Shown: one piece after another, positions 1 to 64,000 of the stretch
How positions within the stretch are numbered: position 1 is the first letter of the stretch
How the letters are laid out: each line of letters opens with the position of its first letter
Source of the DNA: Comamonadaceae bacterium
GTDB lineage: Bacteria > Pseudomonadota > Gammaproteobacteria > Burkholderiales > Burkholderiaceae_C
Assembly: GCA_013297875.1 (NCBI GenBank)
Contig: JAAFIW010000002.1
Coordinates: 180,627-244,626, forward strand
Length of the DNA stretch: 64,000 bases
Reading direction: 5' to 3'
The notes under the pieces: generated by a model
What the model saw: only the letters and a program-made list of their open reading frames with translations
What the model was told of the DNA's origin: nothing
The model's database searches: none
Made by a program: the position numbers and the translations under genes

Positions 1-2375
1 TCTGCCGCAATTTCCGCGTCTGTGAACGGCAGCTTGACGAATTTGCCCGTGCTCAGTTGCACCGTCTGGTCTGCAAAGTACGGCGAGGCGCTGTTGGTGG
101 ACTGGCTGTAGGTCAGCAACCCCCGCGCATTCACGCCCGTCGGTTCAAACGACACAATCTGGATGTAGCTACTGCCGCTGACGATGCTGGTGTAGCCGCC
201 CGCCGAGAGGCCTGGGGGTGTCATCTTGTTGTAGATGCCTTCAAATTCGTCACCCCCATCCATCGGCAGCCTCACACCATTGCGCGTGACGTACTGCACG
301 CTGCCCAGTGTGGCGTTCAGTGGCACCCCGGCCGTTCTCAGTGCGACCACGGCGTCTGCCAGTGCCTTCAGCATCGCTGTGGCAACGGCTGGGGTGGCCA
401 CCGCAGGGTCACGCGGCGTGGTCACCGGTGCGGTGGCGCTGAACGGCGTGCCAAACAGGCCTGGAATGGCTTGGGCCTGCCGCCAGAACTCGCGGAACAC
501 GGGCGTGCCCACGCTGCTGACTTTGGCGCGACGATCCCACGAAGCCAGTACGCCACAGGCCTCAGCCAGGTTCACCACCGTGCCATTGGTGGCGGTGGCC
601 GTGGTGTTGTTCTGGCACAGCGTGAGCAGTGACGGGAGCACGAGTTCGGCGCTGAGCATGCGGCTTTGAAAAAACACGGCTTCCAGGTTGTCGGGCGTGA
701 CTTTGTTGCCGGGCAGACCATCGGTGCCGGCAAGCCGGTCTTGCACTTGGGTGAACGCCATGCGCGTGCGCAGCGACTGCGCTTTGGCCTGGTCGCCCAC
801 CAGCGGGCTGAAGCCGGTGAGCAACTGCGCCGGATTCGCCAACCAGGCGCTTTCGTTGCTGTTGCCCACGTGGTCGGTGCGGCTCAAGCTGGGCAAGGTG
901 GCCGCGCTCATGATGCCGGGGCTGGCGGCGGCTGGGTCGACCGGCCAGTTGCAGGCAGCTTTGGTGCCGTCCAGCAAGTAGGTGCGAGCTGCAGCGAGGG
1001 TTCGGGCCTGAACGGATGTGGCGCAGGTAGCCAGGTGCTCGGCGCTGACATTGGGCGTCACCGAGTAGTCGGCATACAGCGCATTGCCGCCCCGATCAGC
1101 CGCAATGGTGTTGACCCAGGACAGCGCCATGGACTTGGCCATGGCCTGACGCAATTGCTCGGTGGAGGTGGCCCGCCCCATGTCCCAGGCCTGCTCGACG
1201 AAGCGTCCGTTGTCCAGATTGGCATCGCGAATGGCATAGGCTTTGGTGGCTGTCCAGGTGGCACCCAAAGGTGCAGAGACCAGGATGGGGCCGTGCTCGC
1301 TGGCGTAGTAGGTGCGGGTTTGCGGGGTGACCACGCCATTGGCCAGCACGTCTACCGTGACGGTCTTGCGCAGCAGTGGTTTGGACACACCGTCCACTAC
1401 GTAATTCGAGCCATTCAAGGTCAACTCAAACAAGGTAAATCGCCGTCCAGTCGAGACGGTGTGCGTCCAGGCGACGTCGTTGTTGAACCCGATTTGGGGC
1501 AGCGCGATGCCCCCCAAGCTGGCACCCATCACGTTGTATTGGCCCGGAATCTGAACATGGGCTTGGTAAAAGCGCAGCGCGCCCGTCCACGGGAAGTGCG
1601 GATTGCCAATCAGGATGCCGCGCGCGTTGTCGGTGACGGCGCTGCCAAATGCCTGACCGTTGCTGCCCATGGGCCGCGCTTCAAACTGGCGGTTGAACTC
1701 GGCGGCGGTGCGTTGCAGCTGGGCCGTCTGAATGGCTTTGCTACGCGCTGTGGACTTTGCCAATGCCACCGTAGCCACCGGTGGCGCAGCATCTGCAATG
1801 GCGGGTATGAACGCACCCAAACCTGCCTGTGTGGCCAGCGCCAGCATATGGCGCTTCAAGTCGTTTTCGGTCAGTGGGCGTTTGGCCCAAGCTGCGCCGG
1901 CGCAATCGGCAAAGTCAGCATCTTTGGCATCTGCCAGAAAGCGGTTGTAGCCGGCCACGTAACCCGCCACGCCTTCGTTGGTCAAGGAACCCGCCTTGGC
2001 AAAGGCCAGGTCCAGGGCGGCCTGATCCAGCACGTTGCGGTAGAAAAAGTCGCTGCGCAGGTTGGTCAGGGTAGAGCCGGGTGCAGAAGCGCCGTCTGCA
2101 CCGAGGTATTTGGAGCGTTCGCCCGCCACCGTCATGAAACGGTCGGCAATGATGCAAAGGTTGTCCTGAGCGTAGGCGTAGGCGATGCCGTAAGACGCGC
2201 TGCGCAGGTTTTTGCCCACCACGTGCGGCACCCCAAAGGCGGTGCGCGTCACCTCAACTTTGATTGTGGGCTCAGGTGCTGCAGGCGCCGGGTCATCGCC
2301 GCCGCACGCGGTCAACACGGCAATCGAAACAGCGCTTAGGACGTAAGCGCGACGAGTCAATGAGCGAATGGGCAT
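1..2375 (-). CDS. Penicillin-acylase-family Ntn hydrolase, PvdQ/QuiP-like acyl-homoserine-lactone acylase. The C-terminal end runs off the window start. Lipoprotein-type signal peptide.
   Basis: The reverse-strand frame is open from the ATG at 2375-2373 (GGAGA Shine-Dalgarno upstream) to position 1. Hand translation gives MPIRSLTRRAYVLSAVSIAVLTAC..., and then ...RPMGSNGQAFGSAVTDNARGILIGNPHFPWTGALRFYQAHVQIPGQYNVMGASL. The GSN nucleophile start, NPHFPW, RFYQ and VMGAS are hallmarks of the PvdQ-type beta subunit. It is absent from the ORF track only because there is no in-window stop. The + strand ORFs 57-632, 235-669 and 666-2339 are antisense artefacts of this gene. Confidence 0.75.
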   Translation of the reverse strand, partial: MPIRSLTRRAYVLSAVSIAVLTACGGDDPAPAAPEPTIKVEVTRTAFGVPHVVGKNLRSASYGIAYAYAQDNLCIIADRFMTVAGERSKYLGADGASAPGSTLTNLRSDFFYRNVLDQAALDLAFAKAGSLTNEGVAGYVAGYNRFLADAKDADFADCAGAAWAKRPLTENDLKRHMLALATQAGLGAFIPAIADAAPPVATVALAKSTARSKAIQTAQLQRTAAEFNRQFEARPMGSNGQAFGSAVTDNARGILIGNPHFPWTGALRFYQAHVQIPGQYNVMGASLGGIALPQIGFNNDVAWTHTVSTGRRFTLFELTLNGSNYVVDGVSKPLLRKTVTVDVLANGVVTPQTRTYYASEHGPILVSAPLGATWTATKAYAIRDANLDNGRFVEQAWDMGRATSTEQLRQAMAKSMALSWVNTIAADRGGNALYADYSVTPNVSAEHLATCATSVQARTLAAARTYLLDGTKAACNWPVDPAAASPGIMSAATLPSLSRTDHVGNSNESAWLANPAQLLTGFSPLVGDQAKAQSLRTRMAFTQVQDRLAGTDGLPGNKVTPDNLEAVFFQSRMLSAELVLPSLLTLCQNNTTATATNGTVVNLAEACGVLASWDRRAKVSSVGTPVFREFWRQAQAIPGLFGTPFSATAPVTTPRDPAVATPAVATAMLKALADAVVALRTAGVPLNATLGSVQYVTRNGVRLPMDGGDEFEGIYNKMTPPGLSAGGYTSIVSGSSYIQIVSFEPTGVNARGLLTYSQSTNSASPYFADQTVQLSTGKFVKLPFTDAEIAA

Positions 2376-2449
2376 GGATGTCTCCTAAGTTGTGAATAGG
2401 TTCGCAATCCAGTTTAGGAACCACGCCGGGTTTTTCCATACGGACTTGC

Positions 2450-3268
2450 CTACCCCAACATCACCACCGCGCCCAAGTAAAACGCCAGCTCGCACACCTG
2501 CTGCGTTGCGCCCAGGCAATCACCCGTGAAGCCCTGCAAACGCCTGGCCAACAAGCGGGCCATGTAGACCAATGCGGCCAGCGAAGCTGCACAGGCAGCG
2601 ACAAATACCCATGGCTGTGTAGCCAGCCACAGCAATGGCAGCAGGGCCAAACACCACAGCCCGTTGCTCAGCAGCGCGCCAGAGGTGATCTGGTCGGCCA
2701 GCGGCTTGGATTTGGATGCCGCGGTGTCGCCCACATGTGGCAGCCAGCGCACCAGCACCATGGGGCAGGCCCGCGAAACCACATGGGCAGCCAGGATGAC
2801 CAGGCAAACCAGTGGCATGCCCCACACGGTGCCTGCGCTGGGTGAGCTTCCCAGGGCTGCAAGCAAAGCCACCTTCGTGCCCAGCGCCAGCACCAGGGCA
2901 ATGGCACCGTAAGCGCCCACGCGCGAGTCTTTCATGATGTCTAGCGCTCGCTCGCGGCTGACGCTGCCGCCCAGGCCGTCCGCGGTGTCAGCCAGGCCGT
3001 CTTCGTGAAATGCGCCGGTGAGCAAGACCGTGGCCACGGTGGACACAAAGGCGGCCACCGCGGGCGCAAACACCGATGAAATTTGCAGCGCCAACAAGGC
3101 ATAAACCCCCGCCGCCACCACGCCCACCAGCCAGCCCACACCCGCAAAGTGCGCCGCACTGGAGCGCAACATGGCGGGGCTGAAACCCACCCAAGAGGCC
3201 AGACGGCCAGTGACCGGGATGCGGGTGAAAAACTGCACCGCGAGCAGAAAGTGACGGATGAAGCGCAT
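2450..3268 (-). CDS. cobS: Adenosylcobinamide-GDP ribazoletransferase (cobalamin synthase)
   Basis: 272-aa polytopic membrane protein with the FFTRIPV motif and DTADGLGG typical of CobS. Confidence 0.85.
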   Translation of the reverse strand: MRFIRHFLLAVQFFTRIPVTGRLASWVGFSPAMLRSSAAHFAGVGWLVGVVAAGVYALLALQISSVFAPAVAAFVSTVATVLLTGAFHEDGLADTADGLGGSVSRERALDIMKDSRVGAYGAIALVLALGTKVALLAALGSSPSAGTVWGMPLVCLVILAAHVVSRACPMVLVRWLPHVGDTAASKSKPLADQITSGALLSNGLWCLALLPLLWLATQPWVFVAACAASLAALVYMARLLARRLQGFTGDCLGATQQVCELAFYLGAVVMLG

Positions 3269-3311
3269 GGGGGCAATTTTTGAATCAAAACAAACAAATG
3301 TGCACGTCCAG

Positions 3312-3353
3312 TTTGCTCAAGCAGCTATATATTTTGTAGCATTTTCACGATAG
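3312..3353. repeat. Copy (reverse orientation) of the dispersed ATAGCTGCTTGAGCAA repeat, with an AT-rich tail
   Basis: tttgctcaagcagctatatattttgtagcattttcacgatagc. The low-GC patch forms the 3' end of purN. Confidence 0.6.
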
Positions 3354-3906
3354 CCTCCGGGTAGATCAGGTGCTCTTGCGACAGCACCCGCGCGGCCAGC
3401 GCGTCTGCCGTGTCGCCCGCCAGCACCGGCACCACGGCCTGCGCCAGGATGGGGCCGTGGTCCAACTCGGCGGTCACCTGGTGAACGGTGGCACCGGCAA
3501 ACTGGCAGCCCGCGTCGAGTGCGCGCTGGTGGGTGTGCAGGCCGGGAAAGGCGGGCAGCAGCGAGGGGTGGATGTTGATGAGCCTGCCGTCAAAGCGCTG
3601 CACAAACGCAGGCGTGAGGATGCGCATGAATCCGGCCAAAACCAACAGTGCGGGCTGGTATCCGTCTACGGCATCGGCCAGCGCTGCATCAAAAGCTTCG
3701 CGGCTGGCAAAGGCTTTGTGGTCGACGACCCGGGTGGCAATGCCTTGCGCCTGGGCGAACGCCAAACCAGCGGCATCGGCACGGTTGCTGATAACGGCGG
3801 CCACCTGCGCGTTGAGTTGTTCGCGCCAGCCCCCCTGCTGCTGCGCCCGCACGATGGCCGCCATGTTGGAGCCGCCGCCGGAAATCAAGATCACGATATT
3901 TTTCAT
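3325..3906 (-). CDS. purN: Phosphoribosylglycinamide formyltransferase
   Basis: MKNIVILISGGGSNMAAI... and ...INIHPSLLPAFPGLHTHQRALDAG are classic PurN motifs. The C-terminal 8 codons are encoded by an AT-rich copy of the dispersed repeat. Confidence 0.9.
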   Translation of the reverse strand: MKNIVILISGGGSNMAAIVRAQQQGGWREQLNAQVAAVISNRADAAGLAFAQAQGIATRVVDHKAFASREAFDAALADAVDGYQPALLVLAGFMRILTPAFVQRFDGRLINIHPSLLPAFPGLHTHQRALDAGCQFAGATVHQVTAELDHGPILAQAVVPVLAGDTADALAARVLSQEHLIYPEAIVKMLQNI

Positions 3907-3977
3907 AGCGCCGCGATTATCTGGTTGCTACGATGTGCGGCAGTTTCAAACAACAAACAACGAGGACACAAAGACAC

Positions 3978-4562
3978 ATGGCAATGGACCGCATCACGAT
4001 GGCTTTTTGGGCGCTGGTGCTCAGCCTGCTGGCGGCCGCCACGTTTTTTGCCGTGGGCACCTGGCGTCATCAAAACACCCAGCAGCAGCGGGACGCCAAG
4101 CTGGATAGCGGCGACGTGGTGCAACTGTCCAAAGTGATTGACGGCGACACGCTGGTGGTGCAAAAAGACGGTCAGGGTGTGGCCACCGTGCGGGTGCTGG
4201 GCATCAAGAGCTTTGAGTCCAAGCATGGCAAAGACAGCGCCGCGCTGTATGGCCGCGCCGCAGAAGAAGCCCTGCAGCGGTTGGTGGCCGACAAGCCCAT
4301 GCGCGTGCTGGTGAACAACCCGCCGCGCGACAAGCATGGCCGCACCCTGGCCACCTTGTATGTGGGCGACCAGGATGTGGGCCTGGCCCTGGTCTCGCAG
4401 GGCCACGTGCTGGTGTACTCGGTCTTTCCCTTTGCCTCGATGCCGCTGTATTTGCAGCAACAGCAGCAAGCCCGCGCAGCCAACCTGGGGCTGTGGGCCG
4501 ATTCCGAGGTGACGGCACGGGCCGAAGGCATGATTCGTGACTGGGCAAGGGGCGCGCCATGA
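3978..4562 (+). CDS. Thermonuclease (SNase-like) family protein with an N-terminal signal/TM segment
   Basis: The ORF track lists 3933-4562. ATG at 3978 gives MAMDRITMAFWALVLSLLAAATFF. The DGDTLVV...RVLGI...HGRTLATLYV pattern is typical of micrococcal-nuclease-like proteins. Confidence 0.65.
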   Translation: MAMDRITMAFWALVLSLLAAATFFAVGTWRHQNTQQQRDAKLDSGDVVQLSKVIDGDTLVVQKDGQGVATVRVLGIKSFESKHGKDSAALYGRAAEEALQRLVADKPMRVLVNNPPRDKHGRTLATLYVGDQDVGLALVSQGHVLVYSVFPFASMPLYLQQQQQARAANLGLWADSEVTARAEGMIRDWARGAP

Positions 4563-5635
4563 TTCAGATTCTGTTGCGCTACTTTTCCCCGGCCTACATC
4601 AAGCGCCACGTGATCGGCAACCCCGGCGTGATGCTGCGCGCCGTGGTGTTGCTGGCTGCCGTGCTGACCTATGGAACCAGCGGCTTTTTGTACTTTGAGC
4701 TGCCGGGCAACCCCGATCTGGTGTGGAGCGATGCGCTGTGGTATTCCATCGTGACCTTGACCACCGTGGGCTATGGCGACTTTTTCCCCAAAACGGCGGG
4801 CGGGCGCTTTCTGGTGGGTGTGCCGCTGATGTTGATTGGCATTGGTTTGTTGGGGTTTATCTTGTCGGTGGTGGCCAATGCGCTGATTGCGGCCAAAAGC
4901 AAGGAGTTGAAAGGTATGAGCCAGGTTTATTTGTCCAAGCACGTGGTGCTGATCAACTTCCCCGGCTTGCCCAAGCTGCTGCGCCTGCTCGATGAGCTGT
5001 CGCACGACCCCAGCATCGGCCCCGACACGCCGCTGCTGCTGATCGACCGCGAGTTGCCCGAGCTGCCGCCCGAGTTGCTGGCGCGCGGTGTGCGCTACGT
5101 GCGCGGCGACCCCACGCGTGACGACACGCTGCAGCGCGCCGCCATCAAAACCGCCAGCCATGCGATCGTGCTGTCCAGCCCCACGTGTGTAGACGGCGCA
5201 GCGGCAGATGCTTTGAACGTCACTATCACGCTGGCGATTGAGGCGCGCAGCTCGCACGTGAACACCGTGGTGGAGTGCCAGGACCCTGGCACCGAAGAAC
5301 TGCTGCGCAAAGCCGGCTGCGACCGGGTGGTGTGCAGCGCCCGGTTTGAGGCCTTGTATGTGAGCCAGGAACTGCTGAACCCCGGCATGCAGGACATCGT
5401 GGCGGACCTGCTCAGCACCGCGCATGGCCAGCAGTTTTATGTGACATCGCTGGCGCTCTCCGGCGCGGCCACGTTTAGCCAGCTCACGGCAGCTTGCGCC
5501 AGCGCGGGCCACATTGCGCTAGGCCTCAAACGCCAGCACAGCAACCTGTTGAACCTGCCGCCCGAGCACGCGGTGCTGCCGGGCGACCTGGCGATTTCGC
5601 TGGGTGCCAAGCGCCTCGCATCGTTTTCCCTTTGA
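4559..5635 (+). CDS. Potassium channel protein (2-TM pore with TVGYGD selectivity filter plus C-terminal RCK/TrkA-N-like domain)
   Basis: YSIVTLTTVGYGDFFP selectivity filter. It overlaps the upstream stop by 4 nt (ATGA). Confidence 0.8.
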   Translation: MIQILLRYFSPAYIKRHVIGNPGVMLRAVVLLAAVLTYGTSGFLYFELPGNPDLVWSDALWYSIVTLTTVGYGDFFPKTAGGRFLVGVPLMLIGIGLLGFILSVVANALIAAKSKELKGMSQVYLSKHVVLINFPGLPKLLRLLDELSHDPSIGPDTPLLLIDRELPELPPELLARGVRYVRGDPTRDDTLQRAAIKTASHAIVLSSPTCVDGAAADALNVTITLAIEARSSHVNTVVECQDPGTEELLRKAGCDRVVCSARFEALYVSQELLNPGMQDIVADLLSTAHGQQFYVTSLALSGAATFSQLTAACASAGHIALGLKRQHSNLLNLPPEHAVLPGDLAISLGAKRLASFSL

Positions 5636-5658
5636 TTGACATCTGAAAGCCCTAGACC

Positions 5659-6315
5659 TTGAGAAACCTGACCCCTACCGAAGCCCGCGTGCTCGGCACC
5701 TTGATGGAAAAAGCCCGCACCGTGCCCGACAGCTACCCGCTGACCCTGAACTATGTGCTGACCGGCTGCAACCAGAAAACCAGCCGCGAGCCGTTGATGA
5801 ATCTGGACGAAATCGAGGTGCAGGGCGTTTTGGACGAGCTGAAACTGCTGTCGCTGGTGTTTGAGTCCAGCGGCGGCCGCGTGCTGCGGTTTGAGCACAA
5901 CTTTCAGCGCGTGGTCGGCGTGCCGGAGCAGTCGGCCGTGCTGCTGGGTTTGCTGATGCTGCGCGGGCCGCAGACGGCGGGTGAGCTGCGCATCAACAGC
6001 GAGCGCTGGTACCGGTTTGCCGATATCTCGTCGGTGGAAGGCTTTTTGGACGAGCTGCAGGAACGCTCGGAAGAAAAGGGCGGTCCGTTGGTCGTGAAAC
6101 TGCCGCGCGCCGCCGGTATGCGCGAGCAGCGCTGGGCGCATTTGCTGTGCGGGCCGGTGGACGTGTCGGTGCTGCAAGCCGCGCCCGACGGCCCGGTGGA
6201 CACGGCCGACACGCGCCACCTGGAGCGCCGCGTGGCCCAGCTGGAAACCGAGCTGCAAGACCTGCGCGGCACGGTGCAAAAACTATGTTCCGAGTTGGGT
6301 TTGTCGCCACCCTGA
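5659..6315 (+). CDS. yceH: YceH/UPF0502 (DUF480) family protein
   Basis: TTG start. The N-terminus [43 protein letters not shown] aligns with E. coli YceH. Confidence 0.8.
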
Positions 6316-6382
6316 CACGCTAAATCGAACGACCGTGCCTAAACTGCACTGCATCTGAACTGAACGCAAGCTGGAGACCGCT

Positions 6383-7576
6383 ATGGACTTGGCCTTTACC
6401 CCCGAAGAGCAAACCTTCCGCGAGACTATTCGCGCCTGGGTGCGCGAAAACCTGCCCGCCGAGATTTCTCACAAAGTCAAACATGCGTTGCGCCTGACCC
6501 GCGACGACCAGCAGCGCTGGGGGCAAATCCTGGGCAAAAAAGGCTGGCTGGCTCACGCTTGGCCCGCCGAATTTGGTGGCCCTGGTTGGAACGCGATTCA
6601 AAAGCACCTGTTTGAAGAAGAGTGTGCTCTGGCTTGCGCACCGCGCGTGGTGCCCTTCGGCCCGGTGATGGTCGCGCCGGTCATCATGGCCTTTGGCAAT
6701 GCCGAGCAGCAAAAACGCTTTTTGCCTGGCATTGCCAGTGGCGATGTGTGGTGGAGCCAGGGCTACAGCGAGCCGGGCTCTGGTTCAGATTTGGCCTCGC
6801 TCAAATGCAAAGCCGAACTGAAATCGGGTGTTGGTGGCAACAAATACATCATCAACGGCCAGAAAACCTGGACCACTCTGGGCCAGCACGGCGACTGGAT
6901 GTTCAACCTGGTGCGCACCAGCAACGAAGGCAAGCCGCAAACCGGCATCAGCTTCATCGTGCTGGACATGAAATCACCCGGTGTGAGCGTGCGCCCCATC
7001 AAGCTGCTTGATGGTGAATGCGAAGTCAACGAGGTGTGGTTTGACAACGTGGAAGTGCCCGCCGAAAACCTGATTGGCGAAGAAAACAAGGGCTGGAATT
7101 ACGCCAAATACCTGCTGGCCCACGAGCGCACCAACATTGCCGACGTGAACCGCGCCAAGCGCGAGTTGGAGCGCGTCAAGCGCATCGCCAAACAAGAAGG
7201 CGTGTACGACGATTTGCGGTTCCGCGACGAAATCGCCAAGCTGGAAGTGGATGTGGTGGCGCTGGAAATGATGGTGCTGCGTGTGCTGTCGGCCGAAAAA
7301 GCCGGTAAGCAAAGCCTGGACATTGCAGGCCTGCTCAAAATTCGTGGCAGCGAAATTCAGCAGCGCTATGCCGAGCTGATGATGCTGGCCGCCGGGCCCT
7401 ACAGCCTGCCGTTTATTGAAGAGGCGATGGAGGCGGGCTGGCAGGGTGACTACCCGGGGCTGGTGACGAGCAACGCGCCGCTGGCCAGCACGTATTTCAA
7501 TATGCGCAAGACGTCGATTTACGGTGGCAGCAATGAGGTTCAGAAGAACATCGTGGCTCAGACTGTTTTGGGCTGA
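6383..7576 (+). CDS. Acyl-CoA dehydrogenase (PimC-like large subunit type)
   Basis: 397 aa. GYSEPGSGSDLASLK and IYGGSNEVQKNI are acyl-CoA dehydrogenase family signatures. Confidence 0.85.
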   Translation: MDLAFTPEEQTFRETIRAWVRENLPAEISHKVKHALRLTRDDQQRWGQILGKKGWLAHAWPAEFGGPGWNAIQKHLFEEECALACAPRVVPFGPVMVAPVIMAFGNAEQQKRFLPGIASGDVWWSQGYSEPGSGSDLASLKCKAELKSGVGGNKYIINGQKTWTTLGQHGDWMFNLVRTSNEGKPQTGISFIVLDMKSPGVSVRPIKLLDGECEVNEVWFDNVEVPAENLIGEENKGWNYAKYLLAHERTNIADVNRAKRELERVKRIAKQEGVYDDLRFRDEIAKLEVDVVALEMMVLRVLSAEKAGKQSLDIAGLLKIRGSEIQQRYAELMMLAAGPYSLPFIEEAMEAGWQGDYPGLVTSNAPLASTYFNMRKTSIYGGSNEVQKNIVAQTVLG

Positions 7577-7590
7577 GCTGCAAGAAAACT

Positions 7591-7706
7591 TTGAACGCAG
7601 AGGACGCAAAGGTTACGCAGAGAGCGCAGAAAAATACCAAAGAGCAATCAAATTTTTGGCTGTTCTTTTGCGTCCTCTGCGAATCCTTTGCGTCCTCTGC
7701 GTTCAA
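7591..7706. repeat. 116-bp MITE-like element with a perfect 22-bp terminal inverted repeat TTGAACGCAGAGGACGCAAAGG
   Basis: Left end at 7591-7612, right end at 7685-7706 as the exact reverse complement. The same ends occur at 51267 and 51602. The ORF-track entry 7524-7724 is a translation of this element (FERRGRKGYAE). Confidence 0.65.
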
Positions 7707-7747
7707 AAAATGAACCCGCTTTAAACCCGTTCCCAAAAGGGCAAATC

Positions 7748-8860
7748 ATGGATTTCGATTTTTCTGACGACCAAGAGCAATTGCGTGACGCCGTGCGCAA
7801 GTGGGTGGACAAGGCCTACAACTTCGACCGCCGCCGTGCCGCTGCGCACGCGGGTGGCTTTGACCGGGCCACCTACGGCGAATTGGCCGAGCTGGGTCTG
7901 ACGGGTCTGTACATCGCCGAAGACCACGGAGGCATGGGCATGGGGCCGGTGGAGGGCATGGTGGTGATGGAAGAGCTGGGGCGCGGCATCACGCTGGAGC
8001 CGCTGGCGCAGAGCTTGATGGCAGGTGGCGTGATCAGCGGCTATGGCGGTGCTGATGCCAAAGCCTGGTTGCCCAAAATCGCCAGTGGTCAGGCCCTGGT
8101 GGTCTTGGCCGACCAGGAGCGCAAAGCGCGCTACCAAATTGCCGTTTGTGAAGCAAAAGCGGTAGTAGCCCTTGATAAATATGCTGTAACAGCTATCAAA
8201 AACATAGTGCCTGCGGGCGATCAGGCTGATGCGTTCCTGGTGCCGGCCATGCTGAACGGCGCGATGGCCTTGTTCCTCGTTGAACGCAATGCAAGCGGCG
8301 TCACCACCCGCGGATACGCCACGCAAGACGGCTCGCGCGCAGCCGATGTGCACCTGGTCAACGCACCAGCCACCCTGGTCACGCTGGACGGCCAGACCGC
8401 GCTGCAACATGCAGTCGACATCGGCATTGCTGCCACCTGCGCCTACGCCGTGGGCGTGATGGACAAGACCCTGGCCATCACCGTGGACTACATGAACACC
8501 CGCAAGCAGTTCGGCGTGGCCATCTCCACCTTCCAGGCCCTGCGCCACCGCGTGGCCGACGTGAAGATGCAGCTGGAACTGGCTCGCGGCATGAGCTACT
8601 ACGCCAGCCTGAAACTCAACGCCCCCGCCGCCGAACGCCAAAGCGCCATGGCCCGAGCCAAGTACCAACTGGGCCAATCGATGCGTTTTGTCGGCCAGCA
8701 GGCGGTGCAGCTACACGGCGGCATCGGCGTGACCGACGAATACATCGTCAGCCACTATTTCAAGACCCTCACCCAGCTGGAAATGACATTTGGCGACAGC
8801 CTGCACCACCTGGGGCAGGTCAGCGAGCGCATGCAGGAGACGGCTGGGGTGTTTGCTTGA
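7748..8860 (+). CDS. Acyl-CoA dehydrogenase (PimD-like small subunit type)
   Basis: ATG at 7748 (MDFDFSDDQEQL). The C-terminal QLHGGIGVTDEY motif fits. It carries an in-frame AT-rich insertion at about 8145-8212. Confidence 0.8.
   Translation: MDFDFSDDQEQLRDAVRKWVDKAYNFDRRRAAAHAGGFDRATYGELAELGLTGLYIAEDHGGMGMGPVEGMVVMEELGRGITLEPLAQSLMAGGVISGYGGADAKAWLPKIASGQALVVLADQERKARYQIAVCEAKAVVALDKYAVTAIKNIVPAGDQADAFLVPAMLNGAMALFLVERNASGVTTRGYATQDGSRAADVHLVNAPATLVTLDGQTALQHAVDIGIAATCAYAVGVMDKTLAITVDYMNTRKQFGVAISTFQALRHRVADVKMQLELARGMSYYASLKLNAPAAERQSAMARAKYQLGQSMRFVGQQAVQLHGGIGVTDEYIVSHYFKTLTQLEMTFGDSLHHLGQVSERMQETAGVFA
8145..8212. repeat. In-frame AT-rich insertion inside the acyl-CoA dehydrogenase gene, possibly a degenerate dispersed-repeat copy
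   Basis: gtttgtgaagcaaaagcggtagtagcccttgataaatatgctgtaacagctatcaaaaacatagtgcc encodes AVCEAKAVVALDKYAVTAIKNIV. Its GC content contrasts sharply with the surrounding gene. Confidence 0.45.
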
Positions 8861-8977
8861 TGGAATGACAGATGGCGCATGAGCGCATGACGCGTCCTTT
8901 GCGCTGCAATGACAGGCTGTAGCAGCGGTTTACGGTCATCTGTCATCAAGCCGCCAAGGCGGCAAGGTCATTTGTCA

Positions 8978-9973
8978 TCACGGCGCTACTGCGGCACCCT
9001 TTTCCCATTGCTCCAACCACCGCGCAAACCCCTTCAACCCCTCCCCCAATTCCGTGCGCGGCTCAAATCCCGTCCAGGCCTGCAAACGGGTGGTGTCCGC
9101 ACAGGTCATGGGCACGTCGCCCGGCTGCATCGGGGCGAATTCAATGATGGCCTTGTGCCCCAGCGCCGCTTCCAGCAAACGCACAAATTCCACCACTTGC
9201 ACCGGGTTTCGATTACCCACATTGAACACGGTGTGCGGCACTTCCTGCCCCAGTGCGGGCGCGGCTTGATTCAGCAGGCGGCGGATGCTTTCCACCACGT
9301 CGGCTACGTGGGTGAAGTCGCGGTGTAGCAGGCCGTCGGCAAACAGCGTGATGGGCTGGCCTGCCAGGATTTTTTGGGCGAATGAAAAATAGGCCATGTC
9401 GGGCCGGCCCCAGGGGCCATACACGGTGAAAAAGCGCAAGCCGGTGGCGGGTAGTTTGAACAAATGGCTGTAGGAATAGGCCATGGCTTCGTTGGCGATT
9501 TTGGTGGCGGCGTACAGGCTGGTGGGCTGGCGGGTTTCGTCGTCTTCGCGAAACGGGGTCTGGTTGCGCGCGCCATACACGCTGGACGAGCTGGCATAGG
9601 CCAGGTGCTGCACCGCGTGCTGGCGGCAGGCCTCCAGCACATTGGCAAAGCCCACCAGGTTGGACTGCACATAGGCCGCCGGGTCCACCAGCGAGTAGCG
9701 CACACCGGCTTGCGCGGCCAGGTTCAGCACGTGGGTGGGTTGATGTTTGTCAAACAGCGCATTCACGGCGGCGGCGTCGCTGATGTCCAGCGCCTCGCAG
9801 GGCACGCCCAGAGGGGAGAGCAGGGCGGCCACGCGGTCGTGCTTCAGGCGCGGGTTGTAGTAACTATTGAAGTTGTCGCAGCCCACCACGCGCCAGCCGT
9901 CGGCGGCCAGGGCGGCTGCGGCGTGGGCGCCGATAAAGCCGGCCGCGCCGGTCACGAGAAGGGTCTTGGTCAT
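8978..9973 (-). CDS. NAD-dependent epimerase/dehydratase (UDP-glucuronate 4-epimerase-like)
   Basis: LVTGAAGFIGAH Rossmann N-terminus and the YAASKIANE (YxxxK) motif. Confidence 0.85.
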   Translation of the reverse strand: MTKTLLVTGAAGFIGAHAAAALAADGWRVVGCDNFNSYYNPRLKHDRVAALLSPLGVPCEALDISDAAAVNALFDKHQPTHVLNLAAQAGVRYSLVDPAAYVQSNLVGFANVLEACRQHAVQHLAYASSSSVYGARNQTPFREDDETRQPTSLYAATKIANEAMAYSYSHLFKLPATGLRFFTVYGPWGRPDMAYFSFAQKILAGQPITLFADGLLHRDFTHVADVVESIRRLLNQAAPALGQEVPHTVFNVGNRNPVQVVEFVRLLEAALGHKAIIEFAPMQPGDVPMTCADTTRLQAWTGFEPRTELGEGLKGFARWLEQWEKGAAVAP

Positions 9974-10017
9974 AGCGCCTTGTTGATAATCGAAACAATT
10001 ATCTGTGAAGGATTTCC

Positions 10018-10959
10018 TTGCGTTTGCTGCGGTTTTTGTTGGGTTGTGCGCTGGCGGCGGCGCTGCTGTGGTGGCTGCTGCGGGGTGTCGATACTTCGCT
10101 TTTCGCCCAGCAATTGCGCGCCCTCCCCATCTGGCTCTGGGTCGCTGCGCCGCTGGGTTTGTTTGCCAGCTACGGCTTGCGCGCCGCGCGGGTGCGCAGC
10201 GAGTTGGGCGCGGTGCAGCCTGTTCGGTGGCTGGATGCGCTGCAGGTAACCCTGATTCACAACGCCGCAGTGAACCTGATTCCGATGCGCGGTGGCGAAT
10301 TGGCCTACCCCTACCTGGTGCATAAAAAATTGGGCATCTCGCCCGCTGAATCGGTGGCCAGTTTGCTGTGGATGCGGCTACAAGACCTGTTGGTGCTCAC
10401 CACCCTGGGTTTGATGCTTTTTCTGCCACTAGCCCATATAAAACGTGCTGGGGCAGCTATTATTTTTATAGTGATTGCCGCCCTGTTGATCACCGGCTTG
10501 CGGCGCTATGCCAGCCTGCACGGTGCGCGCTGGCGCGCCAGCCGCACCGCATCGCCGGGCTGGCGTGGCCGCCTGCGCGGCTGGCTGCTGCCGGTGCTGG
10601 CTGCTTTGGCCGACGGTGCGCGCCACAGCTGGGCCAGCTGGTTGTATTGCATCGCCAACTGGTGCCTAAAGCTGCTGGTGATCGCCGCCATCCTGCAAGC
10701 GGCCGGTGCCTTGCCGCTGGGGGTAGGGCTGCAGGGCGCGCTGGGCGGCGAGCTGGCGGCGCTGCTGCCCATCCAGGGGCCGTCGGGCCTGGGCACGTAT
10801 GAGGCCGGGGTGTGGGCCGGGGTGGCGCTGGCCGAGTCGCCAGCAGCGTCTTTGCCGGTGGCGGCTTTGCTGGCGCACGGGTTTATTTTTGCCACGGCGG
10901 TGCTGGCCGGGGTGGTGGCGTGGTTGATGATGGTGTGGAGGGGTTCACGCCGAGCGTAG
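10018..10959 (+). CDS. Flippase-like/lysylphosphatidylglycerol-synthase-TM-region (UPF0104) family membrane protein
   Basis: 313-aa polytopic membrane protein with a TTG start. Call is from overall architecture, not a diagnostic motif. It contains an in-frame AT-rich patch at 10426-10478 (ctagcccatataaaacgtgctggggcagctattatttttatagtgattgcc). Confidence 0.5.
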   Translation: MRLLRFLLGCALAAALLWWLLRGVDTSLFAQQLRALPIWLWVAAPLGLFASYGLRAARVRSELGAVQPVRWLDALQVTLIHNAAVNLIPMRGGELAYPYLVHKKLGISPAESVASLLWMRLQDLLVLTTLGLMLFLPLAHIKRAGAAIIFIVIAALLITGLRRYASLHGARWRASRTASPGWRGRLRGWLLPVLAALADGARHSWASWLYCIANWCLKLLVIAAILQAAGALPLGVGLQGALGGELAALLPIQGPSGLGTYEAGVWAGVALAESPAASLPVAALLAHGFIFATAVLAGVVAWLMMVWRGSRRA

Positions 10960-11034
10960 ATGCTTCGAAATAGTTTAAACGCAAAATAAAATTATAATTT
11001 CTCACGTGATTCCAATCATGTAAGGAGCGTCTCT

Positions 11035-11295
11035 ATGTCCCAAGTCACCATCTACCTCCAACCCAGCACCCTGGAAGCGGCCAAATCTGCTGCAGCCAAG
11101 GCGCAGCTGTCGGTCAGCCAGTGGTTTGCGCAATTTGCGCTGGCTGAGGAGCGCAAAAGCAGCTGCAGCTGGAAAGCATTTCTGGATCAGCTTGACAGCA
11201 CGCATGGCCAGGCTTCAAAAGACGGGCTGGACTTTTTGCTGGGCACTGAGCGTTACGCCGATCTGGCACCGCAGCGCGAGCGGGAGTCGTTTTGA
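11035..11295 (+). CDS. vapB: Type II antitoxin (VapB-like)
   Basis: 86 aa, good Shine-Dalgarno, overlaps the downstream PIN gene by 4 nt. Confidence 0.65.
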   Translation: MSQVTIYLQPSTLEAAKSAAAKAQLSVSQWFAQFALAEERKSSCSWKAFLDQLDSTHGQASKDGLDFLLGTERYADLAPQRERESF

Positions 11296-11693
11296 AGTAT
11301 TTGCTGGATACCGACATCCTGATCTACATCAGCAAGCAGGCGGGCAACTGCCTGGCCCATCTGGAAAAGCTGCCCGACAGCAGCGTGGCGATCAGCAGTG
11401 TGAATGTATTTGAGCTCGAATACGGCATTGCCCGCTCCACCAGCCCCGCGCGAGCACAAGCTTTTCTGTTGGCGCTGCAAGCCCGGTTTGTGGTGCTGCC
11501 GTTTGACGTTGTTGCTGCCACCCACGCGGGCCGCATCAGGGCGCAATTGCGGCTGTCGGGTGACCCGATTGGTGCCTATGACTTGCAACACGCGGGCATT
11601 GCGCTGGCGAACGACTTGATATTCGTGACCCGTAACACGCGGGAATTTGCGCGTGTGCCGGGTCTGCGGCTGGAAAACTGGTTTGATGCGTAA
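11292..11693 (+). CDS. vapC: PIN-domain toxin VapC
   Basis: MKYLLDTDILIY...VFELEYG...FVTRNTREF gives the PIN acidic residues. Confidence 0.8.
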   Translation: MKYLLDTDILIYISKQAGNCLAHLEKLPDSSVAISSVNVFELEYGIARSTSPARAQAFLLALQARFVVLPFDVVAATHAGRIRAQLRLSGDPIGAYDLQHAGIALANDLIFVTRNTREFARVPGLRLENWFDA

Positions 11694-11817
11694 GGACGTG
11701 CTTGATGCGTAAGGACGTGCGCAAGCTGGCGTTAGCGCCTTCCCCCGGCAGGGGAAGGAGCAAAAGACAGGGGTCCGGCAATCGCAACACTGAATTCCGC
11801 GTAGTCACTACGAAATC

Positions 11818-11870
11818 AATAGCTGCTTGAGCAATATTCACATGGGCTACAGGCCAATTCGGCTTAAATC
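11818..11870. repeat. Dispersed repeat copy (AATAGCTGCTTGAGCAAT ... CATGGGCTACAGGCCAATTCGGCTTAAATC)
   Basis: Long form of the repeat family that is also seen at 18236, 29555, 45934, 46151, 52635 and elsewhere. Confidence 0.65.
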
Positions 11871-11897
11871 AACAGCCTAAAAAACCTAAAATCCGCC

Positions 11898-12938
11898 ATG
11901 ACTCAAGAACTCTCGACGACCATCACCCCTTCCGTATCGGGGGTGGCACCCCCACCCACCGTCTCGGTGGTGGTTCCCATGTACAACGAAGTGGCCAATG
12001 CCGTGCCGCTGATCGACGCCATCCAATCTGCCTTGGCCGCCGCACCCTGGCCCTGGGAGTTGATCGTGGTGGACGATGGCAGTGCCGATGGCACGGCAGA
12101 CGCCTTGCAGGCGCGCGCCGCGCAGCTGGGCTCGCACATCCGGGTGATCAGCCTGTGGCGCAACTTTCGTCAGACGGCGGCCATGCAGGCGGGCATTGAT
12201 GCAGCGCGTGGCGACGTGATCGTGACGCTGGATGGCGACCTGCAAAACGACCCCAAAGACATTCCCGCGCTGGTGGACAAATTGCTGCGCGAAGACCTGG
12301 ATCTGGTGGCTGGCTGGCGCGTGAACCGGCAAGACGGCTTGTGGCTGCGCAAGGTGCCCTCCAAAATTGCCAACCACCTGATCCGCAAGCTCACCGGCCT
12401 GCCGTTTCGTGACCTGGGTTGCAGTCTGAAGGTCTACCGCACCCGCGTGCTGCGCCAGGTGCGGCTGTTTGGCGAAATGCACCGCTTCATTCCGGCCTGG
12501 ATGGCGACCGTGACCTCGCCACGCCGCATGGCCGAAGCGCCGGTGAGCCACCATGCGCGCACGGCGGGTGTGTCCAAATACGGCTTGTCGCGCACCTTTC
12601 GGGTGATTGTGGATTTGCTGTCGGTGCACTTTTTCCTGAAATACAGCGCACGACCCGGGCACTTTTTTGGCGGGCTGGGGCTGGTCATCATGGCGCTGGG
12701 CATGGGCATCTTGAGCTACCTGGGCGTGCTGAAAATCATGGGTGAATCGGTGGTAGGCCGCCCCTTGTTTTTCTTTGGCTTTTTCTGCGTGGTCAGCGCC
12801 ATCCAGCTGCTCACCACGGGCGTGCTGGCCGAGTTGCTGATCCGCATTTATTTCACCCGCGAGCTGCCCGCCAAGCCTTACTACGCCGCGCCGGAGCTGA
12901 CGCCACAGGCCGATGCAGGCTGGCACAGGTCGTCATGA
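11898..12938 (+). CDS. Glycosyltransferase family 2 (ArnC/dolichol-phosphate-mannose-synthase-like)
   Basis: VSVVVPMYNE, VVDDGSADGT, DGDLQNDP and C-terminal TM helices. Confidence 0.8.
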   Translation: MTQELSTTITPSVSGVAPPPTVSVVVPMYNEVANAVPLIDAIQSALAAAPWPWELIVVDDGSADGTADALQARAAQLGSHIRVISLWRNFRQTAAMQAGIDAARGDVIVTLDGDLQNDPKDIPALVDKLLREDLDLVAGWRVNRQDGLWLRKVPSKIANHLIRKLTGLPFRDLGCSLKVYRTRVLRQVRLFGEMHRFIPAWMATVTSPRRMAEAPVSHHARTAGVSKYGLSRTFRVIVDLLSVHFFLKYSARPGHFFGGLGLVIMALGMGILSYLGVLKIMGESVVGRPLFFFGFFCVVSAIQLLTTGVLAELLIRIYFTRELPAKPYYAAPELTPQADAGWHRSS

Positions 12939-12961
12939 CCGGCTGGCCAAGCAAACAAGGC

Positions 12962-13046
12962 ACGTCATTCCCGCGCAGGCGGGAATCCAGGTTCGCGATG
13001 CCACTGCACGCAAGCGCTGGATTCCCGCCTGCGCGGGAATGACAGA
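12962..13046. repeat. dRS3-like inverted repeat pair (ATTCCC-N8-GGGAAT)
   Basis: gtcATTCCCGCGCAGGCGGGAATccag at 12967-12986 and ctggATTCCCGCCTGCGCGGGAATgac at 13021-13040, in inverted orientation. The ORF-track peptides containing RLRGND are translations of this repeat. Confidence 0.65.
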
Positions 13047-13049
13047 TCG

Positions 13050-14615
13050 TTGAAGGTTGGAGGGGTGGCACATTCAGTCAGCCGGGGCCTGGGTTGGCTG
13101 GTGTTCGCCGCCATCGCCGCGCTCACCGCCTGGCGTTTCTGGCTGATTGAGCACACCGGCATCTCGCTGTATGTCGACGAGGCTTATTACTGGGGCTGGG
13201 CGCAGCACCTGGCCTGGGGCTACTACTCCAAGCCGCCGCTGGTGGCCTGGTTGATTGCGGCCAGCACCGCGCTGTTTGGCAACGGCGTGCTGGGTGTGAA
13301 AGCGCTGGCGATGCTGCTATACCCGGCCACCGCGGGTGTGCTGTATCTGCTGGGCCGCGACCTGTTCAATGAACGATGTGGAAACGCGCTGGCGCAGCGC
13401 GTGGGCCTGGTGGCGGCGCTGCTGTTTGCCAGCTCGTTCATGGTGGGTTTGCTGGGCTTGTTTGTGTCAACCGACTCCCTGCTGGTGCTGTGCTGGGCGC
13501 TGGCGGCATGGTGCTGGTGGCGGGCGTTGCACAGCGATCGTCTGCTGTGGTGGGTGGCTTGCGGCGCGGCGCTGGGGCTGGGGCTTTTGTCCAAATACAC
13601 GATGGCGGCGTTTGCGGCCACGGCGCTGTATAGCCTGTGGGCGCATCGCTTGCCAGACGGTCGGCCGCTGTGGCGCACACCCGGCCCCTGGCTTGCCGCC
13701 GCCGTGGCGCTGGCGCTGTTTGCGCCGCACCTGGTGTGGAACTGGCACAACGGCATGCCCACCCTGCGCCATACGGCGGAGATCACCGCCACCGGCATTC
13801 GCAGCGGCGGCTGGGCGTCGGTGGGGGAGTTTTGGGTGGGGCAGTTGTTGATGCTGGGGCCTGTGCCCTTGCTGGTACTCGGTATCTGCTCCCTCCCCCG
13901 CTGGGGGAGGGCGGGGGTGGGGGCAAGCGCGCTACCACCTTCAGAAACCCCTCCCAAACCCAACCCCATCCCCTACCTCCTCGCCCTGGCCCTGCCGCTG
14001 CTGGCCGTCACCACCGCGCAATCGTTTCGCGCCCAGTCCAATCTGAACTGGGCAGCCCCGGCCTACGTCGCCATCAGCCTAGTGTTTGCCGCCTGGGCCT
14101 GCGGCGCATTGAACAAATCCCATCCGCGTTGGCTGGCTGCCACCCTGGCCGTGAATGCTTTGCTGGTGGCCACGGTGTGCCACGCCGCCGACATCGCCCG
14201 CCTGCTCGGCCAGCCGCTGCCGACGAATACCGACGCCTTTGTGCGCATGCGCGGCTGGCACGAGGCGCTGCAATCCCTCAAACCCATCGCGGCCCAGCAC
14301 ACCGGGCTGCCGGTGTTGGGCGTGGGCCGCACGCTGCTGGCCCAAACCACCTACGAGTGGCGCAGCCTGGGCACGCAGCCTGTGGCCTGGAACCCTGCAC
14401 AGCATGCCGACGACCAGTACCAGCTCACCACCGACCTGCAGAAATCGCTCGGACAAGACCTGCTGCTGGTCGTGCAAGGCCCGGTGCCGCCCGACCTGGC
14501 TCAGCGCTTTGCATCGGTGGACTTGCTGGGCCAGGTGACCGTGGGCACCGCACCCCGGCGGTACCTGACGATCACGCTGTGGCGGGCACGTGGGTTTAAA
14601 GGCTATGTGTTGTAA
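13050..14615 (+). CDS. Glycosyltransferase family 39 (ArnT/PMT-like undecaprenyl-phosphate-sugar transferase)
   Basis: 521-aa polytopic protein. LYVDEAYYWGWAQHLAWGYYSKPPL is the ArnT-family N-terminal signature. The annotated start is TTG and the true start may lie slightly downstream. Confidence 0.75.
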   Translation: MKVGGVAHSVSRGLGWLVFAAIAALTAWRFWLIEHTGISLYVDEAYYWGWAQHLAWGYYSKPPLVAWLIAASTALFGNGVLGVKALAMLLYPATAGVLYLLGRDLFNERCGNALAQRVGLVAALLFASSFMVGLLGLFVSTDSLLVLCWALAAWCWWRALHSDRLLWWVACGAALGLGLLSKYTMAAFAATALYSLWAHRLPDGRPLWRTPGPWLAAAVALALFAPHLVWNWHNGMPTLRHTAEITATGIRSGGWASVGEFWVGQLLMLGPVPLLVLGICSLPRWGRAGVGASALPPSETPPKPNPIPYLLALALPLLAVTTAQSFRAQSNLNWAAPAYVAISLVFAAWACGALNKSHPRWLAATLAVNALLVATVCHAADIARLLGQPLPTNTDAFVRMRGWHEALQSLKPIAAQHTGLPVLGVGRTLLAQTTYEWRSLGTQPVAWNPAQHADDQYQLTTDLQKSLGQDLLLVVQGPVPPDLAQRFASVDLLGQVTVGTAPRRYLTITLWRARGFKGYVL

Positions 14616-14658
14616 GCCCCTTTTTTGAACAAATTGGCTTAACGTGCAGTATCCACAG

Positions 14659-14689
14659 GCTCAAGCAGCTATGTTTTGTATAGCAAACC
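14659..14689. repeat. Dispersed repeat copy (reverse orientation, AT-rich tail)
   Basis: gctcaagcagctatgttttgtatagcaaacc. Confidence 0.55.
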
Positions 14690-14743
14690 GTGCGTGAGAA
14701 AATCCACACATCTTTCAGATCGAAAACACAAGGACTTCTCCCC

Positions 14744-15848
14744 ATGGACGCAGAACACATCAACCAGATCGGCACCACCCTTAGCTCCTTGAGCGTGCGC
14801 ACCGAAGACCTCCGGAGGTATCTTTGACTACGATGCCAAAGCCGAGCGCCTGCGCACCGTCAACGCCAGCCTGGAAGACCCCACCGTCTGGAACGACCCC
14901 AAGCGCGCGCAAGAACTAGGCAAGGAGAAAAAGGCGCTGGATGGCGTGGTGGGCGTGCTGGATACGCTGACCAGCGAACTGTCGGACAACACCGAGCTGT
15001 ACGACATGAGCAAAGCCGACGGCGATGAAGACGGCCTGCAGACCATTGAAGCCGAGAGCGCCAAGCTGATTGCCCAGGTCGAGCAGCTGGAATTCCGCCG
15101 CATGTTCAACAACCCGGCCGACCCGCTGAACGCTTTCCTGGACATTCAGGCCGGCGCAGGCGGCACCGAGGCCTGCGACTGGGCCAGCATGCTGCTGCGT
15201 CAATACCTGCGCTACGCCGAGCGCAAGGGCTTTAAAACCCAGGTTGAAGACGAGTCACCCGGCGACACCGCAGGCATCAAGGGCGCGACCATCAAGATCG
15301 AAGGCGAATACGCCTTTGGCCTGCTGCGCACCGAGACTGGCGTGCACCGCCTGGTGCGCAAAAGCCCGTTTGATTCCGCCGGTGGCCGCCACACCAGCTT
15401 TGCCAGCGTGTTTGTCTACCCCGAGATTGATGATTCGATCGAGATCGACATCAACCCGTCCGACGTGCGCACCGACACCTTCCGCGCCAGCGGCGCAGGC
15501 GGCCAGCACATCAACAAAACCGACTCCGCCGTGCGCCTGACCCACATCCCCACCGGCATCGTGGTGCAGTGCCAGGATGGACGCAGCCAGCACAGCAACC
15601 GCGACGTGGCCTGGAAGCGCCTGCGCTCGCGCTTGTATGACTTTGAATTGCGCAAGCAGCAGGAAGTCCAGCAGAAACTGGAAGACACCAAGACAGACGT
15701 CGGCTGGGGCCATCAGATTCGCAGCTACGTGCTGGACCAAAGCCGCATCAAAGACCTGCGCACGAATCATGAAACCTCGGCTACGCAAAAGGTGCTGGAT
15801 GGGGATCTGGATCCGTTTATTGAGGCTTCGCTGAAGCAGGGCGTGTGA
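14744..15848 (+). CDS. prfB: Peptide chain release factor 2 with programmed +1 ribosomal frameshift. Coding is 14744..14824 joined to 14826..15848.
   Basis: Frame 0 gives [27 protein letters not shown] and then an in-frame TGA at 14825-14827. The sequence cggAGGtat CTT TGA C is the canonical RF2 shift site, with an internal Shine-Dalgarno-like AGG. The +1 frame continues [15 protein letters not shown]...[10 protein letters not shown]... through the [16 protein letters not shown] (GGQ) motif to the stop at 15848. Confidence 0.85.
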
Positions 15849-15929
15849 TGCTGCAGTCCACACGAGAAATTTGAATTACTTTGACGATTGCCTAAGCGCT
15901 ATCCTTGATGGTTTTTAAAGGGAAATCAA

Positions 15930-16412
15930 ATGAATCTAATGGATTGTTTTGGCTATCTAGGACTCCCATCTACTGATTCGGCAGTTAAAGGCTTATTACA
16001 AGATTCAGGCTGCAAAAAAGAACCAAAATGCAAAAGAGATGAGCCCAATTTTTATTTCACCAGCAAAGAGCATTTGGTTGAGTTAATTTTCGAAGATGAA
16101 GATCATCTAAAAAATGATGACTCAAAAGATGTTTATGGCATCGCACCTTTAATTTTGGTGGCCATCAACCTACCAATGCAAAGCACTCTAAAGTCTTACC
16201 CCAATAGCTTCATTACCTTGCCTAAAGGAATTGATTTTGGAATCAATCGAGAAAAGGTTCTGGAAATTATAGGCAAAGCATCAAAGACTTTTGAATCAGG
16301 CAGTAAGGTACGCAATGACCAATGGATACACAGCTTAGGGCGTATCGTGATTACATATAACCCTGATTCGGTCATTAAGAGTATTCAAATAGTCTCTTCT
16401 AAGTACGATTGA
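15930..16412 (+). CDS. Hypothetical protein, markedly low-GC orphan gene between prfB and pepN
   Basis: 160 aa (MNLMDCFGYLGLPSTDSAVKGLLQDSGCKKEPK...) with AT-rich codon usage unlike its neighbours. Clean ATG and stop, no recognisable motif. Confidence 0.5.
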   Translation: MNLMDCFGYLGLPSTDSAVKGLLQDSGCKKEPKCKRDEPNFYFTSKEHLVELIFEDEDHLKNDDSKDVYGIAPLILVAINLPMQSTLKSYPNSFITLPKGIDFGINREKVLEIIGKASKTFESGSKVRNDQWIHSLGRIVITYNPDSVIKSIQIVSSKYD

Positions 16413-16460
16413 CGAGATTCAAGCGCCCCACATTAATCCAAGACCATTTGAAAGACACCC

Positions 16461-19160
16461 ATGCTCCGTGAAGGCCAATCCCCCGTCGTGCTGCGTGCCG
16501 ACTATCAACCCCCTGCGTGGTGGATCGACACCGTCGATCTCACGTTTGATCTAGACCCCGCCAAAACCCGCGTGCTCAACCGCATGCGGATTCGTCGCAA
16601 CCCGGACATGCCAGCCCAGGCGCTGAAGCTCGATGGTGATGAGCTGAACCTGGCGCGCGTGATGGTCAATGGCGCGGGGACCTCGTTCAAGATGGAAGGC
16701 AGCCAGCTGGTGCTAGAGAATCTGCCGGAGGGCCATGAGCCGGTGGATCTGGAAATTTTCACCACCTGCAACCCGGTCAAAAACACCAAGCTGATGGGTT
16801 TGTATGTCAGCAACGACTCGTTTTTTACGCAGTGCGAGGCCGAGGGTTTCCGGCGCATCACCTACTTTTTAGACCGGCCGGATGTGATGGCCAGCTTCAC
16901 CGTGACCTTGCGGGCGGACAAAAAGGCCTACCCGGTGCTGCTGTCCAACGGCAACCTGGAAAGCGCGGGCGAATTGGACGATGGCAGGCACTTTGCCAAG
17001 TGGGTAGACCCGCACAAAAAGCCCAGCTACCTGTTTGCGCTGGTGGCCGGCAACCTGGTGTGCCGCGAGCAGCGCATTCGCTCGCGGGCGGGCAAAGACC
17101 ATTTGCTGCAGGTGTTTGTGCGCGCGGGTGACCTGGACAAGACCGAGCACGCGATGAACTCGCTGATGGCCAGCGTGGCCTGGGACGAGGCGCGCTTTGG
17201 GCTGCCGCTGGACCTGGAGCGCTTCATGATCGTGGCGACCAGCGACTTCAACATGGGCGCAATGGAAAACAAGGGCCTGAACATCTTCAACACCAAGTTT
17301 GTGCTGGCCAGCCAGGCCACGGCGACAGACGCTGACTTTTCCAATATTGAAAGCGTGGTGGGCCACGAATACTTTCACAACTGGACCGGCAACCGCGTGA
17401 CCTGCCGCGACTGGTTTCAGCTGTCGCTCAAAGAAGGCTTGACGGTGTTCCGCGACCAGGAATTCAGCCAGGATTTGTGTGCCGAAGCGTCGGCCCGCGC
17501 CGTCAAACGCATTGAAGACGTGCGCGTGCTGCGCACCGCCCAGTTCCCCGAAGACGCGGGCCCAATGTCGCACCCCGTGCGGCCCGACCAGTATGTGGAG
17601 ATCAACAATTTCTACACCGTGACGGTGTACGAAAAAGGCGCAGAAGTCGTGCGCATGATGCAGACGCTGGTGGGAACTGACGACGACCCTTTGGGTCGGG
17701 CAGGTTTCGCCAAAGGCATGACGCTGTACTTTGAGCGCCACGACGGCCAGGCCGTGACCTGCGACGACTTTGCCCAGGCCATTGCCGACGCCAACCCCAG
17801 CTCGCAACTGGCCCAGCTGCTGCCCCAGTTCAAGCGCTGGTACAGCCAGGCCGGCACGCCGCGCGTGCAGGCCACGGGCGTGTACGACGCGGTGGCGCAG
17901 ACCTACGCGCTCACGCTGGCGCAAAGCTGTCCTGCGACCGCCGGCCAGGCGGACAAGCAGCCGTTTGTCATCCCCATCGCACTCGGTTTGGTCGGCACAG
18001 CCGGCCAGGAACTCACCGCTGCATGCACCCATGTGCTCACCCAAGCCACAGAAACCTTGAACTTTGACGGCATCAGCCAAGAGCCCGTGCCCTCGTTGCT
18101 GCGCGGATTCAGCGCCCCGGTGATCCTGGCGCTGGACTACACCGACGCACAGCTGCTGACCCTGCTGGCGCATGACACCGATGCCTTCAACCGCTGGGAA
18201 GCCGGCCAGCGTTTGGCCCTTCGTATGGCTTGCAGCGCTATTAATTCAATAGCTGCTTCAGCAAGTAATACATGGGCGGATGGCACTTTTTCCTTGAATT
18301 CCGGGTTTGTGGAGGCCATGCGCGCCGTTTTGCGCCACCCCACGCTGGACGCCGCCTTCAAAGAGCTGGTGCTCACCCTGCCGTCTGAAACCTATATCGC
18401 CGAGCAGCTGGACGTGGTCGACCCGCAGCGCATCCACGCCGTGCGCGAGGCCATGCGCGAGCAGTTGGCTGTGGCGCTGCAGGCCGACTGGCAGTGGGCC
18501 TACGAGCAGCATGCGAACACCGGTGCCTATGTGCCCGACGCCACCTCGTCGGGCCGCCGCGCGCTGGCCGGCATGGCGCTGTCGCAGCTGTGCCTGGTAG
18601 CCCGCAGCACGGGTGATGCGGTGTGGCCCGGCAAAACCTACCAGCGCTTCAAAGACGCCGGCAACATGACCGACCGCTTCAACGCGCTGACCGCCCTGGT
18701 TTCCAGCGGCCACGCGCTGGCGGCACCGGCGCTGGCCCGCTTTCACGAGCTGTTCAAAGACGAGCCGTTGGTACTGGACAAGTGGTTCGCCCTGCAAGCC
18801 GGTGCCAGCGACCGCGCGGGCCACGTGCTGCCCGCCGTCAAACAACTGCTCAAGCACCCCGACTTCAACATCAAAAACCCCAACCGCGCCCGCAGCCTGA
18901 TCTTCAGCTACTGTAGCGGCAACCCCGGCGGCTTTCACCGTGCCGATGCCGCAGGCTATGTGTTCTGGAGCGAGCGCGTGATTGAACTCGACGCCTTCAA
19001 CCCCCAGGTGGCCGCCCGCCTGGCGCGCGCGCTGGATCGGTGGAAGAAGCTGGCTGAGCCGTATCGCAGCGCGGCGCGTGAAGCCATTGCGCGGGTGGCG
19101 GCGAAGACCGATTTGAGCAACGATGTGCGCGAAGTCGTCTCGCGTGCGCTTGCCGAATGA
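16461..19160 (+). CDS. pepN: Aminopeptidase N
   Basis: GAMENKGLNIFN, the HEYFHNWTGNRVTCRDWFQLSLKEGLTVFRDQEF (HEXXH...E) zinc site and full M1 architecture. Confidence 0.9.
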   Translation: MLREGQSPVVLRADYQPPAWWIDTVDLTFDLDPAKTRVLNRMRIRRNPDMPAQALKLDGDELNLARVMVNGAGTSFKMEGSQLVLENLPEGHEPVDLEIFTTCNPVKNTKLMGLYVSNDSFFTQCEAEGFRRITYFLDRPDVMASFTVTLRADKKAYPVLLSNGNLESAGELDDGRHFAKWVDPHKKPSYLFALVAGNLVCREQRIRSRAGKDHLLQVFVRAGDLDKTEHAMNSLMASVAWDEARFGLPLDLERFMIVATSDFNMGAMENKGLNIFNTKFVLASQATATDADFSNIESVVGHEYFHNWTGNRVTCRDWFQLSLKEGLTVFRDQEFSQDLCAEASARAVKRIEDVRVLRTAQFPEDAGPMSHPVRPDQYVEINNFYTVTVYEKGAEVVRMMQTLVGTDDDPLGRAGFAKGMTLYFERHDGQAVTCDDFAQAIADANPSSQLAQLLPQFKRWYSQAGTPRVQATGVYDAVAQTYALTLAQSCPATAGQADKQPFVIPIALGLVGTAGQELTAACTHVLTQATETLNFDGISQEPVPSLLRGFSAPVILALDYTDAQLLTLLAHDTDAFNRWEAGQRLALRMACSAINSIAASASNTWADGTFSLNSGFVEAMRAVLRHPTLDAAFKELVLTLPSETYIAEQLDVVDPQRIHAVREAMREQLAVALQADWQWAYEQHANTGAYVPDATSSGRRALAGMALSQLCLVARSTGDAVWPGKTYQRFKDAGNMTDRFNALTALVSSGHALAAPALARFHELFKDEPLVLDKWFALQAGASDRAGHVLPAVKQLLKHPDFNIKNPNRARSLIFSYCSGNPGGFHRADAAGYVFWSERVIELDAFNPQVAARLARALDRWKKLAEPYRSAAREAIARVAAKTDLSNDVREVVSRALAE
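18236..18303. repeat. Dispersed repeat copy inserted in-frame inside pepN
   Basis: gcgctattaattcaatagctgcttcagcaagtaatacatgggcggatggcactttttccttgaattccggg is translated as ...ACSAINSIAASASNTWADGTFSLNSGF... inside the 899-aa PepN. Confidence 0.6.
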
Positions 19161-19201
19161 CGAGATATGACCTCGCGGCCTGTACGCAGACACCACCGGC
19201 C

Positions 19202-19303
19202 CGTCATTCCCGCGAAGGCGGGAATCCAGCGGTCGCGCCGCGTCGCCCGATGCCATGAGCCAAGTACCTCGCGCCTGGATTCCCGCCTACGCGGGAATGA
19301 CGA
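19202..19303. repeat. dRS3-like inverted repeat pair
   Basis: ATTCCCGCGAAGGCGGGAAT at 19206-19225 and ATTCCCGCCTACGCGGGAAT at 19279-19298, in the pepN-fbp intergenic region. Confidence 0.6.
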
Positions 19304-19353
19304 TCTGGGGCTGGTAGCTATTCAGGTACGTCATTGACCAAACAAGGAACAAC

Positions 19354-20364
19354 ATGCCCCACAAAATCTCCCTGACCCGCTACCTCGTTGAACAACAACG
19401 CATGGATGGCCACATTCCGTCCGAGCTGCGCTTGCTGCTCGAAGTCGTCGCACGCGCCTGCAAAACCATCAGCCAAGCGGTGAACAAAGGCGCTTTGGGT
19501 GGCGTGCTGGGCACCGCTGGCAGCGAAAACGTGCAGGGCGAGGTGCAAAAGAAGCTGGACATCATTGCCAATGAGGTGCTGATCGAGGCCAACGAATGGG
19601 GCGGGCACCTGGCGGCCATGGCCAGTGAAGAGATGGACGGCATTTACCTGGTGCCCAACCGCTACCCACAAGGCGAATACCTGCTGCTGTTTGATCCGCT
19701 GGATGGCTCCAGCAACATCGACGTGAACGTGAGCATTGGCACCATCTTCAGCGTGCTGAAAAAGCCCGATGACGACCGTGGTGTGGAAGCGGCAGACTTT
19801 TTACAGGCTGGCAACAGGCAAGTGGCGGCGGGCTACTGCGTCTACGGCCCGCAAACCACCTTGGTACTCACTGTGGGAGACGGCGTGGCCATGTTCACGC
19901 TGGACCGCGAGCAGGGCAGCTTTGTGCTGACGCAAGAGAACGTGCAGGTGCCGCCCGATACGCAAGAGTTCGCCATCAACATGAGCAATATGCGCCACTG
20001 GGCACCGCCCGTGAAGCGCTATGTGGACGAATGCCTGGCTGGCAAAACCGGGCCGCGCGGCAAAGACTTCAACATGCGTTGGGTGGCCAGCATGGTGGCC
20101 GATGTGCACCGTATCCTGACCCGTGGTGGCGTGTTTTTATACCCCTGGGACGCCCGCGAACCCACCAAGCCCGGCAAGCTGCGCCTGATGTACGAAGCCA
20201 ACCCCATGGGCTGGCTGATCGAGCAGGCTGGCGGTGCCGCCAGCAACGGCCAGATGCGCATTCTGGACATACAGCCCACACAACTGCACGAGCGGGTCAG
20301 TGTGATGCTGGGGTCAAAAAACGAGGTGCAGCGGCTGGTGAGCTACCACGCAGAAGAAGAGTAA
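19354..20364 (+). CDS. fbp: Fructose-1,6-bisphosphatase class 1
   Basis: [23 protein letters not shown] and [12 protein letters not shown] are FBPase I signatures. Confidence 0.9.
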
Positions 20365-20429
20365 TTCCACCGATACCGGAGTCCATGGCCACTTGCTATG
20401 TTATTTATAGCTACTCGTGCCTGTCCAGT

Positions 20430-20945
20430 GTGCACGTTAGGAACCTCTGCATAAGTCCCTGCGGAACTGTGGCGTGTGGATCGGGATGGGATGCTAGCCC
20501 GCATATTTGTACGCAGCAAAAGGACTCGACACCCACGGCATCGTTTTGGCGGGCGCAGGGTCGCACGCCCCTGCATCCCGCGAAAACGCGCCGTGGGTGC
20601 CGCCACGGTGAAATATGTGGGCAAGGCGTCTTTTCGCAGCCAATAGAGGTGCTATTGGCAAGAGAAACAACGTGGCAGACCGCCCGAGGCCACACGATCA
20701 CAGACCGCAAGGACTTATGCAGAGGTTCCCTTGCCGTATTTGGATCGAAAACCGGCAAAAGAGAGGCTGGCAGCGACTCTGAAGGAACCTCTGCAAAACC
20801 CCTGACGGCCAGCCCGACCGCAGCCTCGGGCGCATCGCGGCGTTGAAAAACTCACCAATAGCAATGCTATTGGTGAGTTTTTCGCCTAGCGCTGCATCCC
20901 GATCTGCATTCGTTCTGGCTCGCCATGAGTTTTGCAGAGGTTCCT
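20430..20945. repeat. Structured repetitive element(s) with GGAACCTCTGCA...TGCAGAGGTTCC ends and perfect internal hairpins
   Basis: ggaacctctgcataagtccctgcgg at about 20440 and ccgcaaggacttatgcagaggttccc at about 20707. A second unit ggaacctctgcaaaa...ttttgcagaggttcc lies at about 20780-20945. Hairpins gccaatagaggtgctattggc and caccaatagcaatgctattggtg are present. It is related to the module at 53495-53665. The ORF-track ORFs in this span are translations of the repeat. Confidence 0.55.
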
Positions 20946-20989
20946 TAAGCGACTCAAGCGGCCCACACCGCTGCCCTCAGGCTGACAGC

Positions 20990-22078
20990 TTATAAGGGGC
21001 TGGTGCTTCGGCACAGCACGCCGCTGCAAGCGCTAGGTTTGAAGTACACCTCGCGGGCGGTGGTACCGACGATCACGCTGAACCAATAAACAAAGCCTGC
21101 TACACCCTCGGTGTTGGCTTGGCTGACGAGATTCGCGGCACTGGTAGCGGGCGCATTGGTTTTCCACTCAAACCTGGACGACTGCGATGTGTCCTTGACG
21201 TAGATGTTGCGAAACCCGCTCACCGGCTCGCCGCTGAACACATTGAGACCGCTGAATTTGTAGCCGTCTCTGCCTTCGGCATTGGCCTGGGCCAGCAGGG
21301 CATCGTGGCCGGCGGGTTCGGCGCCCAGGCGGTAGGTGTATTTGGCGTTGCCGCTGGCTGACTTCATGTAGATATTCCCGAACGTATAGGGGCCCACATA
21401 CAAAAAGCCCTTGTCACCCTGGGCGTTGGCCTGGAGTGCGAAGGCAGATACTGTGGTGACCTGTGGTAGTACTTCATAGGTATAGGTCGGGGCATTGCTC
21501 TCTTTGACAAAAATCGTGCCTTCGGTGGTCGGGCCCCAGAACTCGAAGCCTTTCGCGCCCTGGGCATTGAGCTGCGACAGGAAGGTGGCGGCGGTCGTTG
21601 GAGCGTCCAGCACTTCATAGCTGAAGGTGGTGTCACTGTCTTTTGAATAAAAGTTGAAAGCCGTGCCGCCCAGGATGTTGGGGCCGAAGTAGTTGAAGCC
21701 CTTGGCACCCTGAGCGTTCAGTTGGGTCAGCAGCGCGGCGCGCGTGTTGGTGTTGGGCTGCGACTCGTAGCTGGCGGTGGTGCTGGCGGCCGGTGCAGGA
21801 GCGCTTGGCGCAGGTGTGCTGGGTGCGGGAGCGCTTGGTACAGGTGCGCTCGGTGCGGGCGCACTGGGGGCAGGAGCGCTGGGTGCGGGCGCGCTCGGGG
21901 CGGGCGCGCTCGGGGCGGGCGCGCTCGGGGCGGGAGCACCGGAGGCGGGTGGTGGTACCGGTGTTGCTGGACTGTCGTCACCGCCACCGCAGGCAGCCAA
22001 GCCGGCCACGCTGGCGGTCAGCGCAAAGTAAATAGTCAACTGGGCCAATCGCTGGCGTGTCAATTCATGGGTGAACAT
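20990..22078 (-). CDS. Lipoprotein with a Pro/Ala-rich (PAPSA)n linker and five ~40-aa internal repeats
   Basis: Start MFTHELTRQRLAQLTIYFALTASVAGLAAC (lipobox LAAC). There are 15-bp tandem DNA repeats at about 21780-21960. Repeated modules run LLTQLNAQGAKGFNYFGP... / FLSQLNAQGAKGFEFWGP... / FALQANAQGDKGFLYVGP.... Confidence 0.6.
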   Translation of the reverse strand: MFTHELTRQRLAQLTIYFALTASVAGLAACGGGDDSPATPVPPPASGAPAPSAPAPSAPAPSAPAPSAPAPSAPAPSAPVPSAPAPSTPAPSAPAPAASTTASYESQPNTNTRAALLTQLNAQGAKGFNYFGPNILGGTAFNFYSKDSDTTFSYEVLDAPTTAATFLSQLNAQGAKGFEFWGPTTEGTIFVKESNAPTYTYEVLPQVTTVSAFALQANAQGDKGFLYVGPYTFGNIYMKSASGNAKYTYRLGAEPAGHDALLAQANAEGRDGYKFSGLNVFSGEPVSGFRNIYVKDTSQSSRFEWKTNAPATSAANLVSQANTEGVAGFVYWFSVIVGTTAREVYFKPSACSGVLCRSTSPL

Positions 22079-22225
22079 AGGATCAATACTCGATGAAGGT
22101 AAATAAAAGCGCTGTAACAAACAGCCTGGCCACTGTTTGTCACGTTTGAGTGTGCGATGCCCGGCATCTCACCGATACCCTACCAAGGTCGGGTTGGTGT
22201 AACGGGCTGCGTCAGGCACGTGCCG

Positions 22226-23092
22226 TTACGTGTTCTGTAAAAACGTGATGGCAGATTCAGAGACGGCCTGTGCGGCTTCTATTTGCGGCCAATGGCCAAT
22301 GCCCGGCAAGCGTTGAATGTCAGCGCCGGGCACCAGGGCCTGGTACGCATCGGCCATGTGGGCACCGGAATTGGGATCGGCTGCGCCATTGACCAAACGG
22401 ATGGGCACCACCTGTTGCACCAACGGGGCGGTCAATCGCTCGCTCAATGCCAGGCGTTCGATGTAAAACCGGCCCACCCGATGCGCCACCGCAAGCCCCC
22501 GGTTGTGCGTGACCAACTCCCAGAATTCTTGCAGCAGTTGGGGGCAGGGGCCTGTCTTTGGCCCAAACAGGGTGCGAATCGAGCGCTCGAAGGCGCGGCG
22601 TGGCAGTCGCGGCCCGATGAATTGACCCAACGGCGACGACAGCATGTGTTGTATCCAGCGCGGCTGGTAGGCCTGCGGGCACAGGCCCCCATTGAGCAGC
22701 ACCACGCGCTGAATCAACGGCAAGCCCGTTGCCGTCATGCGACGGGCCAGCATCTCCTGCGCCACGCTCACACCCAGGTCATGCGCCATGACATATGCGG
22801 TGCGCACCCGCAGCCGCGCCAGCAAGGCCTCATGCAGGTCAACATGCTCCATCAGGCCATAGCTGTGTTGGGTCGGCTTGTCGGAAAAGCCCATGCCTAG
22901 CATGTCGGGTGCAACCACGTTGAAATGCGCGGTCAGCTGCGGCCAGATGGCGTGCCAGTCAAACGAGCTCGTGGGAAAACCGTGAATCAGCAGCAGGGTG
23001 GGGCCGGTTCCGCCTTGCCGCACGAACACGCTGTGCCCGCGTAACTGAATGAACCTGCCCTGCGTCATCCAGTTCGACAGTCGCTGGCTCAT
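22226..23092 (-). CDS. Alpha/beta-fold hydrolase
   Basis: LLLIHGFPTSSFDW and the nucleophile-elbow AHDLG motif. Confidence 0.75.
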   Translation of the reverse strand: MSQRLSNWMTQGRFIQLRGHSVFVRQGGTGPTLLLIHGFPTSSFDWHAIWPQLTAHFNVVAPDMLGMGFSDKPTQHSYGLMEHVDLHEALLARLRVRTAYVMAHDLGVSVAQEMLARRMTATGLPLIQRVVLLNGGLCPQAYQPRWIQHMLSSPLGQFIGPRLPRRAFERSIRTLFGPKTGPCPQLLQEFWELVTHNRGLAVAHRVGRFYIERLALSERLTAPLVQQVVPIRLVNGAADPNSGAHMADAYQALVPGADIQRLPGIGHWPQIEAAQAVSESAITFLQNT

Positions 23093-23493
23093 AGGCTGAT
23101 TCGTGTTGCTGCGACATAGGCGATGGCCATGCTCAGCGCCAGTTGGGTCAGCACACTCAGTGTGTGGGCCAGCTGGCGCAGGGGCAGCTGGCGGGTAAAC
23201 ACCGCAATGCAGTACAGAGCCCGGCTGACGACAAAAACACTGGCTGTGACGGCCAGTGTGTAGCCGCCCACAGCGGATGCCATCTGGGCACCAGCCAAGA
23301 GCACAATGAAGAGCAATGATTGCTCCAGGGTATTGCCATGTGCACGGATGGCCAGCACCAGTTCTTTTTGTCCGGCGTCGCCATAGGTGGCTCGGTATTT
23401 CATCCGCAGGCGTGACACGTTGAGCGACAGGCCGATTAATAGCAGTGCCAGCACCGCAGTGGTCGTGGTGGTGATAGAAAAATTAATACTCAT
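23089..23493 (-). CDS. MAPEG-family small membrane protein (YecN-like)
   Basis: 134 aa, about 4 TM helices, 4-nt overlap with the downstream hydrolase gene. Confidence 0.5.
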   Translation of the reverse strand: MSINFSITTTTTAVLALLLIGLSLNVSRLRMKYRATYGDAGQKELVLAIRAHGNTLEQSLLFIVLLAGAQMASAVGGYTLAVTASVFVVSRALYCIAVFTRQLPLRQLAHTLSVLTQLALSMAIAYVAATRISL

Positions 23494-23646
23494 TTACTTT
23501 TGGGCTTGCGTTGATCGGCATTTATTCTCGCAACAATTGATTAAATTAAAACCCTACCGTGGTAGGGTTTGCTGCATCAGCGATATGACAAACAATTGCA
23601 GCTTGTTTTCGTTACACACCTGACCTATTGAATTTGAAAGAAAAGT

Positions 23647-24294
23647 TTGAATAAACCCCGCTACGCGCTCATTGTTGATGACCATCCGCTGGTAGGGCGG
23701 GGTATTGCCGAGCTGTTGAAGACCTTTGAGTTACTGGATGCCACCCATCAAGTGAGTGATGCCGCGGCTGCTCTGGAGCTGGCGGCCCGCTTGGGTGAAC
23801 CAGCGATTGCGGTGGTGGATTTCTGGTTGAATAACGACACCAGTGTTGAATTGATCGGACAGTTGCGAACCCAGTATTCTCAATGCGCGGTATTGGTGAT
23901 CAGCGCCGATGCCAGTGCGGAAGTGCAAGCCAAAGCCAGGCATATCGGTGCGCAAGGCTTTATCGACAAGCAGGCAAGTGCCGATACTTTTGGGCAAGCA
24001 ATTCTGGCGGTGTTGGGCGGCATGACCTACTTTGACGCGCAGGCCAGTACAAAAAACTCCGCCATCCGGCCGTATGATGTGCCAGTGACGGCCGCCGAAC
24101 TGGGTTTGTCGCCCCGGCAAGGTCAAATACTCGCACTGGTTTTGGAAGGGTTGCCAAACAAGCGGATCGCCCAGTCCTTGTCGTTGTCTGAAAGCACGGT
24201 GAAAGAGCACGTAACCGGTATTTTGCAGCGGTTGGGGGTGACCAACCGGGTAGAAGTCATTACCAAACTAAGAGGTCGCAGGCTGGTCATTTGA
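23647..24294 (+). CDS. LuxR/FixJ-family response regulator
   Basis: Receiver domain (ALIVDDHPL...) plus a C-terminal LuxR helix-turn-helix (LSPRQGQILALVLEGLPNKRIAQSLSLSESTVKEHV). TTG start. Confidence 0.8.
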   Translation: MNKPRYALIVDDHPLVGRGIAELLKTFELLDATHQVSDAAAALELAARLGEPAIAVVDFWLNNDTSVELIGQLRTQYSQCAVLVISADASAEVQAKARHIGAQGFIDKQASADTFGQAILAVLGGMTYFDAQASTKNSAIRPYDVPVTAAELGLSPRQGQILALVLEGLPNKRIAQSLSLSESTVKEHVTGILQRLGVTNRVEVITKLRGRRLVI

Positions 24295-24310
24295 GAGCAG
24301 CATTCCAATC

Positions 24311-26131
24311 ATGACAGCAAGGCCCGGAGCCGATCAAGTGACCCTCGTGCAAGAGGAATCCAGCGTATCTGGACGAATCCGGCTTTTCGAGATGACCTTC
24401 TCCCGGATCAAGCTGGGCATCGGTCTGCTGCCGGTCGTTGCCATCCCCTTTGCATGGTTTTATTCACAAACCAATGGTTCCGCCACGCTACTGGCATGGG
24501 TGTGGATATATATTGTTCTGGTGGTGATTCTCGTTGTCATGCATCGTTCCTATGTGCGCGACAGGATTACCAAGCCCGATTCTGAAGTATTCAAAAAGTG
24601 GCGCGATTTATTGCAGAAATTTGCATTGCTGCACGGCACGGCCATGACCGCGTCTGTGATCGTGACGATGGAAAACAAAACCCTGGAGGTTTCTCTTGCC
24701 CATTATTTGATATTGGCGCTGATTATCACGACCAACGCTACCCATCAGGCACCTGTTCTGGGCGTTTTCTTCCGGTTTTTTATCACCGGCTGGATTCCGT
24801 CGGCCTTTCTCATGTATTGGATATTCTCCGATATGTGGCAGATTTTTCTTCCGATTTCTCTTGTATTCAGTGCCGTCATCAGTCGGCACGCGTTCATCGC
24901 GCACCGTTATTTTGTGCAGCAAATCAGGTTTGAAGAGCGCAGCGTGCTGTTGGCCCGGGAATACAAGGCTGCGAAAGACGAGGCCGAAGCGGCCTTGTTT
25001 GCCAAAAACCAGTTTTTGACGACAGCCAGTCACGACCTGCGACAACCGGTGCACGCCATGGGTCTTTTGATAGCAACGATTCACCTGCGCAACAAGGACG
25101 CATCGTTGGAGCCGCTGTTGGACGATCTGCGCAGCAGTGTGCGCTCGGTCAACCAGATGTTCAATTCCTTGCTTGATCTGTCCAAAATCGAGGCGGGCAT
25201 TGTGCAAACCCAGCCCGTGCCGATTGAGCTGCGCGCCTTCGTGAACGACACGGCCACCTTGTTTCGTGAGGAAGCCAACAGCCGCAACCTGCAGTTGCGT
25301 TTTCGCTGGCCAAAAGCCCAGGTGGTGGTGCTGGCTGACCCGGCGCTGCTGCGCCAGGCTTTGTCCAACCTGGTGCACAACGCGTTGCGCTACACCCAGC
25401 GTGGCGGCATTTTGATTGGTGTGCGGCGGCGGGCGCAGCAATGGCAAGTGGAGGTGTGGGATACCGGCATCGGCGTGGCAGAGGAAGAGCAAGCCAAGAT
25501 TTACTCGCCCTTTTTTCGCAACGAGCATGCGTGGCGTGTGGACACAGCAGGACATGGACTGGGGCTGTCGGTGGTGGCGCGTTGTGCCGAGCGGATGGGT
25601 GCGTCGTATGGGCTCAGCTCACGCCTGGGGCGTGGTTCGCGGTTCTGGCTGCGTCTGCCCGCAGGCTCGTCCCGCTTCATTCCTGCGGCGTTTTCTGAGT
25701 TGGAGCCCGTATGGCGCGCTGTGCAGCCGGATGCAAAACCTTTTCATGGCAATTGCCTGGTGTTGGAAGACGACCCCCAGGCCAGCGCCGCCTGGCTGGC
25801 CTTGTTGAAAGCCTGGGGACTGAACACGCGCGCGGCGACCCGTGCCAGTGAGGCGTTTGCCCTGCTGGACGAGGGCTTTGCGCCGCAAGTGATTCTCTGT
25901 GACCAGCGCCTGCGCAGCGGAGAAAGTGGCTTTGACATCCTGCGCGCGCTGCTCACGCGCTGCCCCGCAGCACACGGAGCCATGGTCAGCGGTGAATTCA
26001 ACTCGCCCGAGCTGCTGGAGGCAGAAAGCGAAGGTTATCTGGTGCTGCGCAAGCCGCTGGAGGCCAACGACTTGCGGGCGGTGTTGAGCCAGTGGCTGCC
26101 GGTTAGCAATAGTCCATCCTGTAGTCAATGA
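24311..26131 (+). CDS. Hybrid sensor histidine kinase (TM sensor, HisKA, HATPase_c, C-terminal receiver)
   Basis: H-box LTTASHDLRQPVHAMGL, N/G boxes (VWDTGIGVAEEEQAKIYSPFFR, GHGLGLSV) and the receiver CLVLEDDPQASAAW...D. Confidence 0.8.
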   Translation: MTARPGADQVTLVQEESSVSGRIRLFEMTFSRIKLGIGLLPVVAIPFAWFYSQTNGSATLLAWVWIYIVLVVILVVMHRSYVRDRITKPDSEVFKKWRDLLQKFALLHGTAMTASVIVTMENKTLEVSLAHYLILALIITTNATHQAPVLGVFFRFFITGWIPSAFLMYWIFSDMWQIFLPISLVFSAVISRHAFIAHRYFVQQIRFEERSVLLAREYKAAKDEAEAALFAKNQFLTTASHDLRQPVHAMGLLIATIHLRNKDASLEPLLDDLRSSVRSVNQMFNSLLDLSKIEAGIVQTQPVPIELRAFVNDTATLFREEANSRNLQLRFRWPKAQVVVLADPALLRQALSNLVHNALRYTQRGGILIGVRRRAQQWQVEVWDTGIGVAEEEQAKIYSPFFRNEHAWRVDTAGHGLGLSVVARCAERMGASYGLSSRLGRGSRFWLRLPAGSSRFIPAAFSELEPVWRAVQPDAKPFHGNCLVLEDDPQASAAWLALLKAWGLNTRAATRASEAFALLDEGFAPQVILCDQRLRSGESGFDILRALLTRCPAAHGAMVSGEFNSPELLEAESEGYLVLRKPLEANDLRAVLSQWLPVSNSPSCSQ

Positions 26132-26306
26132 TCAGATTGCTGAGCGTACGGTCAGCCACACGATCCCTACCGCCACCGGTTGATACTTGGGAGCCTGGCA
26201 GGGGCCTGAAGACATTAAAGAAATCACTCGAACAGCCAATTCAGAAAACCGCCTCACACACAGAATTTCTGACACTCCCCTACTTGGATCACTGCGGAAC
26301 ATAGGG

Positions 26307-27914
26307 CTAACGCAACACGGCTGACCACAGACTGACACGCGCCCCGGTATTGGCCACATCATTCTGATTCCACACCACAACACCCTGCCCTGCGGCGTTC
26401 ATAGCGAAGTCTGGATCGTTACCCACACTGCCTGCGCCAGTTTCAACCGGAGTGGAAGCGCTCCATTGGCCACCTAAGGTCAGTCGACGCGACACCAAAT
26501 CAAAGTTGAGTGTTGCAACCAGGTTGGGGGAATAGACCAACACCGCTTGTCCGTTGCTATCCATTTGTAGCGTGCGGTTGATGTTGTAGGTGTCTACAAC
26601 GACGGGCGCAGTCCATCCGGTCGCAGGGTTGTACTGCATGCTGCTCAAAGCTGCCAATGCGCCGCCGGACCACGCAGCTACGGCACGGCCATCGGGCGTC
26701 ATGGCCAACTGAATGCGTGCACTTCCTACGGAGCTGGTCTGGCCTGTCACTTCAACTGCACCTTGCCACCCGGTGTCGGCGCGGTAAATGTTGTAGTGAA
26801 CCGTTCTGTTTTGCAGCCACATCGCAATGCCGTTGCCTTGTGCATCGATGGCTACAGCTGGATTGTTGTCGGGATCCACATTGGTGAACAGCGTCTCTAT
26901 GCTGACTGGCACACCCCAGCCACCTGCGGTGGTGAAGCGCGCCGCCTTCATGCTGTAGTTGTTGTCGCCTGGGTTGCTTTCTCTCCATACGGCCAGTGAA
27001 CTGCCATTGCTGCTAAGGGCAAGCGCGGCTCGCTGTGCTACAGACGAGCCGCCATTGTCCACTCGCGTCCACGTTCCCCATTGCCCGCCAACTGGCAGTG
27101 CAGCACTCTCGACGTCCGAGCCCGAGCGTAGAACACTGATGTTTCCACCGACGTCTATCACCGCAGAGGTCAATTCTTGGGTAAACCTGAGGTTAGGCGG
27201 AGAAAACGCAGCACTCCAACCCGTAGCCACCGTGTTGCGGCGCGTTTCCATATTGGGTCGAATCCAGGTGGCAACGCCAGCATCGTCCAAAAACACTCTT
27301 CCTTGCGCCGCAGCGGTGGAAGACGAAAGCGTCAGTCCAGGAACCACAACGGCTGTCTGCCAACCTGTCGCTGGCTGATAACGGCGGGAAAAAACTTTGA
27401 ACGTGCTGCCGTCAGGCGTGCCATCTGACTGCTCCCACAGCGCAATCGCATCGCCTCTGCTGTTCACAGCCACCAGCTGCCTGCTACGCACATTGAAGTC
27501 ATCACTGTTTTCCAGCAATTGCGGCGCTTGCCAAGCAGCGGCGGGCGGGACAGGTGTGCCGGCCGCAGGTGGTGGGGCGGGTGTAGTCGGTGGAGGAGTC
27601 GGGGTACCAGCCGCAGGTGGAGCGGGTGTGCCAGCCGCAGGTGGTGCAGGTGTGCCAGCCGCAGGTGGTGCGGGCGTACCAGCGGCAGGTGGAGCGGGCG
27701 TTCCAGACGCAGGCGGGGCGGGCGTACCAGCTGCAGGTGGTGCAGGTGTGCCAGCCGCAGGTGGTGCGGGCGATGCGGGGGGTGTGCTAGCACTGGGGGG
27801 TGTTGCAGCAGCCGGTGTGTCGTCGTCGCCACCACAGGCGCCCAGGCCCAGAGTCAACGCAAACAACACGGTGAGTTGGGCCAGCTGTTTGCCCTTTGTC
27901 GATTTGGTTTTCAT
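26307..27914 (-). CDS. Lipoprotein with a (PAAGTPAP)n linker and a C-terminal repeat-rich (Trp/Gly-containing, possibly beta-propeller-like) domain
   Basis: MKTKSTKGKQLAQLTVLFALTLGLGAC lipobox. A 24-bp tandem repeat lies at about 27560-27790. Recurring ...TGW.. motifs occur in the C-terminal 400 aa. Confidence 0.6.
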   Translation of the reverse strand: MKTKSTKGKQLAQLTVLFALTLGLGACGGDDDTPAAATPPSASTPPASPAPPAAGTPAPPAAGTPAPPASGTPAPPAAGTPAPPAAGTPAPPAAGTPAPPAAGTPTPPPTTPAPPPAAGTPVPPAAAWQAPQLLENSDDFNVRSRQLVAVNSRGDAIALWEQSDGTPDGSTFKVFSRRYQPATGWQTAVVVPGLTLSSSTAAAQGRVFLDDAGVATWIRPNMETRRNTVATGWSAAFSPPNLRFTQELTSAVIDVGGNISVLRSGSDVESAALPVGGQWGTWTRVDNGGSSVAQRAALALSSNGSSLAVWRESNPGDNNYSMKAARFTTAGGWGVPVSIETLFTNVDPDNNPAVAIDAQGNGIAMWLQNRTVHYNIYRADTGWQGAVEVTGQTSSVGSARIQLAMTPDGRAVAAWSGGALAALSSMQYNPATGWTAPVVVDTYNINRTLQMDSNGQAVLVYSPNLVATLNFDLVSRRLTLGGQWSASTPVETGAGSVGNDPDFAMNAAGQGVVVWNQNDVANTGARVSLWSAVLR

Positions 27915-28120
27915 GGATGAATGATCCCTTTGGATGAAGAAAAAAGAATTGACCGCAGATTTCCAAAAGCCTCTGCGACCCGCGCAGTTTCTGTGGGCAC
28001 GAATCCCACGTGAACCCTACCAAAGGTGGGTTCGGGTAACAGACTGTTTGCATCCACTCACAGCAGACCGCAAGCTGATGCGATACGCTCAACAAATCAA
28101 CGACTCGCCGCCCCAAAACC

Positions 28121-29122
28121 ATGCCCACCCGCCCCCTTGGCCCCTTCCACGTCAGCCCCATCGGCCTGGGCTGCATGAACTTGAGCCATGCCTATGGCCC
28201 GCCGGTTTCCACCGAAGAGGCCAGCCGCGTGCTGCTGGCCGCGCTGGATGCCGGTGTGACCTTGTTTGATACCGCCACCTTGTATGGCTTTGGTGCCAAC
28301 GAAACCCTGGTAGGGCAGGTGATGAAGCCGCACCGCCAGCAGTTCACGCTGGCCAGTAAATGCGGCATGCAGGGGGTGGATGACGGCAGCGGCAAGTTGG
28401 TGCGGGTGATTGATGGCCGCCCGGCCACGCTGCGCAAGACCTGCGAAGACAGCTTGCGCCGCCTGCAGACCGATGTGATTGACCTGTACTACCTGCACCG
28501 CTGGGACAAGCAGGTGCCGATTGAAGACAGCGTGGGCGCACTGAGCGACCTTGTGCGGCGTGGGCACATTCGTAGCGTGGGCTTGAGCGAGGTGTCGGCC
28601 AGCACCTTGCGCCGCGCGCATGCGGTGCACCCAATTGCAGCCCTGCAAACCGAATACTCGCTGTGGACGCGCAACCCCGAGATTGCGGTGCTGGATGCCT
28701 GCCGCGAGCTCGGCATCGCCTTCGTGGCCTTCAGCCCCGTGGCGCGTGGGTTTTTGTGCGGCAAGCCAATTGACGTGGAGGCACTGCACACCGGCGACAT
28801 TCGCCGCAGCATGCCGCGCTTCGCACCCGAGGCCTACGCCGCCAACAGCCGCTTGCTACCCGCGTACCACGCGGTGGCGCAAGAAGTGGGCTGCACGCCC
28901 AGCCAGTTGGCACTGGCCTGGCTGCTGCACAAGGCATCGCACATCATTCCGATTCCGGGCACCACCCGCGTGGCGCATTTGCAGGATGATCTGGGTGCTT
29001 TGCAGGTGCAATTGAGCGCAGACGTCATGGCCAGGCTGGACGGCTTGATCAATCACCAAACCGTCACAGGGCAGCGTTACAACGCACAGAACGCATCGGA
29101 AGTCGATACGGAAAATTTCTAG
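28121..29122 (+). CDS. Aldo/keto reductase
   Basis: GLGCMNLSHAYG, TLFDTATLYG and IDLYYLHRWD signatures. Confidence 0.85.
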   Translation: MPTRPLGPFHVSPIGLGCMNLSHAYGPPVSTEEASRVLLAALDAGVTLFDTATLYGFGANETLVGQVMKPHRQQFTLASKCGMQGVDDGSGKLVRVIDGRPATLRKTCEDSLRRLQTDVIDLYYLHRWDKQVPIEDSVGALSDLVRRGHIRSVGLSEVSASTLRRAHAVHPIAALQTEYSLWTRNPEIAVLDACRELGIAFVAFSPVARGFLCGKPIDVEALHTGDIRRSMPRFAPEAYAANSRLLPAYHAVAQEVGCTPSQLALAWLLHKASHIIPIPGTTRVAHLQDDLGALQVQLSADVMARLDGLINHQTVTGQRYNAQNASEVDTENF

Positions 29123-29160
29123 GTTTTCTTTTTCTATCAACCCAACCCCAGGAGATTGCT

Positions 29161-29532
29161 ATGTCCACTGAAACCATGTCTGTTCAAGAAATCGCCACCG
29201 CCTTCACCGCCCTGTGCAAAGAAGGCAAGTTTGAAGACGCTGGCCACCGCTTCTGGTCGGACGACATCGTCTCCTGCGAGCCCAACCCTGGCGACATGAG
29301 CGAGGTCAAAGGCCGCGCTGCGGTGGATGCCAAGGGTGCCTGGTGGTATGCCAACAACGAAGTGCATGGCGTGAAGGTCGAAGGCCCTTACGTACACGGC
29401 CACCAGTTTGTGGTGCGCTTCACCATGGACATCACCCCCAAAGGCGAGGCCCGCGCCAGCTTTGACGAGGTGGGTGTGTACACCGTGCAGGCTGGCAAAA
29501 TTGTGGAAGAACGGTTTTTCTACGGTAGCTGA
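29161..29532 (+). CDS. SnoaL-like / NTF2-fold small protein
   Basis: 123 aa. The size and fold-like pattern suggest a ketosteroid-isomerase-like protein. No strong motif. Confidence 0.45.
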   Translation: MSTETMSVQEIATAFTALCKEGKFEDAGHRFWSDDIVSCEPNPGDMSEVKGRAAVDAKGAWWYANNEVHGVKVEGPYVHGHQFVVRFTMDITPKGEARASFDEVGVYTVQAGKIVEERFFYGS

Positions 29533-29554
29533 CCTGAATAGGTGCTATCGAAAA

Positions 29555-29609
29555 AATAGCTGCCTGAGCAAGTAATCCCTGGGCTGATGGCCGATTTGAC
29601 CTGAAAGCG
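29555..29609. repeat. Dispersed repeat copy (AATAGCTGCCTGAGCAAGTAAT CCCTGGGCTGATGGCCGATTTGACCTGAAAGCG)
   Basis: Lies immediately upstream of the flotillin-ATPase-PLD operon. Confidence 0.65.
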
Positions 29610-29625
29610 TAGTTGCCACGAGTTG

Positions 29626-30288
29626 ATGGACAAAATCGCCATTTTTTTGCAGTCCCGCGCCAACTGGTGCGGCATCGGCCTGTCCACGCTGGCCCTGGTG
29701 CTCGGCGGCATGAGCCCGATGCTGGCAAGCGCCGGTGCACTGGCGGCGTTGGCGGTAGTCGGATATGCAGTTGGCTTTGGTGTGTGCGGCTGGCTGTTTG
29801 GTTTTCCCCACCTGTCGGGCGCGGCCTGGGCTGAGCTTGAGTTTGAAGACCACAGCGATGCCCGTACCAGCATGCAGCCCGCATTGAATGCCATCGCCCG
29901 GCTGGCGGAGCAAAACCCGCAGAACCGATTGCCAGACAGCCTGCAACGCAAGGTACTGGACTTGTGCCAGCGATTAACCGCCTTGCTGGAGCAGTGGGAG
30001 CGCAGCAAGGGCGATTTGTCACTGCAAGACAGTTTCAATGCCCGTCACATTGCTTTGACCTATCTGCCCGATGCGCTGAAGACCTACTTGGCCATTCCCC
30101 AGCGGTTTGCTACCCACAAACGCCTGGACAACGGCCAAACGGCACAAGAGACTTTTTCGGCGACACTGGACGATCTGAGTGCGAAGATTTTGCAACTCAG
30201 TGAAGACTTGGCGGCGCAAGATGCCCAGTCGTTCCTGAACCATTCGCAGTTCCTGCAAGAGAAATTCAGTCGGTCGCGGCTTTCATAG
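29626..30288 (+). CDS. Small membrane protein (2 TM plus soluble C-terminal domain), first gene of the flotillin/ATPase/PLD operon
   Basis: ATG at 29626 (MDKIAIFLQSRANWCGIGLSTLALVLGG...). The ORF track starts it at a TTG at 29623. There is a 9-nt gap to the next gene. Confidence 0.5.
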   Translation: MDKIAIFLQSRANWCGIGLSTLALVLGGMSPMLASAGALAALAVVGYAVGFGVCGWLFGFPHLSGAAWAELEFEDHSDARTSMQPALNAIARLAEQNPQNRLPDSLQRKVLDLCQRLTALLEQWERSKGDLSLQDSFNARHIALTYLPDALKTYLAIPQRFATHKRLDNGQTAQETFSATLDDLSAKILQLSEDLAAQDAQSFLNHSQFLQEKFSRSRLS

Positions 30289-30296
30289 GGGGGGTC

Positions 30297-30920
30297 ATGC
30301 TTGGTTTTCCAGACGCTGTATTGGCATTCCCAACAGCGATATTCACCACGCTGCTGGGCGTGGCGGCGTTTTACTGGCTTTTGGCCTTGGTGGGGCTGGT
30401 CGATTTTGAGTCGGTCGACCTGCATGCCGACCCTGACATCGCCGATCCAGACGTGAGCAGCCTGGCCGGAATCATCGTGGCCTTTGGGTTACACGGCGTG
30501 CCGTTTTCCATCGTTTTCAGCCTGTTGGTGCTGCTGTCGTGGACGCTCAGTTGCCTGGGTGCCATGTGGCTGCTGGGGCTGCTTCCTGCATCCATTCCGA
30601 TCTATGTCAGTGGCTCGCTGCTGGCGCTGGCCAGCGTGTCGCTGGCCGTGCCGATTGCGGCGCGCATGGTCAAGCCGCTACGCCGTTTGTTTGTGACCCA
30701 CGCAGCCATCAGCAATGCGTCGCTGGTCGGCCAACACTGCAAGGTGCTGACCCAAACGGTAGATGAAAAGAACGGCCGGGCCGAGGTGGTACAACGGGGC
30801 GCGAATATCAACATCCGGGTGTGGGCCCGCATGCCCAACACACTGGCGCGCGGCGGCAGTGCCCGAATCGTTGCCTACGACGAGCAGACCGCCCGCTACC
30901 GCATCGAGGCCGACGGGTGA
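30297..30920 (+). CDS. NfeD/YqiJ-like membrane protein (TM helices plus C-terminal OB-fold)
   Basis: N-terminal TM region and a C-terminal ...GRAEVVQRGANINIRVWA...ARIVAYDEQTARYRIE OB-like domain. It sits directly upstream of a flotillin gene, as in yqiJ-yqiK. Confidence 0.65.
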   Translation: MLGFPDAVLAFPTAIFTTLLGVAAFYWLLALVGLVDFESVDLHADPDIADPDVSSLAGIIVAFGLHGVPFSIVFSLLVLLSWTLSCLGAMWLLGLLPASIPIYVSGSLLALASVSLAVPIAARMVKPLRRLFVTHAAISNASLVGQHCKVLTQTVDEKNGRAEVVQRGANINIRVWARMPNTLARGGSARIVAYDEQTARYRIEADG

Positions 30921-30980
30921 TGACCCACCTCAAAAATATTTACTGTTGATTTGTTGTTTCACTCGACTTGGAGTCTTTCT

Positions 30981-33020
30981 ATGGAACCCATCCTCATATC
31001 CGTCGCAGCGCTGGTCATCCTGGTTTTTGTGCTGTTTGCGATGTTCGCCAAGTTCTATCGAAAGATCGAACAGGGCCATGCGCTGATCGTCAACACCATG
31101 CGCGCCGAGCCCACTGTCACCTTCACCGGTTGCATGGTCTACCCGATCATCCACAAGGCGGAGCTGATGGAAATTTCGGTCAAAACCATCGAGATTGACC
31201 GCTCCGGCCGCGAGGGGCTCATCTGTAAAGACAATATTCGCGCCGACATCAAGGTCAAGTTTTTTGTGCGCGTGAACAAGACCGCCGAAGACGTGTTGAA
31301 AGTGGCCCAGGGCGTGGGCTGCGAACGGGCTTCGAATCAAGATGCGTTGGAAGACCTGTTTTCTGCCAAATTCTCCGAGGCGCTGAAGACCGTGGGCAAG
31401 TCGATGGAATTTGTCGACCTGTACCAGGCGCGGGACCATTTCCGCGACGAGATCATTCGCCAGATTGGCGACGACCTGTCGGGTTATGTGCTGGAAGACG
31501 CAGCCATTGACTACCTGGAGCAAACGCCGCTGTCCAAGCTGGATGGCAGCAACATCCTGGACGCCCAGGGCATCAAAAAGATCACCGAACTGACGGCCGT
31601 GGAAAGCGTGCGCACCAATGAGTTGCGCCGCAATGAAGAGATGCAGATCAAGAAGAAGAACGTTGAAACACAAGAGACGTTGCTGGAGTTGGATCGCCAG
31701 GCGGCTGATGCGCAGGCCCGCCAGAGCCGCGAAGTGGCCTCGGTGCGCGCCCGCGAAGAAGCAGAAACCGCCAAGGTGCAGGCCGAAGAGCGCACCAAGT
31801 CTGAAATGGCCCGGCTGCAGGGCGAGCAACTGGTGGCGGTGCAAAGCGAAAACTCGCAGCGCGAAAAAGAAGTGGCTGAAAACAACCGCAAGCGTGCGGT
31901 GGCGATTGAAGAAGAAAAGGTCACACGCGCCCGTGAGCTGGAAGTGGTGGACCGCGAAAAGGAAGTGGCCTTGCAAAGAATCGACAAGGAGCGTGCGCTG
32001 GAGGTGCAGAAGAAAGCCATTGCCGACGTGATCCGCGAGCGCATCGTGGTGGACCGCACTGTGGCCGAGCAGGAAGAAGCCATCAAGGAATTGCGCATGG
32101 TGTCGGACGCCGAGCGCAACAAGAAATCCATCATCATCCTGGCCGAGGGCGAGGCCGAGCAAAAAATGATCACCGAAGTGAAAGCCGCCGAAGCCCAGGA
32201 GCGCCGCGCCCGCCACAAGGCCACCGAAGACATTACCCTGGCCGATGCCCACCTGAAGGTTTCCGAGAAAAACGCCGAAGCCAAGAAACGCGACGCAGAA
32301 GGCATGGAGGCCATCGGCGCTGCGCCAGGCCTCGCTGCCGCGCGCGTCATGACCGTGACGGCCGACGCCAGACAAAAGCAGGGTATGGCCGAAGCCCAGG
32401 TCGCAGAGGCCACGGCACTGGCCGAAGCCAGCGGTATGAAGGCCAAGTTTGAAGCCGAGGCGCAAGGCAAAGAGAAACTGGGCTTGGCTGACGTGCAGGT
32501 GCGCGCTGCTGACGCCGAAGCCACCATCAAGGTCGGCGATGCCGATGCACAAACCGTGCAGGCCCGCTTCTCCGCCGAGGCCAAAGGCCTGCGCGAGAAG
32601 TTCGAAGCCATGAAAGCCATGAGCCCCGAGACACGCGACCACGAAGAGTTCCGCATGCGGCTGGAAATGCTGCACGCCGAAACCCTCAAGGGCATCGACG
32701 CGCAAATGGTCATTGCCAAAGAGCAGGCCGAGGTGCTGGGCAAAGCCTTGGCCAATGCCAAGATCGAAATGGTTGGCGGCGACGGCAGCTACTTCGACAG
32801 TTTCGTCAAGGCACTGGCCGTGGGCAAAGGCATAGACGGCGCGATTGCCAAGAGCGACACGCTGAAAATCGCGTTGAAAGACCACTTGAATGGCGATCGC
32901 AACATAGTTGACGACGTGGGCCGCCTGGTGGGCGCTTTAGGCGATTCATCGGGTGAGCTGAAGGATCTGGCGATTGCGTCCCTGCTGTCCAAGACCGGCA
33001 AAGATGGCAAAGCCCTGTGA
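30981..33020 (+). CDS. Flotillin-family SPFH/band-7 protein (YqiK-like)
   Basis: ATG at 30981 with GGAG 8 nt upstream. N-terminal TM, then an SPFH domain, then a long Glu/Ala/Arg/Lys-rich coiled coil and a C-terminal flotillin tail. Total 680 aa. Confidence 0.85.
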   Translation: MEPILISVAALVILVFVLFAMFAKFYRKIEQGHALIVNTMRAEPTVTFTGCMVYPIIHKAELMEISVKTIEIDRSGREGLICKDNIRADIKVKFFVRVNKTAEDVLKVAQGVGCERASNQDALEDLFSAKFSEALKTVGKSMEFVDLYQARDHFRDEIIRQIGDDLSGYVLEDAAIDYLEQTPLSKLDGSNILDAQGIKKITELTAVESVRTNELRRNEEMQIKKKNVETQETLLELDRQAADAQARQSREVASVRAREEAETAKVQAEERTKSEMARLQGEQLVAVQSENSQREKEVAENNRKRAVAIEEEKVTRARELEVVDREKEVALQRIDKERALEVQKKAIADVIRERIVVDRTVAEQEEAIKELRMVSDAERNKKSIIILAEGEAEQKMITEVKAAEAQERRARHKATEDITLADAHLKVSEKNAEAKKRDAEGMEAIGAAPGLAAARVMTVTADARQKQGMAEAQVAEATALAEASGMKAKFEAEAQGKEKLGLADVQVRAADAEATIKVGDADAQTVQARFSAEAKGLREKFEAMKAMSPETRDHEEFRMRLEMLHAETLKGIDAQMVIAKEQAEVLGKALANAKIEMVGGDGSYFDSFVKALAVGKGIDGAIAKSDTLKIALKDHLNGDRNIVDDVGRLVGALGDSSGELKDLAIASLLSKTGKDGKAL

Positions 33021-33029
33021 TGCTGTGCC

Positions 33030-36000
33030 ATGGAATCTGCTGACATCGACCCCGCACCGGCTGAGCAAACCGAAAGCCTGGTCGCCGCAAGCGGCAGCTA
33101 CGAGCTGCTGAAAAAACGCCTGACGGCCCACGGCCTGGCGCTGCGCGACAAGGCGCAGGCGCTGAACGCGGCGCGCGTGGCGCAGTTTGGCAAGTCTGAA
33201 CAGTCGCTGGTGCTGCGCACCCGTGCCCGCACGCAAAACAACTGCGTGGCGCGCGACATCGTGCGCATTGGTGACCAGCTTTTGTTTGGCTACAACGTCT
33301 TCATTGGCCTGCGCAAAGAAACCAGCGTGGGCGATGTGTTTGGCTTGTACCGGCTGGCCGCGCATGCCGGTGAGCCCGAGCTGGAAGCCTTGCCGTTGGC
33401 GGGCAGCTTTCTGGAAGACGCCCGTTTTGCGTCTGACTTCAAGGAGCTGTACGCTTACTACAAGCAAGCGCAGTTGCTGCAGTTGCGCGTCACGCAGGGC
33501 AAGCTGCTGGCGTCGTTTCAGATCGGCCAGCAGGTGCAGGATGTGCGGGTGTTTCGCTGGCAATTGGCAGCCGATGGTGCGCCCCAGTACATCGACAACC
33601 GGGGTGAGCGCGACATGGCGCTGCCCCCCAGCCATGACTTTGAATGGATACCCACCACGCGAGCCGACCACGCCGAGGGCCGCCACCCGCACATCAGCAT
33701 TCTGGACACGGTGTTTGTGGAAACGGTGGGCGGCGACCTGACCGTCAAGATCGAGAACAACACCGAAACCGGCCTGGGCATCTACAGCGAGCCGGTGGAC
33801 GACAAGAACCAGTCGCTGACCGATGCCGAGGTGGCCTACGCCAAGCTGGGCCAGTTGATCCTGCTGCGCATACGGCCGTATCGCGAGCAAACCACGCGCT
33901 ACCTGGTGTTCAACGAGCGCACGCAGCAGGTCACGCGCATCGACGCGCTAGGTCTGTCGTGCGTGCAGTTGCCCGAAGACCATGGCATTGTGTTTCCCGG
34001 TGGCTACTACCTGCAGTCGGGCGAGTTCAAGCACTTTGACCTGCCCGCTGACGTGGGCAGCAGCCTGCGCTTCAAACGCATGCTGCGCTCGCCCAACGGT
34101 GAGGACGTGTTGTATTTGTTCTACCAGCCGGGCAGCGGCCACTATGCGCTTTTCACCTACAACCTGATCGACAAGACGCTGGCTGCGCCCATCGTGGCCA
34201 ATGGCTATGCGCTGTACCCCGATGGCAAGGTGCTGGTGTTTCAGGTGGGGCCGGGCGAGCCCACACGCGTGCACCCCATGCAGCTGTGGCAAACCGCGTT
34301 TTCCAGTGAAGAACACGCCGGTACTGCCGCGCTGGGCACCGGCTTCTTTGGCCGCATTGGTAATGCCGAATTGGTGCGAGGTGTGGCCGACCTGATGGGC
34401 ATTGCCCGCGCTGTGCAAGAGCAGGCACCCACCCGCGCTGCCTACGACGACCTGATACGCCAGTGCGCCCGCGTGACCGATGCCTATTTCTGGCTGGCCG
34501 ACCCCGAGGCCGGCGCGGCCTTATCTGACCTGCAACGCATCAGCGAGGCCGCACGCACCACGCTGGCCGAGTTTGAAAAGGTCGAGCAAATCCGCCGCGA
34601 GACCGCACGTGCACTCGACGAGGCGCAGACCAAGCAGAAAACGCTGATGGTCGATATCGCCAGCACACTGTGGCGCAAACCGGAAGACTTCATCCACGCG
34701 CTGGGTCGCCTGCGTGAGCGCCGCGGCAACCTGGAAACGCTGAAAGAGCTGCGCTACACCGATTTGCCCCGCATTGAGGCAATGCAAACCGAGCTGGAAG
34801 CCGAGCAGCAGCGTGTGGGCGAGCGGGCCATGGTCTTTTTGGCTGATGAACAGGCGTTTGCCAGCCACCGCCAAAACCTCACCAAGCTCGGCACCGACCT
34901 GGCACAAGCATCTACCAGCCCTGGCCTGCAAATCATTCTGGATAGCCTGGACGAAACCGCCGCTGGGCTGGACTTGCTGACCGAGCAACTGGGCGGCCTG
35001 CCCGGTGGCGATGCGGTGCAGCGCACCACCATTCTGGAGCGCATCTCGGCGCTGTACACCGACATCAACCGCCTGCGCGCCGATGCCCGAAGCCGCCGCA
35101 AGGCGCTGGGCTCGCACGAGGCTGCGGCAGAGTTTCTGGCCCAGTTCAAGCTGTTTGGCCAGGCGGTGGAAAACGCGCTGGACTTTGCCGATAGCCCCGA
35201 AAAATGTGACGAGGCACTCACCCGCCTGCTAGCCCAACTGGAGGAACTGGAAGGCCGCTTTGCCGAGCAGGAAAATTTCCTGGCCGACATTGCCACCAAG
35301 CGCGAGGCTGTTTATGAAGCGCTAACCGCCCGCAAACAAACGCTCACGCAAGCACGCCAGCAGCGCGTGCAAGGCCTGGTGACGGCGGCCGGCCGCATTC
35401 TGGACGGCACGCAACGCCGTGTGGCGCAACTGAGCAAGCTGGAAGAGGTGCACAGCTACTTTGCCGCCGACATGTTGATCAGCAAGCTGCGCAAGCTGGT
35501 GGCCGACATGCGCGCGCTGGGTGCGCAAGTGGCAGCCGACGACATCGAGACCCGGCTCAAAACCAGCCGCGACCAGGCCCTGCGCGGCGTGCGCGACCAG
35601 GCCGAGCTGGTGACCGAGGGCGGCAACAACCTGCGCCTGGGCAAGCATGTGTTCACCATCAGCCGGCATCCGCTGGAGCTGACACTGGTGCCCCACAGCG
35701 ACGGCCTGGCCTACCACCTGACCGGCACCGACTACCTGGTGCCCGTGAACGACCCCGCACTGCAGGCCTACAAGCCGTATTGGCAACAAGCCCTGCCGTC
35801 TGAAACCGCCGCCATCAGCCGCGCCGAATACCTGGCCGGTTGCCTGCTGGACGCATCGCTACAAGGCAGCACGCCACTGCCCTGGGCACGCATGACAGAG
35901 CTGGTCGCGCTGGGGCCAGAAGGCCATGCGGCGCTGCTGGATCAGGTGCGGCAATTTGCCGCCGAGCGTTACCAGGACGGCTACGACAAAGGCGTGCACG

Positions 36001-38216
36001 ACGAAGACGCCACACGCATCTTTGGCGCGCTGGCGGCGATGCAAGACGCAGCCGGTCTGCTGGCCTGGGGCCCGACCGAACGCGCACTGGCCCTGCTGTT
36101 CTGGCACGATGGCCGCAGTGGCAGCGAACGCGAGTCGCTGCAGCGCCGCGCCCGCTCGGCGCTGCAGGTGCAGCAGCTGTTTGGCGCACGTGACAGCCTG
36201 GCGTCGCTGGAGCGGGAATGTGCCCAGGCCCTGGCGGTGTTTGCCCAGGCCGTGGGCTTTGAACTGGAAGGGGCTGCTGATGCCGAGCGCATGGCATCGC
36301 TATGCGCGCAGGCCGCCGCCTATCTGGTGCGCGAAGTGGCCCACGAGGGCGGCGCTGAAACCTGGGTCATCAGCGGCGCGGGTGAAGACCTGGCTGCCGC
36401 CCTGCGGCGCGAGCTGGAGCGCGGTGGCCAATGGGCCAGCTGGCAGCGCAGCCTGGAGGCGTCGACTCCCACCGAGCGCTGGCAGCAGGCGCGCAGCTGG
36501 GTCAAGGCCTTTGCCGGCAAGCAAGACGCGTCTACCCATGACTGGGTCGACGATGCGGCCGGCCTGCTAGCCGTTCCGGTCAAACGCAAGCGCGTGAATG
36601 CCTCGCTGGACGCGACGGTAGAAGGCCTGCGCGGCGAACACACGCGGGTGGACAACAGCCGCATGGCCTTGAACCTGAACGATTTCTGGCGGCGCTTCAG
36701 CTTTCACCGCGACCGCGTGGTGCCCGGCTTCCAGGCGCTGCAAAAGTTGCACCACAGCCTACTCGCCACTGAGAAAACCCGGCTCAGCCTGGCGCAGTTT
36801 CAGGCCAAGCCCTTGCCCAGCTTTGTGCGCAACCGCCTGATTGATGAGGTGTATTTGCCGCTGATTGGCGACAACCTGGCCAAGCAGCTGGGCACCACCG
36901 GCGCAGGCAGCCGCACCGACCGCATGGGCCTGCTGCTGCTGATCTCGCCGCCTGGTTATGGCAAGACCACGCTGATGGAATACGTGGCTGACCGCTTGGG
37001 CCTGGTGTTTGTGCGCATCAACTGCCCGGCGCTGGGCCACGACGTGACCGCGCTGGACCCTGTGTCGGCCGCCAACAGCGCCGCGCGCCAGGAGCTGGAA
37101 AAGCTCAACCTGGGCCTGGCCATGGGCAGCAATGTGATGCTGTACCTGGACGACATCCAGCACACCAGCCCGGAGTTTCTGCAAAAGTTCATCGGCCTGG
37201 CCGACGGCACCCGCCGCATCGAGGGTATGTGGCAGGGCCAGGCCCGCAGCTACGACATGCGTGGCAAGCGCTTTGCGATTGCCATGGCCGGCAACCCCTA
37301 CACCGAGTCGGGCGATGTGTTCAAGATCCCCGACATGCTGGCCAACCGGGCCGACATTTACAACCTGGGCGATGTGCTGGCTGGGCGCGAGGCCTTGTTT
37401 GCGCTGTCGTACATCGAAAACAGCCTGACCAGCAACCCGGCGCTGGCACCGCTGTCGTCGCGCGACCCGCGTGATGTGCAATTGCTGGTGCGCCTGGCGC
37501 AGGGCGAAGACGTGGCCAGCGGCGACTTTGCCCATGCCTACAGCAGCGCCGAGCTGGAGGAGTTGACGGCCTTGCTCAAGCGCCTGTTCCGCGCCCGCGA
37601 CCTGTTGCTCAAAGTCAACCTGGCCTACATTGAGTCTGCCGCTCAGCGCGACAGCTACCGCACCGAGCCGCCCTTCAAGTTGCAGGGCAGCTACCGCAAC
37701 ATGAGCAAGCTGGCCGCCAAGATCACGCCGCTGATGCACGACGACGAGCTGAACGCGCTGCTGCGCGACCACTACCGCGGCGAGGCACAAACGCTGACCA
37801 CCGGCGCGCAAGAAAACCTGCTGAAGCTGGCGCAGCTGATGGGCGCCGCCACCGACGAAGAGAACGCACGCTGGAAAGCCATTTGTGATGAATTCGTGCG
37901 CCAGCGCAAGGCCGGTGGGCAAGACGCCGATGGCACCACCCGCATCGCCAACGCCCTGATGGACGTGAGCCGCGCGGTCGATGAACTCAAACCCGACGGG
38001 CAAGCCCCCGACAGCGAAGGCAAACGAATGGCCGAAGCCGTGCTGCAACTGGCCGTGACCTACCGCACGGTCATCATGCCGCTGATCGCTGCCACCGAAA
38101 AACGCATGGACGTGGACCACAACATCAGCAAGCGGCTGGAGCTGCTCTTGGCCCAGGCTGACGAGATCCGGTCTTCGCGCCCACGGCAGCCCAAAAATAC
38201 GGACGGTTCAGCGTGA
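33030..38216 (+). CDS. 1728-aa protein with a C-terminal MoxR/AAA_5-like P-loop ATPase domain and a very long helical N-terminal region. Function unknown.
   Basis: Single uninterrupted ORF. Walker A LLLISPPGYGKTTLMEYV at about aa 1290, Walker B NVMLYLDDIQH, and the sensor-like RFAIAMAGNPYTE (ATMNP-type). The remaining ~1250 aa are coiled-coil-like with no motif I can name. It sits 9 nt after the flotillin gene and is translationally coupled to the PLD gene downstream. Confidence 0.7.
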   Translation: MESADIDPAPAEQTESLVAASGSYELLKKRLTAHGLALRDKAQALNAARVAQFGKSEQSLVLRTRARTQNNCVARDIVRIGDQLLFGYNVFIGLRKETSVGDVFGLYRLAAHAGEPELEALPLAGSFLEDARFASDFKELYAYYKQAQLLQLRVTQGKLLASFQIGQQVQDVRVFRWQLAADGAPQYIDNRGERDMALPPSHDFEWIPTTRADHAEGRHPHISILDTVFVETVGGDLTVKIENNTETGLGIYSEPVDDKNQSLTDAEVAYAKLGQLILLRIRPYREQTTRYLVFNERTQQVTRIDALGLSCVQLPEDHGIVFPGGYYLQSGEFKHFDLPADVGSSLRFKRMLRSPNGEDVLYLFYQPGSGHYALFTYNLIDKTLAAPIVANGYALYPDGKVLVFQVGPGEPTRVHPMQLWQTAFSSEEHAGTAALGTGFFGRIGNAELVRGVADLMGIARAVQEQAPTRAAYDDLIRQCARVTDAYFWLADPEAGAALSDLQRISEAARTTLAEFEKVEQIRRETARALDEAQTKQKTLMVDIASTLWRKPEDFIHALGRLRERRGNLETLKELRYTDLPRIEAMQTELEAEQQRVGERAMVFLADEQAFASHRQNLTKLGTDLAQASTSPGLQIILDSLDETAAGLDLLTEQLGGLPGGDAVQRTTILERISALYTDINRLRADARSRRKALGSHEAAAEFLAQFKLFGQAVENALDFADSPEKCDEALTRLLAQLEELEGRFAEQENFLADIATKREAVYEALTARKQTLTQARQQRVQGLVTAAGRILDGTQRRVAQLSKLEEVHSYFAADMLISKLRKLVADMRALGAQVAADDIETRLKTSRDQALRGVRDQAELVTEGGNNLRLGKHVFTISRHPLELTLVPHSDGLAYHLTGTDYLVPVNDPALQAYKPYWQQALPSETAAISRAEYLAGCLLDASLQGSTPLPWARMTELVALGPEGHAALLDQVRQFAAERYQDGYDKGVHDEDATRIFGALAAMQDAAGLLAWGPTERALALLFWHDGRSGSERESLQRRARSALQVQQLFGARDSLASLERECAQALAVFAQAVGFELEGAADAERMASLCAQAAAYLVREVAHEGGAETWVISGAGEDLAAALRRELERGGQWASWQRSLEASTPTERWQQARSWVKAFAGKQDASTHDWVDDAAGLLAVPVKRKRVNASLDATVEGLRGEHTRVDNSRMALNLNDFWRRFSFHRDRVVPGFQALQKLHHSLLATEKTRLSLAQFQAKPLPSFVRNRLIDEVYLPLIGDNLAKQLGTTGAGSRTDRMGLLLLISPPGYGKTTLMEYVADRLGLVFVRINCPALGHDVTALDPVSAANSAARQELEKLNLGLAMGSNVMLYLDDIQHTSPEFLQKFIGLADGTRRIEGMWQGQARSYDMRGKRFAIAMAGNPYTESGDVFKIPDMLANRADIYNLGDVLAGREALFALSYIENSLTSNPALAPLSSRDPRDVQLLVRLAQGEDVASGDFAHAYSSAELEELTALLKRLFRARDLLLKVNLAYIESAAQRDSYRTEPPFKLQGSYRNMSKLAAKITPLMHDDELNALLRDHYRGEAQTLTTGAQENLLKLAQLMGAATDEENARWKAICDEFVRQRKAGGQDADGTTRIANALMDVSRAVDELKPDGQAPDSEGKRMAEAVLQLAVTYRTVIMPLIAATEKRMDVDHNISKRLELLLAQADEIRSSRPRQPKNTDGSA

Positions 38217-38920
38217 CGACCAACGCCGAAGCCATGCAAGACCTGCTGGATCAACTGGAAAGCTCTCTGGCCGACCTACGCCTGGACGACGCTGAAAAGC
38301 ACAGCCTGGCCCACACCCTGCGCCAGGCCCAACCGCCAGAAGACGGCTTCAGGCAACTGCGCAACCACGCCTTCGCGCTGGCCCGCAACCGCCTGGCTGC
38401 GCAACAAGACCCCATGGATGTGCTGCGCTGGCTGGAAGCCGTGGTGCGCGCGCTGGACGTGGCCCGTGCCCCGGCGCAGGCCATTCGCTCCAGCGCCCAC
38501 TTCAGCCCCGGAGAAGCCTGCCTGAACACCATCGTTCACCACTTGCGCAGCGCCCGTCGAACGGTCGATTTGTGCGTCTTCACGGTGTCCGATGACCGCA
38601 TCGCTCAAGAGGTGCTGGCCGCCCACGCACGTGGCGTGGCGCTGCGCTTCATCACCGACAACGACAAGGAAACCGATTCCGGCAGCGACGTGACCCGCTT
38701 GCGCGCAGCCGGTGTGCCCACGGTGGTTGACCGCACCGACGCCCACATGCACCACAAGTTTGCAATCTTTGATGGGCAGTGGTTGCTCAACGGCAGCTAC
38801 AACTGGACGCGCAGTGCTTGTACGCACAATGAAGAGAATCTGGTGGCGACGAATGACGCAACGTTGGTGCGGCAGTTTCAGGGGGCGTTTGATCAGTTGT
38901 GGGGGCAATTGGGCGATTGA
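38213..38920 (+). CDS. Phospholipase-D-superfamily (HKD) nuclease-like protein
   Basis: GTG at 38213 overlaps the upstream stop (GTGA). An alternative ATG lies at 38234. Single HKD motif HMHHKFAIFDGQWLLNGSYNWTRSA (HxK...D...GSxN). About 235 aa, typical of Nuc-like endonucleases. Confidence 0.8.
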   Translation: MTTNAEAMQDLLDQLESSLADLRLDDAEKHSLAHTLRQAQPPEDGFRQLRNHAFALARNRLAAQQDPMDVLRWLEAVVRALDVARAPAQAIRSSAHFSPGEACLNTIVHHLRSARRTVDLCVFTVSDDRIAQEVLAAHARGVALRFITDNDKETDSGSDVTRLRAAGVPTVVDRTDAHMHHKFAIFDGQWLLNGSYNWTRSACTHNEENLVATNDATLVRQFQGAFDQLWGQLGD

Positions 38921-38950
38921 CGCGTTGTGCTTGAGCGATGGCATGTAGCG

Positions 38951-39029
38951 GCAGAGTTTGGGTCAGTGGCCCCCACCTGAAACTGTCAAAGGGCCAGAAA
39001 TCGGCGGGAACCACTGCCCCAAACTCTGC
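38951..39029. other. 19-bp inverted repeat (1 mismatch) around a 41-nt loop, immediately 3' of the PLD gene and at the left edge of the low-GC island
   Basis: gcagagtttgggtcagtgg at 38951-38969 and ccactgccccaaactctgc at 39011-39029. No U-tract follows, so it is either an atypical terminator or a recombination/boundary structure. Confidence 0.4.
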
Positions 39030-39309
39030 GGATGGAGTTGATGGGGCGCGCAATGGATTTTGAATCGCCTGAGACGGCAGATCCGGTGCGCTTGCAGTCG
39101 GTCACCCGGAAATCGAGATTAGGCGGTCTGAGCCATAAGCGACGAAAGCTGTACGTCCGCTTTGGGCAAGTTGCAGTCTTCCGTCAGTGACTGCTTTCAG
39201 GTTGCATGCTCAGGGATTGCACCTCTTAGCTTGGGCGGGAGATTCGTGCAGAGCATCCTAAATGGTTCACCTGTCGAAGTGCTAGTATGGCCAACCAAGG
39301 GAGTCAGAC

Positions 39310-40725
39310 ATGCCAGCACTTGAACGAAAGCTTATTGACAATCTCAAAGAACGTCTTATCAAGCATCTGGAATCTACGGGTGGCTATGAGTCCATTGATT
39401 TCATCGATGCGGGGGGGTCAGCGGCAATATTTAAGGTTCGAAGAAGTGATGGACTTAGGGCCGTCAAGATTTTCAATCCTGACCTATTTTCTGGAGCACC
39501 AGCCGCAGCAAGCAAGCGGCGCCTTGACGTCCAGCGGCGGCTAATTGATCACAAGTGCCCCAGCCTCATCCAGACTTATTTTGCCGATGAGTCGGACGGT
39601 ACAGCGATTGTTGAAATGGAATTCAACGAATGGCCGCAACTTTCGAGGCAACTTGGCAAAGTCCCAGATGACGCCATTGGCCGGCTTATGGACCAACTGG
39701 TAGACGCGGTCAAATATCTTGAAAGCATGAATATTGTTCATCGGGACATTAAGCCAGAGAACATACATGTATCTGCAAACTTCCAAGAGCTGAAGTTACT
39801 TGATTTAGGCGTTGCTAGAGAGTTCGACCACTCTGACGAGAGCGACGCCGGAATGACCGACTCGGGCGTTGGCCGACCCTTCCTTGCTACTGCGCAATAC
39901 AGCTCGCCGGAATATCTATTCCGATTAGATGAGCCCACCGATAAATTATGGAAGGGCTTGAACTTTTATCAAGTTGGCGCAGTTCTTCACGACCTCATTA
40001 AGAAAGAGGCGTTGTTCCAACATGAAATTCTGCTAGAGAATCGCTGGCTAGTCGCTCGGGCGGTTCTCACGAAGCAACCCAGCTTCTCCGACAGTGACAC
40101 GAAGCGCCTCGCAGCAGAAAAGGCGCTAGCGCTTCGCTGTTTGACCAAAGACCTCGACACACGTTTGTCTTTGGTTGGCTGGGAGGAGTTCCAATTCAAC
40201 ACGATCGATGACCCACTAACTGCGCTGAAGACCAAGTTGTCGAAAGGATTAGGACATTTAGGAGAAGTTTCCAAATCAACTTCCGCTGCCCGACTCAAAT
40301 ACGAACGACATGAGTACTGCACTCGAATATTTGAGAGGGTTCGAACCGAGCTAATAGCAGTTTGCGGCACGGAATTGCCAGTAACAATGATTACCGACTA
40401 CTCTGGCGATCCCATGAATATCGGGTTTGCCGTCAGTCCAGAAAAGTCAATTCTCGTCCGTATCGAATGCGACGTCTCTTGGAACGCTGGAATCTATGAA
40501 AAATCAGCGCTGATGGAGGTTGGAGCCATGTTTCTTCCAACTTCATCCAAAGCCCGATATGCGGAAACCCCGATGAAGGCCTGCTTAGAGATGAGCGTTG
40601 GTGCCGCCGAGGACGAAACGGTAACGTCTATCGCGAATAGTATTGCCAAACTGATAGGACTTGCACTTTCGCGCATTGAAGCAACGGGCGGAGATCCAAG
40701 GACGCTTCAGGGAATTTCGGTTTAA
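39310..40725 (+). CDS. Hanks-type Ser/Thr protein kinase domain protein with a ~220-aa C-terminal domain that has no recognisable motifs
   Basis: Gly-rich loop DAGGSAAIFKV, the VAIK-type Lys in RAVKIF, catalytic loop IVHRDIKPENIHV, LLDLGVARE (DFG-equivalent) and YSSPEYL (APE). Low GC. Confidence 0.8.
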   Translation: MPALERKLIDNLKERLIKHLESTGGYESIDFIDAGGSAAIFKVRRSDGLRAVKIFNPDLFSGAPAAASKRRLDVQRRLIDHKCPSLIQTYFADESDGTAIVEMEFNEWPQLSRQLGKVPDDAIGRLMDQLVDAVKYLESMNIVHRDIKPENIHVSANFQELKLLDLGVAREFDHSDESDAGMTDSGVGRPFLATAQYSSPEYLFRLDEPTDKLWKGLNFYQVGAVLHDLIKKEALFQHEILLENRWLVARAVLTKQPSFSDSDTKRLAAEKALALRCLTKDLDTRLSLVGWEEFQFNTIDDPLTALKTKLSKGLGHLGEVSKSTSAARLKYERHEYCTRIFERVRTELIAVCGTELPVTMITDYSGDPMNIGFAVSPEKSILVRIECDVSWNAGIYEKSALMEVGAMFLPTSSKARYAETPMKACLEMSVGAAEDETVTSIANSIAKLIGLALSRIEATGGDPRTLQGISV

Positions 40726-40742
40726 ACAAACGGAGGTGGCAG

Positions 40743-41903
40743 ATGAAATCGAGCTGGTGGCGAAAAAAGAACGAACTGGTCCCGGAGCAAATTAACTTTA
40801 TTAATCTGCCGCCTCAGGGGCGCTATTCGCTGGTGGGCCCGCCGGGCTCTGGCAAGACCAACCTATTGCTGCTGCGGGCCCAGTTCCTGGCTGGTAACGG
40901 CGAAAAGAACGTCCTAATCATTACCTATACCAATTCACTCTGTGACTTCATCCGCTCTGGGATTGGAAAAACGGGTCATATTCTCGCTCGTCAAGTGATG
41001 ACCTACCACTCTTGGGCGGGAAATCACATCATCGACCAACTAGGCGTCAGCAAAAAGCCCAAGGGGAGCGCCTTTGACGATGAAACCCGTGCCGAAATTC
41101 TTGAGAGGCTGAAGGAAGCAAATTCGAAGCGCCCCTCAGAGAAGATGTACAGCGCGATTTTTGTCGACGAGGCTCAGGACCTGTCGGCGAATGAACTGGA
41201 GCAGCTACTCTGTCTGAGTGACAAAATCTGTATTTGTGGTGATGACAAACAGGGCATCTTCTATCAGGACGGATTGTCCGTTGCGGAGAAACTGAAGCTC
41301 GAGAAGCATGAGCTCACAAGCCACTTCCGCATCGGTCAGCGAATAGCGGAGGTAGCAGATAGATTGGTTCCTCCTCCTGCAGGAGAGACAGGTCTTGCCG
41401 CTCGAGCGAACTACAATGAGAAGCTCCAAGGCAAGTCCACTGCTGAGCTACATCCAAGGGATAGCCGTGACGAGCAGTTTGCCAAGATGGCAGAGCTGAT
41501 TCGTGTGCAACTAGTGGCTTTCATTGATGACAATATTGGCGTCTTTGCTGGAACCAATGAGGCTATCGCGGAACTGAAGGAGCGATTCGACGCAACTGAA
41601 CTTTCTGGCCTTGTTGCATACCACGGTCAGGAAGGGGGCGGTTCATTTTCGTCGGATTCACGAATTCATGTGATGACTCTCCATAACTCAAAGGGTACGG
41701 AGTTCCGAGCCGTCCACATTTTCGCTGCGGAAGAGCTTCATGGGTTTCCACTTCGCCGAACCAAGTTGGCCTATACAGGTATCACCCGAGCCCGTACTGC
41801 ATTGAATGTGTTCCGAACAGGCCCCACAAGTGTAGGCCTCGAGAATGCCTTCGCGAAACCGTCGCTCATGGACATGGATGCCCTCTTTGAGGAGGATGCA
41901 TGA
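40743..41903 (+). CDS. Minimal UvrD/Rep-like superfamily-1 helicase (about 386 aa, core motifs only)
   Basis: Motif I GPPGSGKT, Ia IITYTNS, II FVDEAQD, III CGDDKQGIFYQ, V MTLHNSKGTEFRAVHIF and VI YTGITRAR. GGAGG Shine-Dalgarno. The stop overlaps the next ATG (ATGA). Confidence 0.85.
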   Translation: MKSSWWRKKNELVPEQINFINLPPQGRYSLVGPPGSGKTNLLLLRAQFLAGNGEKNVLIITYTNSLCDFIRSGIGKTGHILARQVMTYHSWAGNHIIDQLGVSKKPKGSAFDDETRAEILERLKEANSKRPSEKMYSAIFVDEAQDLSANELEQLLCLSDKICICGDDKQGIFYQDGLSVAEKLKLEKHELTSHFRIGQRIAEVADRLVPPPAGETGLAARANYNEKLQGKSTAELHPRDSRDEQFAKMAELIRVQLVAFIDDNIGVFAGTNEAIAELKERFDATELSGLVAYHGQEGGGSFSSDSRIHVMTLHNSKGTEFRAVHIFAAEELHGFPLRRTKLAYTGITRARTALNVFRTGPTSVGLENAFAKPSLMDMDALFEEDA

Positions 41904-43378
41904 ACGAAGTGATTCGATGGTTTGCAATCGGTAAAGAGGATTTACTGGATGTGCTCCTCGGCGAAGCATCGCCGAGCGGGCAATCCTCCAGCGTTCCGCC
42001 GCTGCCTGACCTTCGGGCCGGGAAACTCGCGCTTGGGTACAGGGCGGACGACTGCGTGGCGATGTCCCCAATGTGTGGGCCCGCGCTAGTGATCGTTGAG
42101 GACGACTCCGCCACAGAAACAATGTCGTGGCTACGCGCGTTCGCCGACGAAGCGTTTCCCATGAGTCAGTTTGCGCGAATAGTGAAACTCAGTGACTGGG
42201 TCATGTTCTCGTCAATGCGGAAGAACTTCAGCCAGGTTGGAGATTTCTACCCGGAGAGGTGGGCTTCGGTTTCGGTTGGTGAAGTGATGGCACAGGCCGA
42301 GTCGGATGTCGATTTGCAGAACATGCCGCTGTCCCGCTTGGCAAGTTCACTAACTTTGCCAGTTGGACGAGCCTCCCATCTTTTTGACAGCGGCGACGCG
42401 ACCCAGCAATGTGTGGATAGACTTCGGATCGTTTCGAGCGATGCGAGGTTCGTTCATAGACCCATAACCGTTTCTCAACTCACTCCTATCTGGGCTCTAT
42501 GCAGCGCCAGGATTGGGGGCCATCTTGAGGCGCAAGAGTCAGCTCAAATGGTGGTCAAGGCGGCAAGCGGATACTTTCGCGACCAAGCGGACCTAATGCC
42601 ACCAGAAGACGGTCTCTTCCTTGAGCGCTATGTGGGTCTCCAAAGCGATTCCGCGGAGGAGCGCGTCATGGCGTTCAATGAGTTCTCTCGCGATGTTCTC
42701 AAGTTCCCAGCCTCGCAGTTAGCGTCGTCGGGTGCGCCCCTGCTCGCTGCAGCCGCCTTCATGGTGGGGCGCAGCACATCTCATGTGTTCCTGTTGAATC
42801 ACTTTCGTAGAGCAGCACCCGTGGCGTTTGCTTGGTTTGGCCTGATAGCTGCCCTCGCAGGCTCACGCTGCTGGGATGGCGAATGGCTGCGGGCAGTCAA
42901 GGGTGCGGAGCGCCTTCTCAAGCCTCGGTTCGAATGGACCGACACCTCACCAGCAGACATTGGATGGCCTGAGTTCGCATGGCTCGCCAGCTTGCGCGAC
43001 GATGTCTACCAGTTGGTAGAACTGCCTAAGATGCTGCCGCGTACTCTCGGGGTCGAGGTCGTGCCCGGTGTTGTACTACAGGTTCGCCTTGGACAGGGAA
43101 GCGGAGGCGATGAGATGCACGCTGTTCGTGTGACCTCTGCGAGGGAGCATGAATTGGCGGATGCACTCAACCAAATCCTGGAAGTTGCACTAAAGGTCCG
43201 AGGACATGAAGTGCGAAGCAATGCCCCTGAACGTGGCCGCTACGCCGGGCGTGGCCGCCAATCTCAACAGTCTTTCGACCTAGATCAACAGTCTTTCGAC
43301 CTAGAGGACCGCCCAACCGGCATCACAGGTAAAACATCTAGTGGGAAAAAGGGTAAGCGCGACATAGAGAGCCCCTGA
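41900..43378 (+). CDS. Hypothetical protein (492 aa), translationally coupled to the helicase, no recognisable domain
   Basis: Clean ORF with a GAGGAGG Shine-Dalgarno. GC content is intermediate between the island and the host. C-terminal Arg/Gly/Gln-rich tail with the short tandem QQSFDLDQQSFDLE. Confidence 0.6.
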   Translation: MNEVIRWFAIGKEDLLDVLLGEASPSGQSSSVPPLPDLRAGKLALGYRADDCVAMSPMCGPALVIVEDDSATETMSWLRAFADEAFPMSQFARIVKLSDWVMFSSMRKNFSQVGDFYPERWASVSVGEVMAQAESDVDLQNMPLSRLASSLTLPVGRASHLFDSGDATQQCVDRLRIVSSDARFVHRPITVSQLTPIWALCSARIGGHLEAQESAQMVVKAASGYFRDQADLMPPEDGLFLERYVGLQSDSAEERVMAFNEFSRDVLKFPASQLASSGAPLLAAAAFMVGRSTSHVFLLNHFRRAAPVAFAWFGLIAALAGSRCWDGEWLRAVKGAERLLKPRFEWTDTSPADIGWPEFAWLASLRDDVYQLVELPKMLPRTLGVEVVPGVVLQVRLGQGSGGDEMHAVRVTSAREHELADALNQILEVALKVRGHEVRSNAPERGRYAGRGRQSQQSFDLDQQSFDLEDRPTGITGKTSSGKKGKRDIESP

Positions 43379-43614
43379 ACTTAGCGCTAGCAAGGTGCCG
43401 AGCACGACCGCTGGGGCCTTTCATCAAGACAGCGGCAATCTACCTAGGCGCCTAACGGAGAAAGCTGACTAGTCTGAAGTCATATTGCGTGTGTCAGCGT
43501 CGATCAGCAAAACGCCTTTTGTTGTGTCTCTGCTTGGCGGGCACTAATGGCCTTTGTTGTCATGTAACTCGGGTAAAAAGACGTGGTGAGTTACGAATTC
43601 CGTGGAGGCTCCTT

Positions 43615-45369
43615 ATGATTGACCTAGCCAAGTTGTTTTTCGAGAAAGTTCCGAAGTTTTTTTTCGATCACTTGCCTCGCCGCAGCGGCATCTCGCGACT
43701 TGAGAAAATCGCATTTGAATGCGACGCACTAGCGACTGCACTAGAGCTGCAAGGCGCACCTTTTCCAGTTTCACGATTGAAGCTGCAACTGAGTCGGTTT
43801 CGAAATCAGCCACCCGAGAAGATCGAAGAAGAAAATATTGACGAAATTGTGGAGGATATCGAGGATAGATTGATAGATCTAGATAACCTCTCTGCTCAGA
43901 CCGAGAGCCCGCGGAGTACATTTCTTGAGCAACAAAAGACGGCAAAGGAATTAAGGGCGATAGCGCTTAGGCTTCGCAACACTCGCACTAAAAAGCAGAT
44001 TGTCCGGCGGGCGTTCGGGATCACAGCAGCGGTTACGGTTGTTGGCTTTGCACTATTTGGCGGCTCCAGACTATTAGAGTCTTGGAAATCGTGGAAGCGC
44101 TCTTCGAGAGCAAGAACCGAATTTGTCAAAGCCAATGTAAAGAGGATGGACGGACCGTACACCATTGATACTTGGGATAGCGGGCTTGCGCCTTCAGCAA
44201 ATTGGAGAGTTGTCGACAGGGAGTTCAAGCTTATTCGATTCAACCCAGAGTTCCCGGCGGCTCCGCGTGAGCCTGGGGAACGGATCGCCAATGTGGAATC
44301 AACAGTTGCAAGGCTTAGCGCTTTTCTTGCCCAAAAGCCTCCGCCTCCCGCTGTAATCATTAAAGGTCGACTAGGAGAAGGGATGGGATACGTCCCGGCG
44401 CACCTCTTTTCCAGGCTGCTTGAAAATGCATTAAACGCAGACAACTTTGACGCATCATTTGCCGGATACAAACGCTGGGTGTTTACTGTTGATCAGACCC
44501 AGCTACAGCACTTTAGCGATGCCACAAAATATCCAGTGGACGATTTTCGAAAGTTCCTCCTAGATAAGGCAAAAAAGCATCTTCTGCCAGAGACACTTAC
44601 GGATGAAGCGATATTCGAAAATTCTATTATTATTTTTAACAACACGCCGACTTTGGCACTGGCAAAGCTGCTGCCTATCTTAATAGCCGCCGCCGAAGAG
44701 TGGTTCGCCACTATGGTCGTCTCTATACCAATTCAAGGCCTGACTGGACTAAATTCCCTCTCGCTTCAGAAAGGCATTCAACTCGAGCTTTTGGCGTACA
44801 AGGACGACGTGCAAACTCTAAGTAATCTGGCAACGGTATCGCTGACTCATTATTTAAACAGTAGGAAAACGCTGGCCAGAGACAGTGGCCACATTCAAAA
44901 GGCTGCAGCGGTCATGCTTTCCGACCCTTTCGCACCGCACATGCTTGCGAACTGGCGAATATCCAGACACTACATTCGAGCGCGATTCGAAGGAGTGACT
45001 GACCTTGCCTCAATGAAACCGCTTTCTCCTGTCGATAGCACCGCAGTTGCCTCTACTGCCGTTAAGGCAGCCCTTGATGCCTATGTCAATAGCTGGCTGG
45101 GAGAACTTAGTAATAAATCCCCTCTCATTCAGTTTAGCAGGCTCACAACACTTATCAGGGATGCTCTATTGCGTTCCGGCTCGAATCAGCCCTTTACTGA
45201 TACCGATTGCTACGAGTTAATCATCGCATCAGGTATCGTTGAACGAGGATCAGTTGAAATCGAAAATGTGCGACTAGTCATCAAGGGATCTCCATTCTTC
45301 AAGTCGGATTCGAACGGTGAAATGACTTGGTTGCCATTTACCCCCAACGTTAGCCAAATAATCTCGTAG
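43615..45369 (+). CDS. Hypothetical membrane-anchored protein (585 aa). Acidic and coiled N-terminal region, one predicted TM helix, large C-terminal domain.
   Basis: ATG at 43615 with GGAGG 7 nt upstream. The ORF track extends it to 43489. Acidic stretch EKIEEENIDEIVEDIEDRLIDLDNL, hydrophobic segment AFGITAAVTVVGFALFGG. Low GC. Confidence 0.55.
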   Translation: MIDLAKLFFEKVPKFFFDHLPRRSGISRLEKIAFECDALATALELQGAPFPVSRLKLQLSRFRNQPPEKIEEENIDEIVEDIEDRLIDLDNLSAQTESPRSTFLEQQKTAKELRAIALRLRNTRTKKQIVRRAFGITAAVTVVGFALFGGSRLLESWKSWKRSSRARTEFVKANVKRMDGPYTIDTWDSGLAPSANWRVVDREFKLIRFNPEFPAAPREPGERIANVESTVARLSAFLAQKPPPPAVIIKGRLGEGMGYVPAHLFSRLLENALNADNFDASFAGYKRWVFTVDQTQLQHFSDATKYPVDDFRKFLLDKAKKHLLPETLTDEAIFENSIIIFNNTPTLALAKLLPILIAAAEEWFATMVVSIPIQGLTGLNSLSLQKGIQLELLAYKDDVQTLSNLATVSLTHYLNSRKTLARDSGHIQKAAAVMLSDPFAPHMLANWRISRHYIRARFEGVTDLASMKPLSPVDSTAVASTAVKAALDAYVNSWLGELSNKSPLIQFSRLTTLIRDALLRSGSNQPFTDTDCYELIIASGIVERGSVEIENVRLVIKGSPFFKSDSNGEMTWLPFTPNVSQIIS

Positions 45370-45490
45370 AGACTGTAATGGCTGCAGCGGCTGCAACGAC
45401 GCTGGAACGAGCGCGCGTGCGCGTCAAACAACTTCTTCTGCCCTTGGATGGGATACGCCACCAGCCAGAAAGCCCGGCTCGCGCACAGCT

Positions 45491-45760
45491 TTAAATGCGC
45501 GACCCCCACGTTGTACAACACGCCGCCCACAACATCGCCTCGTCGCTCCAGTCAAACTGGAACGCCTCGCCCAGCTCAAAGCTCAAGGGCACGAAGGCCT
45601 TGGCAGGCCTGCGTCCGAGCGCGTACGCCACGAGCGGATGAAGTCCGTGACCGCGCTGTAGCCACCGCGGTAAACCTGCGTCTAGATCTATAGTCCGCTC
45701 GACTTCGCTGCACAGGTTGTTTAAGAGGCCGCTCTTGGAAAGCGAAATTGACGTGCGCAA
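45491..45760 (-). pseudogene. IS21-family transposase (IstA) remnant
   Basis: ...KAFVPLSFELGEAFQFDWSDEAMLW matches the IstA region around the first catalytic Asp (compare E. coli IS21 ...RFETQPGYQLQHDWGE...). It is truncated immediately afterwards. Confidence 0.45.
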
Positions 45761-45933
45761 CTTCCGCTTTGGGCTCGGAACCAGCCGGTCACTGCGAAAA
45801 CCTGAATGCCCGTTTTGGGTCTTTAACGGCCATGAAGCCTGACAACGAGGCAGGCCCGCTTTCGAGGAACACAGCGGACTTTACAAACCACCGTGGGGAA
45901 TGATCGAGTGACCGACGAAGTCGCTATTTCTTT

Positions 45934-45990
45934 AGTAGCTGCTTGAGCATATCCCCTGGGGGTTAGAGGCGTATTTGGCATAAGTGTTAA
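45934..45990. repeat. Dispersed repeat copy (AGTAGCTGCTTGAGCAT...CCTGGGGG...)
   Basis: Sits just left of DR2. Confidence 0.55.
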
Positions 45991-46022
45991 GTGGGAGCAA
46001 CCTAGTTATCCAGTCGCAGACG

Positions 46023-46108
46023 CCACCGTGGTCGACCGCACCGACGCCCACATGCACCACATGTTTGCCATTTTTGATGGGCAGTGCTTGCTCAATGGAA
46101 GCTACAAC
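46023..46108 (+). pseudogene. Displaced, diverged duplicate of the PLD-gene 3' end (right-hand direct repeat of the island)
   Basis: ccaccgtggtcgaccgcaccgacgcccacatgcaccacatgtttgccatttttgatgggcagtgcttgctcaatggaagctacaac matches 38718-38803. It encodes TVVDRTDAHMHHMFAIFDGQCLLNGSYN, then diverges. Confidence 0.55.
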
Positions 46109-46150
46109 CCGAAGCCAGTCACGGACACACTATGTTCTTTGCCTGCTCTT

Positions 46151-46210
46151 AAATCAATAGCTGCTTGAGCAATGTATCTCTGGGCTGTTGGCCGATTTGG
46201 CTCATATTCC
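46151..46210. repeat. Dispersed repeat copy (AAATCAATAGCTGCTTGAGCAATGTATCTCTGGGCTGTTGGCCGATTTGGCTC)
   Basis: Sits just right of DR2. Near-identical to the copies at 11818 and 29555. Confidence 0.65.
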
Positions 46211-46277
46211 AGCCCGTCTTCATGCCGCACTACACTTTTGACTGTGTGAGTTAAAAACCCCGAGAGGAAACGGTGTC

Positions 46278-47450
46278 ATGAACATCTTGTCAATCGCCAA
46301 CGGCCAGCTCTGGCACACCCAAGGCTCGGCGCCCGCCAACCAACTGCAATCGCAGTTCGCCAAGGAACTGATCGAGCGCGAAGCCCAGAGCCGCCGCACC
46401 ACCGGCTGGAAGCATGCCGAGCGTGAGGGTCAATCCGGCATGCTTTCCGGCTCGCAGCTGTGGGGCCGAGGCGGCGGTAGTGGCGAGCTGGCACCGCCGC
46501 GCTATTTGTATGCCTGCACCGGTGCCGACCCGCAAACCCTGTACTACACCTTGAGCGTGGCCCGCAGCGTGGGCCTGTTTCGCTACCACGTGGGCGAGCA
46601 GCGCGAGGTGCGGCTGTTTCACCGCAACAAGGTGCCGGTGCTGGGCATGGCGTTTGACCCGCGCGCCAACCGCATCATTTTGGCTAACGGTAACGACGAT
46701 GGCACGGCCCAGCTGGATGTGTATGACGACGAAGGCAACCACAAAGGATCGATCACCGGTGGCGACTGCGTGGACGCCGCGCCCGCGATGATTCCGGCGC
46801 TGGCCTCCACCCTCATTTACCAGTCGTGCGGTGTGGCGCGTCACCCGCAAACCGGCCAGGTGGTGGCCATGGGCCACAGCACCATCAACCGCTTGAACTA
46901 CGCCAACGGCCAGCTCGACACCATTCTGGAAGACCCGGCCTACGACTTTGTGGCCCCCAAAGCTGGTGTCGACGGCACGCTGTACGCCATTCGCCGCCCG
47001 GTCGAAAAACCGGTGCAAGAGCAGGCGGGCAGCGCCATTAAAGACACCTTGCTGCTGCCCTTTCGCCTGGGCAAAGCCATCTTTGGCTACCTGAACTTCT
47101 TCTCGATGATCTACGGCAAAGAACCCTTGCGCTCCGCCGGCGGCCCCCGCACCCCTGAGCTGGACCAAGACCTGGGCAAGCTGTGGCTGCACGGCCGAAT
47201 GATCGAGCTGTCCAAAATCAAACTCGATGCGCAATACAACGGCAGCCTGGTGCCTGCGTCGTGGGAGCTGGTCTGCCTGCCGCCCAACAGCTCGGCGATG
47301 CAGGTGCTGGCGTCACATGTGGCCAGTTTTGATGTGACGGCCGATGGCACCGTGGTCTACACCAATGGCTATGACTTGACCGCGCTGCGCGGAGGAACTG
47401 CGCAGAAGCTGGGGCGGCACGAGTTGGTGGAAGGCGTAGCAGTGGGGTGA
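46278..47450 (+). CDS. Hypothetical protein (390 aa, host-like high GC)
   Basis: Clean ATG with a Shine-Dalgarno. No recognisable motif. Before the island insertion it would have sat immediately downstream of the PLD gene. Confidence 0.6.
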   Translation: MNILSIANGQLWHTQGSAPANQLQSQFAKELIEREAQSRRTTGWKHAEREGQSGMLSGSQLWGRGGGSGELAPPRYLYACTGADPQTLYYTLSVARSVGLFRYHVGEQREVRLFHRNKVPVLGMAFDPRANRIILANGNDDGTAQLDVYDDEGNHKGSITGGDCVDAAPAMIPALASTLIYQSCGVARHPQTGQVVAMGHSTINRLNYANGQLDTILEDPAYDFVAPKAGVDGTLYAIRRPVEKPVQEQAGSAIKDTLLLPFRLGKAIFGYLNFFSMIYGKEPLRSAGGPRTPELDQDLGKLWLHGRMIELSKIKLDAQYNGSLVPASWELVCLPPNSSAMQVLASHVASFDVTADGTVVYTNGYDLTALRGGTAQKLGRHELVEGVAVG

Positions 47451-47719
47451 GGCTCAGCAACGCTTGCTGGGCTTTCTGTTTGGTCAGCCGGGCCGCAGCT
47501 AGTACGCCAATGAGTTATTGGCCTGGCAGGTGGCCCATTTACGCCGAACTGTGTGGCATTGCATGCAAAACGGTTGGCCTTTTGGGTACCTCTTGCAACT
47601 CCACCGGGGCTTGGGATGGATTCCATACCCAGGACTGGCATTTGCTGCGCAAAACAAGCTCACGTGCGCTACCAGAGCGCACAACCAGCTATTAAAACAA
47701 GAGCGTTGATCGATACAGC

Positions 47720-48619
47720 CTAAACCTGCTGCTGGGCCAAATGCGCCATCAGCAACCGCGCCGGAGCGCTCAAGCCGGCCGCGTCTTTGCAAAACACCGC
47801 AAACTGCCGCTGCGCCCACGGCTCAGCCAGCGGGATCACGCGCAGGCCGTACACCTGGGCGTAGGGCTGGGCCACCTGGCTGGGCACCACGCTGATGGCC
47901 AGGTTGGCGCGCACCACACGCAGGGCGGCATCAAAGTTGGAGACGATCACGCGGTAGTGCAGGGTGCGGCCTTCTACGGCGGCGGCGCGCTGCAGCATCA
48001 CCTGCACGGCGCTGGTCACCGGCAGGCTCACATGGTCGTAGTCCAGGGTTTGCGCAAACTGCAGGCTGTCAAACGCGGCCAGGGGGTGGCCGGTGTGAGC
48101 CACGATGGCCAGGTTGTCGCGGCGGTAGGGCTGGCTGGCCAGGCCGTGGCGGTCGGCCGCGTCCCAGCACAGGCCCAAGGCCGCGCGGCCTTCGCGCACA
48201 CCGGCCACCACCTCGTGGCTGAGCTGCTCCTGAATGTCGATGCGAATGTCGGCGCAATCCGGGTTTTGCAAAAAGCTGGCCACATCGTCGGCCAGCGAGC
48301 CGGCCAGCACCGAGGCAGTGGCCAGCAGCCGCACCTGGCCACGCACGCCGGTGGCATAGGCGGCCATGTCAAAGCCAATGCGCTGGGCGCTGGCCAGCAT
48401 CTGGCGTGCATGCTCCAGCAGGGTTTCGCCGGCGGGCGTGGGCTCCACCCCGTGGCGGCGGCGCACCAGCAGCGGCGTGCCCACGGTGTGCTCCAGCTGC
48501 GCCAGGCGCTTGCTGATGGCCGAGCCCACCCGATTGGCCTGGGCAGCGGCGCGGGCGATGTTGCGGGTCTCGCACACGGTCACAAACAGGCGCAGGGTGG
48601 TCAAATCCAGGTCGTGCAT
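47720..48619 (-). CDS. LysR-family transcriptional regulator
   Basis: N-terminal LTTLRLFVTVCETRNIARAAAQANRVGSAISKRLAQLE helix-turn-helix. It is divergent from the HMG-CoA lyase gene. Confidence 0.85.
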   Translation of the reverse strand: MHDLDLTTLRLFVTVCETRNIARAAAQANRVGSAISKRLAQLEHTVGTPLLVRRRHGVEPTPAGETLLEHARQMLASAQRIGFDMAAYATGVRGQVRLLATASVLAGSLADDVASFLQNPDCADIRIDIQEQLSHEVVAGVREGRAALGLCWDAADRHGLASQPYRRDNLAIVAHTGHPLAAFDSLQFAQTLDYDHVSLPVTSAVQVMLQRAAAVEGRTLHYRVIVSNFDAALRVVRANLAISVVPSQVAQPYAQVYGLRVIPLAEPWAQRQFAVFCKDAAGLSAPARLLMAHLAQQQV

Positions 48620-48717
48620 TGAGGTGTTCCAGTTTGGAAATTCAAGACTGATTAACTTTCACTTTACTTGTTTTTTGGAATATCTAAACTGCTGCTCAAT
48701 CAACACATCGGCTCCAC

Positions 48718-49641
48718 ATGCACCCCAACAATCCTGTAACCCGCACCGCCATCGTGCGAGAAGTTGGCCTGCGCGACGGCTTGCAAAACATCGTCCGCAC
48801 GCTGCCCACCGAGCAAAAAATACAGTGGATGGCCGCCGCCTACGAGGCGGGCCAGCGCGAAATAGAGGTGGGCTCGTTTGTGCCCGCGCATTTGCTGCCG
48901 CAACTGGCTGACACCGCTGAACTGGTGGCGTTTGCCAACACCTTGCCGGGTCTGATGGCCTCGGTGCTGGTGCCCAATTTGAAAGGTGCGCAGCGGGCGT
49001 TTGATGCGGGCGCGCATTCGCTGCTGGTGCCGCTGTCAGCCAGCCATGCGCACAGCCTGGCCAACTTGCGCAAAACGCCCGATGAGGTGCTGGCCGAGAT
49101 TGGCCGCATCGTGGCCGCGCGCGATGCCGCGGGTGTGGACACGCTGGTCGAGGTGGGCATCAGCACCGCGTTTGGCTGCACGCTGCAAGGTGAGATTCAG
49201 CCATCTGAAGTGCTCAGGCTGGTGCAGGGTGTGCTGGACGCTGGCGTGCAAGGCATTGGCCTGGCAGACACCGTGGGCTATGCCAACCCGGCCAGCGTGC
49301 AGGCGCTGTTTCGGCAAGCCAAAGCCATTTCAGGCGATGTGCTGAACACCGCCCACTTTCACGACACGCGCGGCATGGGCCTGGCCAACAGCCTGGCCGC
49401 CTGGCAATGCGGCATCACCCGGTTTGACGCCAGCCTGGCCGGCCTGGGCGGCTGCCCGCATGCGCCCGGTGCCAGTGGCAATGTGTGCACCGAAGACCTG
49501 GTGTTTATGTTGGAGAGCATGGGGATTGATACGGGTGTGCATTTGCCTGCTTTGCTGGTTCTGCGCCAGCAGGTGGCGGGATGGCTGGATGGCGAAACCT
49601 TGCATGGCACGTTGTGGCGGGCCGGGGTGCCCAAAACGTGA
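48718..49641 (+). CDS. Hydroxymethylglutaryl-CoA lyase family (HMGL-like)
   Basis: VREVGLRDGLQN, GLADTVGYANP, HFHDTRGMGLAN and GLGGCPHAPGASGN. Confidence 0.85.
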   Translation: MHPNNPVTRTAIVREVGLRDGLQNIVRTLPTEQKIQWMAAAYEAGQREIEVGSFVPAHLLPQLADTAELVAFANTLPGLMASVLVPNLKGAQRAFDAGAHSLLVPLSASHAHSLANLRKTPDEVLAEIGRIVAARDAAGVDTLVEVGISTAFGCTLQGEIQPSEVLRLVQGVLDAGVQGIGLADTVGYANPASVQALFRQAKAISGDVLNTAHFHDTRGMGLANSLAAWQCGITRFDASLAGLGGCPHAPGASGNVCTEDLVFMLESMGIDTGVHLPALLVLRQQVAGWLDGETLHGTLWRAGVPKT

Positions 49642-49644
49642 TTG

Positions 49645-49965
49645 AACGGCCCACTTTTGAGTCAAATCAGGCAAACGTGCGCACTGGGAGCGCACGAATA
49701 GCTACTGATTTGGTAGCGAATCGAGGCCCGGTGACATGCGTAGATGTCGGGGGTTGCCCGACAGCAACTCACTTTCTTTTGCGTCGCCAAAAGAAAGTAA
49801 GCAAAGAAAAGGCGACCCGCAGTCTGGGTCCCTACGCTTCGCTGCGGGCACCTTGCGGTGCTCAAACCCAGTGGGGTCACGTGCAAACTCGCCTGCGGCT
49901 CAAACAAGCACGTGCCCTGATCCACTGGCTTTTGCGCTCCTCAGCCCAGCCTGAACGGGTTTCTG
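49645..49965. repeat. About 320-bp repetitive element (copy A), present in inverted orientation at about 53401-53880
   Basis: Reverse-complement matches include gcacgtgccctgatccactggcttttgcgctcctcagc at 49908-49945 versus 53447-53484, and a long stretch ...ggcgacccgcagtctgggtccctacgcttcgctgcgggcaccttgcggtgctcaaacccagtggggtcac versus 53684-53760. The ends resemble the dispersed repeat. Confidence 0.6.
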
Positions 49966-50045
49966 TCATTTTTTTCAGCGTTTTATGCCTTTAGTGTAGG
50001 CCCAGATAGCACAGATAGCTATGATTTACGTAGCAAAGAAAACAC

Positions 50046-51245
50046 ATGACTCAAACTAATAAAGCCCAGCCTTTAGCCGGTCTCCGCGTCGTCGAATTCA
50101 CCCACATGGTCATGGGCCCCACCTGCGGCATGGTGCTGGCTGACATGGGGGCTGAGGTCATCAAGGTGGAGCCGATTGCCGGTGACCGCACGCGGCATTT
50201 GCTGGGCGCGGGCGCGGGGTTTTTTCCCATGTTCAACCGCAACAAGAAGAGCATTGCCATCGACCTGCGCCAAGCCGAGGGCGCGGCGCTGGCCCGCCAG
50301 TTGGTGGGCACGGCGGATGTGATGGCCGAGAACTTCAAGCCGGGCACCATGACGCAATACGGGCTGGACTATCCATCGCTGGCCGAGGTCAACCCGCGCC
50401 TGATCTACATCAGCCACAAAGGCTTTCTGCCCGGCCCTTACCAGCACCGCACCGCGCTGGATGAAGTGGTGCAAATGATGGGCGGCCTGGCCTATATGAC
50501 CGGCCGCTCCGGCGACCCGCTGCGTGCGGGCACCAGCGTGAACGACATCATGGGCGGTATGTTTGGTGCCATTGGTGCCTTGGGCGCACTCATTCAGCGC
50601 GGCATCACCGGGCGCGGCCAGGAGGTGCAAAGCGCGCTGTTTGAAAACAATGTGTTTCTGGTGGGCCAGCACATGCTGCAATACGCCATCACCGGCCAGC
50701 CCGCCGCGCCCATGCCCGAGCGCATTTCGGCCTGGGGCATTTACGACGTGTTCACCGTGAAAGACGGCGAGCAGATATTTCTGGCCGCAGTCAGCGACGG
50801 GCAATGGGTCACCTTTTGCGACGCACTGGGCTTTGCAGATTTGAAGGCGCAGGCGCGTTACGCCACCAACAACCAGCGCGTGCAACAGCGCGCAGAGCTG
50901 ATGCCCGTGCTGCGTGAGCGCCTGGCCTCGCGCAGCGCTGCAGACCTGGCCGCCACCTTTGAAAAAGTGGGCCTGCCGTTCGCTCCCATCCGCAAACCCG
51001 AAGAGCTATACGACGACGAACACCTGCTGGCAACCGGCACCCTGGCCGACATCACCTTGCCCGACGGCGAGCGCGCCGGGCAAACCACGCAGACCACCTT
51101 GCTGCCCTTTACGCTGGGTGGCGAGCGCATGGGCGTGCGGCTGAACCCGCCGACCAAGGGGCAGCACACCGATGATTTGCTGGCGAGTCTGGGGTATGAC
51201 GCGGTGCAGATTGAGGCGCTGCGGGCGAAGTCGGTGGTGGCTTAG
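50046..51245 (+). CDS. CoA-transferase family III (CaiB/BaiF-like)
   Basis: LAGLRVVEFTHMVMGPTCGMVLADMGAEVIKVEP N-terminus. Confidence 0.85.
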   Translation: MTQTNKAQPLAGLRVVEFTHMVMGPTCGMVLADMGAEVIKVEPIAGDRTRHLLGAGAGFFPMFNRNKKSIAIDLRQAEGAALARQLVGTADVMAENFKPGTMTQYGLDYPSLAEVNPRLIYISHKGFLPGPYQHRTALDEVVQMMGGLAYMTGRSGDPLRAGTSVNDIMGGMFGAIGALGALIQRGITGRGQEVQSALFENNVFLVGQHMLQYAITGQPAAPMPERISAWGIYDVFTVKDGEQIFLAAVSDGQWVTFCDALGFADLKAQARYATNNQRVQQRAELMPVLRERLASRSAADLAATFEKVGLPFAPIRKPEELYDDEHLLATGTLADITLPDGERAGQTTQTTLLPFTLGGERMGVRLNPPTKGQHTDDLLASLGYDAVQIEALRAKSVVA

Positions 51246-51266
51246 CGCGGGGGCAGTTGGCAGACT

Positions 51267-51602
51267 TTGAACGCAGAGGACGCGAAGGTTGCGCAGAGGA
51301 CGCAGAAGAACAGCCAAAGCAATTTTTTGGTTTTCAACTGAATCAGGACTTACGCAAAACCATCCGAACGCTTGGTTGTCATCCCCGCGCAGGCGGGGAT
51401 CCAGGCGCGAAGACTGCGAGGCCAACGGGTTTTGCGGCTCTCAGGGGTAGATTCCCTCCCCCGATCAGGTCGAGGGCAGGCTCTTCGCGGGAATGACGGA
51501 ATTGAGTTGTGTGCGTAAGTTCTATGAATCCCTTTTTGAATCTTTTTTTCCCCTGACTCCTTCTGCGTCCTCTGCGTAACCTTCGCGTCCTCTGCGTTCA
51601 AA
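51267..51602. repeat. 336-bp composite MITE-like element with about 41-bp terminal inverted repeats (TTGAACGCAGAGGACGCGAAGGTTGCGCAGAGGACGCAGAAG). It carries an internal dRS3-like repeat (ATCCCCGCGCAGGCGGGGAT at 51381-51400).
   Basis: Same terminal motif as the 116-bp element at 7591-7706. The ORF-track peptides with FERRGREGYAEDAE are its translations. Confidence 0.6.
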
Positions 51603-51633
51603 AATCCCCTCTCCAACAAAACCAAACCACGTC

Positions 51634-52605
51634 ATGAAAACCGCCACAACCACCCGCCGCACCGCCATCGCCCTGGTCTCAGCCCTCACCCTTCCACGCT
51701 GGGTGTTCGCCCAAGACGGCAAAGTCGTCAAATTCATCCTCCCCGTCAGCGCAGGTTCCGGCGTAGACGGCATTGCCCGCGCCGCGCAAAACCAGCTGGC
51801 CAAAGCCTTGGGCCATGGCGTGGTGTTTGAAAACCAGCCCGGCGCAGGCGGTGTGGTGGGCACGGCCGCGATGATCAAATCCGCACCCGATGGCTTGACG
51901 CTGAGCATGGTCTCCAACAACCACGTCATCTACCCCAGCGTGCTCAAAAGCGTGCCCTTTGACCCGATCGCCGACATCACCCCCATTGCCATCGTCGGCG
52001 CCACGCCGCTGGTGCTGGTGGTCAACCCCAAAGTGCCTGCCAAAAACATGGCTGAGCTGGTGGCCCTGTTCAAAGCCAAGCCTGGCCAATACAACTACGC
52101 CTCATCAGGCAACGGCACCATCCTGCACCTGGCGGCCGAGCTGTTCAAAGACGTGACCGGCACCTTTTCCACCCACATTCCCTATCGAGGCTTCGCGCCC
52201 ATGCTGCAAGACATCGTCAGCGGCCAGGTCGACTGGGGCGTGGGCGCGCTGCCGGCGGTGCTCGGCCAGATCAAAGCCGGCAACCTGCGTGCCATCTGCG
52301 TCTCAGCGCCCGAACGCATCCCCGCAGCACCCGACATTCCCACCTCGGCCGAGCAGGGCTTTCCCAAGTATTTGGTGGAAGGCTGGATTGCAGTCGTCGG
52401 CCCTAAAGGCATGCCCCCGGAGCAGGTCAAACGCATCAACACCGCGTTTGCCACCGCCTTTGCAAGCCAGGAAGTCAAAGAAGCCATGGCCAAACAGGGC
52501 AACACCATCACCATCAGCACGCCTGAGGCAGCGCTGGCGCATTTCAAGGGCGAGTTGGTGCGTTATGCGGGGTTGGTGAAGAAGGCGGGGGTGGTGGCGC
52601 AGTGA
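51634..52605 (+). CDS. Bug/TctC-family tripartite tricarboxylate transporter substrate-binding protein
   Basis: Signal peptide plus the Bug-family pattern (...SGNGTILHLAAELFK...). Confidence 0.8.
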   Translation: MKTATTTRRTAIALVSALTLPRWVFAQDGKVVKFILPVSAGSGVDGIARAAQNQLAKALGHGVVFENQPGAGGVVGTAAMIKSAPDGLTLSMVSNNHVIYPSVLKSVPFDPIADITPIAIVGATPLVLVVNPKVPAKNMAELVALFKAKPGQYNYASSGNGTILHLAAELFKDVTGTFSTHIPYRGFAPMLQDIVSGQVDWGVGALPAVLGQIKAGNLRAICVSAPERIPAAPDIPTSAEQGFPKYLVEGWIAVVGPKGMPPEQVKRINTAFATAFASQEVKEAMAKQGNTITISTPEAALAHFKGELVRYAGLVKKAGVVAQ

Positions 52606-52634
52606 TTCGGCATGACAGGGGCGCTATAAATAGA

Positions 52635-52690
52635 GTAGCTGCTTGAGCAGTTTTTACCTGGGCGAGTGGGCGATTTGACCTGAAAACATG
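52635..52690. repeat. Dispersed repeat copy (AGTAGCTGCTTGAGCAG TTTTTACCTGGGCGAGTGGGCGATTTGACCTGAAAACATG). A partial dRS3-like half-site follows at 52708-52719.
   Basis: Near-identical architecture to the copy at 29555. Confidence 0.65.
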
Positions 52691-52806
52691 CATGCCTCAT
52701 ACCCGTCATTCCCGCGCAGTCGCGCGTCCATCTGCGCAAGCCTGTCAGAAACGGCGCGCTTAGATGTAGCATTGCATCACTTTTGATGCATCAATAAGGC
52801 CACTGC

Positions 52807-53010
52807 ATGCGCACCACTGTCACCATCGACGACGCCCTGTACGAAAAAGCCATGGAAATGGCTGATACCAACATGGATAAATCAGACATCTTTCGGGAAG
52901 CCATGAAGACGTTTGTCCGGGTGCAGGCCGCCAAGCGGCTGGCAGCGTTGGGCGGCGCGATGCCCGAGATTCAAGACGTGCCGCGCCGGCGGGAAGAGCC
53001 GACACCGTGA
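52807..53010 (+). CDS. Type II antitoxin (VapB-like)
   Basis: 67 aa (MRTTVTIDDALYEKAMEMADTNMDKSDIF...). Overlaps the downstream PIN gene. Confidence 0.65.
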   Translation: MRTTVTIDDALYEKAMEMADTNMDKSDIFREAMKTFVRVQAAKRLAALGGAMPEIQDVPRRREEPTP

Positions 53011-53390
53011 ATGTGCTGGTTGATACGTCCGTGTGGATAGACCATTTCCGCCGCCGCAATGACGCGCTGGTCGATCTCATCGGGCTAGACCTTGTGCTGA
53101 CGCATCCGATGGTGATGCTGGAGCTGGCCTGCGGAACGCCCCCGGCACCGCGCAAGCAGACGCTGAGCAACATCGCCCTTTTGCAAACCTGCAACCAAGC
53201 CAGCATGGGCGAGGTGATGGAATTCATCGAGCGGGAAAAGCTGTACGGGCTCGGTTGTGGCTTGGTGGATATGAGCTTGTTGGCCTCTACGCTGGTGACG
53301 CCAAGCTCCAGGTTGTGGACGCTGGACAAGCGCCTGGCTGCGCTGGCTGGGCGTTTCGGCGTGGCCTATGGGGCGACGATCCGTCATTGA
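53007..53390 (+). CDS. PIN-domain toxin (VapC-like)
   Basis: MNVLVDTSVWIDHF...MLELACG... PIN pattern. GTG start overlapping the antitoxin stop. Confidence 0.75.
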   Translation: MNVLVDTSVWIDHFRRRNDALVDLIGLDLVLTHPMVMLELACGTPPAPRKQTLSNIALLQTCNQASMGEVMEFIEREKLYGLGCGLVDMSLLASTLVTPSSRLWTLDKRLAALAGRFGVAYGATIRH

Positions 53391-53400
53391 TTCGGTTTGA

Positions 53401-53880
53401 GTTTTCCGTTCGGGCCGAGTGGGGAACCCCCGCAAACAGAACCCCTTTCAGGCTGGGCTGAGGAGCGCAAAAGCCAGTGGATCAGGGCACGTGCGGGGGA
53501 ACCTCTGCACAAGTCCTTGCGGCCTGTGATCGCGCGGTCTCGGGCGGTCCGCTGCGTTGCTTTTATTGCCAATAGCACCGCTATTGGCTGCAAAAAGACG
53601 CCTTGCATCCCATCCCGATCCGCGCGCCACAGTTCCACAAGAACTTATGCAGAGCTTCCCTCTGAGCCGCAGGCGAGTTTGCACGTGACCCCACTGGGTT
53701 TGAGCACCGCAAGGTACCCGCAGCGAAGCGAAGGGCCCAGACTGCCGGGTCGCCTTTCTTTTTCTTACTTTTCTTTGGCGACGCAAAGAAAAGGCAGGCG
53801 CTTGTCGGGCGACCCCGACATCTACGCACGCCACTGAGCCCTGTTTTGCTACTGAATTAGTAGCTGCTTGTGCTCTACCA
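53401..53880. repeat. Copy B of the about 320-bp element (inverted relative to copy A), interrupted by a nested ~170-bp GGAACCTCTGCA...TGCAGAGCTTCC module and ending in a dispersed-repeat copy (AGTAGCTGCTTGTGC at 53859)
   Basis: The nested module at 53495-53665 (gggggaacctctgcacaagtccttgcgg ... ccaatagcaccgctattgg ... ttatgcagagcttccc) is related to the element at 20440-20732. The ORF-track ORFs 53397-53837 and 53384-53638 are its translations. Confidence 0.6.
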
Positions 53881-53928
53881 GGTTGCAAGTTAGCTAGATT
53901 TGACTCAAAAATTGGAACGGAAATCCCC

Positions 53929-54615
53929 TCAAATCCGCCGCCTGCGCGGCACCACCTGCAACTGCACATTCGACTGACTCGGCGTCGCACCCACGGTGAT
54001 GTTCAGCGGTGCCAGATCCAGCAACTGGTCGGCCTGCCACACACGCACCTGGGCGGCTCCGTCGGGCACGTCGGTGAACTGGGCGACGCCGTCGGCATTG
54101 GTTTTCAGGGCCCAGGGCGAGTCGCTCACGTACACGTGGCCACGCATGCTGCTGTGCAGGTGGCAGCCCAGCAGCATGGCACCGGGTTTGTCGACGGTGA
54201 TGGAGGCGGCGGATGCGGGGCGGCCTTCTGCCTTGCCGTCCAGCCGCAGCTCGAAGCCGCCTGCTGTGCCCGCCGCGAATTGCGCCATGCCTGCCGCCGA
54301 GCCACGCACGTGGTGCTCCCAGGTGTCGTTGTTCATGAAGCTGAGCTTGGAGCCCACCGGCACCACCGAGACCTGGGGCTGAAACTGCATCTTGAATTGG
54401 GTGATGGTGGTCTGCTGCGGCAGCGCTTCTTTGGGCTGGCCAGGGTTTTTGGTGAGCACCACCACCACGGCATCGGGCACGGGCTTGCCTTCTTTGTCGG
54501 TGACGGTGACGGAGACGGTGCCGGCCAGGCAGGTCAGGGGTAGCAGGGCCAGAGCGGCAAGGAGTCGGGTGAGGTGGGTCATGGCCATTGAGGTGCGTAG
54601 TGGTTTGATAGACAT
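53929..54615 (-). CDS. Secreted cupredoxin-like protein (putative type-1 copper site)
   Basis: Start MSIKPLRTSMAMTHLTRLLAALALLPLTCLAG (an alternative ATG lies at 54588). Candidate copper ligands are WEHH and GCHLHSSM (C-x2-H-x2-M, as in amicyanin/pseudoazurin). The ORF-track version extends to 54705. Confidence 0.5.
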   Translation of the reverse strand: MSIKPLRTSMAMTHLTRLLAALALLPLTCLAGTVSVTVTDKEGKPVPDAVVVVLTKNPGQPKEALPQQTTITQFKMQFQPQVSVVPVGSKLSFMNNDTWEHHVRGSAAGMAQFAAGTAGGFELRLDGKAEGRPASAASITVDKPGAMLLGCHLHSSMRGHVYVSDSPWALKTNADGVAQFTDVPDGAAQVRVWQADQLLDLAPLNITVGATPSQSNVQLQVVPRRRRI

Positions 54616-54667
54616 ACGTGGTGGGAGCCCAAGCGGATGCAAGACATGTCTAAATTTCCTGTTTGTC

Positions 54668-55060
54668 GATTGCCTGGAAAACAGAACACAGAGGCACAGA
54701 GACACAGAGGTAAGAAGAGGAAGAAAAACAAGGGGTTGTGACGGCAGAGGTTTTCAAAGCCTTTGGCTGCATTCGAGCTTGCTGCTCCTCTGTGTGCCTC
54801 CGTGCCTCTGTGTTCTGTTTCTTGTATCTCGATTGCCTGGAAAACAGAACACAGAGGCACAGAGACACAGAGGTAAGAAGAGGGAGAAAAACAAGGGGTT
54901 GTGACGGCAGAGGTTTTCAAGCCCTTTGCCTGCATTCGGGGTTGGTGTTCCCTCTGTGTACCTCTGTGCCTCCGTGCCTCTGTGTTCTGTTTCTTGTGTT
55001 TGCCTTGCCCAGAACACAGAGGCACAGAGGAAAGAGGAGGAAGAAAAACGGGTTATGCGG
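54668..55060. repeat. Tandem repeat of a 163-bp unit (2 full copies plus a partial third). Each unit contains an internal inverted repeat (aacagaacacagaggcacagagacacagagg / cctctgtgtgcctccgtgcctctgtgttctgtt).
   Basis: Unit 1 at 54668-54830, unit 2 from 54831, both beginning gattgcctggaaaacagaacacagaggcacagagacacagaggtaagaagag. Intergenic between two minus-strand genes. Not CRISPR-like, as there are no short unique spacers. Confidence 0.7.
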
Positions 55061-55082
55061 GCGTCAAGATGGGTTTGCAAAC

Positions 55083-55955
55083 TCACATCCACAGCGCCCG
55101 CCAAACCATGACCGGCACATCCCAGCCGGTGATGCGCACCCGCTGGCGGTCGCTGCGCCAGCGAATCGCTTCGATTTTGTCCAGGATGCGCAGACCGCCT
55201 TGCACCACCAGGCGCAACTCCCAACCGGCCCGGCCGGGCACCTGGTGCACCAGTTTTGAGCCATTTTGCATGGTAGCCCTTGCAGATCCTGCTAGGGAAG
55301 CTATCAAAACAGGAGTGGCTGGGTGTTCATTCAAGGCGCTCAGGTCGGTGTGCGGCAGGCCATGGGCGGCGCAGTCAGCCAGCGGCAGGTAGTAGCGGCC
55401 ACGGGGAATGTCCACGCTGATGTCTTGCCAGAAATTGATCAGTTGCAGCGCTGTGCAGATCGCGTCGCTGCGTTCCAGGGCTGTTTCGTCGCAGATGCCG
55501 TACAGGTGCAGCAGCAGGCGGCCGACCGGGTTGGCCGAGCGGCGGCAGTAGTCCAGCAGCTCGGCCTCGTCGCTATAGCCTTGCGCGGCGGCGGTTTTGT
55601 GCACGTCTTGGGTGAAGGCACTGAGCAAGTCGGCTAGCAGGGGCTGGGGCAGGTGGTGCTGGGCAATGGCGACCTGGAGCGGCGCAAACACATGGGGCCA
55701 GCGAGGGCTTGATCGGGGCGTTGGGGCGTAGCAAGCGGCCAGGTCGGCAGCAAATTCAGCCAGGTCGGCCAGGCGCTGGGCGGCGGGTGCATCGCCTTCG
55801 TCAGCGATGTCGTCGGCGGTGCGGGCAAAGCCGTAAATCGCGGCAATCGGAGCCCGCAAATGGGCGGGGCACAGCCACGACGCCACGGGGAAATTCTCGT
55901 AATGCTGGGCTAATTCGGCGCTTGCTGGGGAGTTGGGTTGGGTGCTCGGGTTCAC
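55083..55955 (-). CDS. Squalene/phytoene synthase family (HpnC-like presqualene diphosphate synthase)
   Basis: The YENFPVASWL N-terminus is characteristic of HpnC/HpnD. DxxxD motifs ARTADDIADEG. Confidence 0.75.
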   Translation of the reverse strand: MNPSTQPNSPASAELAQHYENFPVASWLCPAHLRAPIAAIYGFARTADDIADEGDAPAAQRLADLAEFAADLAACYAPTPRSSPRWPHVFAPLQVAIAQHHLPQPLLADLLSAFTQDVHKTAAAQGYSDEAELLDYCRRSANPVGRLLLHLYGICDETALERSDAICTALQLINFWQDISVDIPRGRYYLPLADCAAHGLPHTDLSALNEHPATPVLIASLAGSARATMQNGSKLVHQVPGRAGWELRLVVQGGLRILDKIEAIRWRSDRQRVRITGWDVPVMVWRALWM

Positions 55956-56033
55956 CCCTGGATTGTCGCTTGACAGACCCGGATATTGGATTTAGATTAC
56001 TAACCAGTCAGTCAGTAACACCATTTTCCAACT

Positions 56034-57218
56034 ATGTCCAAACCCTCTTTTTCAGGCATTCACCGCAGCCACATCTCCCTGCTGCTGGCCGCTGCCCTGC
56101 TGGCCGCCTGCAGCAAACCCGCCCCCACCGAAGAGCCGGTGCGCGCGGTGCGGGTGCTCACCGTGGGTGAGGCGCGTTTTGATGCAACCTACGAGTTTGC
56201 CGCCGAGGTGCGGGCGCGCACCGAGTCGCGCCTGGGCTTTCGGGTGGCCGGCAAGATCATTCGCCGCCAGGCCGAGTTGGGCCAGCGCGTGAAGGCGGGC
56301 CAGGTGTTGGCGCAGCTGGACCCGCAAGACTACAAACTGGCCGCCGACGCAGCCCAGGCCCAGGTGGCCGCCGCCGCCACCAACCGCGACCTGGCAGCAG
56401 CCGATTTCAAGCGCTTCAAAGAGCTGAAAGAGCAGAACTTCATCAGCGGCGCCGAGCTGGAGCGGCGCGAGAGCGTGCTGAAGGCCGCGCAGGCCTCGCT
56501 GCAGCAGGCACAGGCGCAGCTCTCGTCGCAAGGCAACCAGGCACGCTACACCAACCTGGTGGCCGATGTGTCGGGCGTGGTGACGGCCGTAGAGGCTGAG
56601 CCGGGCCAGGTGGTCACGGCCGGTACGCCGGTGGTGCGCATTGCGCAAGATGGGGTGCGCGACGTGGTGTTTTCAGTGCCCGAAGACAAGGTGGCGGCGA
56701 TTCGCGTGGGCTCGGATGTGGGTGTGCGCGTGTGGGCCGAGGCCTCGGCGCAAAAGGCCCAGCTGACTGGCAAGGTGCGCGAAGTGGCCGCCACTGCCGA
56801 CCCGGTGACCCGCACCTTCCCCATCAAGGTGGCACTCGACGCGGCGGCCAATTTGCCCCTGGGCTCCACCGTGTACGTGACGCCGCAGGCCTTGGGCGCT
56901 GCCGGTGCCCAGGTCATCAAGCTGCCCACCACGGCGCTGCGCCAGGAAAGTGGCAACACCACGGTGTGGGTGCTGGACAAAGCCAGCATGGCCTTGAAAG
57001 CACAGCCCGTCACCGTGGCCACTGCCGACGGCAACGAGGTGGTGATTGCCAGTGGCTTGCAGCCCGGCATGCTGGTGGTGTCGGCCGGTGTGCATGTGCT
57101 GCAGCCGGGGCAAAAAGTGACGATTTATCAAGAAAAGGGGGTATCAGCCCAGGTGAATACTGCTCAAGCAGCTACTAAACCTGTAGCAAGTGCTTCTGCC
57201 TCCGGCGCGGTGAAGTGA
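56034..57218 (+). CDS. Efflux RND transporter periplasmic adaptor subunit
   Basis: Lipobox LLAACS, coiled-coil hairpin and beta-barrel (HlyD-like) pattern. The C-terminal tail is encoded by a dispersed-repeat copy (57161-57176). Confidence 0.85.
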   Translation: MSKPSFSGIHRSHISLLLAAALLAACSKPAPTEEPVRAVRVLTVGEARFDATYEFAAEVRARTESRLGFRVAGKIIRRQAELGQRVKAGQVLAQLDPQDYKLAADAAQAQVAAAATNRDLAAADFKRFKELKEQNFISGAELERRESVLKAAQASLQQAQAQLSSQGNQARYTNLVADVSGVVTAVEAEPGQVVTAGTPVVRIAQDGVRDVVFSVPEDKVAAIRVGSDVGVRVWAEASAQKAQLTGKVREVAATADPVTRTFPIKVALDAAANLPLGSTVYVTPQALGAAGAQVIKLPTTALRQESGNTTVWVLDKASMALKAQPVTVATADGNEVVIASGLQPGMLVVSAGVHVLQPGQKVTIYQEKGVSAQVNTAQAATKPVASASASGAVK

Positions 57219-57225
57219 GCCCGCC

Positions 57226-60200
57226 ATGACGCAAGAACAACCCAAATCTGGCTTTAACCTGTCCAAATGGGCGCTGGACCATCCGGCGCTGACCCGCTAC
57301 CTGATGGTGGTGCTGCTGCTACTGGGCGGCGCGGCCTACTTTCAGCTGGGGCAAGACGAAGACCCGCCGTTCACCTTTCGCGCCATGGTGGTGCGCACCA
57401 ACTGGCCGGGTGCCACCGCGCAGCAAGTGGCCGAGCAAGTCACCGACAAGATTGAGCGCACCCTGCAAGAGGTGCCTTACGCCGACAAGATTCGCAGCTA
57501 CTCCAAGCCGGGCGAGTCGCAAATCATTTTTCAGATTAAAGACAGCTCGCGCCCGGCCGATGTGCCCAACGTCTGGTACACCACCCGCAAAAAAGTGGCC
57601 GACATGCGTCACACCCTGCCAGCAGGCATTCAAGGCCCGTTTTTCAACGATGAGTTTGGCGATGTGTATGGCGTGATTTACGCACTGGAAGCCGACGGCT
57701 TTAACTATGCCGAGCTGAAAACATTTGCCGACGACGTGCGCCAGACCCTGTTGCGCGTGCCCGATGTGGCCAAGGTGGAGCTGTTTGGCGCGCAGGACGA
57801 AAAGCTGTACATCGAACTCTCGCAAAAGCGCCTGTCGCAGCTGGGGCTTGATTTCGGTGCTGTGCTGGCGCAGCTGGGTCAGCAAAACGCCATTGAGCCT
57901 GCGGGCACGGTGCAAACGCCGCTGGACGTGGTGCAGGTACGGGTGGCCGGGCAGTTCAATGCGGTGGAAGATTTGAAAGCCATGCCGATTCGCGGAAGCT
58001 CGGGCAACCAGCTTAGGTTGGCCGACATTGCCGAGATCAAGCGCGGCTATGCAGACCCACCGTTTGTGAAGGTGCGCCACCAGGGCAAAGAGGTGATTGC
58101 GCTGGGCGTGTCCATGGCCAAGGGTGGCGACATCATTGCTTTAGGCAAGTCGCTGAAAACCACCTTCGCCAAAATCGAGCAAAACCTGCCGGCGGGCATC
58201 AAGCTGGTGCAGGTGCAAGACCAGCCCAAGGCGGTGGCCAAATCGGTCAACGAGTTTGTGGCCACCTTGATTGAGGCGGTGGTGATTGTGTTGGCGGTGA
58301 GTTTTCTGGCGCTGGGCTTTCACAAGCGGCAAGGGCAGGTGCCGTTCTACCGGCGCTACTACATCGACATGCGGCCCGGCCTTGTGGTGGGCATCACCAT
58401 TCCGCTGGTGCTGGCCGTCACGTTTTTAGCCATGCTGTACTTTGGCATTGGCCTGCACAAAATCTCGCTGGGCTCGCTCATCATCGCTTTAGGTTTGCTG
58501 GTGGACGACGCCATCATTGCGGTGGAAATGATGGTGCGAAAAATGGAAGAGGGCTACGACAAAGTACGTGCCGCAACCTTTGCCTATGAGCTCACCGCCA
58601 TGCCCATGCTCACGGGCACCTTGATCACCGCCACCGGCTTTTTACCCATTGGCCTGGCCCGCTCACTCACCGGTGAATACACCTTTGCCATTTTTGCGGT
58701 GACGGTGATTGCGCTGGTATTGAGCTGGATCGTGTCGGTGTATTTCGTGCCCTACCTGGGCGTGTGGCTGCTCAAGCACAAGCCCGTACCCGCAGGCGGG
58801 CAGCCGCAGCACCACGAGCACTTTGACACGCCGTTTTACAACGTCTTTCGCCGCACGGTGAACTGGTGCGTGCAATACCGCTGGATCACCATTGGTGCCA
58901 CTGTTTTGGTGTTTGCATTGGGCATTTTTGGTATGGGCAAGGTGCAGCAGCAGTTCTTCCCCGACTCCAGCCGCCCTGAAATCTTGATGGACATCTGGTT
59001 CCCCGAAGGCACCTCATTTGCGGCCAATGAGCAGGTGGTCAAGCGGGTCGAAGAGCGTTTGCTGAAAGAAGCTGGCGTGCTCACCGTGAGCACCTGGGTG
59101 GGCTCGGGCGTGCCGCGCTTTTATTTGCCGCTGGACCAGGTTTTTCCGCAAACCAATGTGTCGCAGTTCATCATCATTCCGCAAGATTTGAAGGTGCGTG
59201 AGAGCCTGCGCGTGAAGCTGCCCGCACTGATGGCGCAAGAGTTTCCCGAGGTGCGTGGCCGCGTGAAGCTGCTGCCCAACGGCCCGCCCGTACCTTACCC
59301 CGTGCAGTTTCGCGTGGTCGGCAGCGACCCGCTGGTGCTGCGCCAACGTGCCGACGAAGTGAAAGCGGCCATGCGCGAAAGCCCCAACACCCGGGGCACC
59401 AATGACAACTGGAATGAATCGGTGAAAGTGCTGCGCCTGGAAGTCGACCAATCTAAAGCCCGCGCGCTGGGCGTGACCAGTCAGTCCATCGCCCAAGCCT
59501 CTAAAACCATTCTGTCGGGCACCAACGTGGGTCAGTTCCGCGAAGGCGACAAACTGATCGACATCGTGCTGCGCCAGCCGCTGGACGAGCGCAACGCCAT
59601 CACCGACATTGGCAATGCGTATCTACCCACGGCGTCGGGCCGCTCCATTCCGCTCACGCAGATTGCCAAGCCGGTGTTTGCCTGGGAGCCGGGCGTGATG
59701 TGGCGCGAGAACCGTAACTACGCCATCACCGTGCAAAGCGACATCATTGAAGGCCTGCAAGGTGCCACCGTCACGGCCGAGCTGCTGCCCAAGCTGAAAG
59801 CGCTGGAGGCCAAATGGCTGCCGGGTTACCGCATTGAGGTGGCTGGGGCGGTGGAAGAAAGCTCCAAAGGCTCTGCGTCAATTGCAGCGGGCGTGCCCAT
59901 CATGCTGTTCATCACCTTTACCCTGCTCATGCTGCAACTGCACAGCTTCAGCCGCGCCATGCTGGTGTTCATCACTGGCCCCTTGGGCATTGCCGGTGTG
60001 GCCGGCGCGCTGCTGGTGCTGAACCGGCCGTTTGGCTTTGTGGCCTTGCTGGGCGTGATTGCACTGATGGGCATGATCCAGCGCAACTCGGTGATCCTGA
60101 TCGATCAGATCGAGCAAGACCGTTCGCGCGGCATACCCGCGTGGGACGCCGTGGTGGAGTCGGCCGTGCGACGCTTGCGACCCATCGTGCTCACAGCAGC

Positions 60201-60351
60201 TGCGGCGGTGCTGGCGATGATTCCGCTGTCACGCAGCGTGTTCTGGGGGCCGATGGCCGTGGCCATCATGGGCGGTTTGATTGTGGCGACGCTGCTGACC
60301 TTGCTGTCGCTGCCGGCGATGTATGCGGCGTGGTTTCGGGTCAAGCGGTGA
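57226..60351 (+). CDS. Efflux RND transporter permease (AcrB/AcrD/HAE1 family)
   Basis: 1041 aa, 12-TM plus periplasmic-loop architecture. N-terminal GFNLSKWALDHPALTRYLMVVLLLLGGAAYFQLGQDEDPPF. Confidence 0.9.
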   Translation: MTQEQPKSGFNLSKWALDHPALTRYLMVVLLLLGGAAYFQLGQDEDPPFTFRAMVVRTNWPGATAQQVAEQVTDKIERTLQEVPYADKIRSYSKPGESQIIFQIKDSSRPADVPNVWYTTRKKVADMRHTLPAGIQGPFFNDEFGDVYGVIYALEADGFNYAELKTFADDVRQTLLRVPDVAKVELFGAQDEKLYIELSQKRLSQLGLDFGAVLAQLGQQNAIEPAGTVQTPLDVVQVRVAGQFNAVEDLKAMPIRGSSGNQLRLADIAEIKRGYADPPFVKVRHQGKEVIALGVSMAKGGDIIALGKSLKTTFAKIEQNLPAGIKLVQVQDQPKAVAKSVNEFVATLIEAVVIVLAVSFLALGFHKRQGQVPFYRRYYIDMRPGLVVGITIPLVLAVTFLAMLYFGIGLHKISLGSLIIALGLLVDDAIIAVEMMVRKMEEGYDKVRAATFAYELTAMPMLTGTLITATGFLPIGLARSLTGEYTFAIFAVTVIALVLSWIVSVYFVPYLGVWLLKHKPVPAGGQPQHHEHFDTPFYNVFRRTVNWCVQYRWITIGATVLVFALGIFGMGKVQQQFFPDSSRPEILMDIWFPEGTSFAANEQVVKRVEERLLKEAGVLTVSTWVGSGVPRFYLPLDQVFPQTNVSQFIIIPQDLKVRESLRVKLPALMAQEFPEVRGRVKLLPNGPPVPYPVQFRVVGSDPLVLRQRADEVKAAMRESPNTRGTNDNWNESVKVLRLEVDQSKARALGVTSQSIAQASKTILSGTNVGQFREGDKLIDIVLRQPLDERNAITDIGNAYLPTASGRSIPLTQIAKPVFAWEPGVMWRENRNYAITVQSDIIEGLQGATVTAELLPKLKALEAKWLPGYRIEVAGAVEESSKGSASIAAGVPIMLFITFTLLMLQLHSFSRAMLVFITGPLGIAGVAGALLVLNRPFGFVALLGVIALMGMIQRNSVILIDQIEQDRSRGIPAWDAVVESAVRRLRPIVLTAAAAVLAMIPLSRSVFWGPMAVAIMGGLIVATLLTLLSLPAMYAAWFRVKR

Positions 60352-60479
60352 GGCCCTGAAAAGCGTCAATGGTGCCTACAAAATTTAATCTTCTACGCAA
60401 CCTGAGAAATTTGGTGTCAATGGCGCTACGCTTTAATTCCTCCGAACATCAATTTCATTTTTAACCCAGAATTTCCATC

Positions 60480-61382
60480 ATGGGCAACGCAATTGGCTTA
60501 ATTGGTTTGGGTGCCATGGGCAGTGGGATGGCCAAATCCCTGCGCCGCGCCGGGTATGCACCTTATGTTTTTGACGTTCGCCGTGAGGTTGCACAGGCTT
60601 TTGCGACAGAGGGCGGCACGGCCTGCGCATCACCCGCTGCGTTGGCTGAAAAAGCCGATGTCGTGGTGTCTGTGGTGGTCAACGCTGCGCAAACCGAAAG
60701 CGTCTTGTTTGGCCACAACAACGACAACAGCGGCTGCGCCAGCGCCATGAAGCCCGGCAGCGTGTTTGTGATGTGCTCCACCGTCGATCCCAATTGGTCG
60801 ATTGCTTTGGAAGCGCGCCTGGAAAAGCTCGGCATCTTGTACATCGATGCACCGATTTCCGGCGGTGCGGCGCGCGCAGCCAGCGGCGAGATGACGATGA
60901 TGAGCGCTGGCAAACCGGAGGCCTTTGCCATCGCCGAGCCATTTTTACGTGCGATGGCTGGCACGCTGTACAAGCTGGGCGACAAAGCCGGTGCGGGCAG
61001 CAAAGTCAAAATCATCAACCAGTTGCTCGCCGGCGTACACATCGCCGCCGCAGCCGAAGCGATGGCGCTGGGCTTGCGCGAAGGCGTTGATCCGGCGGCG
61101 CTCTACGAGGTGATCACGCACAGCGCAGGTAACAGTTGGATGTTTGAAAACCGCATGGCACATGTGCTCGCGGCGGACTACACGCCGCTGTCAGCGGTGG
61201 ATATTTTTGTGAAAGATTTAGGCCTCGTGCTCGACATGGCACGCGCCAGCAAATTTCCGCTTCCGCTATCCAGCACCGCGCATCAAATGTTCATGCAAGC
61301 TTCCACCGCAGGCTTTGCCAAAGAAGATGACAGCGCCGTGATCAAAATTTTTCCTGGTATTGAATTGCCGCAAAAGAAATAA
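60480..61382 (+). CDS. NAD(P)-dependent oxidoreductase, 3-hydroxyisobutyrate dehydrogenase family
   Basis: N-terminal IGLIGLGAMGSGMAKSL Rossmann motif and the HIBADH-type catalytic region (KVKIINQLLAGVHIAAAAEA). Confidence 0.8.
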   Translation: MGNAIGLIGLGAMGSGMAKSLRRAGYAPYVFDVRREVAQAFATEGGTACASPAALAEKADVVVSVVVNAAQTESVLFGHNNDNSGCASAMKPGSVFVMCSTVDPNWSIALEARLEKLGILYIDAPISGGAARAASGEMTMMSAGKPEAFAIAEPFLRAMAGTLYKLGDKAGAGSKVKIINQLLAGVHIAAAAEAMALGLREGVDPAALYEVITHSAGNSWMFENRMAHVLAADYTPLSAVDIFVKDLGLVLDMARASKFPLPLSSTAHQMFMQASTAGFAKEDDSAVIKIFPGIELPQKK

Positions 61383-61473
61383 ATGCATCGGAACAAGGTG
61401 CTTCATTGCGCCGCCAAGCCCTCAAGGGTGCCTTGAGGCATCCCACTCATTACACCCAATCGCTCTCAATTCC

Positions 61474-61494
61474 ATAGCTGCCTCAGCAATGAAT
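61474..61494. repeat. Dispersed repeat core copy (ATAGCTGCCTCAGCAATGAAT) upstream of tRNA-Leu
   Basis: Variant of the ATAGCTGCTTGAGCAA core. Confidence 0.45.
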
Positions 61495-61608
61495 ACAAGG
61501 GCTGCAATCACGACGCATCGGTCAGATACATGCCGTTGGATAGTGCCAGTGCGTCCATCAGCGCCGCTGGTCACTCCGTCATCGCATAAAATACGCGGTT
61601 GCCTAAAA

Positions 61609-61695
61609 GCGCGGGTGGCGAAATTGGTAGACGCACCAGGTTTAGGTCCTGACGGTGGCAACACTGTGGGGGTTCGAGTCCCCCCTCGCGCACCA
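61609..61695 (+). tRNA. tRNA-Leu (anticodon UAG), class II with long variable arm
   Basis: Acceptor GCGCGGG/CTCGCGC (one G-U pair), D-arm GCGAAATTGGTAGACGC, anticodon arm CCAGG-TTTAGGT-CCTGA with UAG at 34-36, long variable arm, T-arm GGGGG-TTCGAGT-CCCCC, discriminator A, encoded CCA. Folded by hand. Confidence 0.8.
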
Positions 61696-61748
61696 GAATT
61701 TTTCCGTCTTCCCAAGACAAGTAACAAGCACTGATTGAGAGATCCAGC

Positions 61749-63059
61749 ATGGCCGTCACCGTTGAAACCTTAGAAAAACTCGAACGCAAGATCACCCTGG
61801 TATTGCCCGTGGGCATCATCCAGTCGGAAGTCGACAGCCGCCTGAAAAAGCTGGCCCGTACCGTCAAGATGGACGGCTTTCGGCCCGGAAAAGTGCCGAT
61901 GAGCGTTGTTGCGCAACGCTACGCTTACTCCGTTCACTACGAGGTGATGAACGACAAAGTAGGCGAAGCCTTTGCGACCGCTGCCAACGAAGCCAAGCTG
62001 CGCGTCGCTGGCCAGCCCCGCATTTCAGAAAACGAAACTGCACCCGAAGGCCAAATGGCGTTCGATGCGATTTTTGAAGTGTTCCCAGATGTGCAAATTG
62101 GTGATCTGTCGACCGCTGAAGTGGAAAAAATCAGCGCTGAAGTGTCTGACAGTGCCATCGACCGCACCCTGGACATACTGCGCAAACAACGCCGCACCTT
62201 TGCTCAGCGTGGTCTGGATGCACAAGCCCAGGACGGTGACCGTGTGACGGTTGACTTTGACGGCAAGGTCGATGGTGAAGCCTTTCAGGGCGGCAAAGCC
62301 GACGATTTCCAGTTTCTGGTGGGCGAAGGCCAGATGCTCAAAGAGTTTGAAGATGCCGTGCGCGGCATGAAACTGGGCGAAAGCAAGACATTCCCGCTGG
62401 CTTTCCCGGAAGACTACAACGGCAAAGACGTGGCGGGCAAGCAGGCTGATTTCATGGTCACGATCAAGAAAATCGAAGCCTCACACCTGCCGGAAATCAA
62501 TGAGGCCCTCGCCAAGTCGCTGGGCATTGCCGATTCGTCCATTGAAGGTTTGCGTGCCGATGTGCGCAAAAACCTGGAACGCGAAGTGAAGTTTCGCTTG
62601 CAGGCGCGCAACAAGCAGGCGGTGATGGATGCACTGGTTTCCAAAGCCGAACTCGATTTGCCCAAGTCCAGCGTGCAAGCTGAAGTGGATCGCATGATTG
62701 AAGGTGCCCGCGCCGATTTGAAGCAGCGCGGCATCAAAGACGCTGACAAGGCCCCCATTCCTGACGACGTGTTCCGCCCGCAAGCCGAGCGCCGCGTGCG
62801 CCTGGGCCTGGTGGTGGCCGAGCTGGTGCGTGCCCATGAGTTGCAGGCGCGCATGGAGCAACTGAAAGCGCATGTGGATGAGCTGGCCGCCAGCTACGAA
62901 AAGCCCGCCGAGGTGGTGCGCTGGTACTTCAGTGACAACCGCCGCCTGGCCGAGGTGGAAGGCCTGGTGATTGAAAACAACGTGACCGAGTTTGTGTTGT
63001 CCAAAGCCAAAGTGGTCGAGAAGTCAATGTCATTCGATGAGTTGATGGCCAACAACTGA
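61749..63059 (+). CDS. tig: Trigger factor
   Basis: 436 aa. The N-terminal ribosome-binding region has GFRPGKVP. Confidence 0.9.
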   Translation: MAVTVETLEKLERKITLVLPVGIIQSEVDSRLKKLARTVKMDGFRPGKVPMSVVAQRYAYSVHYEVMNDKVGEAFATAANEAKLRVAGQPRISENETAPEGQMAFDAIFEVFPDVQIGDLSTAEVEKISAEVSDSAIDRTLDILRKQRRTFAQRGLDAQAQDGDRVTVDFDGKVDGEAFQGGKADDFQFLVGEGQMLKEFEDAVRGMKLGESKTFPLAFPEDYNGKDVAGKQADFMVTIKKIEASHLPEINEALAKSLGIADSSIEGLRADVRKNLEREVKFRLQARNKQAVMDALVSKAELDLPKSSVQAEVDRMIEGARADLKQRGIKDADKAPIPDDVFRPQAERRVRLGLVVAELVRAHELQARMEQLKAHVDELAASYEKPAEVVRWYFSDNRRLAEVEGLVIENNVTEFVLSKAKVVEKSMSFDELMANN

Positions 63060-63142
63060 CCTGGGTTGGGAAGAGATTTTCAGATGGGGCTTGATGCTGT
63101 CGCGTCAGGCCCCAATTGTTTTGTTCAATTCACGGAGAAACC

Positions 63143-63751
63143 ATGAGCGCACTCGACATTCAAGGCCTGGGAATGATTCCCATGGTGATTGAGCAATCTG
63201 GCCGCGGCGAGCGGTCGTATGACATTTACTCCCGGCTGCTCAAAGAGCGCGTCATTTTTCTGGTGGGCGAGGTCAACGACCAGACCGCCAACCTGGTCGT
63301 GGCGCAGCTGCTGTTCCTGGAAAGTGAAAACCCTGACAAGGATATTTCGTTTTACATCAACTCCCCCGGCGGTTCCGTGAGCGCAGGTCTGGCGATTTAC
63401 GACACCATGCAGTTCATCAAACCCAATGTGTCCACGCTGTGTATGGGCATGGCCGCCAGCATGGGATCGTTTTTGTTGATGGCGGGTGCCAAGGGCAAGC
63501 GTTTTGCGTTGCCCAATGCCAAGGTCATGATTCACCAGCCATCTGGCGGCACATCCGGTCAGGCGACCGACATTGAAATCCACGCACGTGAAATCATCCG
63601 CACGCGTCAGCGGCTCAACGAGATTTATTCAGAGCGCAGCGGCCAGCCGATTGAGAAAATCGCCAGCGACATGGAGCGCGACCGTTACATGACGGCTGAA
63701 GAAGCCAAAGACTACGGTTTGATCGACGACGTATTGTCCAAACGGCCCTGA
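63143..63751 (+). CDS. clpP: ATP-dependent Clp protease proteolytic subunit
   Basis: ATG at 63143 (GGAGAAACC Shine-Dalgarno). [11 protein letters not shown] and the catalytic Ser in [11 protein letters not shown]. Confidence 0.9.
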
Positions 63752-63858
63752 CGAAGCCTTGGGCGGTATTTTTGACCAGTGACGGCGTTCGCCCGGCGGG
63801 GCGAGCGCCGTTTGCTTGTGGTTATCATTCGATTACACGATAACAAGGTGTTATTCCT

Positions 63859-64000
63859 ATGGCCGAAAAACGGGGTTCCCCCAGCGAAAAAACCCTCTAT
63901 TGCTCCTTTTGTGGCAAGAGCCAGCATGAGGTGAAAAAACTCATTGCGGGGCCGTCGGTCTTTATTTGTGACGAATGCATAGACCTGTGCAATGAAATTA
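63859..64000 (+). CDS. clpX: ATP-dependent Clp protease ATP-binding subunit ClpX (N-terminal part; continues beyond the window)
   Basis: [47 protein letters not shown] is the ClpX zinc-binding (C4) N-domain, following tig-clpP in the conserved order. Confidence 0.85.

Follow-up and report, generated by a model that had tools for sequence, protein, structure and literature searches.

An abundant, ancient and AT-rich repeat of about 69 bp in Comamonadaceae bacteria, with copies translated in frame within housekeeping genes

Small interspersed repeats such as REP, ERIC, BOX and RPE account for a substantial share of the DNA in many bacteria, yet for most of them the mode of spread has still to be resolved. 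The REP, BIME and REPIN sequences of Enterobacteria, Pseudomonas and Stenotrophomonas, which are associated with RAYT, are short, high-copy and mostly extragenic sequences found close to the 3′ ends of genes and in the spacers of convergent pairs. They consist of an (R)TAG head followed by a palindrome, lack terminal inverted repeats (TIR) and target-site duplications (TSD), and present species-specific dialects. Uptake sequences (USS in Pasteurellaceae and DUS in Neisseriaceae) are distributed genome-wide in both orientations, in intergenic as well as coding DNA, where they leave protein length unchanged; these sequences also differ in dialect between lineages, are conserved at orthologous sites and have an information profile that peaks between AT-rich flanks. 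Rickettsia palindromic elements (RPE; Ogata et al. 2000, as cited in PMC10969869) are palindromes of about 100–150 bp that add a peptide segment. In hosts closer to the genome studied here, Tong et al. (2017; PMC5217627) counted the motif pairs ATAGCT(N)22CAAAAG in Polaromonas naphthalenivorans CJ2 (125 copies, 18 of them in genes) and GCTTAT(N)5AAGCG in Acidovorax ebreus TPSY (114 copies), which they left unexplained as "potential novel motifs". Finally, the Betaproteobacterial repeat element (BRE; Hot et al. 2011, PMC3110155) was described in Polaromonas, Acidovorax, Rhodoferax and Delftia.

We analyzed a repeat family in a 64-kb stretch of a Comamonadaceae genome, hereafter the window. The 16-mer core ATAGCTGCTTGAGCAA was matched ten times with at most two mismatches (positions 3313(−), 11819, 14657(−), 18249, 29556, 45935, 46157, 52635, 57160(−) and 61474), whereas 0.03 matches were expected and none of 100 shuffled sequences reached ten. 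An nhmmer profile built from these ten copies brought the total to approximately 15–18 units (Table 1), by adding diverged units at 8140, 10423 and 53843, weaker matches at 49647 and 55250, and incomplete units at three further positions (20390, 47683 and 50012). These results confirm the dispersed family reported in a preliminary description, whose coordinates were all right to within a few bases; its copy at 53859 is diverged (GTAGCTGCTTGTGCTC) and was recovered by the profile search only. The lower GC-content attributed to the copies was also observed (mean of 45% for the units against 60% for the window). Nine units lie on the plus strand and nine on the minus strand.

Table 1. Units of the repeat family in the 64-kb window, with their strand, type, nhmmer E-value and surroundings.
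Positions	Strand	Unit	E-value	Surroundings
3276..3344	−	exact core	6e-15	fills the purN-cobS spacer
8140..8219	−	diverged	2.9e-7	inside acyl-CoA dehydrogenase gene 7748-8860(+), antisense, in frame
10423..10478	−	diverged	1.5e-9	inside LPG_synthase_TM gene 10018-10959(+), antisense, in frame
11803..11871	+	exact core		between PIN-domain gene (11292-11693) and gene starting 11898
14620..14688	−			between stop of gene 13050-14615 and prfB, antisense to both; orthologous unit upstream of prfB in a relative (locus L095)
18233..18301	+		4e-18	inside pepN (16461-19160), sense, in frame
20390..20441	+	5′ part of hairpin-type unit	0.49	split by a 293-bp MITE (20440-20732)
29540..29608	+	top-scoring unit	1e-19	fills 93-nt spacer from SnoaL-like gene (stop 29532) to gene at 29626
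45919..45987	+			end of low-GC island, directly before duplicated PLD gene fragment
46141..46209	+	exact core		directly after PLD fragment, 69 nt upstream of gene 46278-47450
47683..47708	−	partial, hairpin-type (ATAGCTGGTTGTGCGCTCTGGTAGCGCAC)	0.28	between convergent genes
49647..49723	−	hairpin-type, GTAGCT...CGTGCGC-TCCCAGT-GCGCACG...GATTTGACTCAAAAG; fold z −2.9	4e-4	one end of 320-bp element 49647-49966
50012..50037	−	partial (GCTACGTAAATCATAGCTATCTGTGC)	0.84	directly upstream of gene 50046-51245
52619..52687	+			starts 14 nt past stop of gene 51634-52605
53843..53918	+	diverged	1e-5	one end of second copy of the 320-bp element (53436-53918), between convergent genes
55250..55323	−	probable degenerate unit, weak match	0.036	inside squalene/phytoene synthase gene 55083-55955(−), sense
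57123..57191	−			3′ end of HlyD-type adaptor gene 56034-57218(+), antisense; encodes C-terminal ...QVNTAQAATKPVA; orthologous copy in a relative (locus L086)
61458..61526	+	core TTCAGCA/CTCAGCA variant		between dehydrogenase gene (60480-61382) and tRNA-Leu (61609-61695)

The information profile of 156 anchored copies, taken from the window and from related genomes, defines a unit of about 69 nt with sharp edges, which comprises the R of RTAGC, the 16 nt that precede it and the 52 nt that follow it. Its pattern is GCTAY-N7-RTAGCTGCTTGAGCA followed by a degenerate tail. The unit starts 12 nt upstream of the core first quoted and opens with a GCTA-N9-TAGC palindrome; the size of 50–60 bp initially proposed was too small and the quoted forms omitted the 5′ arm GCTAY; the quoted long form fits fully at 29556 and 52635 but only partially at 46157. 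The conserved head spans 27 nt, of which about 20 positions are near 2 bits, and the second of its two small palindromes is CTGCT-TG-AGCAG. The GCTA arm is 85–100% conserved although it was not used for ascertainment, whereas the N7 spacer and the progressively degenerate tail (...GGGCT..GGCC.ATTTG.CTTAAAA) are variable. In RTAG, the TAG is invariant, whereas the R is A in 127 of the 156 copies and G in the other 29. Readings of the consensus by eye as a promoter, a sigma-54 site or an IHF site did not fit. The two ends of the consensus (AATTGCTAT... and ...GGCTTAAAA) do not form an inverted repeat, and the longest matches between flanks were distributed as in shuffled pairings; a 9-nt repeat (TGACCTGAA) around 29556, considered as a target-site duplication, falls within this chance distribution. 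The unit is not a MITE of the TIR/TSD type, as both features are absent, and it is not an IS end either: the window encodes no transposase and the units are solitary and found in both orientations.

An exact-pattern scan identified the motif, first described from the window, in more than 93 stretches among the matches listed, all from Comamonadaceae-type genomes. Matches were repeated in Polaromonas-, Rhodoferax- and Acidovorax-type Comamonadaceae and the unit is therefore neither specific to the window nor an IS end. The profile yielded 200 matches in 634 kb of related loci, a density that is biased upwards since these loci were chosen for holding a match. Based on crude gene calls relying on GC3, we classified the context of 173 copies: 32 were found between convergent genes, 13 between divergent genes, 61 in tandem spacers (35 sense and 26 antisense to the flanking genes) and 39 deep in genes. 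Overall, most copies adjoin gene 3′ ends, few lie in divergent promoter regions and 20–25% are located inside genes. The placement at gene 3′ ends noted earlier is supported, and it is illustrated in the window, where the stop codon of purN (TAG, 3325–3327) is the TAG of ATAGC within the unit and where units start 8 and 14 nt past the stops at 29532 and 52605, respectively. The copies had also been called mostly intergenic, which is correct, but at least four of the approximately 15 copies of the window lie in frame within Pfam-supported genes and had been overlooked.

The copies are ancient and have been kept at orthologous sites. The closest genome that we found is the Comamonadaceae MAG JANOQJ01 (91% amino acid identity for pepN). 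The unit was present in both genomes at every syntenic site compared, without any presence/absence polymorphism, and so no empty intergenic site was obtained. In these syntenic comparisons, orthologous units were better conserved than the adjacent spacer. Sequence dialects are genome-specific, and the orthologous in-gene copies of pepN, the adaptor gene and the acyl-CoA dehydrogenase gene (ACAD) follow the dialect. No pair of copies within a genome exceeded 88% identity, and similarity within genomes was scarcely above similarity between closely related genomes (0.48 within the window and 0.50 relative to JANOQJ).

We further analyzed the copies located inside genes. The hosts in the window are pepN and the genes of the acyl-CoA dehydrogenase, the LPG-synthase-like protein (LPG_synthase_TM) and the HlyD-type efflux adaptor, all Pfam-supported and with the unit in frame. 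The ten host genes sampled in relatives (dapF, purK, ECH, lnt, putA, gluQRS-like, rluB-like, pheT, acs-like and hsdR) were likewise Pfam-supported (10/10), which brings the support to all 14 host genes checked. In-gene copies are in frame and translated; the copy in pepN is read as AINSIAASASNTWADGTFSLN, with the TGA of the core altered to TCA. Across copies, none of the 148 TGA-bearing cores was found in sense inside a gene, against five of the 11 TCA variants (p = 6e-7). The 120 orthologues of ACAD are all 370–378 aa long and ungapped at the site of the unit, and purK and pheT are ungapped at the unit relative to 4e4t and 3pco, respectively. Other hosts present additional residues at the unit: +3 aa in putA, +5 aa in ECH, +8–10 aa in pepN, +12 to +19 aa in dapF and +36 aa in gluQRS, the last two being net insertions. 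In total, four of the eight in-gene copies examined are length-neutral, and the signature of a clean insertion (+23 aa) was seen at no examined site. In-gene copies overlay native codons and leave the length of the protein nearly or fully unchanged; the spread of the family is therefore not accounted for by simple insertion.

The gene purK presents a series graded in situ. The segment that carries the unit is 41 codons long in 67 of 68 orthologues, and across these 67 sequences between 15 and 53 of the 69 nt are identical to the unit, ranging from unrelated to near-consensus. In the purK tree, sequences with high scores and sequences with low scores are intermixed. Near-consensus segments are local AT-rich patches in genes of 70–75% GC, and a codon-usage artefact was ruled out because the unit score follows the local GC dip (r = 0.86) and not the GC-content of the whole gene (r = −0.20). 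The purK peptide of Comamonadaceae, YEGNLPPALAAQAVAAAKSVA, resembles the antisense peptide of the unit at nine of 21 positions. An origin from a purK fragment is possible for purK itself; as an origin of the family, it leaves the length-neutral sites in ACAD, pheT, putA and LPG synthase unexplained.

The family is not a structured RNA. The tRNA-Leu was the sole match of the window to Rfam 15 at gathering thresholds and the best unit had no match at E ≤ 1, so no known RNA family was recognized. None of the candidate helices showed covariation (the Y/R pairs of GCTAY/RTAGC are 76 TA, 51 CA, 21 TG and 8 CG), a third helix (GGCY-N3-RGCC) was no better than column shuffles, mutual information revealed neighbour or subfamily couplings only, and RNAalifold returned just three tiny helices. 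Single-sequence folds of main-type units were no better than shuffles on both strands (z from −0.2 to −1.1, and one +1.7), and this was also the outcome for the long form of the preliminary description. On these results, a conserved secondary structure was rejected. The hairpin-type units do fold well, with stems of 7–8 bp, as in 49647–49723 and in the pepN copy of Acidovorax (locus L098), whose hairpin is AGCGCTT-N7-AAGCGCT. The 3′ module of the split unit at 20390 appears, on reading the sequence, to resume at approximately 20733–20755. Repeat copies had further been reported to form the termini of the elements of about 320 bp; a diverged unit is indeed found at one end of each copy (49647–49723 and 53843–53918), but not at both ends.

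We tentatively favor the view that this ancient REP-like family is renewed mainly by copying over existing DNA, i.e., by ectopic conversion, and not by insertion. Ectopic gene conversion or templated patch repair would be anchored on short matches and would use the many dispersed copies as donors. Units would be renewed, and new copies recruited, chiefly by overwriting; clean insertion of 69 bp would play little part, and selection on the protein would then retain only tolerable mosaics. Such overwriting would explain in-frame and translated in-gene copies that replace native codons at near-constant length. We infer this mechanism of conversion, as we do the first expansion of the family. However, we have no example of a conversion tract or of a donor-recipient pair, and the near equality of similarity within genomes and between closely related ones implies that homogenization, if any, is slow or limited to the head. 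Conversion requires pre-existing similarity, so it does not by itself explain the origin of hundreds of sites. Purifying selection on a function would account at least as well for a head that is conserved between genera and for whole units that are better conserved than their neighbouring spacers, the dialect evidence comes from three loci, and insertion followed by a compensating deletion could also yield length-neutral copies. It is conceivable, but doubtful, that the family propagates by overwriting, with a drive that turns existing DNA, including conserved segments of essential genes (e.g., purK, pheT, putA and ACAD), into the 69-nt motif without changing its length; this drive could be biased ectopic conversion with hundreds of donors, or a selection or uptake bias for a head of 27 bp recognized by a protein.

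Alternatively, the unit could be a non-autonomous element of the REP/REPIN type moved in trans by a Y1 (HUH) transposase such as RAYT. The transposase would recognize the RTAG head and the adjacent palindrome, and in-gene copies would be insertions later trimmed by deletion. We consider this scenario unlikely, even though a palindrome follows the RTAG head, hairpin-type units carry a GC-rich stem of 7 bp (49647–49723) that has a counterpart in the Acidovorax pepN hairpin, and TIR and TSD are lacking as in REPs. High copy number, the bias towards 3′ ends and convergent genes with depletion between divergent genes, genome-specific dialects and the net insertions in dapF and gluQRS are also consistent with such an element. 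However, we found neither a Y1 nor any other transposase, whether in the window or in the stretches that separate inverted unit pairs within about 0.7 Mb of related DNA; the ORFs in these stretches encode a 2OG-Fe oxygenase, a PIN protein, an isochorismatase and proteins of no known type. The head is mostly ATAG and not GTAG, and the arms of the main subfamily are just 4–5 bp long without a stable fold. The lack of presence/absence polymorphism at syntenic sites and of near-identical copies, the length-neutral half of the examined in-gene copies and the graded purK series also speak against transposition. Moreover, orientation in the window is balanced despite a monotonic rise of the GC skew, which argues against ssDNA insertion directed by the lagging strand. 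Finally, the main text of two REP surveys (PMC3733652 and PMC2817692) mentions none of the Comamonadaceae genera that we looked for.

The head of 27 bp, with its two palindromes, might instead be a functional DNA signal, i.e., a putative binding site for a host protein such as a nucleoid or chromosome-organization protein or a receptor for DNA uptake or self-recognition. Copies would be made and held by selection or molecular drive, as for the uptake sequences of Neisseria and Haemophilus. Two adjacent palindromes with invariant arms and a free spacer are the pattern of a dimer-binding site, and the equal frequency of both orientations, the unchanged protein length of coding copies (ACAD, purK and pheT), the AT-rich purK patches graded in situ, the conservation of orthologous units above neighbouring spacers, the lineage dialects and the information peak at the head with AT-rich flanks all agree with this possibility. 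We nevertheless judge it improbable: a unit of 69 nt with more than 40 bits in its head is much longer than any known uptake or nucleoid site, approximately 30 stepwise substitutions inside essential genes are hard to credit, and several sites present real insertions of 5–36 residues. In addition, the tail is common to the copies though low in information, which suggests common descent of the whole unit. The literature that we searched contained no record of a binding protein or of competence for these organisms. An element acting at the RNA level within mRNAs (a terminator, a processing or stabilizing site, or a small RNA) is very improbable. Tight operon spacers, sites right past stop codons and the good folds of hairpin-type units would suit such a role, but main-type units fold at the level of shuffles on either strand and lack both covariation and an Rfam match, even at E ≤ 1. 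Moreover, no T-run is found 3′ of the unit, copies occur in both orientations relative to flanking genes and many are antisense within genes.

This repeat offers an unusually clean handle on the spread of small repeats, given its abundance in a family of bacteria that has been sampled well. Both the ancestral state and the protein length are known for in-gene copies, and insertion and overwriting can therefore be separated site by site. In purK, an AT-rich and unit-like patch appears or disappears in a length-invariant segment of a gene of 70–75% GC. If overwriting is true, repeats would have a recombinational or drive-based mode of propagation distinct from transposition, for a motif several-fold longer than known uptake or nucleoid signals, and proteins would have a route to peptide replacement. 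The units also matter for the annotation of Comamonadaceae genomes, in which they introduce local AT-rich patches, give rise to spurious ORFs and cause artefacts in alignments, and they mark rearrangement breakpoints.

Compared with described systems, the unit shares with USS and DUS its genome-wide occurrence in both orientations and in intergenic and coding DNA, where protein length is preserved, its dialects, its conservation at orthologous sites and its information peak with AT-rich flanks. In contrast to their core of 9–12 bp, its head measures 27 bp and the entire unit 69 bp, and some sites carry insertions. BRE resembles the unit in having some copies within coding sequences (PMC3110155), but its sequence is unrelated (TTTTTTTGGCCGCGGGCCGCCCAAGGCAAAAAAGCCCCC..., 69% GC, in tandem arrays). 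The published BRE copies share nothing with the unit, and the best local alignment of BRE with the 320-bp element, at the 95th percentile of random windows, is not significant. The motifs of PMC5217627 are closer: they share with the unit an ATAGCT head, the host family, comparable copy numbers and a location near gene ends, often between convergent genes and sometimes in genes. The hairpin of the pepN unit in Acidovorax corresponds exactly to GCTTAT-N5-AAGCG, and the CJ2 motif probably belongs to the same family. Neither motif pair is present in the window, so the window carries a different dialect. As presented in PMC10969869, RPEs are like the unit in that they look selfish, lie in frame in unrelated housekeeping genes, are translated and have no known transposase; unlike them, the unit is 69 bp long, is not palindromic overall, usually overlays native residues with a net change of 0 to +19 aa and forms a graded series in situ at purK. 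Relative to REP and BIME sequences, which are imperfect palindromes of 20–40 nt forming a stem-loop, the main-type unit has mini-palindromes of 4–5 bp and no stable hairpin, although the hairpin-type units do have stems of 7–8 bp, and it is asymmetric, with 69 nt and a long non-palindromic tail. Its head is mostly ATAG, and GTAG in 29 of 156 copies, where REPs have a conserved GTAG (or CGTC) tag at one end, 39 of 173 copies lie deep inside called genes where REPs are extragenic, and no cognate RAYT flanked by units was found among the ORFs of the window or between inverted pairs in related loci. The unit is nonetheless REP-like in architecture and habit, with an RTAG head followed by a palindrome and hundreds of short, mostly extragenic copies that lie close to the 3′ ends of genes and in convergent spacers.

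The repeat core reported in the preliminary description is real: the 16-mer ATAGCTGCTTGAGCAA, allowing ≤2 mismatches, has 10 matches in the window, on both strands and at the positions reported there, against 0.03 in dinucleotide-preserving shuffles. A profile made from these ten copies and run on the window with nhmmer found all of them again (E of 1e-19 to 3e-12) and also recovered five diverged units (listed in the table) and three partial ones, for a total of ~15–18 units in the 64-kb window. The low GC-content of the copies was likewise borne out (units average 45%; window 60%).

Per-position information was computed from 156 non-identical copies of the window and of related genomes, aligned at RTAGC. 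The unit is sharply delimited, from 16 nt upstream of the R of this motif to 52 nt downstream of it (~69 nt overall), with the consensus AATTGCTAY-N7-RTAGCTGCTTGAGCAGTATTTACAAGGGCTAnnGGCCnATTTGGCTTAAAA. The GCTA 5′ arm is 85–100% conserved across the 156 copies, though it played no part in their selection, while constraint is far lower in the 7-nt spacer and in the tail; the head of the unit is thus a pair of small palindromes, GCTA-N9-TAGC and CTGCT-TG-AGCAG. Terminal inverted repeats are absent from the consensus, and comparison of the flanks revealed no target duplication above the shuffled control. A minority of units, the hairpin type, retains the head and the 3′ GATTTGACTCAAAA but carries a central GC-rich stem of 7 bp.

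An RNA-level role of the unit is unlikely. Folding of the main type, which lacks the stable hairpin, was no better than for shuffled sequences on either strand, and only the hairpin type exceeded them (z −2.9). The innermost pair of GCTAY/RTAGC shows no covariation (76 T-A, 51 C-A, 21 T-G and 8 C-G), a candidate GGCY-N3-RGCC helix paired no more frequently than in column shuffles, and mutual information yielded only neighbour or subfamily couplings (e.g., CAAGGGCT vs CTTGGACT). RNAalifold returned three tiny helices, and Rfam gave no match to the units, even at E ≤ 1 for the best-scoring one. Differences between subfamilies often correspond to inverted centres of small quasi-palindromes (e.g., window 49690 vs 47690, or JANOQJ vs JAYTPK loci), such as CAAG/CTTG, GTATTTAC/GTAAATAC and the hairpin loops TCCCAGT vs TCTGGTA. 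Template switching within hairpins would give this pattern between dialects.

The window harbors several other repeats (table). The second family, made of GC-rich palindromic units GTCATTCCCGCGCAGGCGGGAATCCAG that often form inverted pairs in intergenic spacers, looks like classical REPs. The third consists of 42–53-nt units (TTTGAACGCAGAGGACGCAAAGGTTACGCAGAG...) whose inverted copies are up to 98% complementary. MITE-like elements with terminal inverted repeats GGAACCTCTGCA...TGCAGAGGTTCC are also present: one interrupts the unit at 20441, and a shorter relative sits within the second copy of the 320-bp element. Units had been described as the termini of these ~320-bp elements; a hairpin-type unit does lie at one end of each, but at one end only. 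The two copies are 74–97% identical by segment, and their internal 250 bp form a separate module without significant similarity to the Betaproteobacterial repeat element (BRE). The low-GC stretch resembles a defence or mobile island; it codes for a 1728-aa DUF3686/AAA ATPase, a PLD-like protein, a Ser/Thr kinase and a UvrD-like helicase, and two of its large ORFs have no Pfam match. There, 93 nt from the 3′ part of the PLD gene occur twice (88% identity), and the second occurrence is flanked by one unit on each side.

Repeat units and neighboring features in the window
Feature	Position	Strand	Remark
Diverged unit	10423-10478	-	nhmmer profile
Diverged unit	8140-8219	-	nhmmer profile
Diverged unit	53843-53918	+	nhmmer profile
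Diverged unit, hairpin type	49647-49723	-	nhmmer profile
Diverged unit	55250-55323	-	nhmmer profile, weak match
Hairpin-type unit	47683-47708	-	
Hairpin-type unit	20390-20441	+	
Second repeat family	12959-12990, 13009-13052, 19191-19237, 19269-19313, 51373-51410, 52700-52731		
Third repeat family	7590-7707, 51266-51318, 51560-51602		
MITE-like elements	20440-20732, 20784-20946, 53495-53662		
320-bp composite element	49647-49966, 53436-53918		two inverted copies
Low-GC stretch	33030-46200		0.52-0.57 from ~38 kb
PLD gene fragment	38718-38810, 46023-46115		duplicated
1.2-kb segment	60348-61577		3-hydroxyisobutyrate-dehydrogenase-like gene and unit, between RND pump gene and tRNA-Leu; matching gap ~27 bp in syntenic JANOQJ01 locus L086
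Direct repeats, ~163 bp	54655-55050		92% identical, with CACAGAGACACAGAGG motifs and inverted complement
Tandem arrays	21777-21956, 27536-27794		15-nt and 24-nt periods, within long ORFs, probably repetitive low-complexity proteins
PIN-domain (toxin-like) genes	11292-11693, 53007-53390		each followed by unit or 320-bp element

As the preliminary description had noted, copies often lie at gene 3′ ends: most window units fill tight spacers beside them. The TAG of ATAGC serves as the stop codon of purN, one unit starts 8 nt past the stop at 29532 and another 14 nt past the stop at 52605, and two antisense-oriented units also adjoin stops. Using crude GC3-based gene calls for 173 copies, we found 32 between convergent genes, 13 between divergent genes, 61 in tandem spacers (35 sense, 26 antisense) and 39 deep inside genes; the other 28 comprise 22 at locus ends, left unclassified, and 6 near gene ends. 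Window units are evenly oriented (9 plus, 9 minus), while cumulative GC skew rises throughout.

The copies within coding regions are genuine and translated. Four window units lie within Pfam-supported ORFs: pepN (in sense, translated as AINSIAASASNTWADGTFSLN), an acyl-CoA dehydrogenase (ACAD) gene, the gene of an LPG_synthase_TM protein and the C-terminus of a HlyD-type adaptor. In relatives, all ten sampled in-gene copies fell in Pfam-supported genes, the hosts being dapF, purK, enoyl-CoA hydratase (ECH), lnt, putA (two copies), a gluQRS-like gene, a rluB-like gene, pheT, an acs-like gene and hsdR. Read in antisense, the consensus contains one open frame (...KPNRPVALVNTAQAAIKLIA), whereas the sense frame used in pepN is open only once the TGA of the core is lost. 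In line with this, of 148 cores with TGA, 25 are in-gene in antisense and none in sense, as opposed to 5 of 11 TCA variants in sense (Fisher p = 6e-7).

Simple insertion does not account for these copies. Clean insertion of a unit should lengthen the protein by 23 residues, but the net change is 0 in ACAD (120 orthologues of 370–378 aa, no gap at the site), in purK (vs Burkholderia 4e4t) and in pheT (vs E. coli 3pco), +3 in putA (vs 3haz), +5 in ECH (vs the solved homologue 4hdt), +8 to +10 in pepN (vs orthologues without unit), +12 to +19 in dapF (vs orthologues and a solved homologue) and +36 in the gluQRS-like gene (vs the solved homologue 1nzj). Unit-like DNA codes for the native D-x-Y-x-V-x-A-x-K-x-I-V motif of ACAD, and the unit ends overlay native residues, namely A-[IL]-x-x-I-A and D-G-x-x-x-L in pepN and the beta-strand preceding SMGNPH in dapF.

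We further analyzed 80 purK loci (L103–L182) from metagenomes. The segment from H.DGIL to YVGVL has the same length, 41 codons, in all but one of 68 orthologues, while the 69 nt at the orthologous site match the unit consensus at 15 to 53 positions, in a continuous series: outgroups present 15–24 (random level), followed by 28–34, 38–45 and a near-consensus copy at 53. When a tree was built from the flanking protein, the high scorers all belonged to one large clade, where they are interleaved with low-scoring sisters (e.g., 42/28, 40/26, 40/20, 41/25 and 44/27). The score follows the local GC dip (up to 0.29; r = 0.86) rather than the GC-content of the gene (r = −0.20), which rules out a codon-usage artefact. 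An AT-rich unit-like patch is thus gained or lost in situ, within a length-invariant part of the conserved enzyme PurK. The generic Comamonadaceae PurK peptide YEGNLPPALAAQAVAAAKSVA and the unit antisense peptide FKPNRPVALVNTAQAAIKLIA are identical, ungapped, at 9 of 21 positions, which raises the possibility that the family descended from, or was seeded by, this segment.

The motif also occurs in related genomes: scanning one genome per species for the exact pattern GCTAYN7RTAGCTGCYTSAGCA yielded at least 93 stretches, and the matches listed are all from Comamonadaceae-type genomes, including several Polaromonas and Rhodoferax MAGs, two Comamonadaceae MAGs, Acidovorax delafieldii DSM 64, a Rhizobacter MAG and one Pseudomonadota MAG. 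Loci from these listed matches gave 200 profile matches in 634 kb, a density biased upwards because the loci were chosen for holding a match; 21 kb of Polaromonas sp. JS666 contained no unit. Extrapolating the window density would give about a thousand copies per 4–5 Mb genome. The closest genome found is the MAG JANOQJ01 (pepN 91% aa, ~86% nt). Within genomes, no pair of copies exceeds 88% identity (medians 57–68%). Between syntenic genomes (68–86% identical), the unit occupies the orthologous site in both in every case, and in intergenic pairs the unit is better conserved (~75–86% identity) than the adjacent spacer (~50% identity or unalignable). Genomes have their own dialects (window C[AC]TGGGC; JANOQJ CAAGGGCTG; others CTTGGACTA), toward which orthologous in-gene copies tend at three loci only: pepN (window vs L096 and vs Acidovorax), the adaptor gene and ACAD (window and L100 vs L101).

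For copies that are length-neutral, mosaic and graded, we infer that templated overwriting is the most economical mechanism. Unit sequence would be copied via a template over existing DNA from many dispersed donors, by ectopic conversion or patch repair anchored at short matches, and protein-level selection would then act on the overwritten genes. However, copies are weakly homogenised within genomes, conversion leaves the first expansion of the family unexplained, and the conservation of the head across genera is equally compatible with a selected protein-binding function. Two rivals therefore remain live. Units could have been mobilised by a REP-associated transposase (RAYT), but no such gene was found in the window or in ~0.7 Mb of related DNA. 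Alternatively, the unit could be a functional DNA signal kept by selection or drive.

Tong et al. 2017 (PMC5217627) classed two motif pairs as unexplained 'potential novel motifs': ATAGCT(N)22CAAAAG in P. naphthalenivorans CJ2 (125 copies, 18 in genes, 34 between convergent genes) and GCTTAT(N)5AAGCG in A. ebreus (114 copies). Neither is present in the window; the latter is identical to the hairpin of the Acidovorax pepN unit, and both are probably sister dialects of the unit family. BRE is likewise reported from Polaromonas and Acidovorax, partly within genes (Hot et al. 2011, PMC3110155), but it is a GC-rich tandem element and differs from the unit family. The main text of two REP surveys (PMC3733652, PMC2817692) does not mention the Comamonadaceae genera that we searched for, and a full-text literature search with the core sequence gave no match. 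We file the unit family as an ancient REP-like interspersed repeat of Comamonadaceae, set apart by the large fraction of its copies that is length-neutral and translated within genes.

Follow-up and report, generated by a model that had tools for sequence, protein, structure and literature searches.

What is the function of an operon in which a flotillin membrane-scaffold pair is combined with an ATPase of 1,728 residues and a mitoPLD-like enzyme? The five genes that raise this question lie side by side in a stretch of 64,000 nucleotides from a Comamonadaceae bacterium, which we call the window. An earlier note on this DNA had regarded the arrangement as unrecognised and had read it as an anti-phage or abortive-infection system. 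We characterized the encoded proteins, surveyed the neighbourhoods of their homologues and weighed the functions that could be assigned to them.

Layout of the locus

Five co-directional genes are present on the + strand at the coordinates that had been assigned to them. A public contig of identical sequence, for which genes had been called independently, has the same products of 220, 207, 679, 1728 and 235 aa:

g1, 29626-30288, + strand: 220 aa, found both as ORF and by gene call; two TM helices forming a hydrophobic hairpin (about aa 22-60), then a helical tail
g2, 30297-30920, + strand: 207 aa, YqiJ/YuaF-type (NfeD-like) inner-membrane protein
g3, 30981-33020, + strand: 679 aa, flotillin-family (SPFH2/YqiK-like) scaffold
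g4, 33030-38216, + strand: 1,728 aa, giant soluble AAA+ ATPase, the hallmark of the module; NCBI name 'DNA repair ATPase'
g5, 38213-38920, + strand: 235 aa, soluble enzyme of the PLD superfamily with one HKD motif, mitoPLD/Zucchini type

The five-gene operon is real: it joins the flotillin membrane-scaffold pair, the 1,728-residue ATPase and the mitoPLD-like enzyme. Its genes had been described as separated by 4-9 nt or overlapping, which is correct for three of the four junctions. The spacing is 8 nt between g1 and g2, with a strong Shine-Dalgarno sequence (GGGGGGG) for g2 8 nt past the g1 stop, and 9 nt between g3 and g4. The start of g5 overlaps the stop of the giant ORF as claimed, such that the two genes share 4 nt (GTGA) and the GTG start of g5 sits on the g4 stop. 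Between g2 and g3 the spacing is instead 60 nt, and the ATG of g3 at 30981 is preceded by GGAG. A scan of the locus for promoters and terminators gave nothing exceeding shuffled expectation. Starting 390 nt past g5 there is a block of low GC content (0.50-0.53, compared with about 0.62 in the operon), whose genes encode a kinase and a UvrD-like helicase, both with PADLOC matches.

The first gene stands apart from the others. No Pfam, NCBIfam or PADLOC match was obtained for g1, and its two TM helices were found from hydropathy. Its family comprises 231 proteins, with Burkholderiales accounting for all named matches and for all contigs examined. Elsewhere g1 sits behind TelA or behind a pair consisting of a 387-aa protein and a VWA protein, and this pair accompanies g1 independently of the operon. 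In a relative with a 90%-identical giant protein a VWA-like gene lies just upstream of g1. Being present in only 3 of the 89 loci scanned and moving independently with TelA or the VWA pair, g1 is ruled out as a core component or as a substitute for PspA. It is a lineage-specific membrane add-on outside the conserved core.

Protein families of the operon

For g2 and g3, single-sequence searches against Pfam and PDB returned nothing useful, such that their identity had to be established by profile-profile comparison with YqiJ and YqiK. The g2 family (16 members) aligned to E. coli YqiJ with an hhalign probability of 90% (E 1.4e-6, 144 columns) and has the same topology: behind an N-terminal TM helix and an acidic linker come more TM helices and then a soluble, beta-rich domain at the C-terminus. 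As no Pfam match was obtained, the YqiJ-type assignment of g2 is moderately supported. The g3 family matched E. coli YqiK with 99.9% probability (E 1.6e-33, 412 columns). In g3 an N-terminal TM helix is followed by an SPFH domain, then by a long coiled coil rich in Glu and Ala and, at the C-terminus, by a flotillin region; a weak Pfam Flot match covers aa 509-564, and Band_7 was detected in 3 of 16 g3 orthologs (best E 9e-11). The profile-profile comparison thus upheld the YqiJ/NfeD-like and YqiK-like flotillin labels given previously.

Similar pairs of an SPFH2 flotillin and its NfeD-like partner are E. coli yqiJ-yqiK and B. subtilis yuaF-floT (Hinderhofer et al. 2009, PMC2636767). YqiJ and YqiK are homologues of the g2 and g3 products, and gene order and membrane topology are alike. 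In E. coli, however, the pair stands on its own and is followed by sibD/ibsD, whereas g2-g3 precede the giant ATPase. The latter was not detected by blastn of the g4 AAA+ region against 5,426 E. coli genomes. In addition, g3 differs in length from E. coli YqiK (679 versus 553 aa) and is divergent enough to evade Pfam Band_7.

Of the giant protein only the C-terminal module had been considered recognisable. Two further Pfam domains match, and the protein is divided as follows:

g4 aa 38-487, 33141-34490, + strand: DUF3686 (Pfam PF12458, E 6e-195, full-length match)
g4 aa 608-691, 34851-35102, + strand: DUF7902 (Pfam PF25472, E 4e-22), within a coiled coil at about aa 500-850
g4 aa 840-1260, 35547-36809, + strand: middle domain, mostly helical with small beta-sheets
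g4 aa ~1265-1600, 36822-37829, + strand: AAA+ module, with Pfam AAA/AAA_5 at aa 1302-1428

The DUF3686 region has been read as beta-propeller repeats (PMC11237479); the propeller is putative here, resting on the Pfam match and on that paper. The coiled-coil region is visible via SMC-like matches, and the PADLOC matches to the SMC-like LmuB at aa 499-850 are matches of this kind. The middle domain (420 residues, confidently modelled) carries an invariant G988-x-H990-D991-x-D993 motif; a solved structural relative was sought for it and none was found. In the AAA+ module the ATP-binding motifs are invariant. S1306-PPGYGKTT-1314 forms Walker A and LYLD1374-D1375 Walker B; A1420-GNPYTE is sensor-1, and R1440 is invariant as well. 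Since the Walker B pair is invariantly Asp-Asp and not Asp-Glu, robust ATP hydrolysis by g4 is not assured. The protein has no TM segment.

Together with the Pfam AAA/AAA_5 match, the fold similarity of the module to NorQ and CbbQ, its nearest structural relatives, is consistent with the AAA_5/MoxR-type label. NorQ and CbbQ are MoxR-family proteins that mature or repair specific protein complexes, and the usual partner of such proteins is of the VWA type. MoxR proteins, which are paired with VWA partners in CbbQ-CbbO, NorQ-NorD and RavA-ViaA, have about 250-350 aa and a DE Walker B. In contrast, g4 combines 1,728 aa with a putative propeller, a coiled coil, a novel middle domain and a DD Walker B. 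A conserved VWA partner is likewise lacking, with no such gene in the operon of the window or in the conserved core. In the literature we found neither an experiment on any member of the g4 family nor a paper mentioning DUF3686/PF12458.

The last gene product matches Pfam PLDc_2 (E 1.9e-30). Its single-HKD label is correct, as there is one intact motif, H180-x-K182-x4-D187 with G194-S195-x-N197. In the Nuc/Zucchini branch such a motif, HxK(x4)D(x6)GSxN, occurs once in a domain of about 140 aa, two of which have to pair to make a site. The designation 'nuclease', on the other hand, does not fit its nearest characterised relative, which is mitoPLD/Zucchini. Among PDB entries human PLD6 (9lkx) was matched with E 1.4e-27 and 39% identity over 137 gapless residues, i.e. 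over the whole catalytic domain, and the mouse protein (4ggj) with E 3e-25, while Nuc (1byr) and NucT reached only E 1.3e-8 and E 1e-6. The best matches carry the label 'mitochondrial cardiolipin hydrolase'. PLD6, likewise a PLD with a single HKD, resides in the mitochondrial outer membrane, where it is anchored by an N-terminal TM helix. In place of this anchor g5 has a soluble, conserved helical extension (about 95 aa), and it contains no TM segment. Both enzymes are tied to membrane dynamics. Zucchini/PLD6 is credited with cardiolipin hydrolase as well as single-strand RNA endonuclease activity, and homology can therefore not decide between a lipid and a nucleic-acid substrate of g5. The orthologs of g5 at 22 fetched loci besides the window form one family; they are about 230 aa long, share the N-terminal extension and always adjoin the flotillin/giant-ATPase operon.

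Distribution and relation to the phage-shock-protein network

With more than 5,600 homologues that share one full-length architecture, the g4 family is a large one. A search of clusters at 50% identity gave 411 with E below 1e-30, and a scan of 185,579 species genomes revealed at least 585 matching stretches. Between phyla the identity of g4 remains at 44-50% across about 1,650 aa, and the gene occurs in many Variovorax species. Among 50,697 phage records no homologue was found, and plasmid records contained only 13, all on large plasmids (169 kb and up). Conservation across phyla, spread within Variovorax, absence from phages and restriction to large plasmids fit a cellular function.

Neighbouring genes were counted from family HMM matches, because antisense ORFs interfered with longest-ORF calling in high-GC loci. 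YqiJ-like and flotillin-like genes were found directly upstream of the giant ATPase and on the same strand in all 71 informative loci from other species, which belong to Proteobacteria, Myxococcota, Actinomycetota and a Clostridia MAG. The trio of YqiJ-like protein, flotillin-like protein and giant ATPase is thus the conserved core. A PLD follows the giant ATPase in 16 of 69 informative surveyed loci. It is missing from the remaining 53, even from relatives with an 83-89%-identical giant protein. The proposed functional coupling of scaffold, ATPase and PLD is therefore supported by the invariant linkage of the trio and by the constant position of the PLD family next to the operon. Frequent separation of the giant protein and the PLD from the flotillin genes had been named beforehand as a refuting observation. 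For the giant protein such a separation was never seen; the PLD is absent from most loci.

In 35 of 69 loci PspA and a YjfI/CesT chaperone are encoded in the same gene string, among them those of pQBR103 and of a Hymenobacter plasmid, where the genes are annotated as such by NCBI. PspA is also present in 13 of the 16 PLD-positive loci. Iterated HMMs built from 39 and 38 loci detected neither PspA nor YjfI within the 64-kb window, such that the PSP link of the present locus is by orthology only. Other recurrent neighbours are a rhomboid, coupled to the stop of the giant gene, a CorA-like protein with an FGMN motif, TelA, and a TFIIB-type zinc-ribbon protein resembling B. subtilis YdjG. All recurrent neighbours are membrane-related, and unbiased clustering of the neighbourhoods revealed no recurrent nucleic-acid enzyme. 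Among relatives with a 78-90%-identical giant protein the flanking genes vary and the PLD comes and goes, and in some Comamonadaceae the version present is only 47-49% identical. This points to some horizontal mobility.

The arrangement is not new. The same operon was described within the bacterial PSP membrane-stress network by Ravi et al. (mSystems 2024, PMC11237479), including a PLD (HKD) hydrolase as an optional component 'in some Proteobacteria' and shortened operons without PspA, which is a relative of ESCRT-III. The authors propose ATP-dependent sub-membrane dynamics and cast the role of the band-7, CesT and AAA+ partners as chaperone-like assembly of membrane complexes. Their account is one of comparative genomics, with no name, experiment or structure attached to the operon. 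The present locus has the three core genes in the same order (one for a 3-TM protein of YqiJ/YuaF type, a flotillin gene and the giant ATPase) as well as the optional PLD. The ATPases of the CesT/YjfI-PspA loci of pQBR103 and Hymenobacter and of other loci with PspA share 41-49% full-length identity with g4. It differs from the full operon by the Burkholderiales-specific g1 and by the CesT/Tir (YjfI) and PspA pair, which was not found within 64 kb. As shortened operons are part of the published description, we file the locus as such a form.

Two known systems resemble parts of this family. The B. subtilis pspA-ydjGHI operon is similar to the string of PspA, SPFH and zinc-ribbon genes in the Variovorax, Ideonella and Massilia versions. 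It provides an experimentally supported link from flotillin to PspA, in that the SPFH protein YdjI is reported (Scholz et al. 2021, PMC8581546) to be required for the membrane localisation of PspA. However, it contains neither an AAA+ ATPase nor a PLD, and its membrane partner is different (the TPM-domain protein YdjH); the window, in turn, has neither PspA nor a zinc-ribbon gene. Vps4/CdvC with ESCRT-III (PspA/Vipp1/Snf7 superfamily) combines an AAA+ motor with a polymerising sub-membrane scaffold, as does the model proposed below.

Candidate functions

Anti-phage defence or abortive infection would require that the scaffold senses membrane perturbation by the phage, that the ATPase transduces this signal and that the PLD becomes activated as a nuclease on phage or host nucleic acid. 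The translational coupling of ATPase and PLD, the gain and loss of the PLD among close relatives with variable flanking genes, and the presence of the operon on the megaplasmid pQBR103 agree with this idea. So do the defence-like genes found nearby, i.e. the kinase and the UvrD-like helicase in the window, PIN-MazE at locus L005 and SLFN_AlbA_2/HATPase_c_4 at L090 and L093. In addition, g5 shares the PLDc_2 fold with DISARM DrmC (E 1.7e-8), Mokosh MkoB (E 2.4e-8; MkoB/C) and Dpd DpdK (E 9.5e-8). These matches, at E 1e-8 to 1e-7, are weak, and they fall well short of the NCBIfam cut-offs (DrmC: 32.7 bits versus 133; DpdK: 30 versus 100). None of the partner genes of DISARM, Mokosh or Dpd is present at this locus; it has neither the family-level HMM scores nor the partner genes of a catalogued defence system. 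PADLOC (PADLOC-DB v2.0) gave no system-level match, its models match none of g1, g2 and g3, and its matches to g4 are coiled-coil/P-loop noise (LmuB E 7e-6, IetA E 3e-3). The supposed effector is dispensable, because the core trio functions without the PLD in 53 of 69 loci, and the PLD itself is about 19 orders of magnitude nearer to mitoPLD than to Nuc. A gene this highly conserved across phyla, carried by many species of one genus, with no copy in the phage records and with PspA and other membrane proteins as recurrent partners, is not what a defence function would suggest. The defence reading put forward earlier is improbable. A literature search for SPFH-based defence systems or for a MoxR-flotillin link returned no relevant paper. 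We see no sign of an anti-phage system, and the operon, being of a published type, is not a new defence system.

A function in flotillin-microdomain quality control or as an assembly chaperone has a somewhat better, though still doubtful, standing. Here the scaffold would confine unfolded or unassembled membrane proteins, g4 would unfold or extract such clients or insert cofactors into them, and the PLD would be peripheral. Such a role is suggested by the similarity of the AAA+ module to the remodellers NorQ and CbbQ, by the chaperone-like wording of PMC11237479, by the rhomboid protease among the recurrent neighbours and by S. aureus, where flotillin microdomains are reported (PMC11222466) to confine and stabilise unfolded proteins. 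The VWA-like gene upstream of g1 would point in the same direction, but VWA lies outside the conserved core and its pair with the 387-aa gene moves with g1 independently of the operon. The neighbourhood also offers no recurrent candidate client protein, and the co-inherited mitoPLD-like enzyme is left unexplained. A role in DNA repair, with g4 as an SMC/SbcC-like factor and g5 as its nuclease, is very hard to sustain. It derives from the names 'DNA repair ATPase' and 'ATPase involved in DNA repair', which are in use at NCBI and Pfam, from weak RuvB P-loop matches and from an SF1 helicase gene behind the PLD in a Pseudomonas locus (L024). The names have no traceable experimental basis and the literature does not mention the family; the SMC-like similarity is limited to the coiled coil of g4 and that to RuvB to about 45 residues around Walker A. 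With the name traced to these coiled-coil (SMC/LmuB-like) and P-loop similarities, and with no supporting paper, we rejected a DNA-repair function of g4. The helicase link was likewise dismissed, as it occurs in 1 of 89 loci only. The invariant partners of g4, moreover, are two membrane proteins.

On balance it is probable that the locus is a shortened, PspA-less and PLD-carrying member of the PSP-network operon family, acting as an envelope-stress, membrane-remodelling module. In such a module g3, with its one N-terminal TM anchor, would oligomerise via the SPFH domain and the coiled coil into a flotillin scaffold at the cytoplasmic face of the inner membrane. The polytopic, YqiJ-type g2 would be its partner, by analogy to known SPFH/NfeD pairs. 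Soluble g4, probably a ring oligomer, may dock onto the scaffold by its N-terminal DUF3686 propeller and its coiled coil. At damaged membrane sites its MoxR-like AAA+ module would then build up, remodel or take apart the flotillin assembly and, where PspA is present, would act on PspA assemblies as well. We infer this activity and its substrate, which would be analogous to those of Vps4 on ESCRT-III, from the strict gene linkage and the AAA+ fold. The translationally coupled g5 may be recruited by the ATPase through its helical adaptor extension and act locally. Judging from the close mitoPLD homology, the intact HKD motif and the co-inheritance with the operon, it most likely hydrolyses an anionic phospholipid, cardiolipin or a different one, to yield phosphatidic acid, with a Zucchini-like nucleic-acid substrate as the alternative. 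Phosphatidic acid produced in this way would alter curvature and fusogenicity during repair. The first gene, g1, would be a lineage-specific membrane addition that elsewhere travels with TelA.

The g4 family, which is always tied to the flotillin pair, often tied to PspA and carries a misleading name, is an obvious candidate for a motor that remodels bacterial flotillin and PspA polymers. The operon-linked PLD, being nearer to PLD6 than to Nuc, offers a tractable bacterial system for the question of lipid versus nucleic-acid substrates. More speculatively, and with little confidence, one may see in the module the bacterial equivalent of a lipid-remodelling machine of the mitoPLD type. A cage of flotillin would mark a damaged or cardiolipin-rich patch. 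The giant motor, with its new 420-residue domain and the invariant H-D-x-D motif therein, would be recruited to this patch and deliver a PLD6-like enzyme, which by turning cardiolipin into phosphatidic acid would drive fusion, fission or repair. The association of SPFH scaffold and mitoPLD-like enzyme would then be older than mitochondria, and the g4 family would represent a new class of membrane-directed AAA+ machine.

Organization and proteins of the flotillin operon

The flotillin operon at 29.6-38.9 kb comprises five co-directional genes, as the earlier note had proposed. The open reading frames (ORFs) agree with the same five gene calls on the public contig whose giant protein is identical to g4:

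29626-30288, + strand: g1, ORF of 220 aa, two-TM membrane protein
30297-30920, + strand: g2, ORF of 207 aa, YqiJ/NfeD-like protein
30981-33020, + strand: g3, ORF of 679 aa, YqiK-like flotillin
33030-38216, + strand: g4, ORF of 1,728 aa, giant AAA+ ATPase
38213-38920, + strand: g5, ORF of 235 aa, single-HKD PLD-family protein

The claimed spacing of 4-9 nt or overlap applies to g1/g2 (8 nt, with a G7 Shine-Dalgarno sequence), g3/g4 (9 nt) and g4/g5, where stop and start overlap in GTGA, but not to g2/g3, which are 60 nt apart with GGAG ahead of the g3 ATG. In alignments the N-terminus resulting from the GTG start of g5 lines up with the ortholog N-termini. The operon GC of 0.57-0.67 is comparable to the remainder of the window, and a scan provided no sigma-70-like promoter or intrinsic terminator above shuffled controls.

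The single g3 sequence gave only a sub-threshold Flot match in Pfam. Its family (16 members) matched E. coli YqiK with 99.9% probability (E 1.6e-33, 412 columns), three orthologs matched Band_7 directly, and hydropathy indicated one N-terminal TM helix. For g2 no Pfam match was found; its family matched E. coli YqiJ with 90% probability (E 1.4e-6), and both begin with a TM helix and an acidic linker, followed by more TM helices and a beta domain at the C-terminus. The pairing of SPFH2 flotillins with YqiJ/YuaF is established (Hinderhofer et al. 2009, PMC2636767). Unlike in the window's operon, the yqiJK pair of E. coli K-12 stands alone.

The giant protein g4 had been considered recognisable only by its C-terminal ATPase module. 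This does not hold, since Pfam detects DUF3686 ('ATPase involved in DNA repair', aa 38-487, E 6e-195) and DUF7902 (aa 608-691) well outside the AAA/AAA_5 match at aa 1302-1428. Hydropathy revealed no TM segment. Invariant in 18 homologues, with identities as low as 32%, were Walker A (SPPGYGKTT, aa 1306-1314), Walker B in the unusual form LYLD-D (aa 1374-1375), AGNPYTE (aa 1420-1426), R1440 and the mid-protein motif G988-x-H990-D991-x-D993. The Asp-Asp that replaces the usual Asp-Glu in Walker B (D1374-D1375, window 37149-37154) was likewise invariant in 28 homologues to ~30% identity and may confer slow hydrolysis or switch-like behaviour. In PDB sequence and profile searches the P-loop was the only region matched. 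The family comprises more than 5,600 proteins of the same architecture (411 clusters at 50% identity, E below 1e-30), with relatives encoded in at least 585 stretches among 185,579 species genomes; a literature search for DUF3686 or the g4 family by name found no paper.

g5 is a PLDc_2 protein (Pfam, E 1.9e-30) with one HKD motif (residues 180-197). Its best solved relatives in the PDB are human PLD6/mitoPLD/Zucchini (E 1.4e-27) and the mouse enzyme (3e-25), while Nuc (1.3e-8) and NucT (1e-6) match far more weakly. The catalytic domain (window 38501-38911) aligns with human PLD6 over 137 residues without gaps at 39% identity. Judged by sequence, the operon-linked PLD clade may rank with the bacterial proteins most closely related to the mitochondrial enzyme. 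All operon-linked orthologs keep a helical extension of ~95 residues at the N-terminus.

Conserved core and variable accessory genes

We surveyed the 80 best loci of the at least 585 stretches with a g4 relative, which came from Burkholderiales, Pseudomonadales, Xanthomonadales, Enterobacterales, Myxococcota, Actinomycetota and one Clostridia MAG. Neighbour families were searched with iterated HMMs seeded from the window and annotated loci. YqiJ-like and flotillin-like genes lay upstream of the g4 relative on the same strand in all 71 loci that extended 3.2 kb or more in the upstream direction. The phage shock protein PspA and YjfI/DUF2170 (CesT-like) belonged to the gene string in 35 of 69 loci, and a PLD lay downstream in 16 of 69; in one exception (L069) it lay upstream of the YqiJ-like gene. 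PspA co-occurred in 13 of the 16 PLD-positive loci. Further neighbours were a small basic protein (v127, 15/69), a TFIIB-type zinc-ribbon protein (12/69), the v260 family ending in a CorA-like FGMN two-TM segment (4/69), and a rhomboid-like gene coupled to the stop of the giant gene (7-8 loci). Unbiased clustering of neighbours provided no further recurrent family and no recurrent nucleic-acid enzyme; an SF1 helicase behind the PLD was confined to one locus. From these neighbour counts and the g1 distribution described below, the operon combines an invariant core (g2, g3, g4) with g5, a recurrent and co-evolving accessory, and g1, a lineage-specific addition. The functional coupling of scaffold, ATPase and PLD genes postulated in the earlier note is supported.

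The supposed novelty of the arrangement is not supported. Ravi et al. (mSystems 2024, PMC11237479; preprint 2020) already set out this neighbourhood, with CesT/Tir-PspA and partners including a YqiJ/YuaF 3TM protein; a Dokdonia example is listed in their Table S3. PspA was also linked with Band-7/FloT and NfeD (Popp et al. 2022), and Scholz et al. (2021, PMC8581546) reported a B. subtilis SPFH protein as needed to link PspA to the membrane. NCBI annotation gives the order YjfI, PspA, rhomboid, several more genes, hypothetical, SPFH protein and 'DNA repair ATPase' on pQBR103, and 'chaperone Tir', PspA, DUF1449, hypothetical and 'DNA repair ATPase' on a Hymenobacter plasmid. The window locus is a member of this computationally described operon family, in a shortened, PLD-bearing form with the lineage-specific g1.

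Among the closest relatives of the window the accessory genes vary:

Accessory genes in the closest relatives (g4 identity; g1; PLD; neighbours)
L005: 89%; absent; absent; PIN-MazE toxin-antitoxin pair downstream
L092: 90%; present; present; TelA, 387-aa and VWA-like genes upstream
L093: 83%; present; absent; TelA upstream
L090: located via g1; present; absent; TelA upstream
L006: 78%; present; present; TelA downstream

In L005 the PIN-MazE pair sits in place of the PLD; the YqiJ-like gene is immediately preceded by two divergently oriented genes (464-3966), one of the MoxR-type AAA_5 kind that stands alone and one with DUF5682.

By hydropathy g1 is a two-TM hairpin with a helical tail, and Pfam, NCBIfam and PADLOC profiles gave no family assignment. 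Its family has 231 members, with all named hits and all contigs examined from Burkholderiales, and is also found off the operon behind a VWA-like gene. It recurs downstream of TelA, or of paired proteins of 387 aa and ~560 aa, the latter VWA-like (window 29626-30288; L090 8698-10654; L091 7191-10678; L092 913-6995; L093 5141-7136); in L091 it is distant from any flotillin operon. The g1 family appears to be a small membrane module in its own right, often set upstream of the operon.

The v260-type protein (260 aa) is encoded behind the PLD in Variovorax, Eleftheria and Aquabacterium (L002 15983-16765; also L004, L009, L049, L057), its two terminal TM helices and FGMN motif being as in CorA-type Mg2+ channels. 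In loci of Pseudomonas, Xenorhabdus and Limnobaculum, the start codon of the rhomboid-like membrane protein (188 aa, GASGW motif; L024 15226-15792; also L035, L033, L032, L025, L037, L007) and the stop of the giant gene overlap as ATGA; some of these loci have the rhomboid-like gene between ATPase and PLD.

Probable role in membrane remodelling and alternative functions

The locus is most likely a membrane-stress, membrane-remodelling module. Support comes from the homology of g2/g3 to the YqiJ/YqiK pair, the strict linkage of g4, the frequent PspA and other membrane proteins, the AAA+ module with its invariant nucleotide-binding motifs, and a co-inherited, PLD6-like g5 with intact catalytic motif that is translationally coupled to g4. 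We propose that g3 and g2 would form a sub-membrane scaffold, on which g4 would dock via its predicted propeller and coiled coil. Similar to Vps4 acting on ESCRT-III, g4 might spend ATP to assemble or disassemble flotillin or PspA polymers. The N-terminal extension would recruit g5, which could alter the local phospholipid from cardiolipin to phosphatidic acid. The AAA+ module might instead serve a MoxR-style chaperone of client proteins at flotillin microdomains, which we consider rather unlikely. Pooled with this chaperone variant, membrane homeostasis is a reasonably probable function, as opposed to phage defence or DNA repair; the specific scheme of scaffold remodelling and lipid hydrolysis is held with less confidence.

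The earlier note had favoured an abortive-infection system, in which the PLD would act as nuclease. Defence-like genes indeed adjoin the operon in the window and in some relatives. However, tblastn found no g4 homologue in 50,697 phage records, and the PADLOC run suggested in that note gave no matches for g1, g2 and g3 and only generic or noise matches on g4 and g5. The g4 identity between phyla is 44-50% across ~1,650 aa, unusual for fast-evolving immune genes. NCBIfam DrmC and DpdK scores were far under their cut-offs, and a literature search found no paper treating the module as a defence system. The anti-phage reading is thus unsupported and we regard it as improbable. DNA repair, which the family name implies, has hardly any credence: the name probably stems from SMC-like coiled-coil similarity, and the LmuB matches of PADLOC on g4 correspond to the coiled coil (aa 499-850). 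What retains interest is a large, highly conserved giant-ATPase family known from sequence alone, its confidently predicted middle domain without structural relative, its invariant Asp-Asp Walker B, and a PLD unexpectedly near mitochondrial PLD6.

Mobility and flanking genes

Plasmid records contained 13 g4 homologues (tblastn), each on a record of at least 169 kb and several of chromosome size. The Comamonas and Lampropedia versions are only 47-49% identical to g4. Some horizontal movement of the operon is likely, because these versions have diverged, flanks vary, the PLD comes and goes among close relatives and defence-like genes lie nearby.

A low-GC block (0.50-0.53; window 39310-45369) starts at ~39.3 kb, 390 nt past the operon and outside it. 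The block has the appearance of a cassette that was acquired separately and may be related to defence. Its genes specify a Ser/Thr kinase (PADLOC PD-T4-6-like, E 1.9e-22), a short helicase of the UvrD-like kind (PADLOC candidate C3a187 'NERD+UvrD', E 2.5e-22; also GajB-like), and 492-aa and 626-aa proteins without Pfam or PADLOC match. Upstream of the operon lie a LuxR-type response regulator and a hybrid histidine kinase (23647-26131), and a minus-strand 535-aa ORF without Pfam or PADLOC match (26307-27914). The sole tRNA of the window is a tRNA-Leu at 61.6 kb (61609-61695).

What the first reader, a model, noticed from the sequence alone, without database searches (positions are those of the whole stretch)
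38718..46108. Island inserted into the 3' end of the PLD gene, flanked by 86-bp imperfect direct repeats
The last 86 bp preceding the PLD catalytic-motif region (38718-38803) recur at 46023-46108, with about 78/86 identities by hand count. Everything in between (about 7.1 kb) is compositionally foreign and ends with an IS21 IstA remnant (45491-45760). The downstream copy encodes a diverged, truncated PLD C-terminus. This is the arrangement expected when an element integrates into a gene's 3' end and supplies a replacement 3' end. No integrase is present, so either it is an old immobilised insertion or integration was IS-mediated.
Basis: seen in the sequence. Interest (0 to 1): 0.6.

Follow-up and report, generated by a model that had tools for sequence, protein, structure and literature searches.

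The report
Leftover PLD gene scrap beside imported DNA
The 86-bp repeat is real, but it is a dead scrap of a second copy of a nuclease gene, left among other gene fragments where imported DNA was patched into the chromosome; it is not the attachment site of a mobile island, so this is ordinary genome archaeology.

Summary
38718-38803 and 46023-46108 share 78/86 bases, the DNA between them is low in GC, and an IS21 istA piece is present.

The interpretation mostly fails:
- The PLD gene (38213-38920) is intact. It stays colinear with orthologues through its stop codon, a conserved hairpin and about 250 bp of spacer, in genomes that lack the island.
- The "island" is a composite: a three-gene kinase/helicase/unknown cassette found with the same edges in four unrelated contexts, an orphan ORF, and an internal istA scrap. 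No recombinase is present.
- A remnant of the region downstream of a vapC gene (45816-46022) separates this DNA from the downstream repeat.
- The downstream repeat is an internal 28-codon piece covering the HKD catalytic motif. It has lost the catalytic lysine (K to M). Six of its eight differences from the upstream copy are synonymous, so it once belonged to a second, functional PLD allele.

A relative that shares both chromosomal flanks lacks the whole 16-kb stretch.

Best reading: a relic of a displaced PLD allele, left by recombinational replacement at a variable site. Interest is low. The uncharacterised DUF3686 operon and the kinase cassette are the more interesting by-products.

The parts
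29555..29755 (+). Left chromosomal flank edge: a REP-like repeat (29555-29598) plus the first ~130 bp of the operon's first gene. This is the last stretch shared with relative L083.
   Evidence: Window 28748-29717 matches L083 2-977 at 81.8%. The alignment fades near 29755.
29623..38920 (+). Five-gene operon: 221-aa and 207-aa unknowns, a flotillin-like 689-aa protein, a 1728-aa DUF3686/DUF7902/AAA ATPase, and a 235-aa PLD.
   Evidence: Pfam hits. The core genes co-occur in 34-46 of the 82 loci held then, 80 of them relatives fetched with PLD.
38213..38920 (+). Intact PLD/Nuc-like gene (PLDc_2, HKD motif).
   Evidence: PF13091 E=1.9e-30. Orthologues are 75-90% identical in amino acids over residues 1-235. 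There is no identity discontinuity along the gene.
38718..38803 (+). Repeat copy 1: codons 169-197, the HKD catalytic motif of the live gene.
38921..39167 (+). Native spacer downstream of PLD, including a conserved long hairpin (38951-39029).
   Evidence: Shared with L003 to 39140-39165, with L008/L009 to 39029-39039, and with L005/L007 to 38964. Hairpin dG is -46.8 kcal/mol, z = -2.7.
39156..39167 (+). Left copy of a 12-nt exact direct repeat, TCCGCTTTGGGC, at the point where homology with L003 ends.
   Evidence: 10 of 300 shuffles of the two boundary zones reach 12 nt.
39242..43382 (+). Three-gene cassette: Ser/Thr kinase (39310-40725), short SF1/UvrD-like helicase (40743-41903), unknown 492-aa protein (41900-43378).
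   Evidence: Pfam and PADLOC hits. The same 4.1-kb unit, with the same edges, is found in Pseudothauera (84.8% nt), Variovorax and two Logan contigs.
43489..45369 (+). Orphan ORF (626 aa from a GTG start; called as 584 aa elsewhere), GC 0.49.
   Evidence: The only match among 5.8 billion proteins is itself. No family hits. No metagenome relatives.
45402..45689 (-). Internal fragment of an IS21-family istA gene (about residues 86-182). No IS ends and no istB.
45763..45774 (+). Right copy of the 12-nt direct repeat TCCGCTTTGGGC. Probable right edge of the low-GC insert.
45816..46022 (-). Remnant of the region downstream of a vapC (PIN) gene. It includes one REP-like repeat (core at 45936-45949) and the last ~11 codons of vapC (45990-46022, now carrying a stop).
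   Evidence: 81-87% identical to L005 9238-9445. In L005 this stretch runs into an intact 133-aa PIN-domain gene.
46023..46108 (+). Repeat copy 2: a dead internal PLD fragment (codons 169-197) with catalytic K to M and W to C; the other six differences are synonymous.
46140..47450 (+). Right chromosomal flank: a native REP-like repeat (core at 46158-46171) and a conserved 390-aa hypothetical gene (46278-47450).
   Evidence: Shared with L083/L084 from 46157 at 86% and with L085.

Best explanation
The downstream 86 bp is a relic of a second, once-functional allele of the PLD gene. It was stranded at the right edge of a variable chromosomal site when most of that allele and its operon were replaced or deleted by recombination. 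It is not an attachment site.

The site is layered:
(i) Chromosomal flanks: up to about 29755 on the left and from about 46140 on the right. These lie only 1.5 kb apart in a relative.
(ii) An operon block that carries its own native downstream DNA: the PLD gene, hairpin and spacer to about 39167, and then 45775-46022, the remnant downstream of vapC.
(iii) About 6.6 kb of low-GC DNA set into that spacer: the kinase cassette, the orphan ORF and the istA scrap, bracketed by a 12-nt repeat.

The most likely single mechanism is homology-anchored replacement. Incoming DNA from a related bacterium paired with the resident operon on the left. Its non-homologous right end, inside vapC, joined illegitimately inside the resident PLD at codon 169. 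This displaced the remainder of the old gene downstream. A later small deletion removed the old gene's last 38 codons.

Shown here: the anatomy, the allele-like pattern of divergence, and the absence of att features.

Inferred: the order of events, and which allele was the resident one.
For: PLD and its downstream DNA:
- PLD is intact and its 3' end is orthologous, with no identity break across the repeat.
- Non-coding DNA after the stop codon is shared with relatives that lack the insert, up to 39029-39165.

The fragment itself:
- Six of the eight differences between the copies are synonymous third-position changes. P is about 0.001-0.002 under unconstrained mutation.
- The variant states of copy 2 are polymorphisms seen in orthologues of related genomes.
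- The two non-synonymous changes hit the catalytic Lys and a conserved Trp, as expected after the fragment died.

The surrounding region:
- Copy 2 sits in a run of truncated relics: an internal istA piece and the vapC tail with its downstream region, which is shared with L005, where an intact PIN gene follows.
- L005 links the PLD operon and this vapC region within 8.3 kb. This supports treating them as one ancestral block.

The chromosomal site:
- L083 shares both chromosomal flanks. Between them it has only a 130-bp 5' remnant of the operon's first gene and a TPR gene. The site therefore turns over, and the operon probably once sat there.

The cassette:
- It is a self-contained unit seen in four other contexts without PLD pieces.

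Precedent:
- Homology-facilitated illegitimate recombination that displaces old gene parts downstream has been proposed for Vibrio T6SS and Rhs loci (PMC5361080).
Against: - No genome was found that carries the presumed resident arrangement, an intact operon abutting the 46278 gene. A degenerate-pattern scan for an intact allele with the fragment's synonymous variants found nothing.
- The fragment lacks its own 3' end, so at least one extra deletion must be assumed.
- Only one relative (L083) shares the chromosomal flanks, and only one (L005) shares the vapC remnant.
- The microhomology at the 46022/46023 joint (CACC.TGG) is weak and was judged by eye.
- Relatives are 82-90% identical in DNA, too distant to map a left crossover point.
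Confidence: 0.6

Rival explanations
1. The fragment hitch-hiked. The 86 bp came in with the imported DNA from a donor genome in which this DNA lay next to, or inside, that donor's PLD gene. On this reading it is donor-derived rather than a remnant of the resident allele.
For: The synonymous-biased divergence fits any foreign functional allele equally well. The fragment abuts block-level DNA, the vapC tail, on its left. The whole interval is absent from L083.
Against: In every relative, PLD lies upstream of its neighbours on the same strand. A donor arrangement that places an internal PLD piece to the right of vapC needs its own prior rearrangement. The 130-bp operon remnant in L083 suggests that the operon was resident at this site.
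Confidence: 0.15
2. Local copy. An 86-bp patch of the resident PLD was copied, as filler or templated DNA during break repair or by a small duplication, into the junction region. It has since drifted.
For: Copy 2 is slightly closer to copy 1 (78/86) than to any of the 49 orthologous sequences compared (at most 77/86). It shares rare states with copy 1 at alignment positions 26 and 71. Both ends of the fragment are abrupt.
Against: Drift in a dead fragment should be about 20% synonymous. Even allowing for synonymous change in the live copy, about one third synonymous is expected. Six of eight were observed. At least three of the synonymous changes appear derived on the copy-2 lineage when polarised with relatives.
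Confidence: 0.15
3. An integrative element recombined site-specifically inside the PLD 3' end. The 86-bp repeats are attL and attR, and the element supplied a replacement 3' end. The element is now immobilised.
For: There are direct repeats with a 28-bp perfectly identical stretch (alignment positions 12-39). Foreign-composition DNA lies between them. PLD remains intact.
Against: - The sequence after copy 1, including about 250-360 bp of non-coding DNA, is orthologous to relatives that lack the element.
- No original PLD 3' end follows copy 2.
- A vapC-region remnant lies between the foreign DNA and copy 2.
- No integrase is present, only an internal istA scrap.
- The cargo cassette occurs elsewhere with different, tighter edges.
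- No relative has a duplicated PLD segment.
Confidence: 0.05

Closest known systems
Displaced ('orphan') gene fragments left by homology-facilitated illegitimate recombination, as proposed for Vibrio cholerae T6SS effector-immunity arrays and for Rhs/CDI orphan toxin tips (PMC5361080 and references in it)
   Same: An intact upstream gene is followed by newly acquired foreign DNA and then a partial older copy that begins inside a conserved region. The older copy differs in the manner of an independent allele. No recombinase is involved.
   Different: Here the displaced piece is only 86 bp, has lost its own 3' end and carries no functional cargo such as an immunity gene. No arrays or recurrences are seen in 80 related loci. 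The gene is a PLD nuclease in an uncharacterised operon, not a polymorphic toxin.
Integrase-mediated genomic islands or prophages that insert into the 3' end of a gene or tRNA and duplicate it as attL/attR
   Same: Direct repeats derived from a gene flank compositionally foreign DNA, and the target gene stays intact.
   Different: The repeats are not at the junctions. There is no integrase. No displaced native 3' end follows the right copy. The interior is a composite. The left 'island-supplied' sequence is in fact orthologous host-type DNA.
Variable gene-cargo hotspots and defence islands, where cassettes are exchanged next to conserved anchor genes
   Same: The DNA downstream of PLD differs in nearly every relative, with nested insertions (L010 empty, L007 with 2.8 kb, L009 with 7.2 kb). 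The cassette here looks defence-like and sits in defence-rich contexts elsewhere.
   Different: The downstream genes in most relatives are ordinary signalling or metabolic genes. The chromosomal flanks of the operon also differ. This looks like general mosaicism rather than a dedicated hotspot.

Membership tests
Site-specific integrative island with att duplication | A tyrosine or serine recombinase (integrase) gene within or beside the element | tested here: not met
   Pfam, NCBIfam, PADLOC and PHROG scans of all large ORFs in 38921-46277 found a kinase, a helicase and two unknowns. The only mobility signal is a 288-bp internal istA piece.
Site-specific integrative island with att duplication | The direct repeats lie exactly at the boundaries between host and foreign DNA | tested here: not met
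   Host-type sequence continues about 230-360 bp beyond copy 1. A 207-bp vapC-region remnant separates the foreign DNA from copy 2.
Site-specific integrative island with att duplication | The right repeat is followed by the displaced native 3' end of the target gene | tested here: not met
   There is no significant PLD similarity after 46108: 265 of 500 shuffles score as well. Thirty-one bp later the native REP/46278 flank begins.
Site-specific integrative island with att duplication | The same element with the same ends occurs elsewhere, and/or relatives show an empty site with a single repeat copy | tested here: not met
   The cassette recurs with edges at 39242-43382 and no PLD pieces. All 80 PLD loci have one copy but unrelated downstream DNA. 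L083 lacks PLD altogether.
IS21-family insertion sequence or composite transposon | Intact istA and istB, terminal inverted repeats, and a short target-site duplication | tested here: not met
   Only an internal fragment covering IstA residues ~86-182 is present, with no istB and no ends.
Displaced gene remnant from homology-anchored (HFIR-type) replacement | An intact gene copy, then non-homologous DNA, then a partial second copy in the same orientation that starts inside the gene | tested here: met
Displaced gene remnant from homology-anchored (HFIR-type) replacement | The second copy diverged as a functional allele (an excess of synonymous differences), not as a decaying local duplicate | tested here: met
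   Six of eight differences are synonymous, P about 0.001-0.002. The variant states are polymorphic in orthologues. The sample is small (8 sites).
Displaced gene remnant from homology-anchored (HFIR-type) replacement | An illegitimate joint with microhomology at the non-anchored end | tested here: inconclusive
   The joint at 46022/46023 fuses the vapC tail to PLD codon 169. A weak CACC.TGG similarity between the L005 vapC sequence and PLD was seen by eye. No statistical support.
Displaced gene remnant from homology-anchored (HFIR-type) replacement | The ancestral (resident) arrangement is recoverable in a relative | tested here: not met
   No locus has PLD next to the 46278 gene. The pattern scan for the old allele found nothing. 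Only an operon 5' remnant in L083 hints at former residence.
PLD superfamily (HKD, Nuc-like) for the two copies | The HxK(x)4D(x)6GSxN motif | tested here: met
   Copy 1 reads HHKFAIFDGQWLLNGSYN within a PF13091 match. Copy 2 reads HHMFAIFDGQCLLNGSYN, so the lysine is lost and the fragment fails the motif.

The most novel reading that the evidence does not exclude
The conserved HKD-motif region of this PLD gene might serve repeatedly as a recombination anchor through which new cargo cassettes are swapped in downstream of the DUF3686/PLD operon. Old PLD tips would then be displaced, as happens with Rhs/CDI or T6SS orphan arrays. That would be a recombinase-free mechanism for cassette exchange attached to a candidate defence operon.
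Probability: 0.07. Interest if true: 0.5.

Novelty: new member of a known kind. Interest (0 to 1): 0.2.

Why it matters
The main value is as a correction. A gene-derived direct repeat around foreign DNA can look like an att duplication and yet be a recombination scar. Comparison with relatives separates the two readings. The locus also shows how a chromosomal site can be built in layers: an operon block, a cassette set into that block, and relics at the seams, all without any dedicated recombinase. The biologically more promising material lies in the flanking content, not in the repeat. One item is a widely transferred five-gene DUF3686/flotillin-like/PLD operon that has no literature. The other is a three-gene kinase/helicase cassette that travels between defence-rich contexts.

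Tried and rejected
- Exact-protein look-ups for the 46278 gene and the orphan ORF as I delimited them: not on record. The orphan was later found with a shorter start.
- Metagenome scan for relatives of the orphan ORF: none.
- Metagenome scan with a degenerate pattern for an intact PLD allele carrying the fragment's synonymous variants: none.
- Extension of the repeat with gapped local alignment on both sides: not better than shuffles.
- Search for other operon-derived relics inside the interval (blastn and tblastx): only the 86 bp and the REP repeat.
- Rfam scan of 38800-46400: nothing near gathering scores.
- tRNA genes as possible integration targets: none nearby; the only one is at 61609.
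- Breakpoint scan of PLD identity against 11 relatives: no discontinuity.
- Search for the right-flank gene of the Rhodoferax relatives (patatin, L010) in the window: absent.
- Literature searches for DUF3686, for PF12458, and for a kinase + UvrD + NERD anti-phage system: no papers.
- REPIN/RAYT-type capture was considered and set aside, because the two REP copies around the fragment are in direct, not inverted, orientation.
- Assembly artefact was considered and rejected, because two independent assemblies agree with the window.
Full report
**1. The observation.**
The two 86-bp segments align without gaps at 78/86 identities. They are the strongest direct repeat in 37.5-47.5 kb. In the whole window the match has E=2e-25 and exactly two copies. 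Gapped local alignment of the sequences that follow or precede the two copies scores no better than shuffles. On the right 265/500 shuffles reach the observed score, and on the left 460/500 do. The repeat is therefore about 86 bp with abrupt ends.

GC falls from 0.625 in the upstream operon to 0.53 at 39242-43382 and 0.49 at 43383-45401. It returns to 0.634 in the gene at 46278.

The IS21 remnant is real but sits at 45402-45689 on the minus strand. It is 89.7% identical to an annotated istA on Variovorax plasmids and corresponds to an internal stretch, about residues 86-182 of IstA. It has no IS ends and no istB.

Logan assemblies from two sequencing runs are base-for-base identical to the window over 29368-41146 and 41829-47047. 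The junctions are therefore not an artefact of one assembly.

**2. What the two copies are.**
The upstream gene (38213-38920, 235 aa) is a PLDc_2/Nuc-like protein (PF13091, E=1.9e-30). Copy 1 covers codons 169-197. This is the HKD motif itself, HMHHKFAIFDGQWLLNGSYN, not the sequence before it.

Copy 2, read in the same frame, gives HMHHMFAIFDGQCLLNGSYN and then unrelated sequence with a stop. It is an internal piece that lacks the last 38 codons.

Of the eight differences, six are synonymous third-position changes. The other two replace the catalytic Lys and a conserved Trp. Only 19-22% of random single-base changes in these codons would be synonymous, so six or more of eight has P of about 0.001-0.002. 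Allowing for synonymous change on the live-gene lineage, I estimate about one third synonymous under a local-copy model, which is still a poor fit.

The synonymous states of copy 2 are the same polymorphisms seen among orthologues from related genomes. Most of the divergence therefore accumulated while copy 2 was part of a working PLD gene. It is a relic of a second allele, not a decayed local duplicate and not a generic dispersed repeat.

**3. PLD is not interrupted.**
A scan of one genome per species returned 80 loci encoding relatives of this PLD, the closest from Rhodoferax-like MAGs at 86-90% amino-acid identity. PLD here is full length. Identity to 11 relatives shows no step across the repeat. 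It is 82-85% in the 5' half, 88-94% in the repeat and 85-94% in the 3' end for the ten Rhodoferax-like relatives that align there (L013, a Ramlibacter MAG, is lower throughout).

Homology continues past the stop codon into non-coding DNA:
- to 38964 in L005 and L007;
- to 39029-39039 in L008 and L009, that is through a conserved long hairpin at 38951-39029 (dG -46.8 kcal/mol, z = -2.7);
- to 39140 in L003, with traces to about 39165.

L003 then runs into an unrelated convergent gene. These relatives lack the kinase DNA. The sequence to the right of copy 1, for about 360 bp, is therefore native to the operon and was not supplied by an element.

**4. The interior is a composite.**
The ORFs are a Ser/Thr kinase (39310-40725), a short SF1/UvrD-like helicase (40743-41903), an unknown 492-aa protein (41900-43378) and an unknown 626-aa ORF (43489-45369).

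The first three form a unit. Close homologues of the kinase (77-91% identity) exist in many Proteobacteria. In four other contexts the same 4.1-kb stretch aligns to window 39242/39273/39300 through 43372-43382 and no further, with no PLD-like sequence nearby. These contexts are Pseudothauera nasutitermitis (84.8% nucleotide identity), Variovorax sp. 22077 and two Logan contigs.

The fourth ORF has no relative other than itself among 5.8 billion proteins. No recombinase is present.

A 12-nt exact direct repeat, TCCGCTTTGGGC, lies at 39156-39167 and again at 45763-45774. The first position is exactly where homology with L003 ends. The second lies between the istA scrap and the next conserved segment. 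Ten of 300 shuffles of the two ~0.5-0.9-kb boundary zones reach 12 nt. Within the much narrower zones defined independently by homology, such a match is unlikely by chance; this last point is my own estimate and was not a tool result. I take 39168-45762 as the low-GC insert proper, and I mark this as inference.

**5. What separates the insert from copy 2.**
Window 45816-46022 is 81-87% identical to L005 9238-9445. In L005 this is the intergenic region downstream of a minus-strand gene, plus that gene's last 11 codons. The gene is an intact 133-aa PIN-domain VapC.

In the window only the tail survives, with Trp replaced by a stop, and it is fused at 46022/46023 to PLD codon 169. In L005 this vapC region lies 8.3 kb downstream of the PLD operon. 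The operon and the vapC region are thus neighbours in at least one related genome.

Copy 2 is therefore one item in a row of truncated relics: the istA piece, the vapC tail and the PLD piece.

**6. The dispersed repeat.**
The motif TAGCTGCTTGAGCA, with a GCTAY partner 13 nt upstream and a CTGGGC...GATTTG tail, occurs 14 times in the window against 0.6 expected. The copies with the full structure lie between the long ORFs listed. One copy lies on each side of copy 2, with cores at 45936 and 46158, both in the same orientation. The right-hand one is native: relatives L083 and L085 have it just upstream of their 46278 homologue. Another copy (29555-29598, 86% identical to 46156-46199) precedes the operon, and L083 has that one too.

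**7. The chromosomal site.**
The 390-aa gene at 46278 is a conserved hypothetical of Burkholderiales. Its closest homologue (93%) lies on L083. There, window 28748-29717 and window 46157-47450 are only 1.5 kb apart.

Between them L083 has the first ~130 bp of the operon's first gene, continuing as a 60-aa ORF, and a 410-aa TPR gene on the other strand. The whole 29755-46140 stretch is therefore variable. The 5' remnant suggests that an operon of this kind once sat at this site in the common ancestor (inference).

None of the 80 PLD loci has the 46278 gene after PLD, and none has a second PLD fragment within 10 kb. The DNA downstream of PLD differs in almost every relative, with nested insertions: L010 is empty, L007 has 2.8 kb and L009 has 7.2 kb before the same patatin gene.

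**8. Mechanism.**
The simplest account of all this is replacement or displacement by recombination. A block from a related bacterium carried the operon, PLD, spacer with the low-GC insert, and the vapC region. It paired with a resident operon on the left. On the right it joined illegitimately, inside vapC on the incoming side and at PLD codon 169 on the resident side.

This leaves an intact incoming PLD, then the foreign DNA, then the remainder of the old PLD. That is the pattern proposed for homology-facilitated illegitimate recombination in Vibrio T6SS clusters and Rhs loci (PMC5361080). A later deletion must have removed the old gene's last 117 bp and its terminator, leaving 31 bp before the native REP.

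A two-step version is equally compatible: insertion of a second operon block upstream of the resident one, followed by deletion from vapC to PLD codon 168.

What is shown is the anatomy, the allele-like divergence and the lack of att features. The direction (resident versus donor origin of the fragment) and the order of events are inferred. I give the relic/displacement reading 0.6, a hitch-hiked donor fragment 0.15, a locally copied patch 0.15 and the att model 0.05.

**9. Limits.**
The relatives are only 82-90% identical in DNA. One relative supports each of the two key context inferences, L083 for the chromosomal flanks and L005 for the vapC remnant. The synonymous-bias test rests on eight sites. 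No genome with the presumed ancestral arrangement was found, and a pattern scan for the old allele in metagenome contigs was empty.

**10. Verdict.**
The repeat is real and PLD-derived. It is a recombination scar at the seam of a layered, recombinase-free mosaic, not the flank of an integrated island. As a finding it is ordinary (interest 0.2).

The by-products deserve more attention than the repeat:
- The DUF3686/flotillin-like/PLD operon is spread across at least six phyla and has no literature.

Noticed in passing
window 29623-38920 (+): An uncharacterised five-gene operon: two small unknowns (221 and 207 aa), a 689-aa flotillin-like protein, a 1728-aa DUF3686 + DUF7902 + AAA ATPase and the 235-aa PLD nuclease-like protein. 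The core genes co-occur next to PLD in 34-46 of the 82 loci held at that point (80 relatives plus two same-genome contigs). The fetched loci span Burkholderiales, Xanthomonadales, Myxococcota, Verrucomicrobiota, Bacteroidota and Planctomycetota, always in different neighbourhoods. No paper in the library mentions DUF3686 or PF12458. PADLOC gives only weak LmuB- and DrmC-like hits. It could be an undescribed conflict or defence system.
   Followed up: partly
window 39242-43382 (+); also L089 9991-14052, L090 907-5010, L092 7201-11289: A three-gene cassette (471-aa Ser/Thr kinase, 386-aa short SF1/UvrD-like helicase, ~485-aa unknown) that moves as a unit with the same edges. In Pseudothauera it lies among an integrase, AbiEi, a methyltransferase, a caspase-like protease and a large reverse transcriptase. 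In a Logan contig it lies next to a TIR-domain gene. PADLOC hits are to PD-T4-6/mad6/C3a189 for the kinase and to C3a187 (NERD+UvrD)/GajB for the helicase. It is probably a defence system. I found no named system that matches this gene set.
   Followed up: partly
[not shown]
   Followed up: partly
window 43489-45369 (+): A long ORF (626 aa from GTG; called as 584 aa in other assemblies) with GC 0.49. It has no homologue other than itself in 5.8 billion proteins, no family hits and no metagenome relatives. It is either a true orphan gene or non-coding foreign DNA with an accidental open frame.
   Followed up: partly
window 3314, 11820, 14658, 18250, 29557, 45936, 46158, 52636, 53861, 57161, 61475 (cores): A dispersed REP-like repeat of about 60-70 bp: GCTAY-N8-TAGCTGCTTGAGCA-N8-10-CTGGGC-N8-GATTTG. 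It gives 14 hits against 0.6 expected. It has an internal GCTA/TAGC inverted pair. It is conserved at orthologous positions in relatives L083 and L085. Copies mark both edges of the variable 16-kb stretch.
   Followed up: partly
window 38951-39029: A long, imperfect hairpin (27-nt arms, dG -46.8 kcal/mol, z = -2.7) immediately after the PLD stop codon. It is conserved in L008 and L009. It is longer than a usual intrinsic terminator and has no Rfam match above threshold.
   Followed up: partly
L007 13380-13450 and L009 17695-17765: In two Rhodoferax relatives, the insertions between PLD and the shared patatin gene each end with a ~78-bp piece that resembles part of a minus-strand gene (84.6% identical between the two loci). 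This may be another seam relic of the same kind as the PLD fragment.
   Followed up: no
L083 887-1069 versus window 29623-29755: Relative L083 keeps only the first ~130 bp of the operon's first gene, reading on as a 60-aa ORF. A 410-aa TPR-repeat gene follows where the window has 16 kb. This is evidence that the same chromosomal site has been remodelled independently in a sister lineage.
   Followed up: partly
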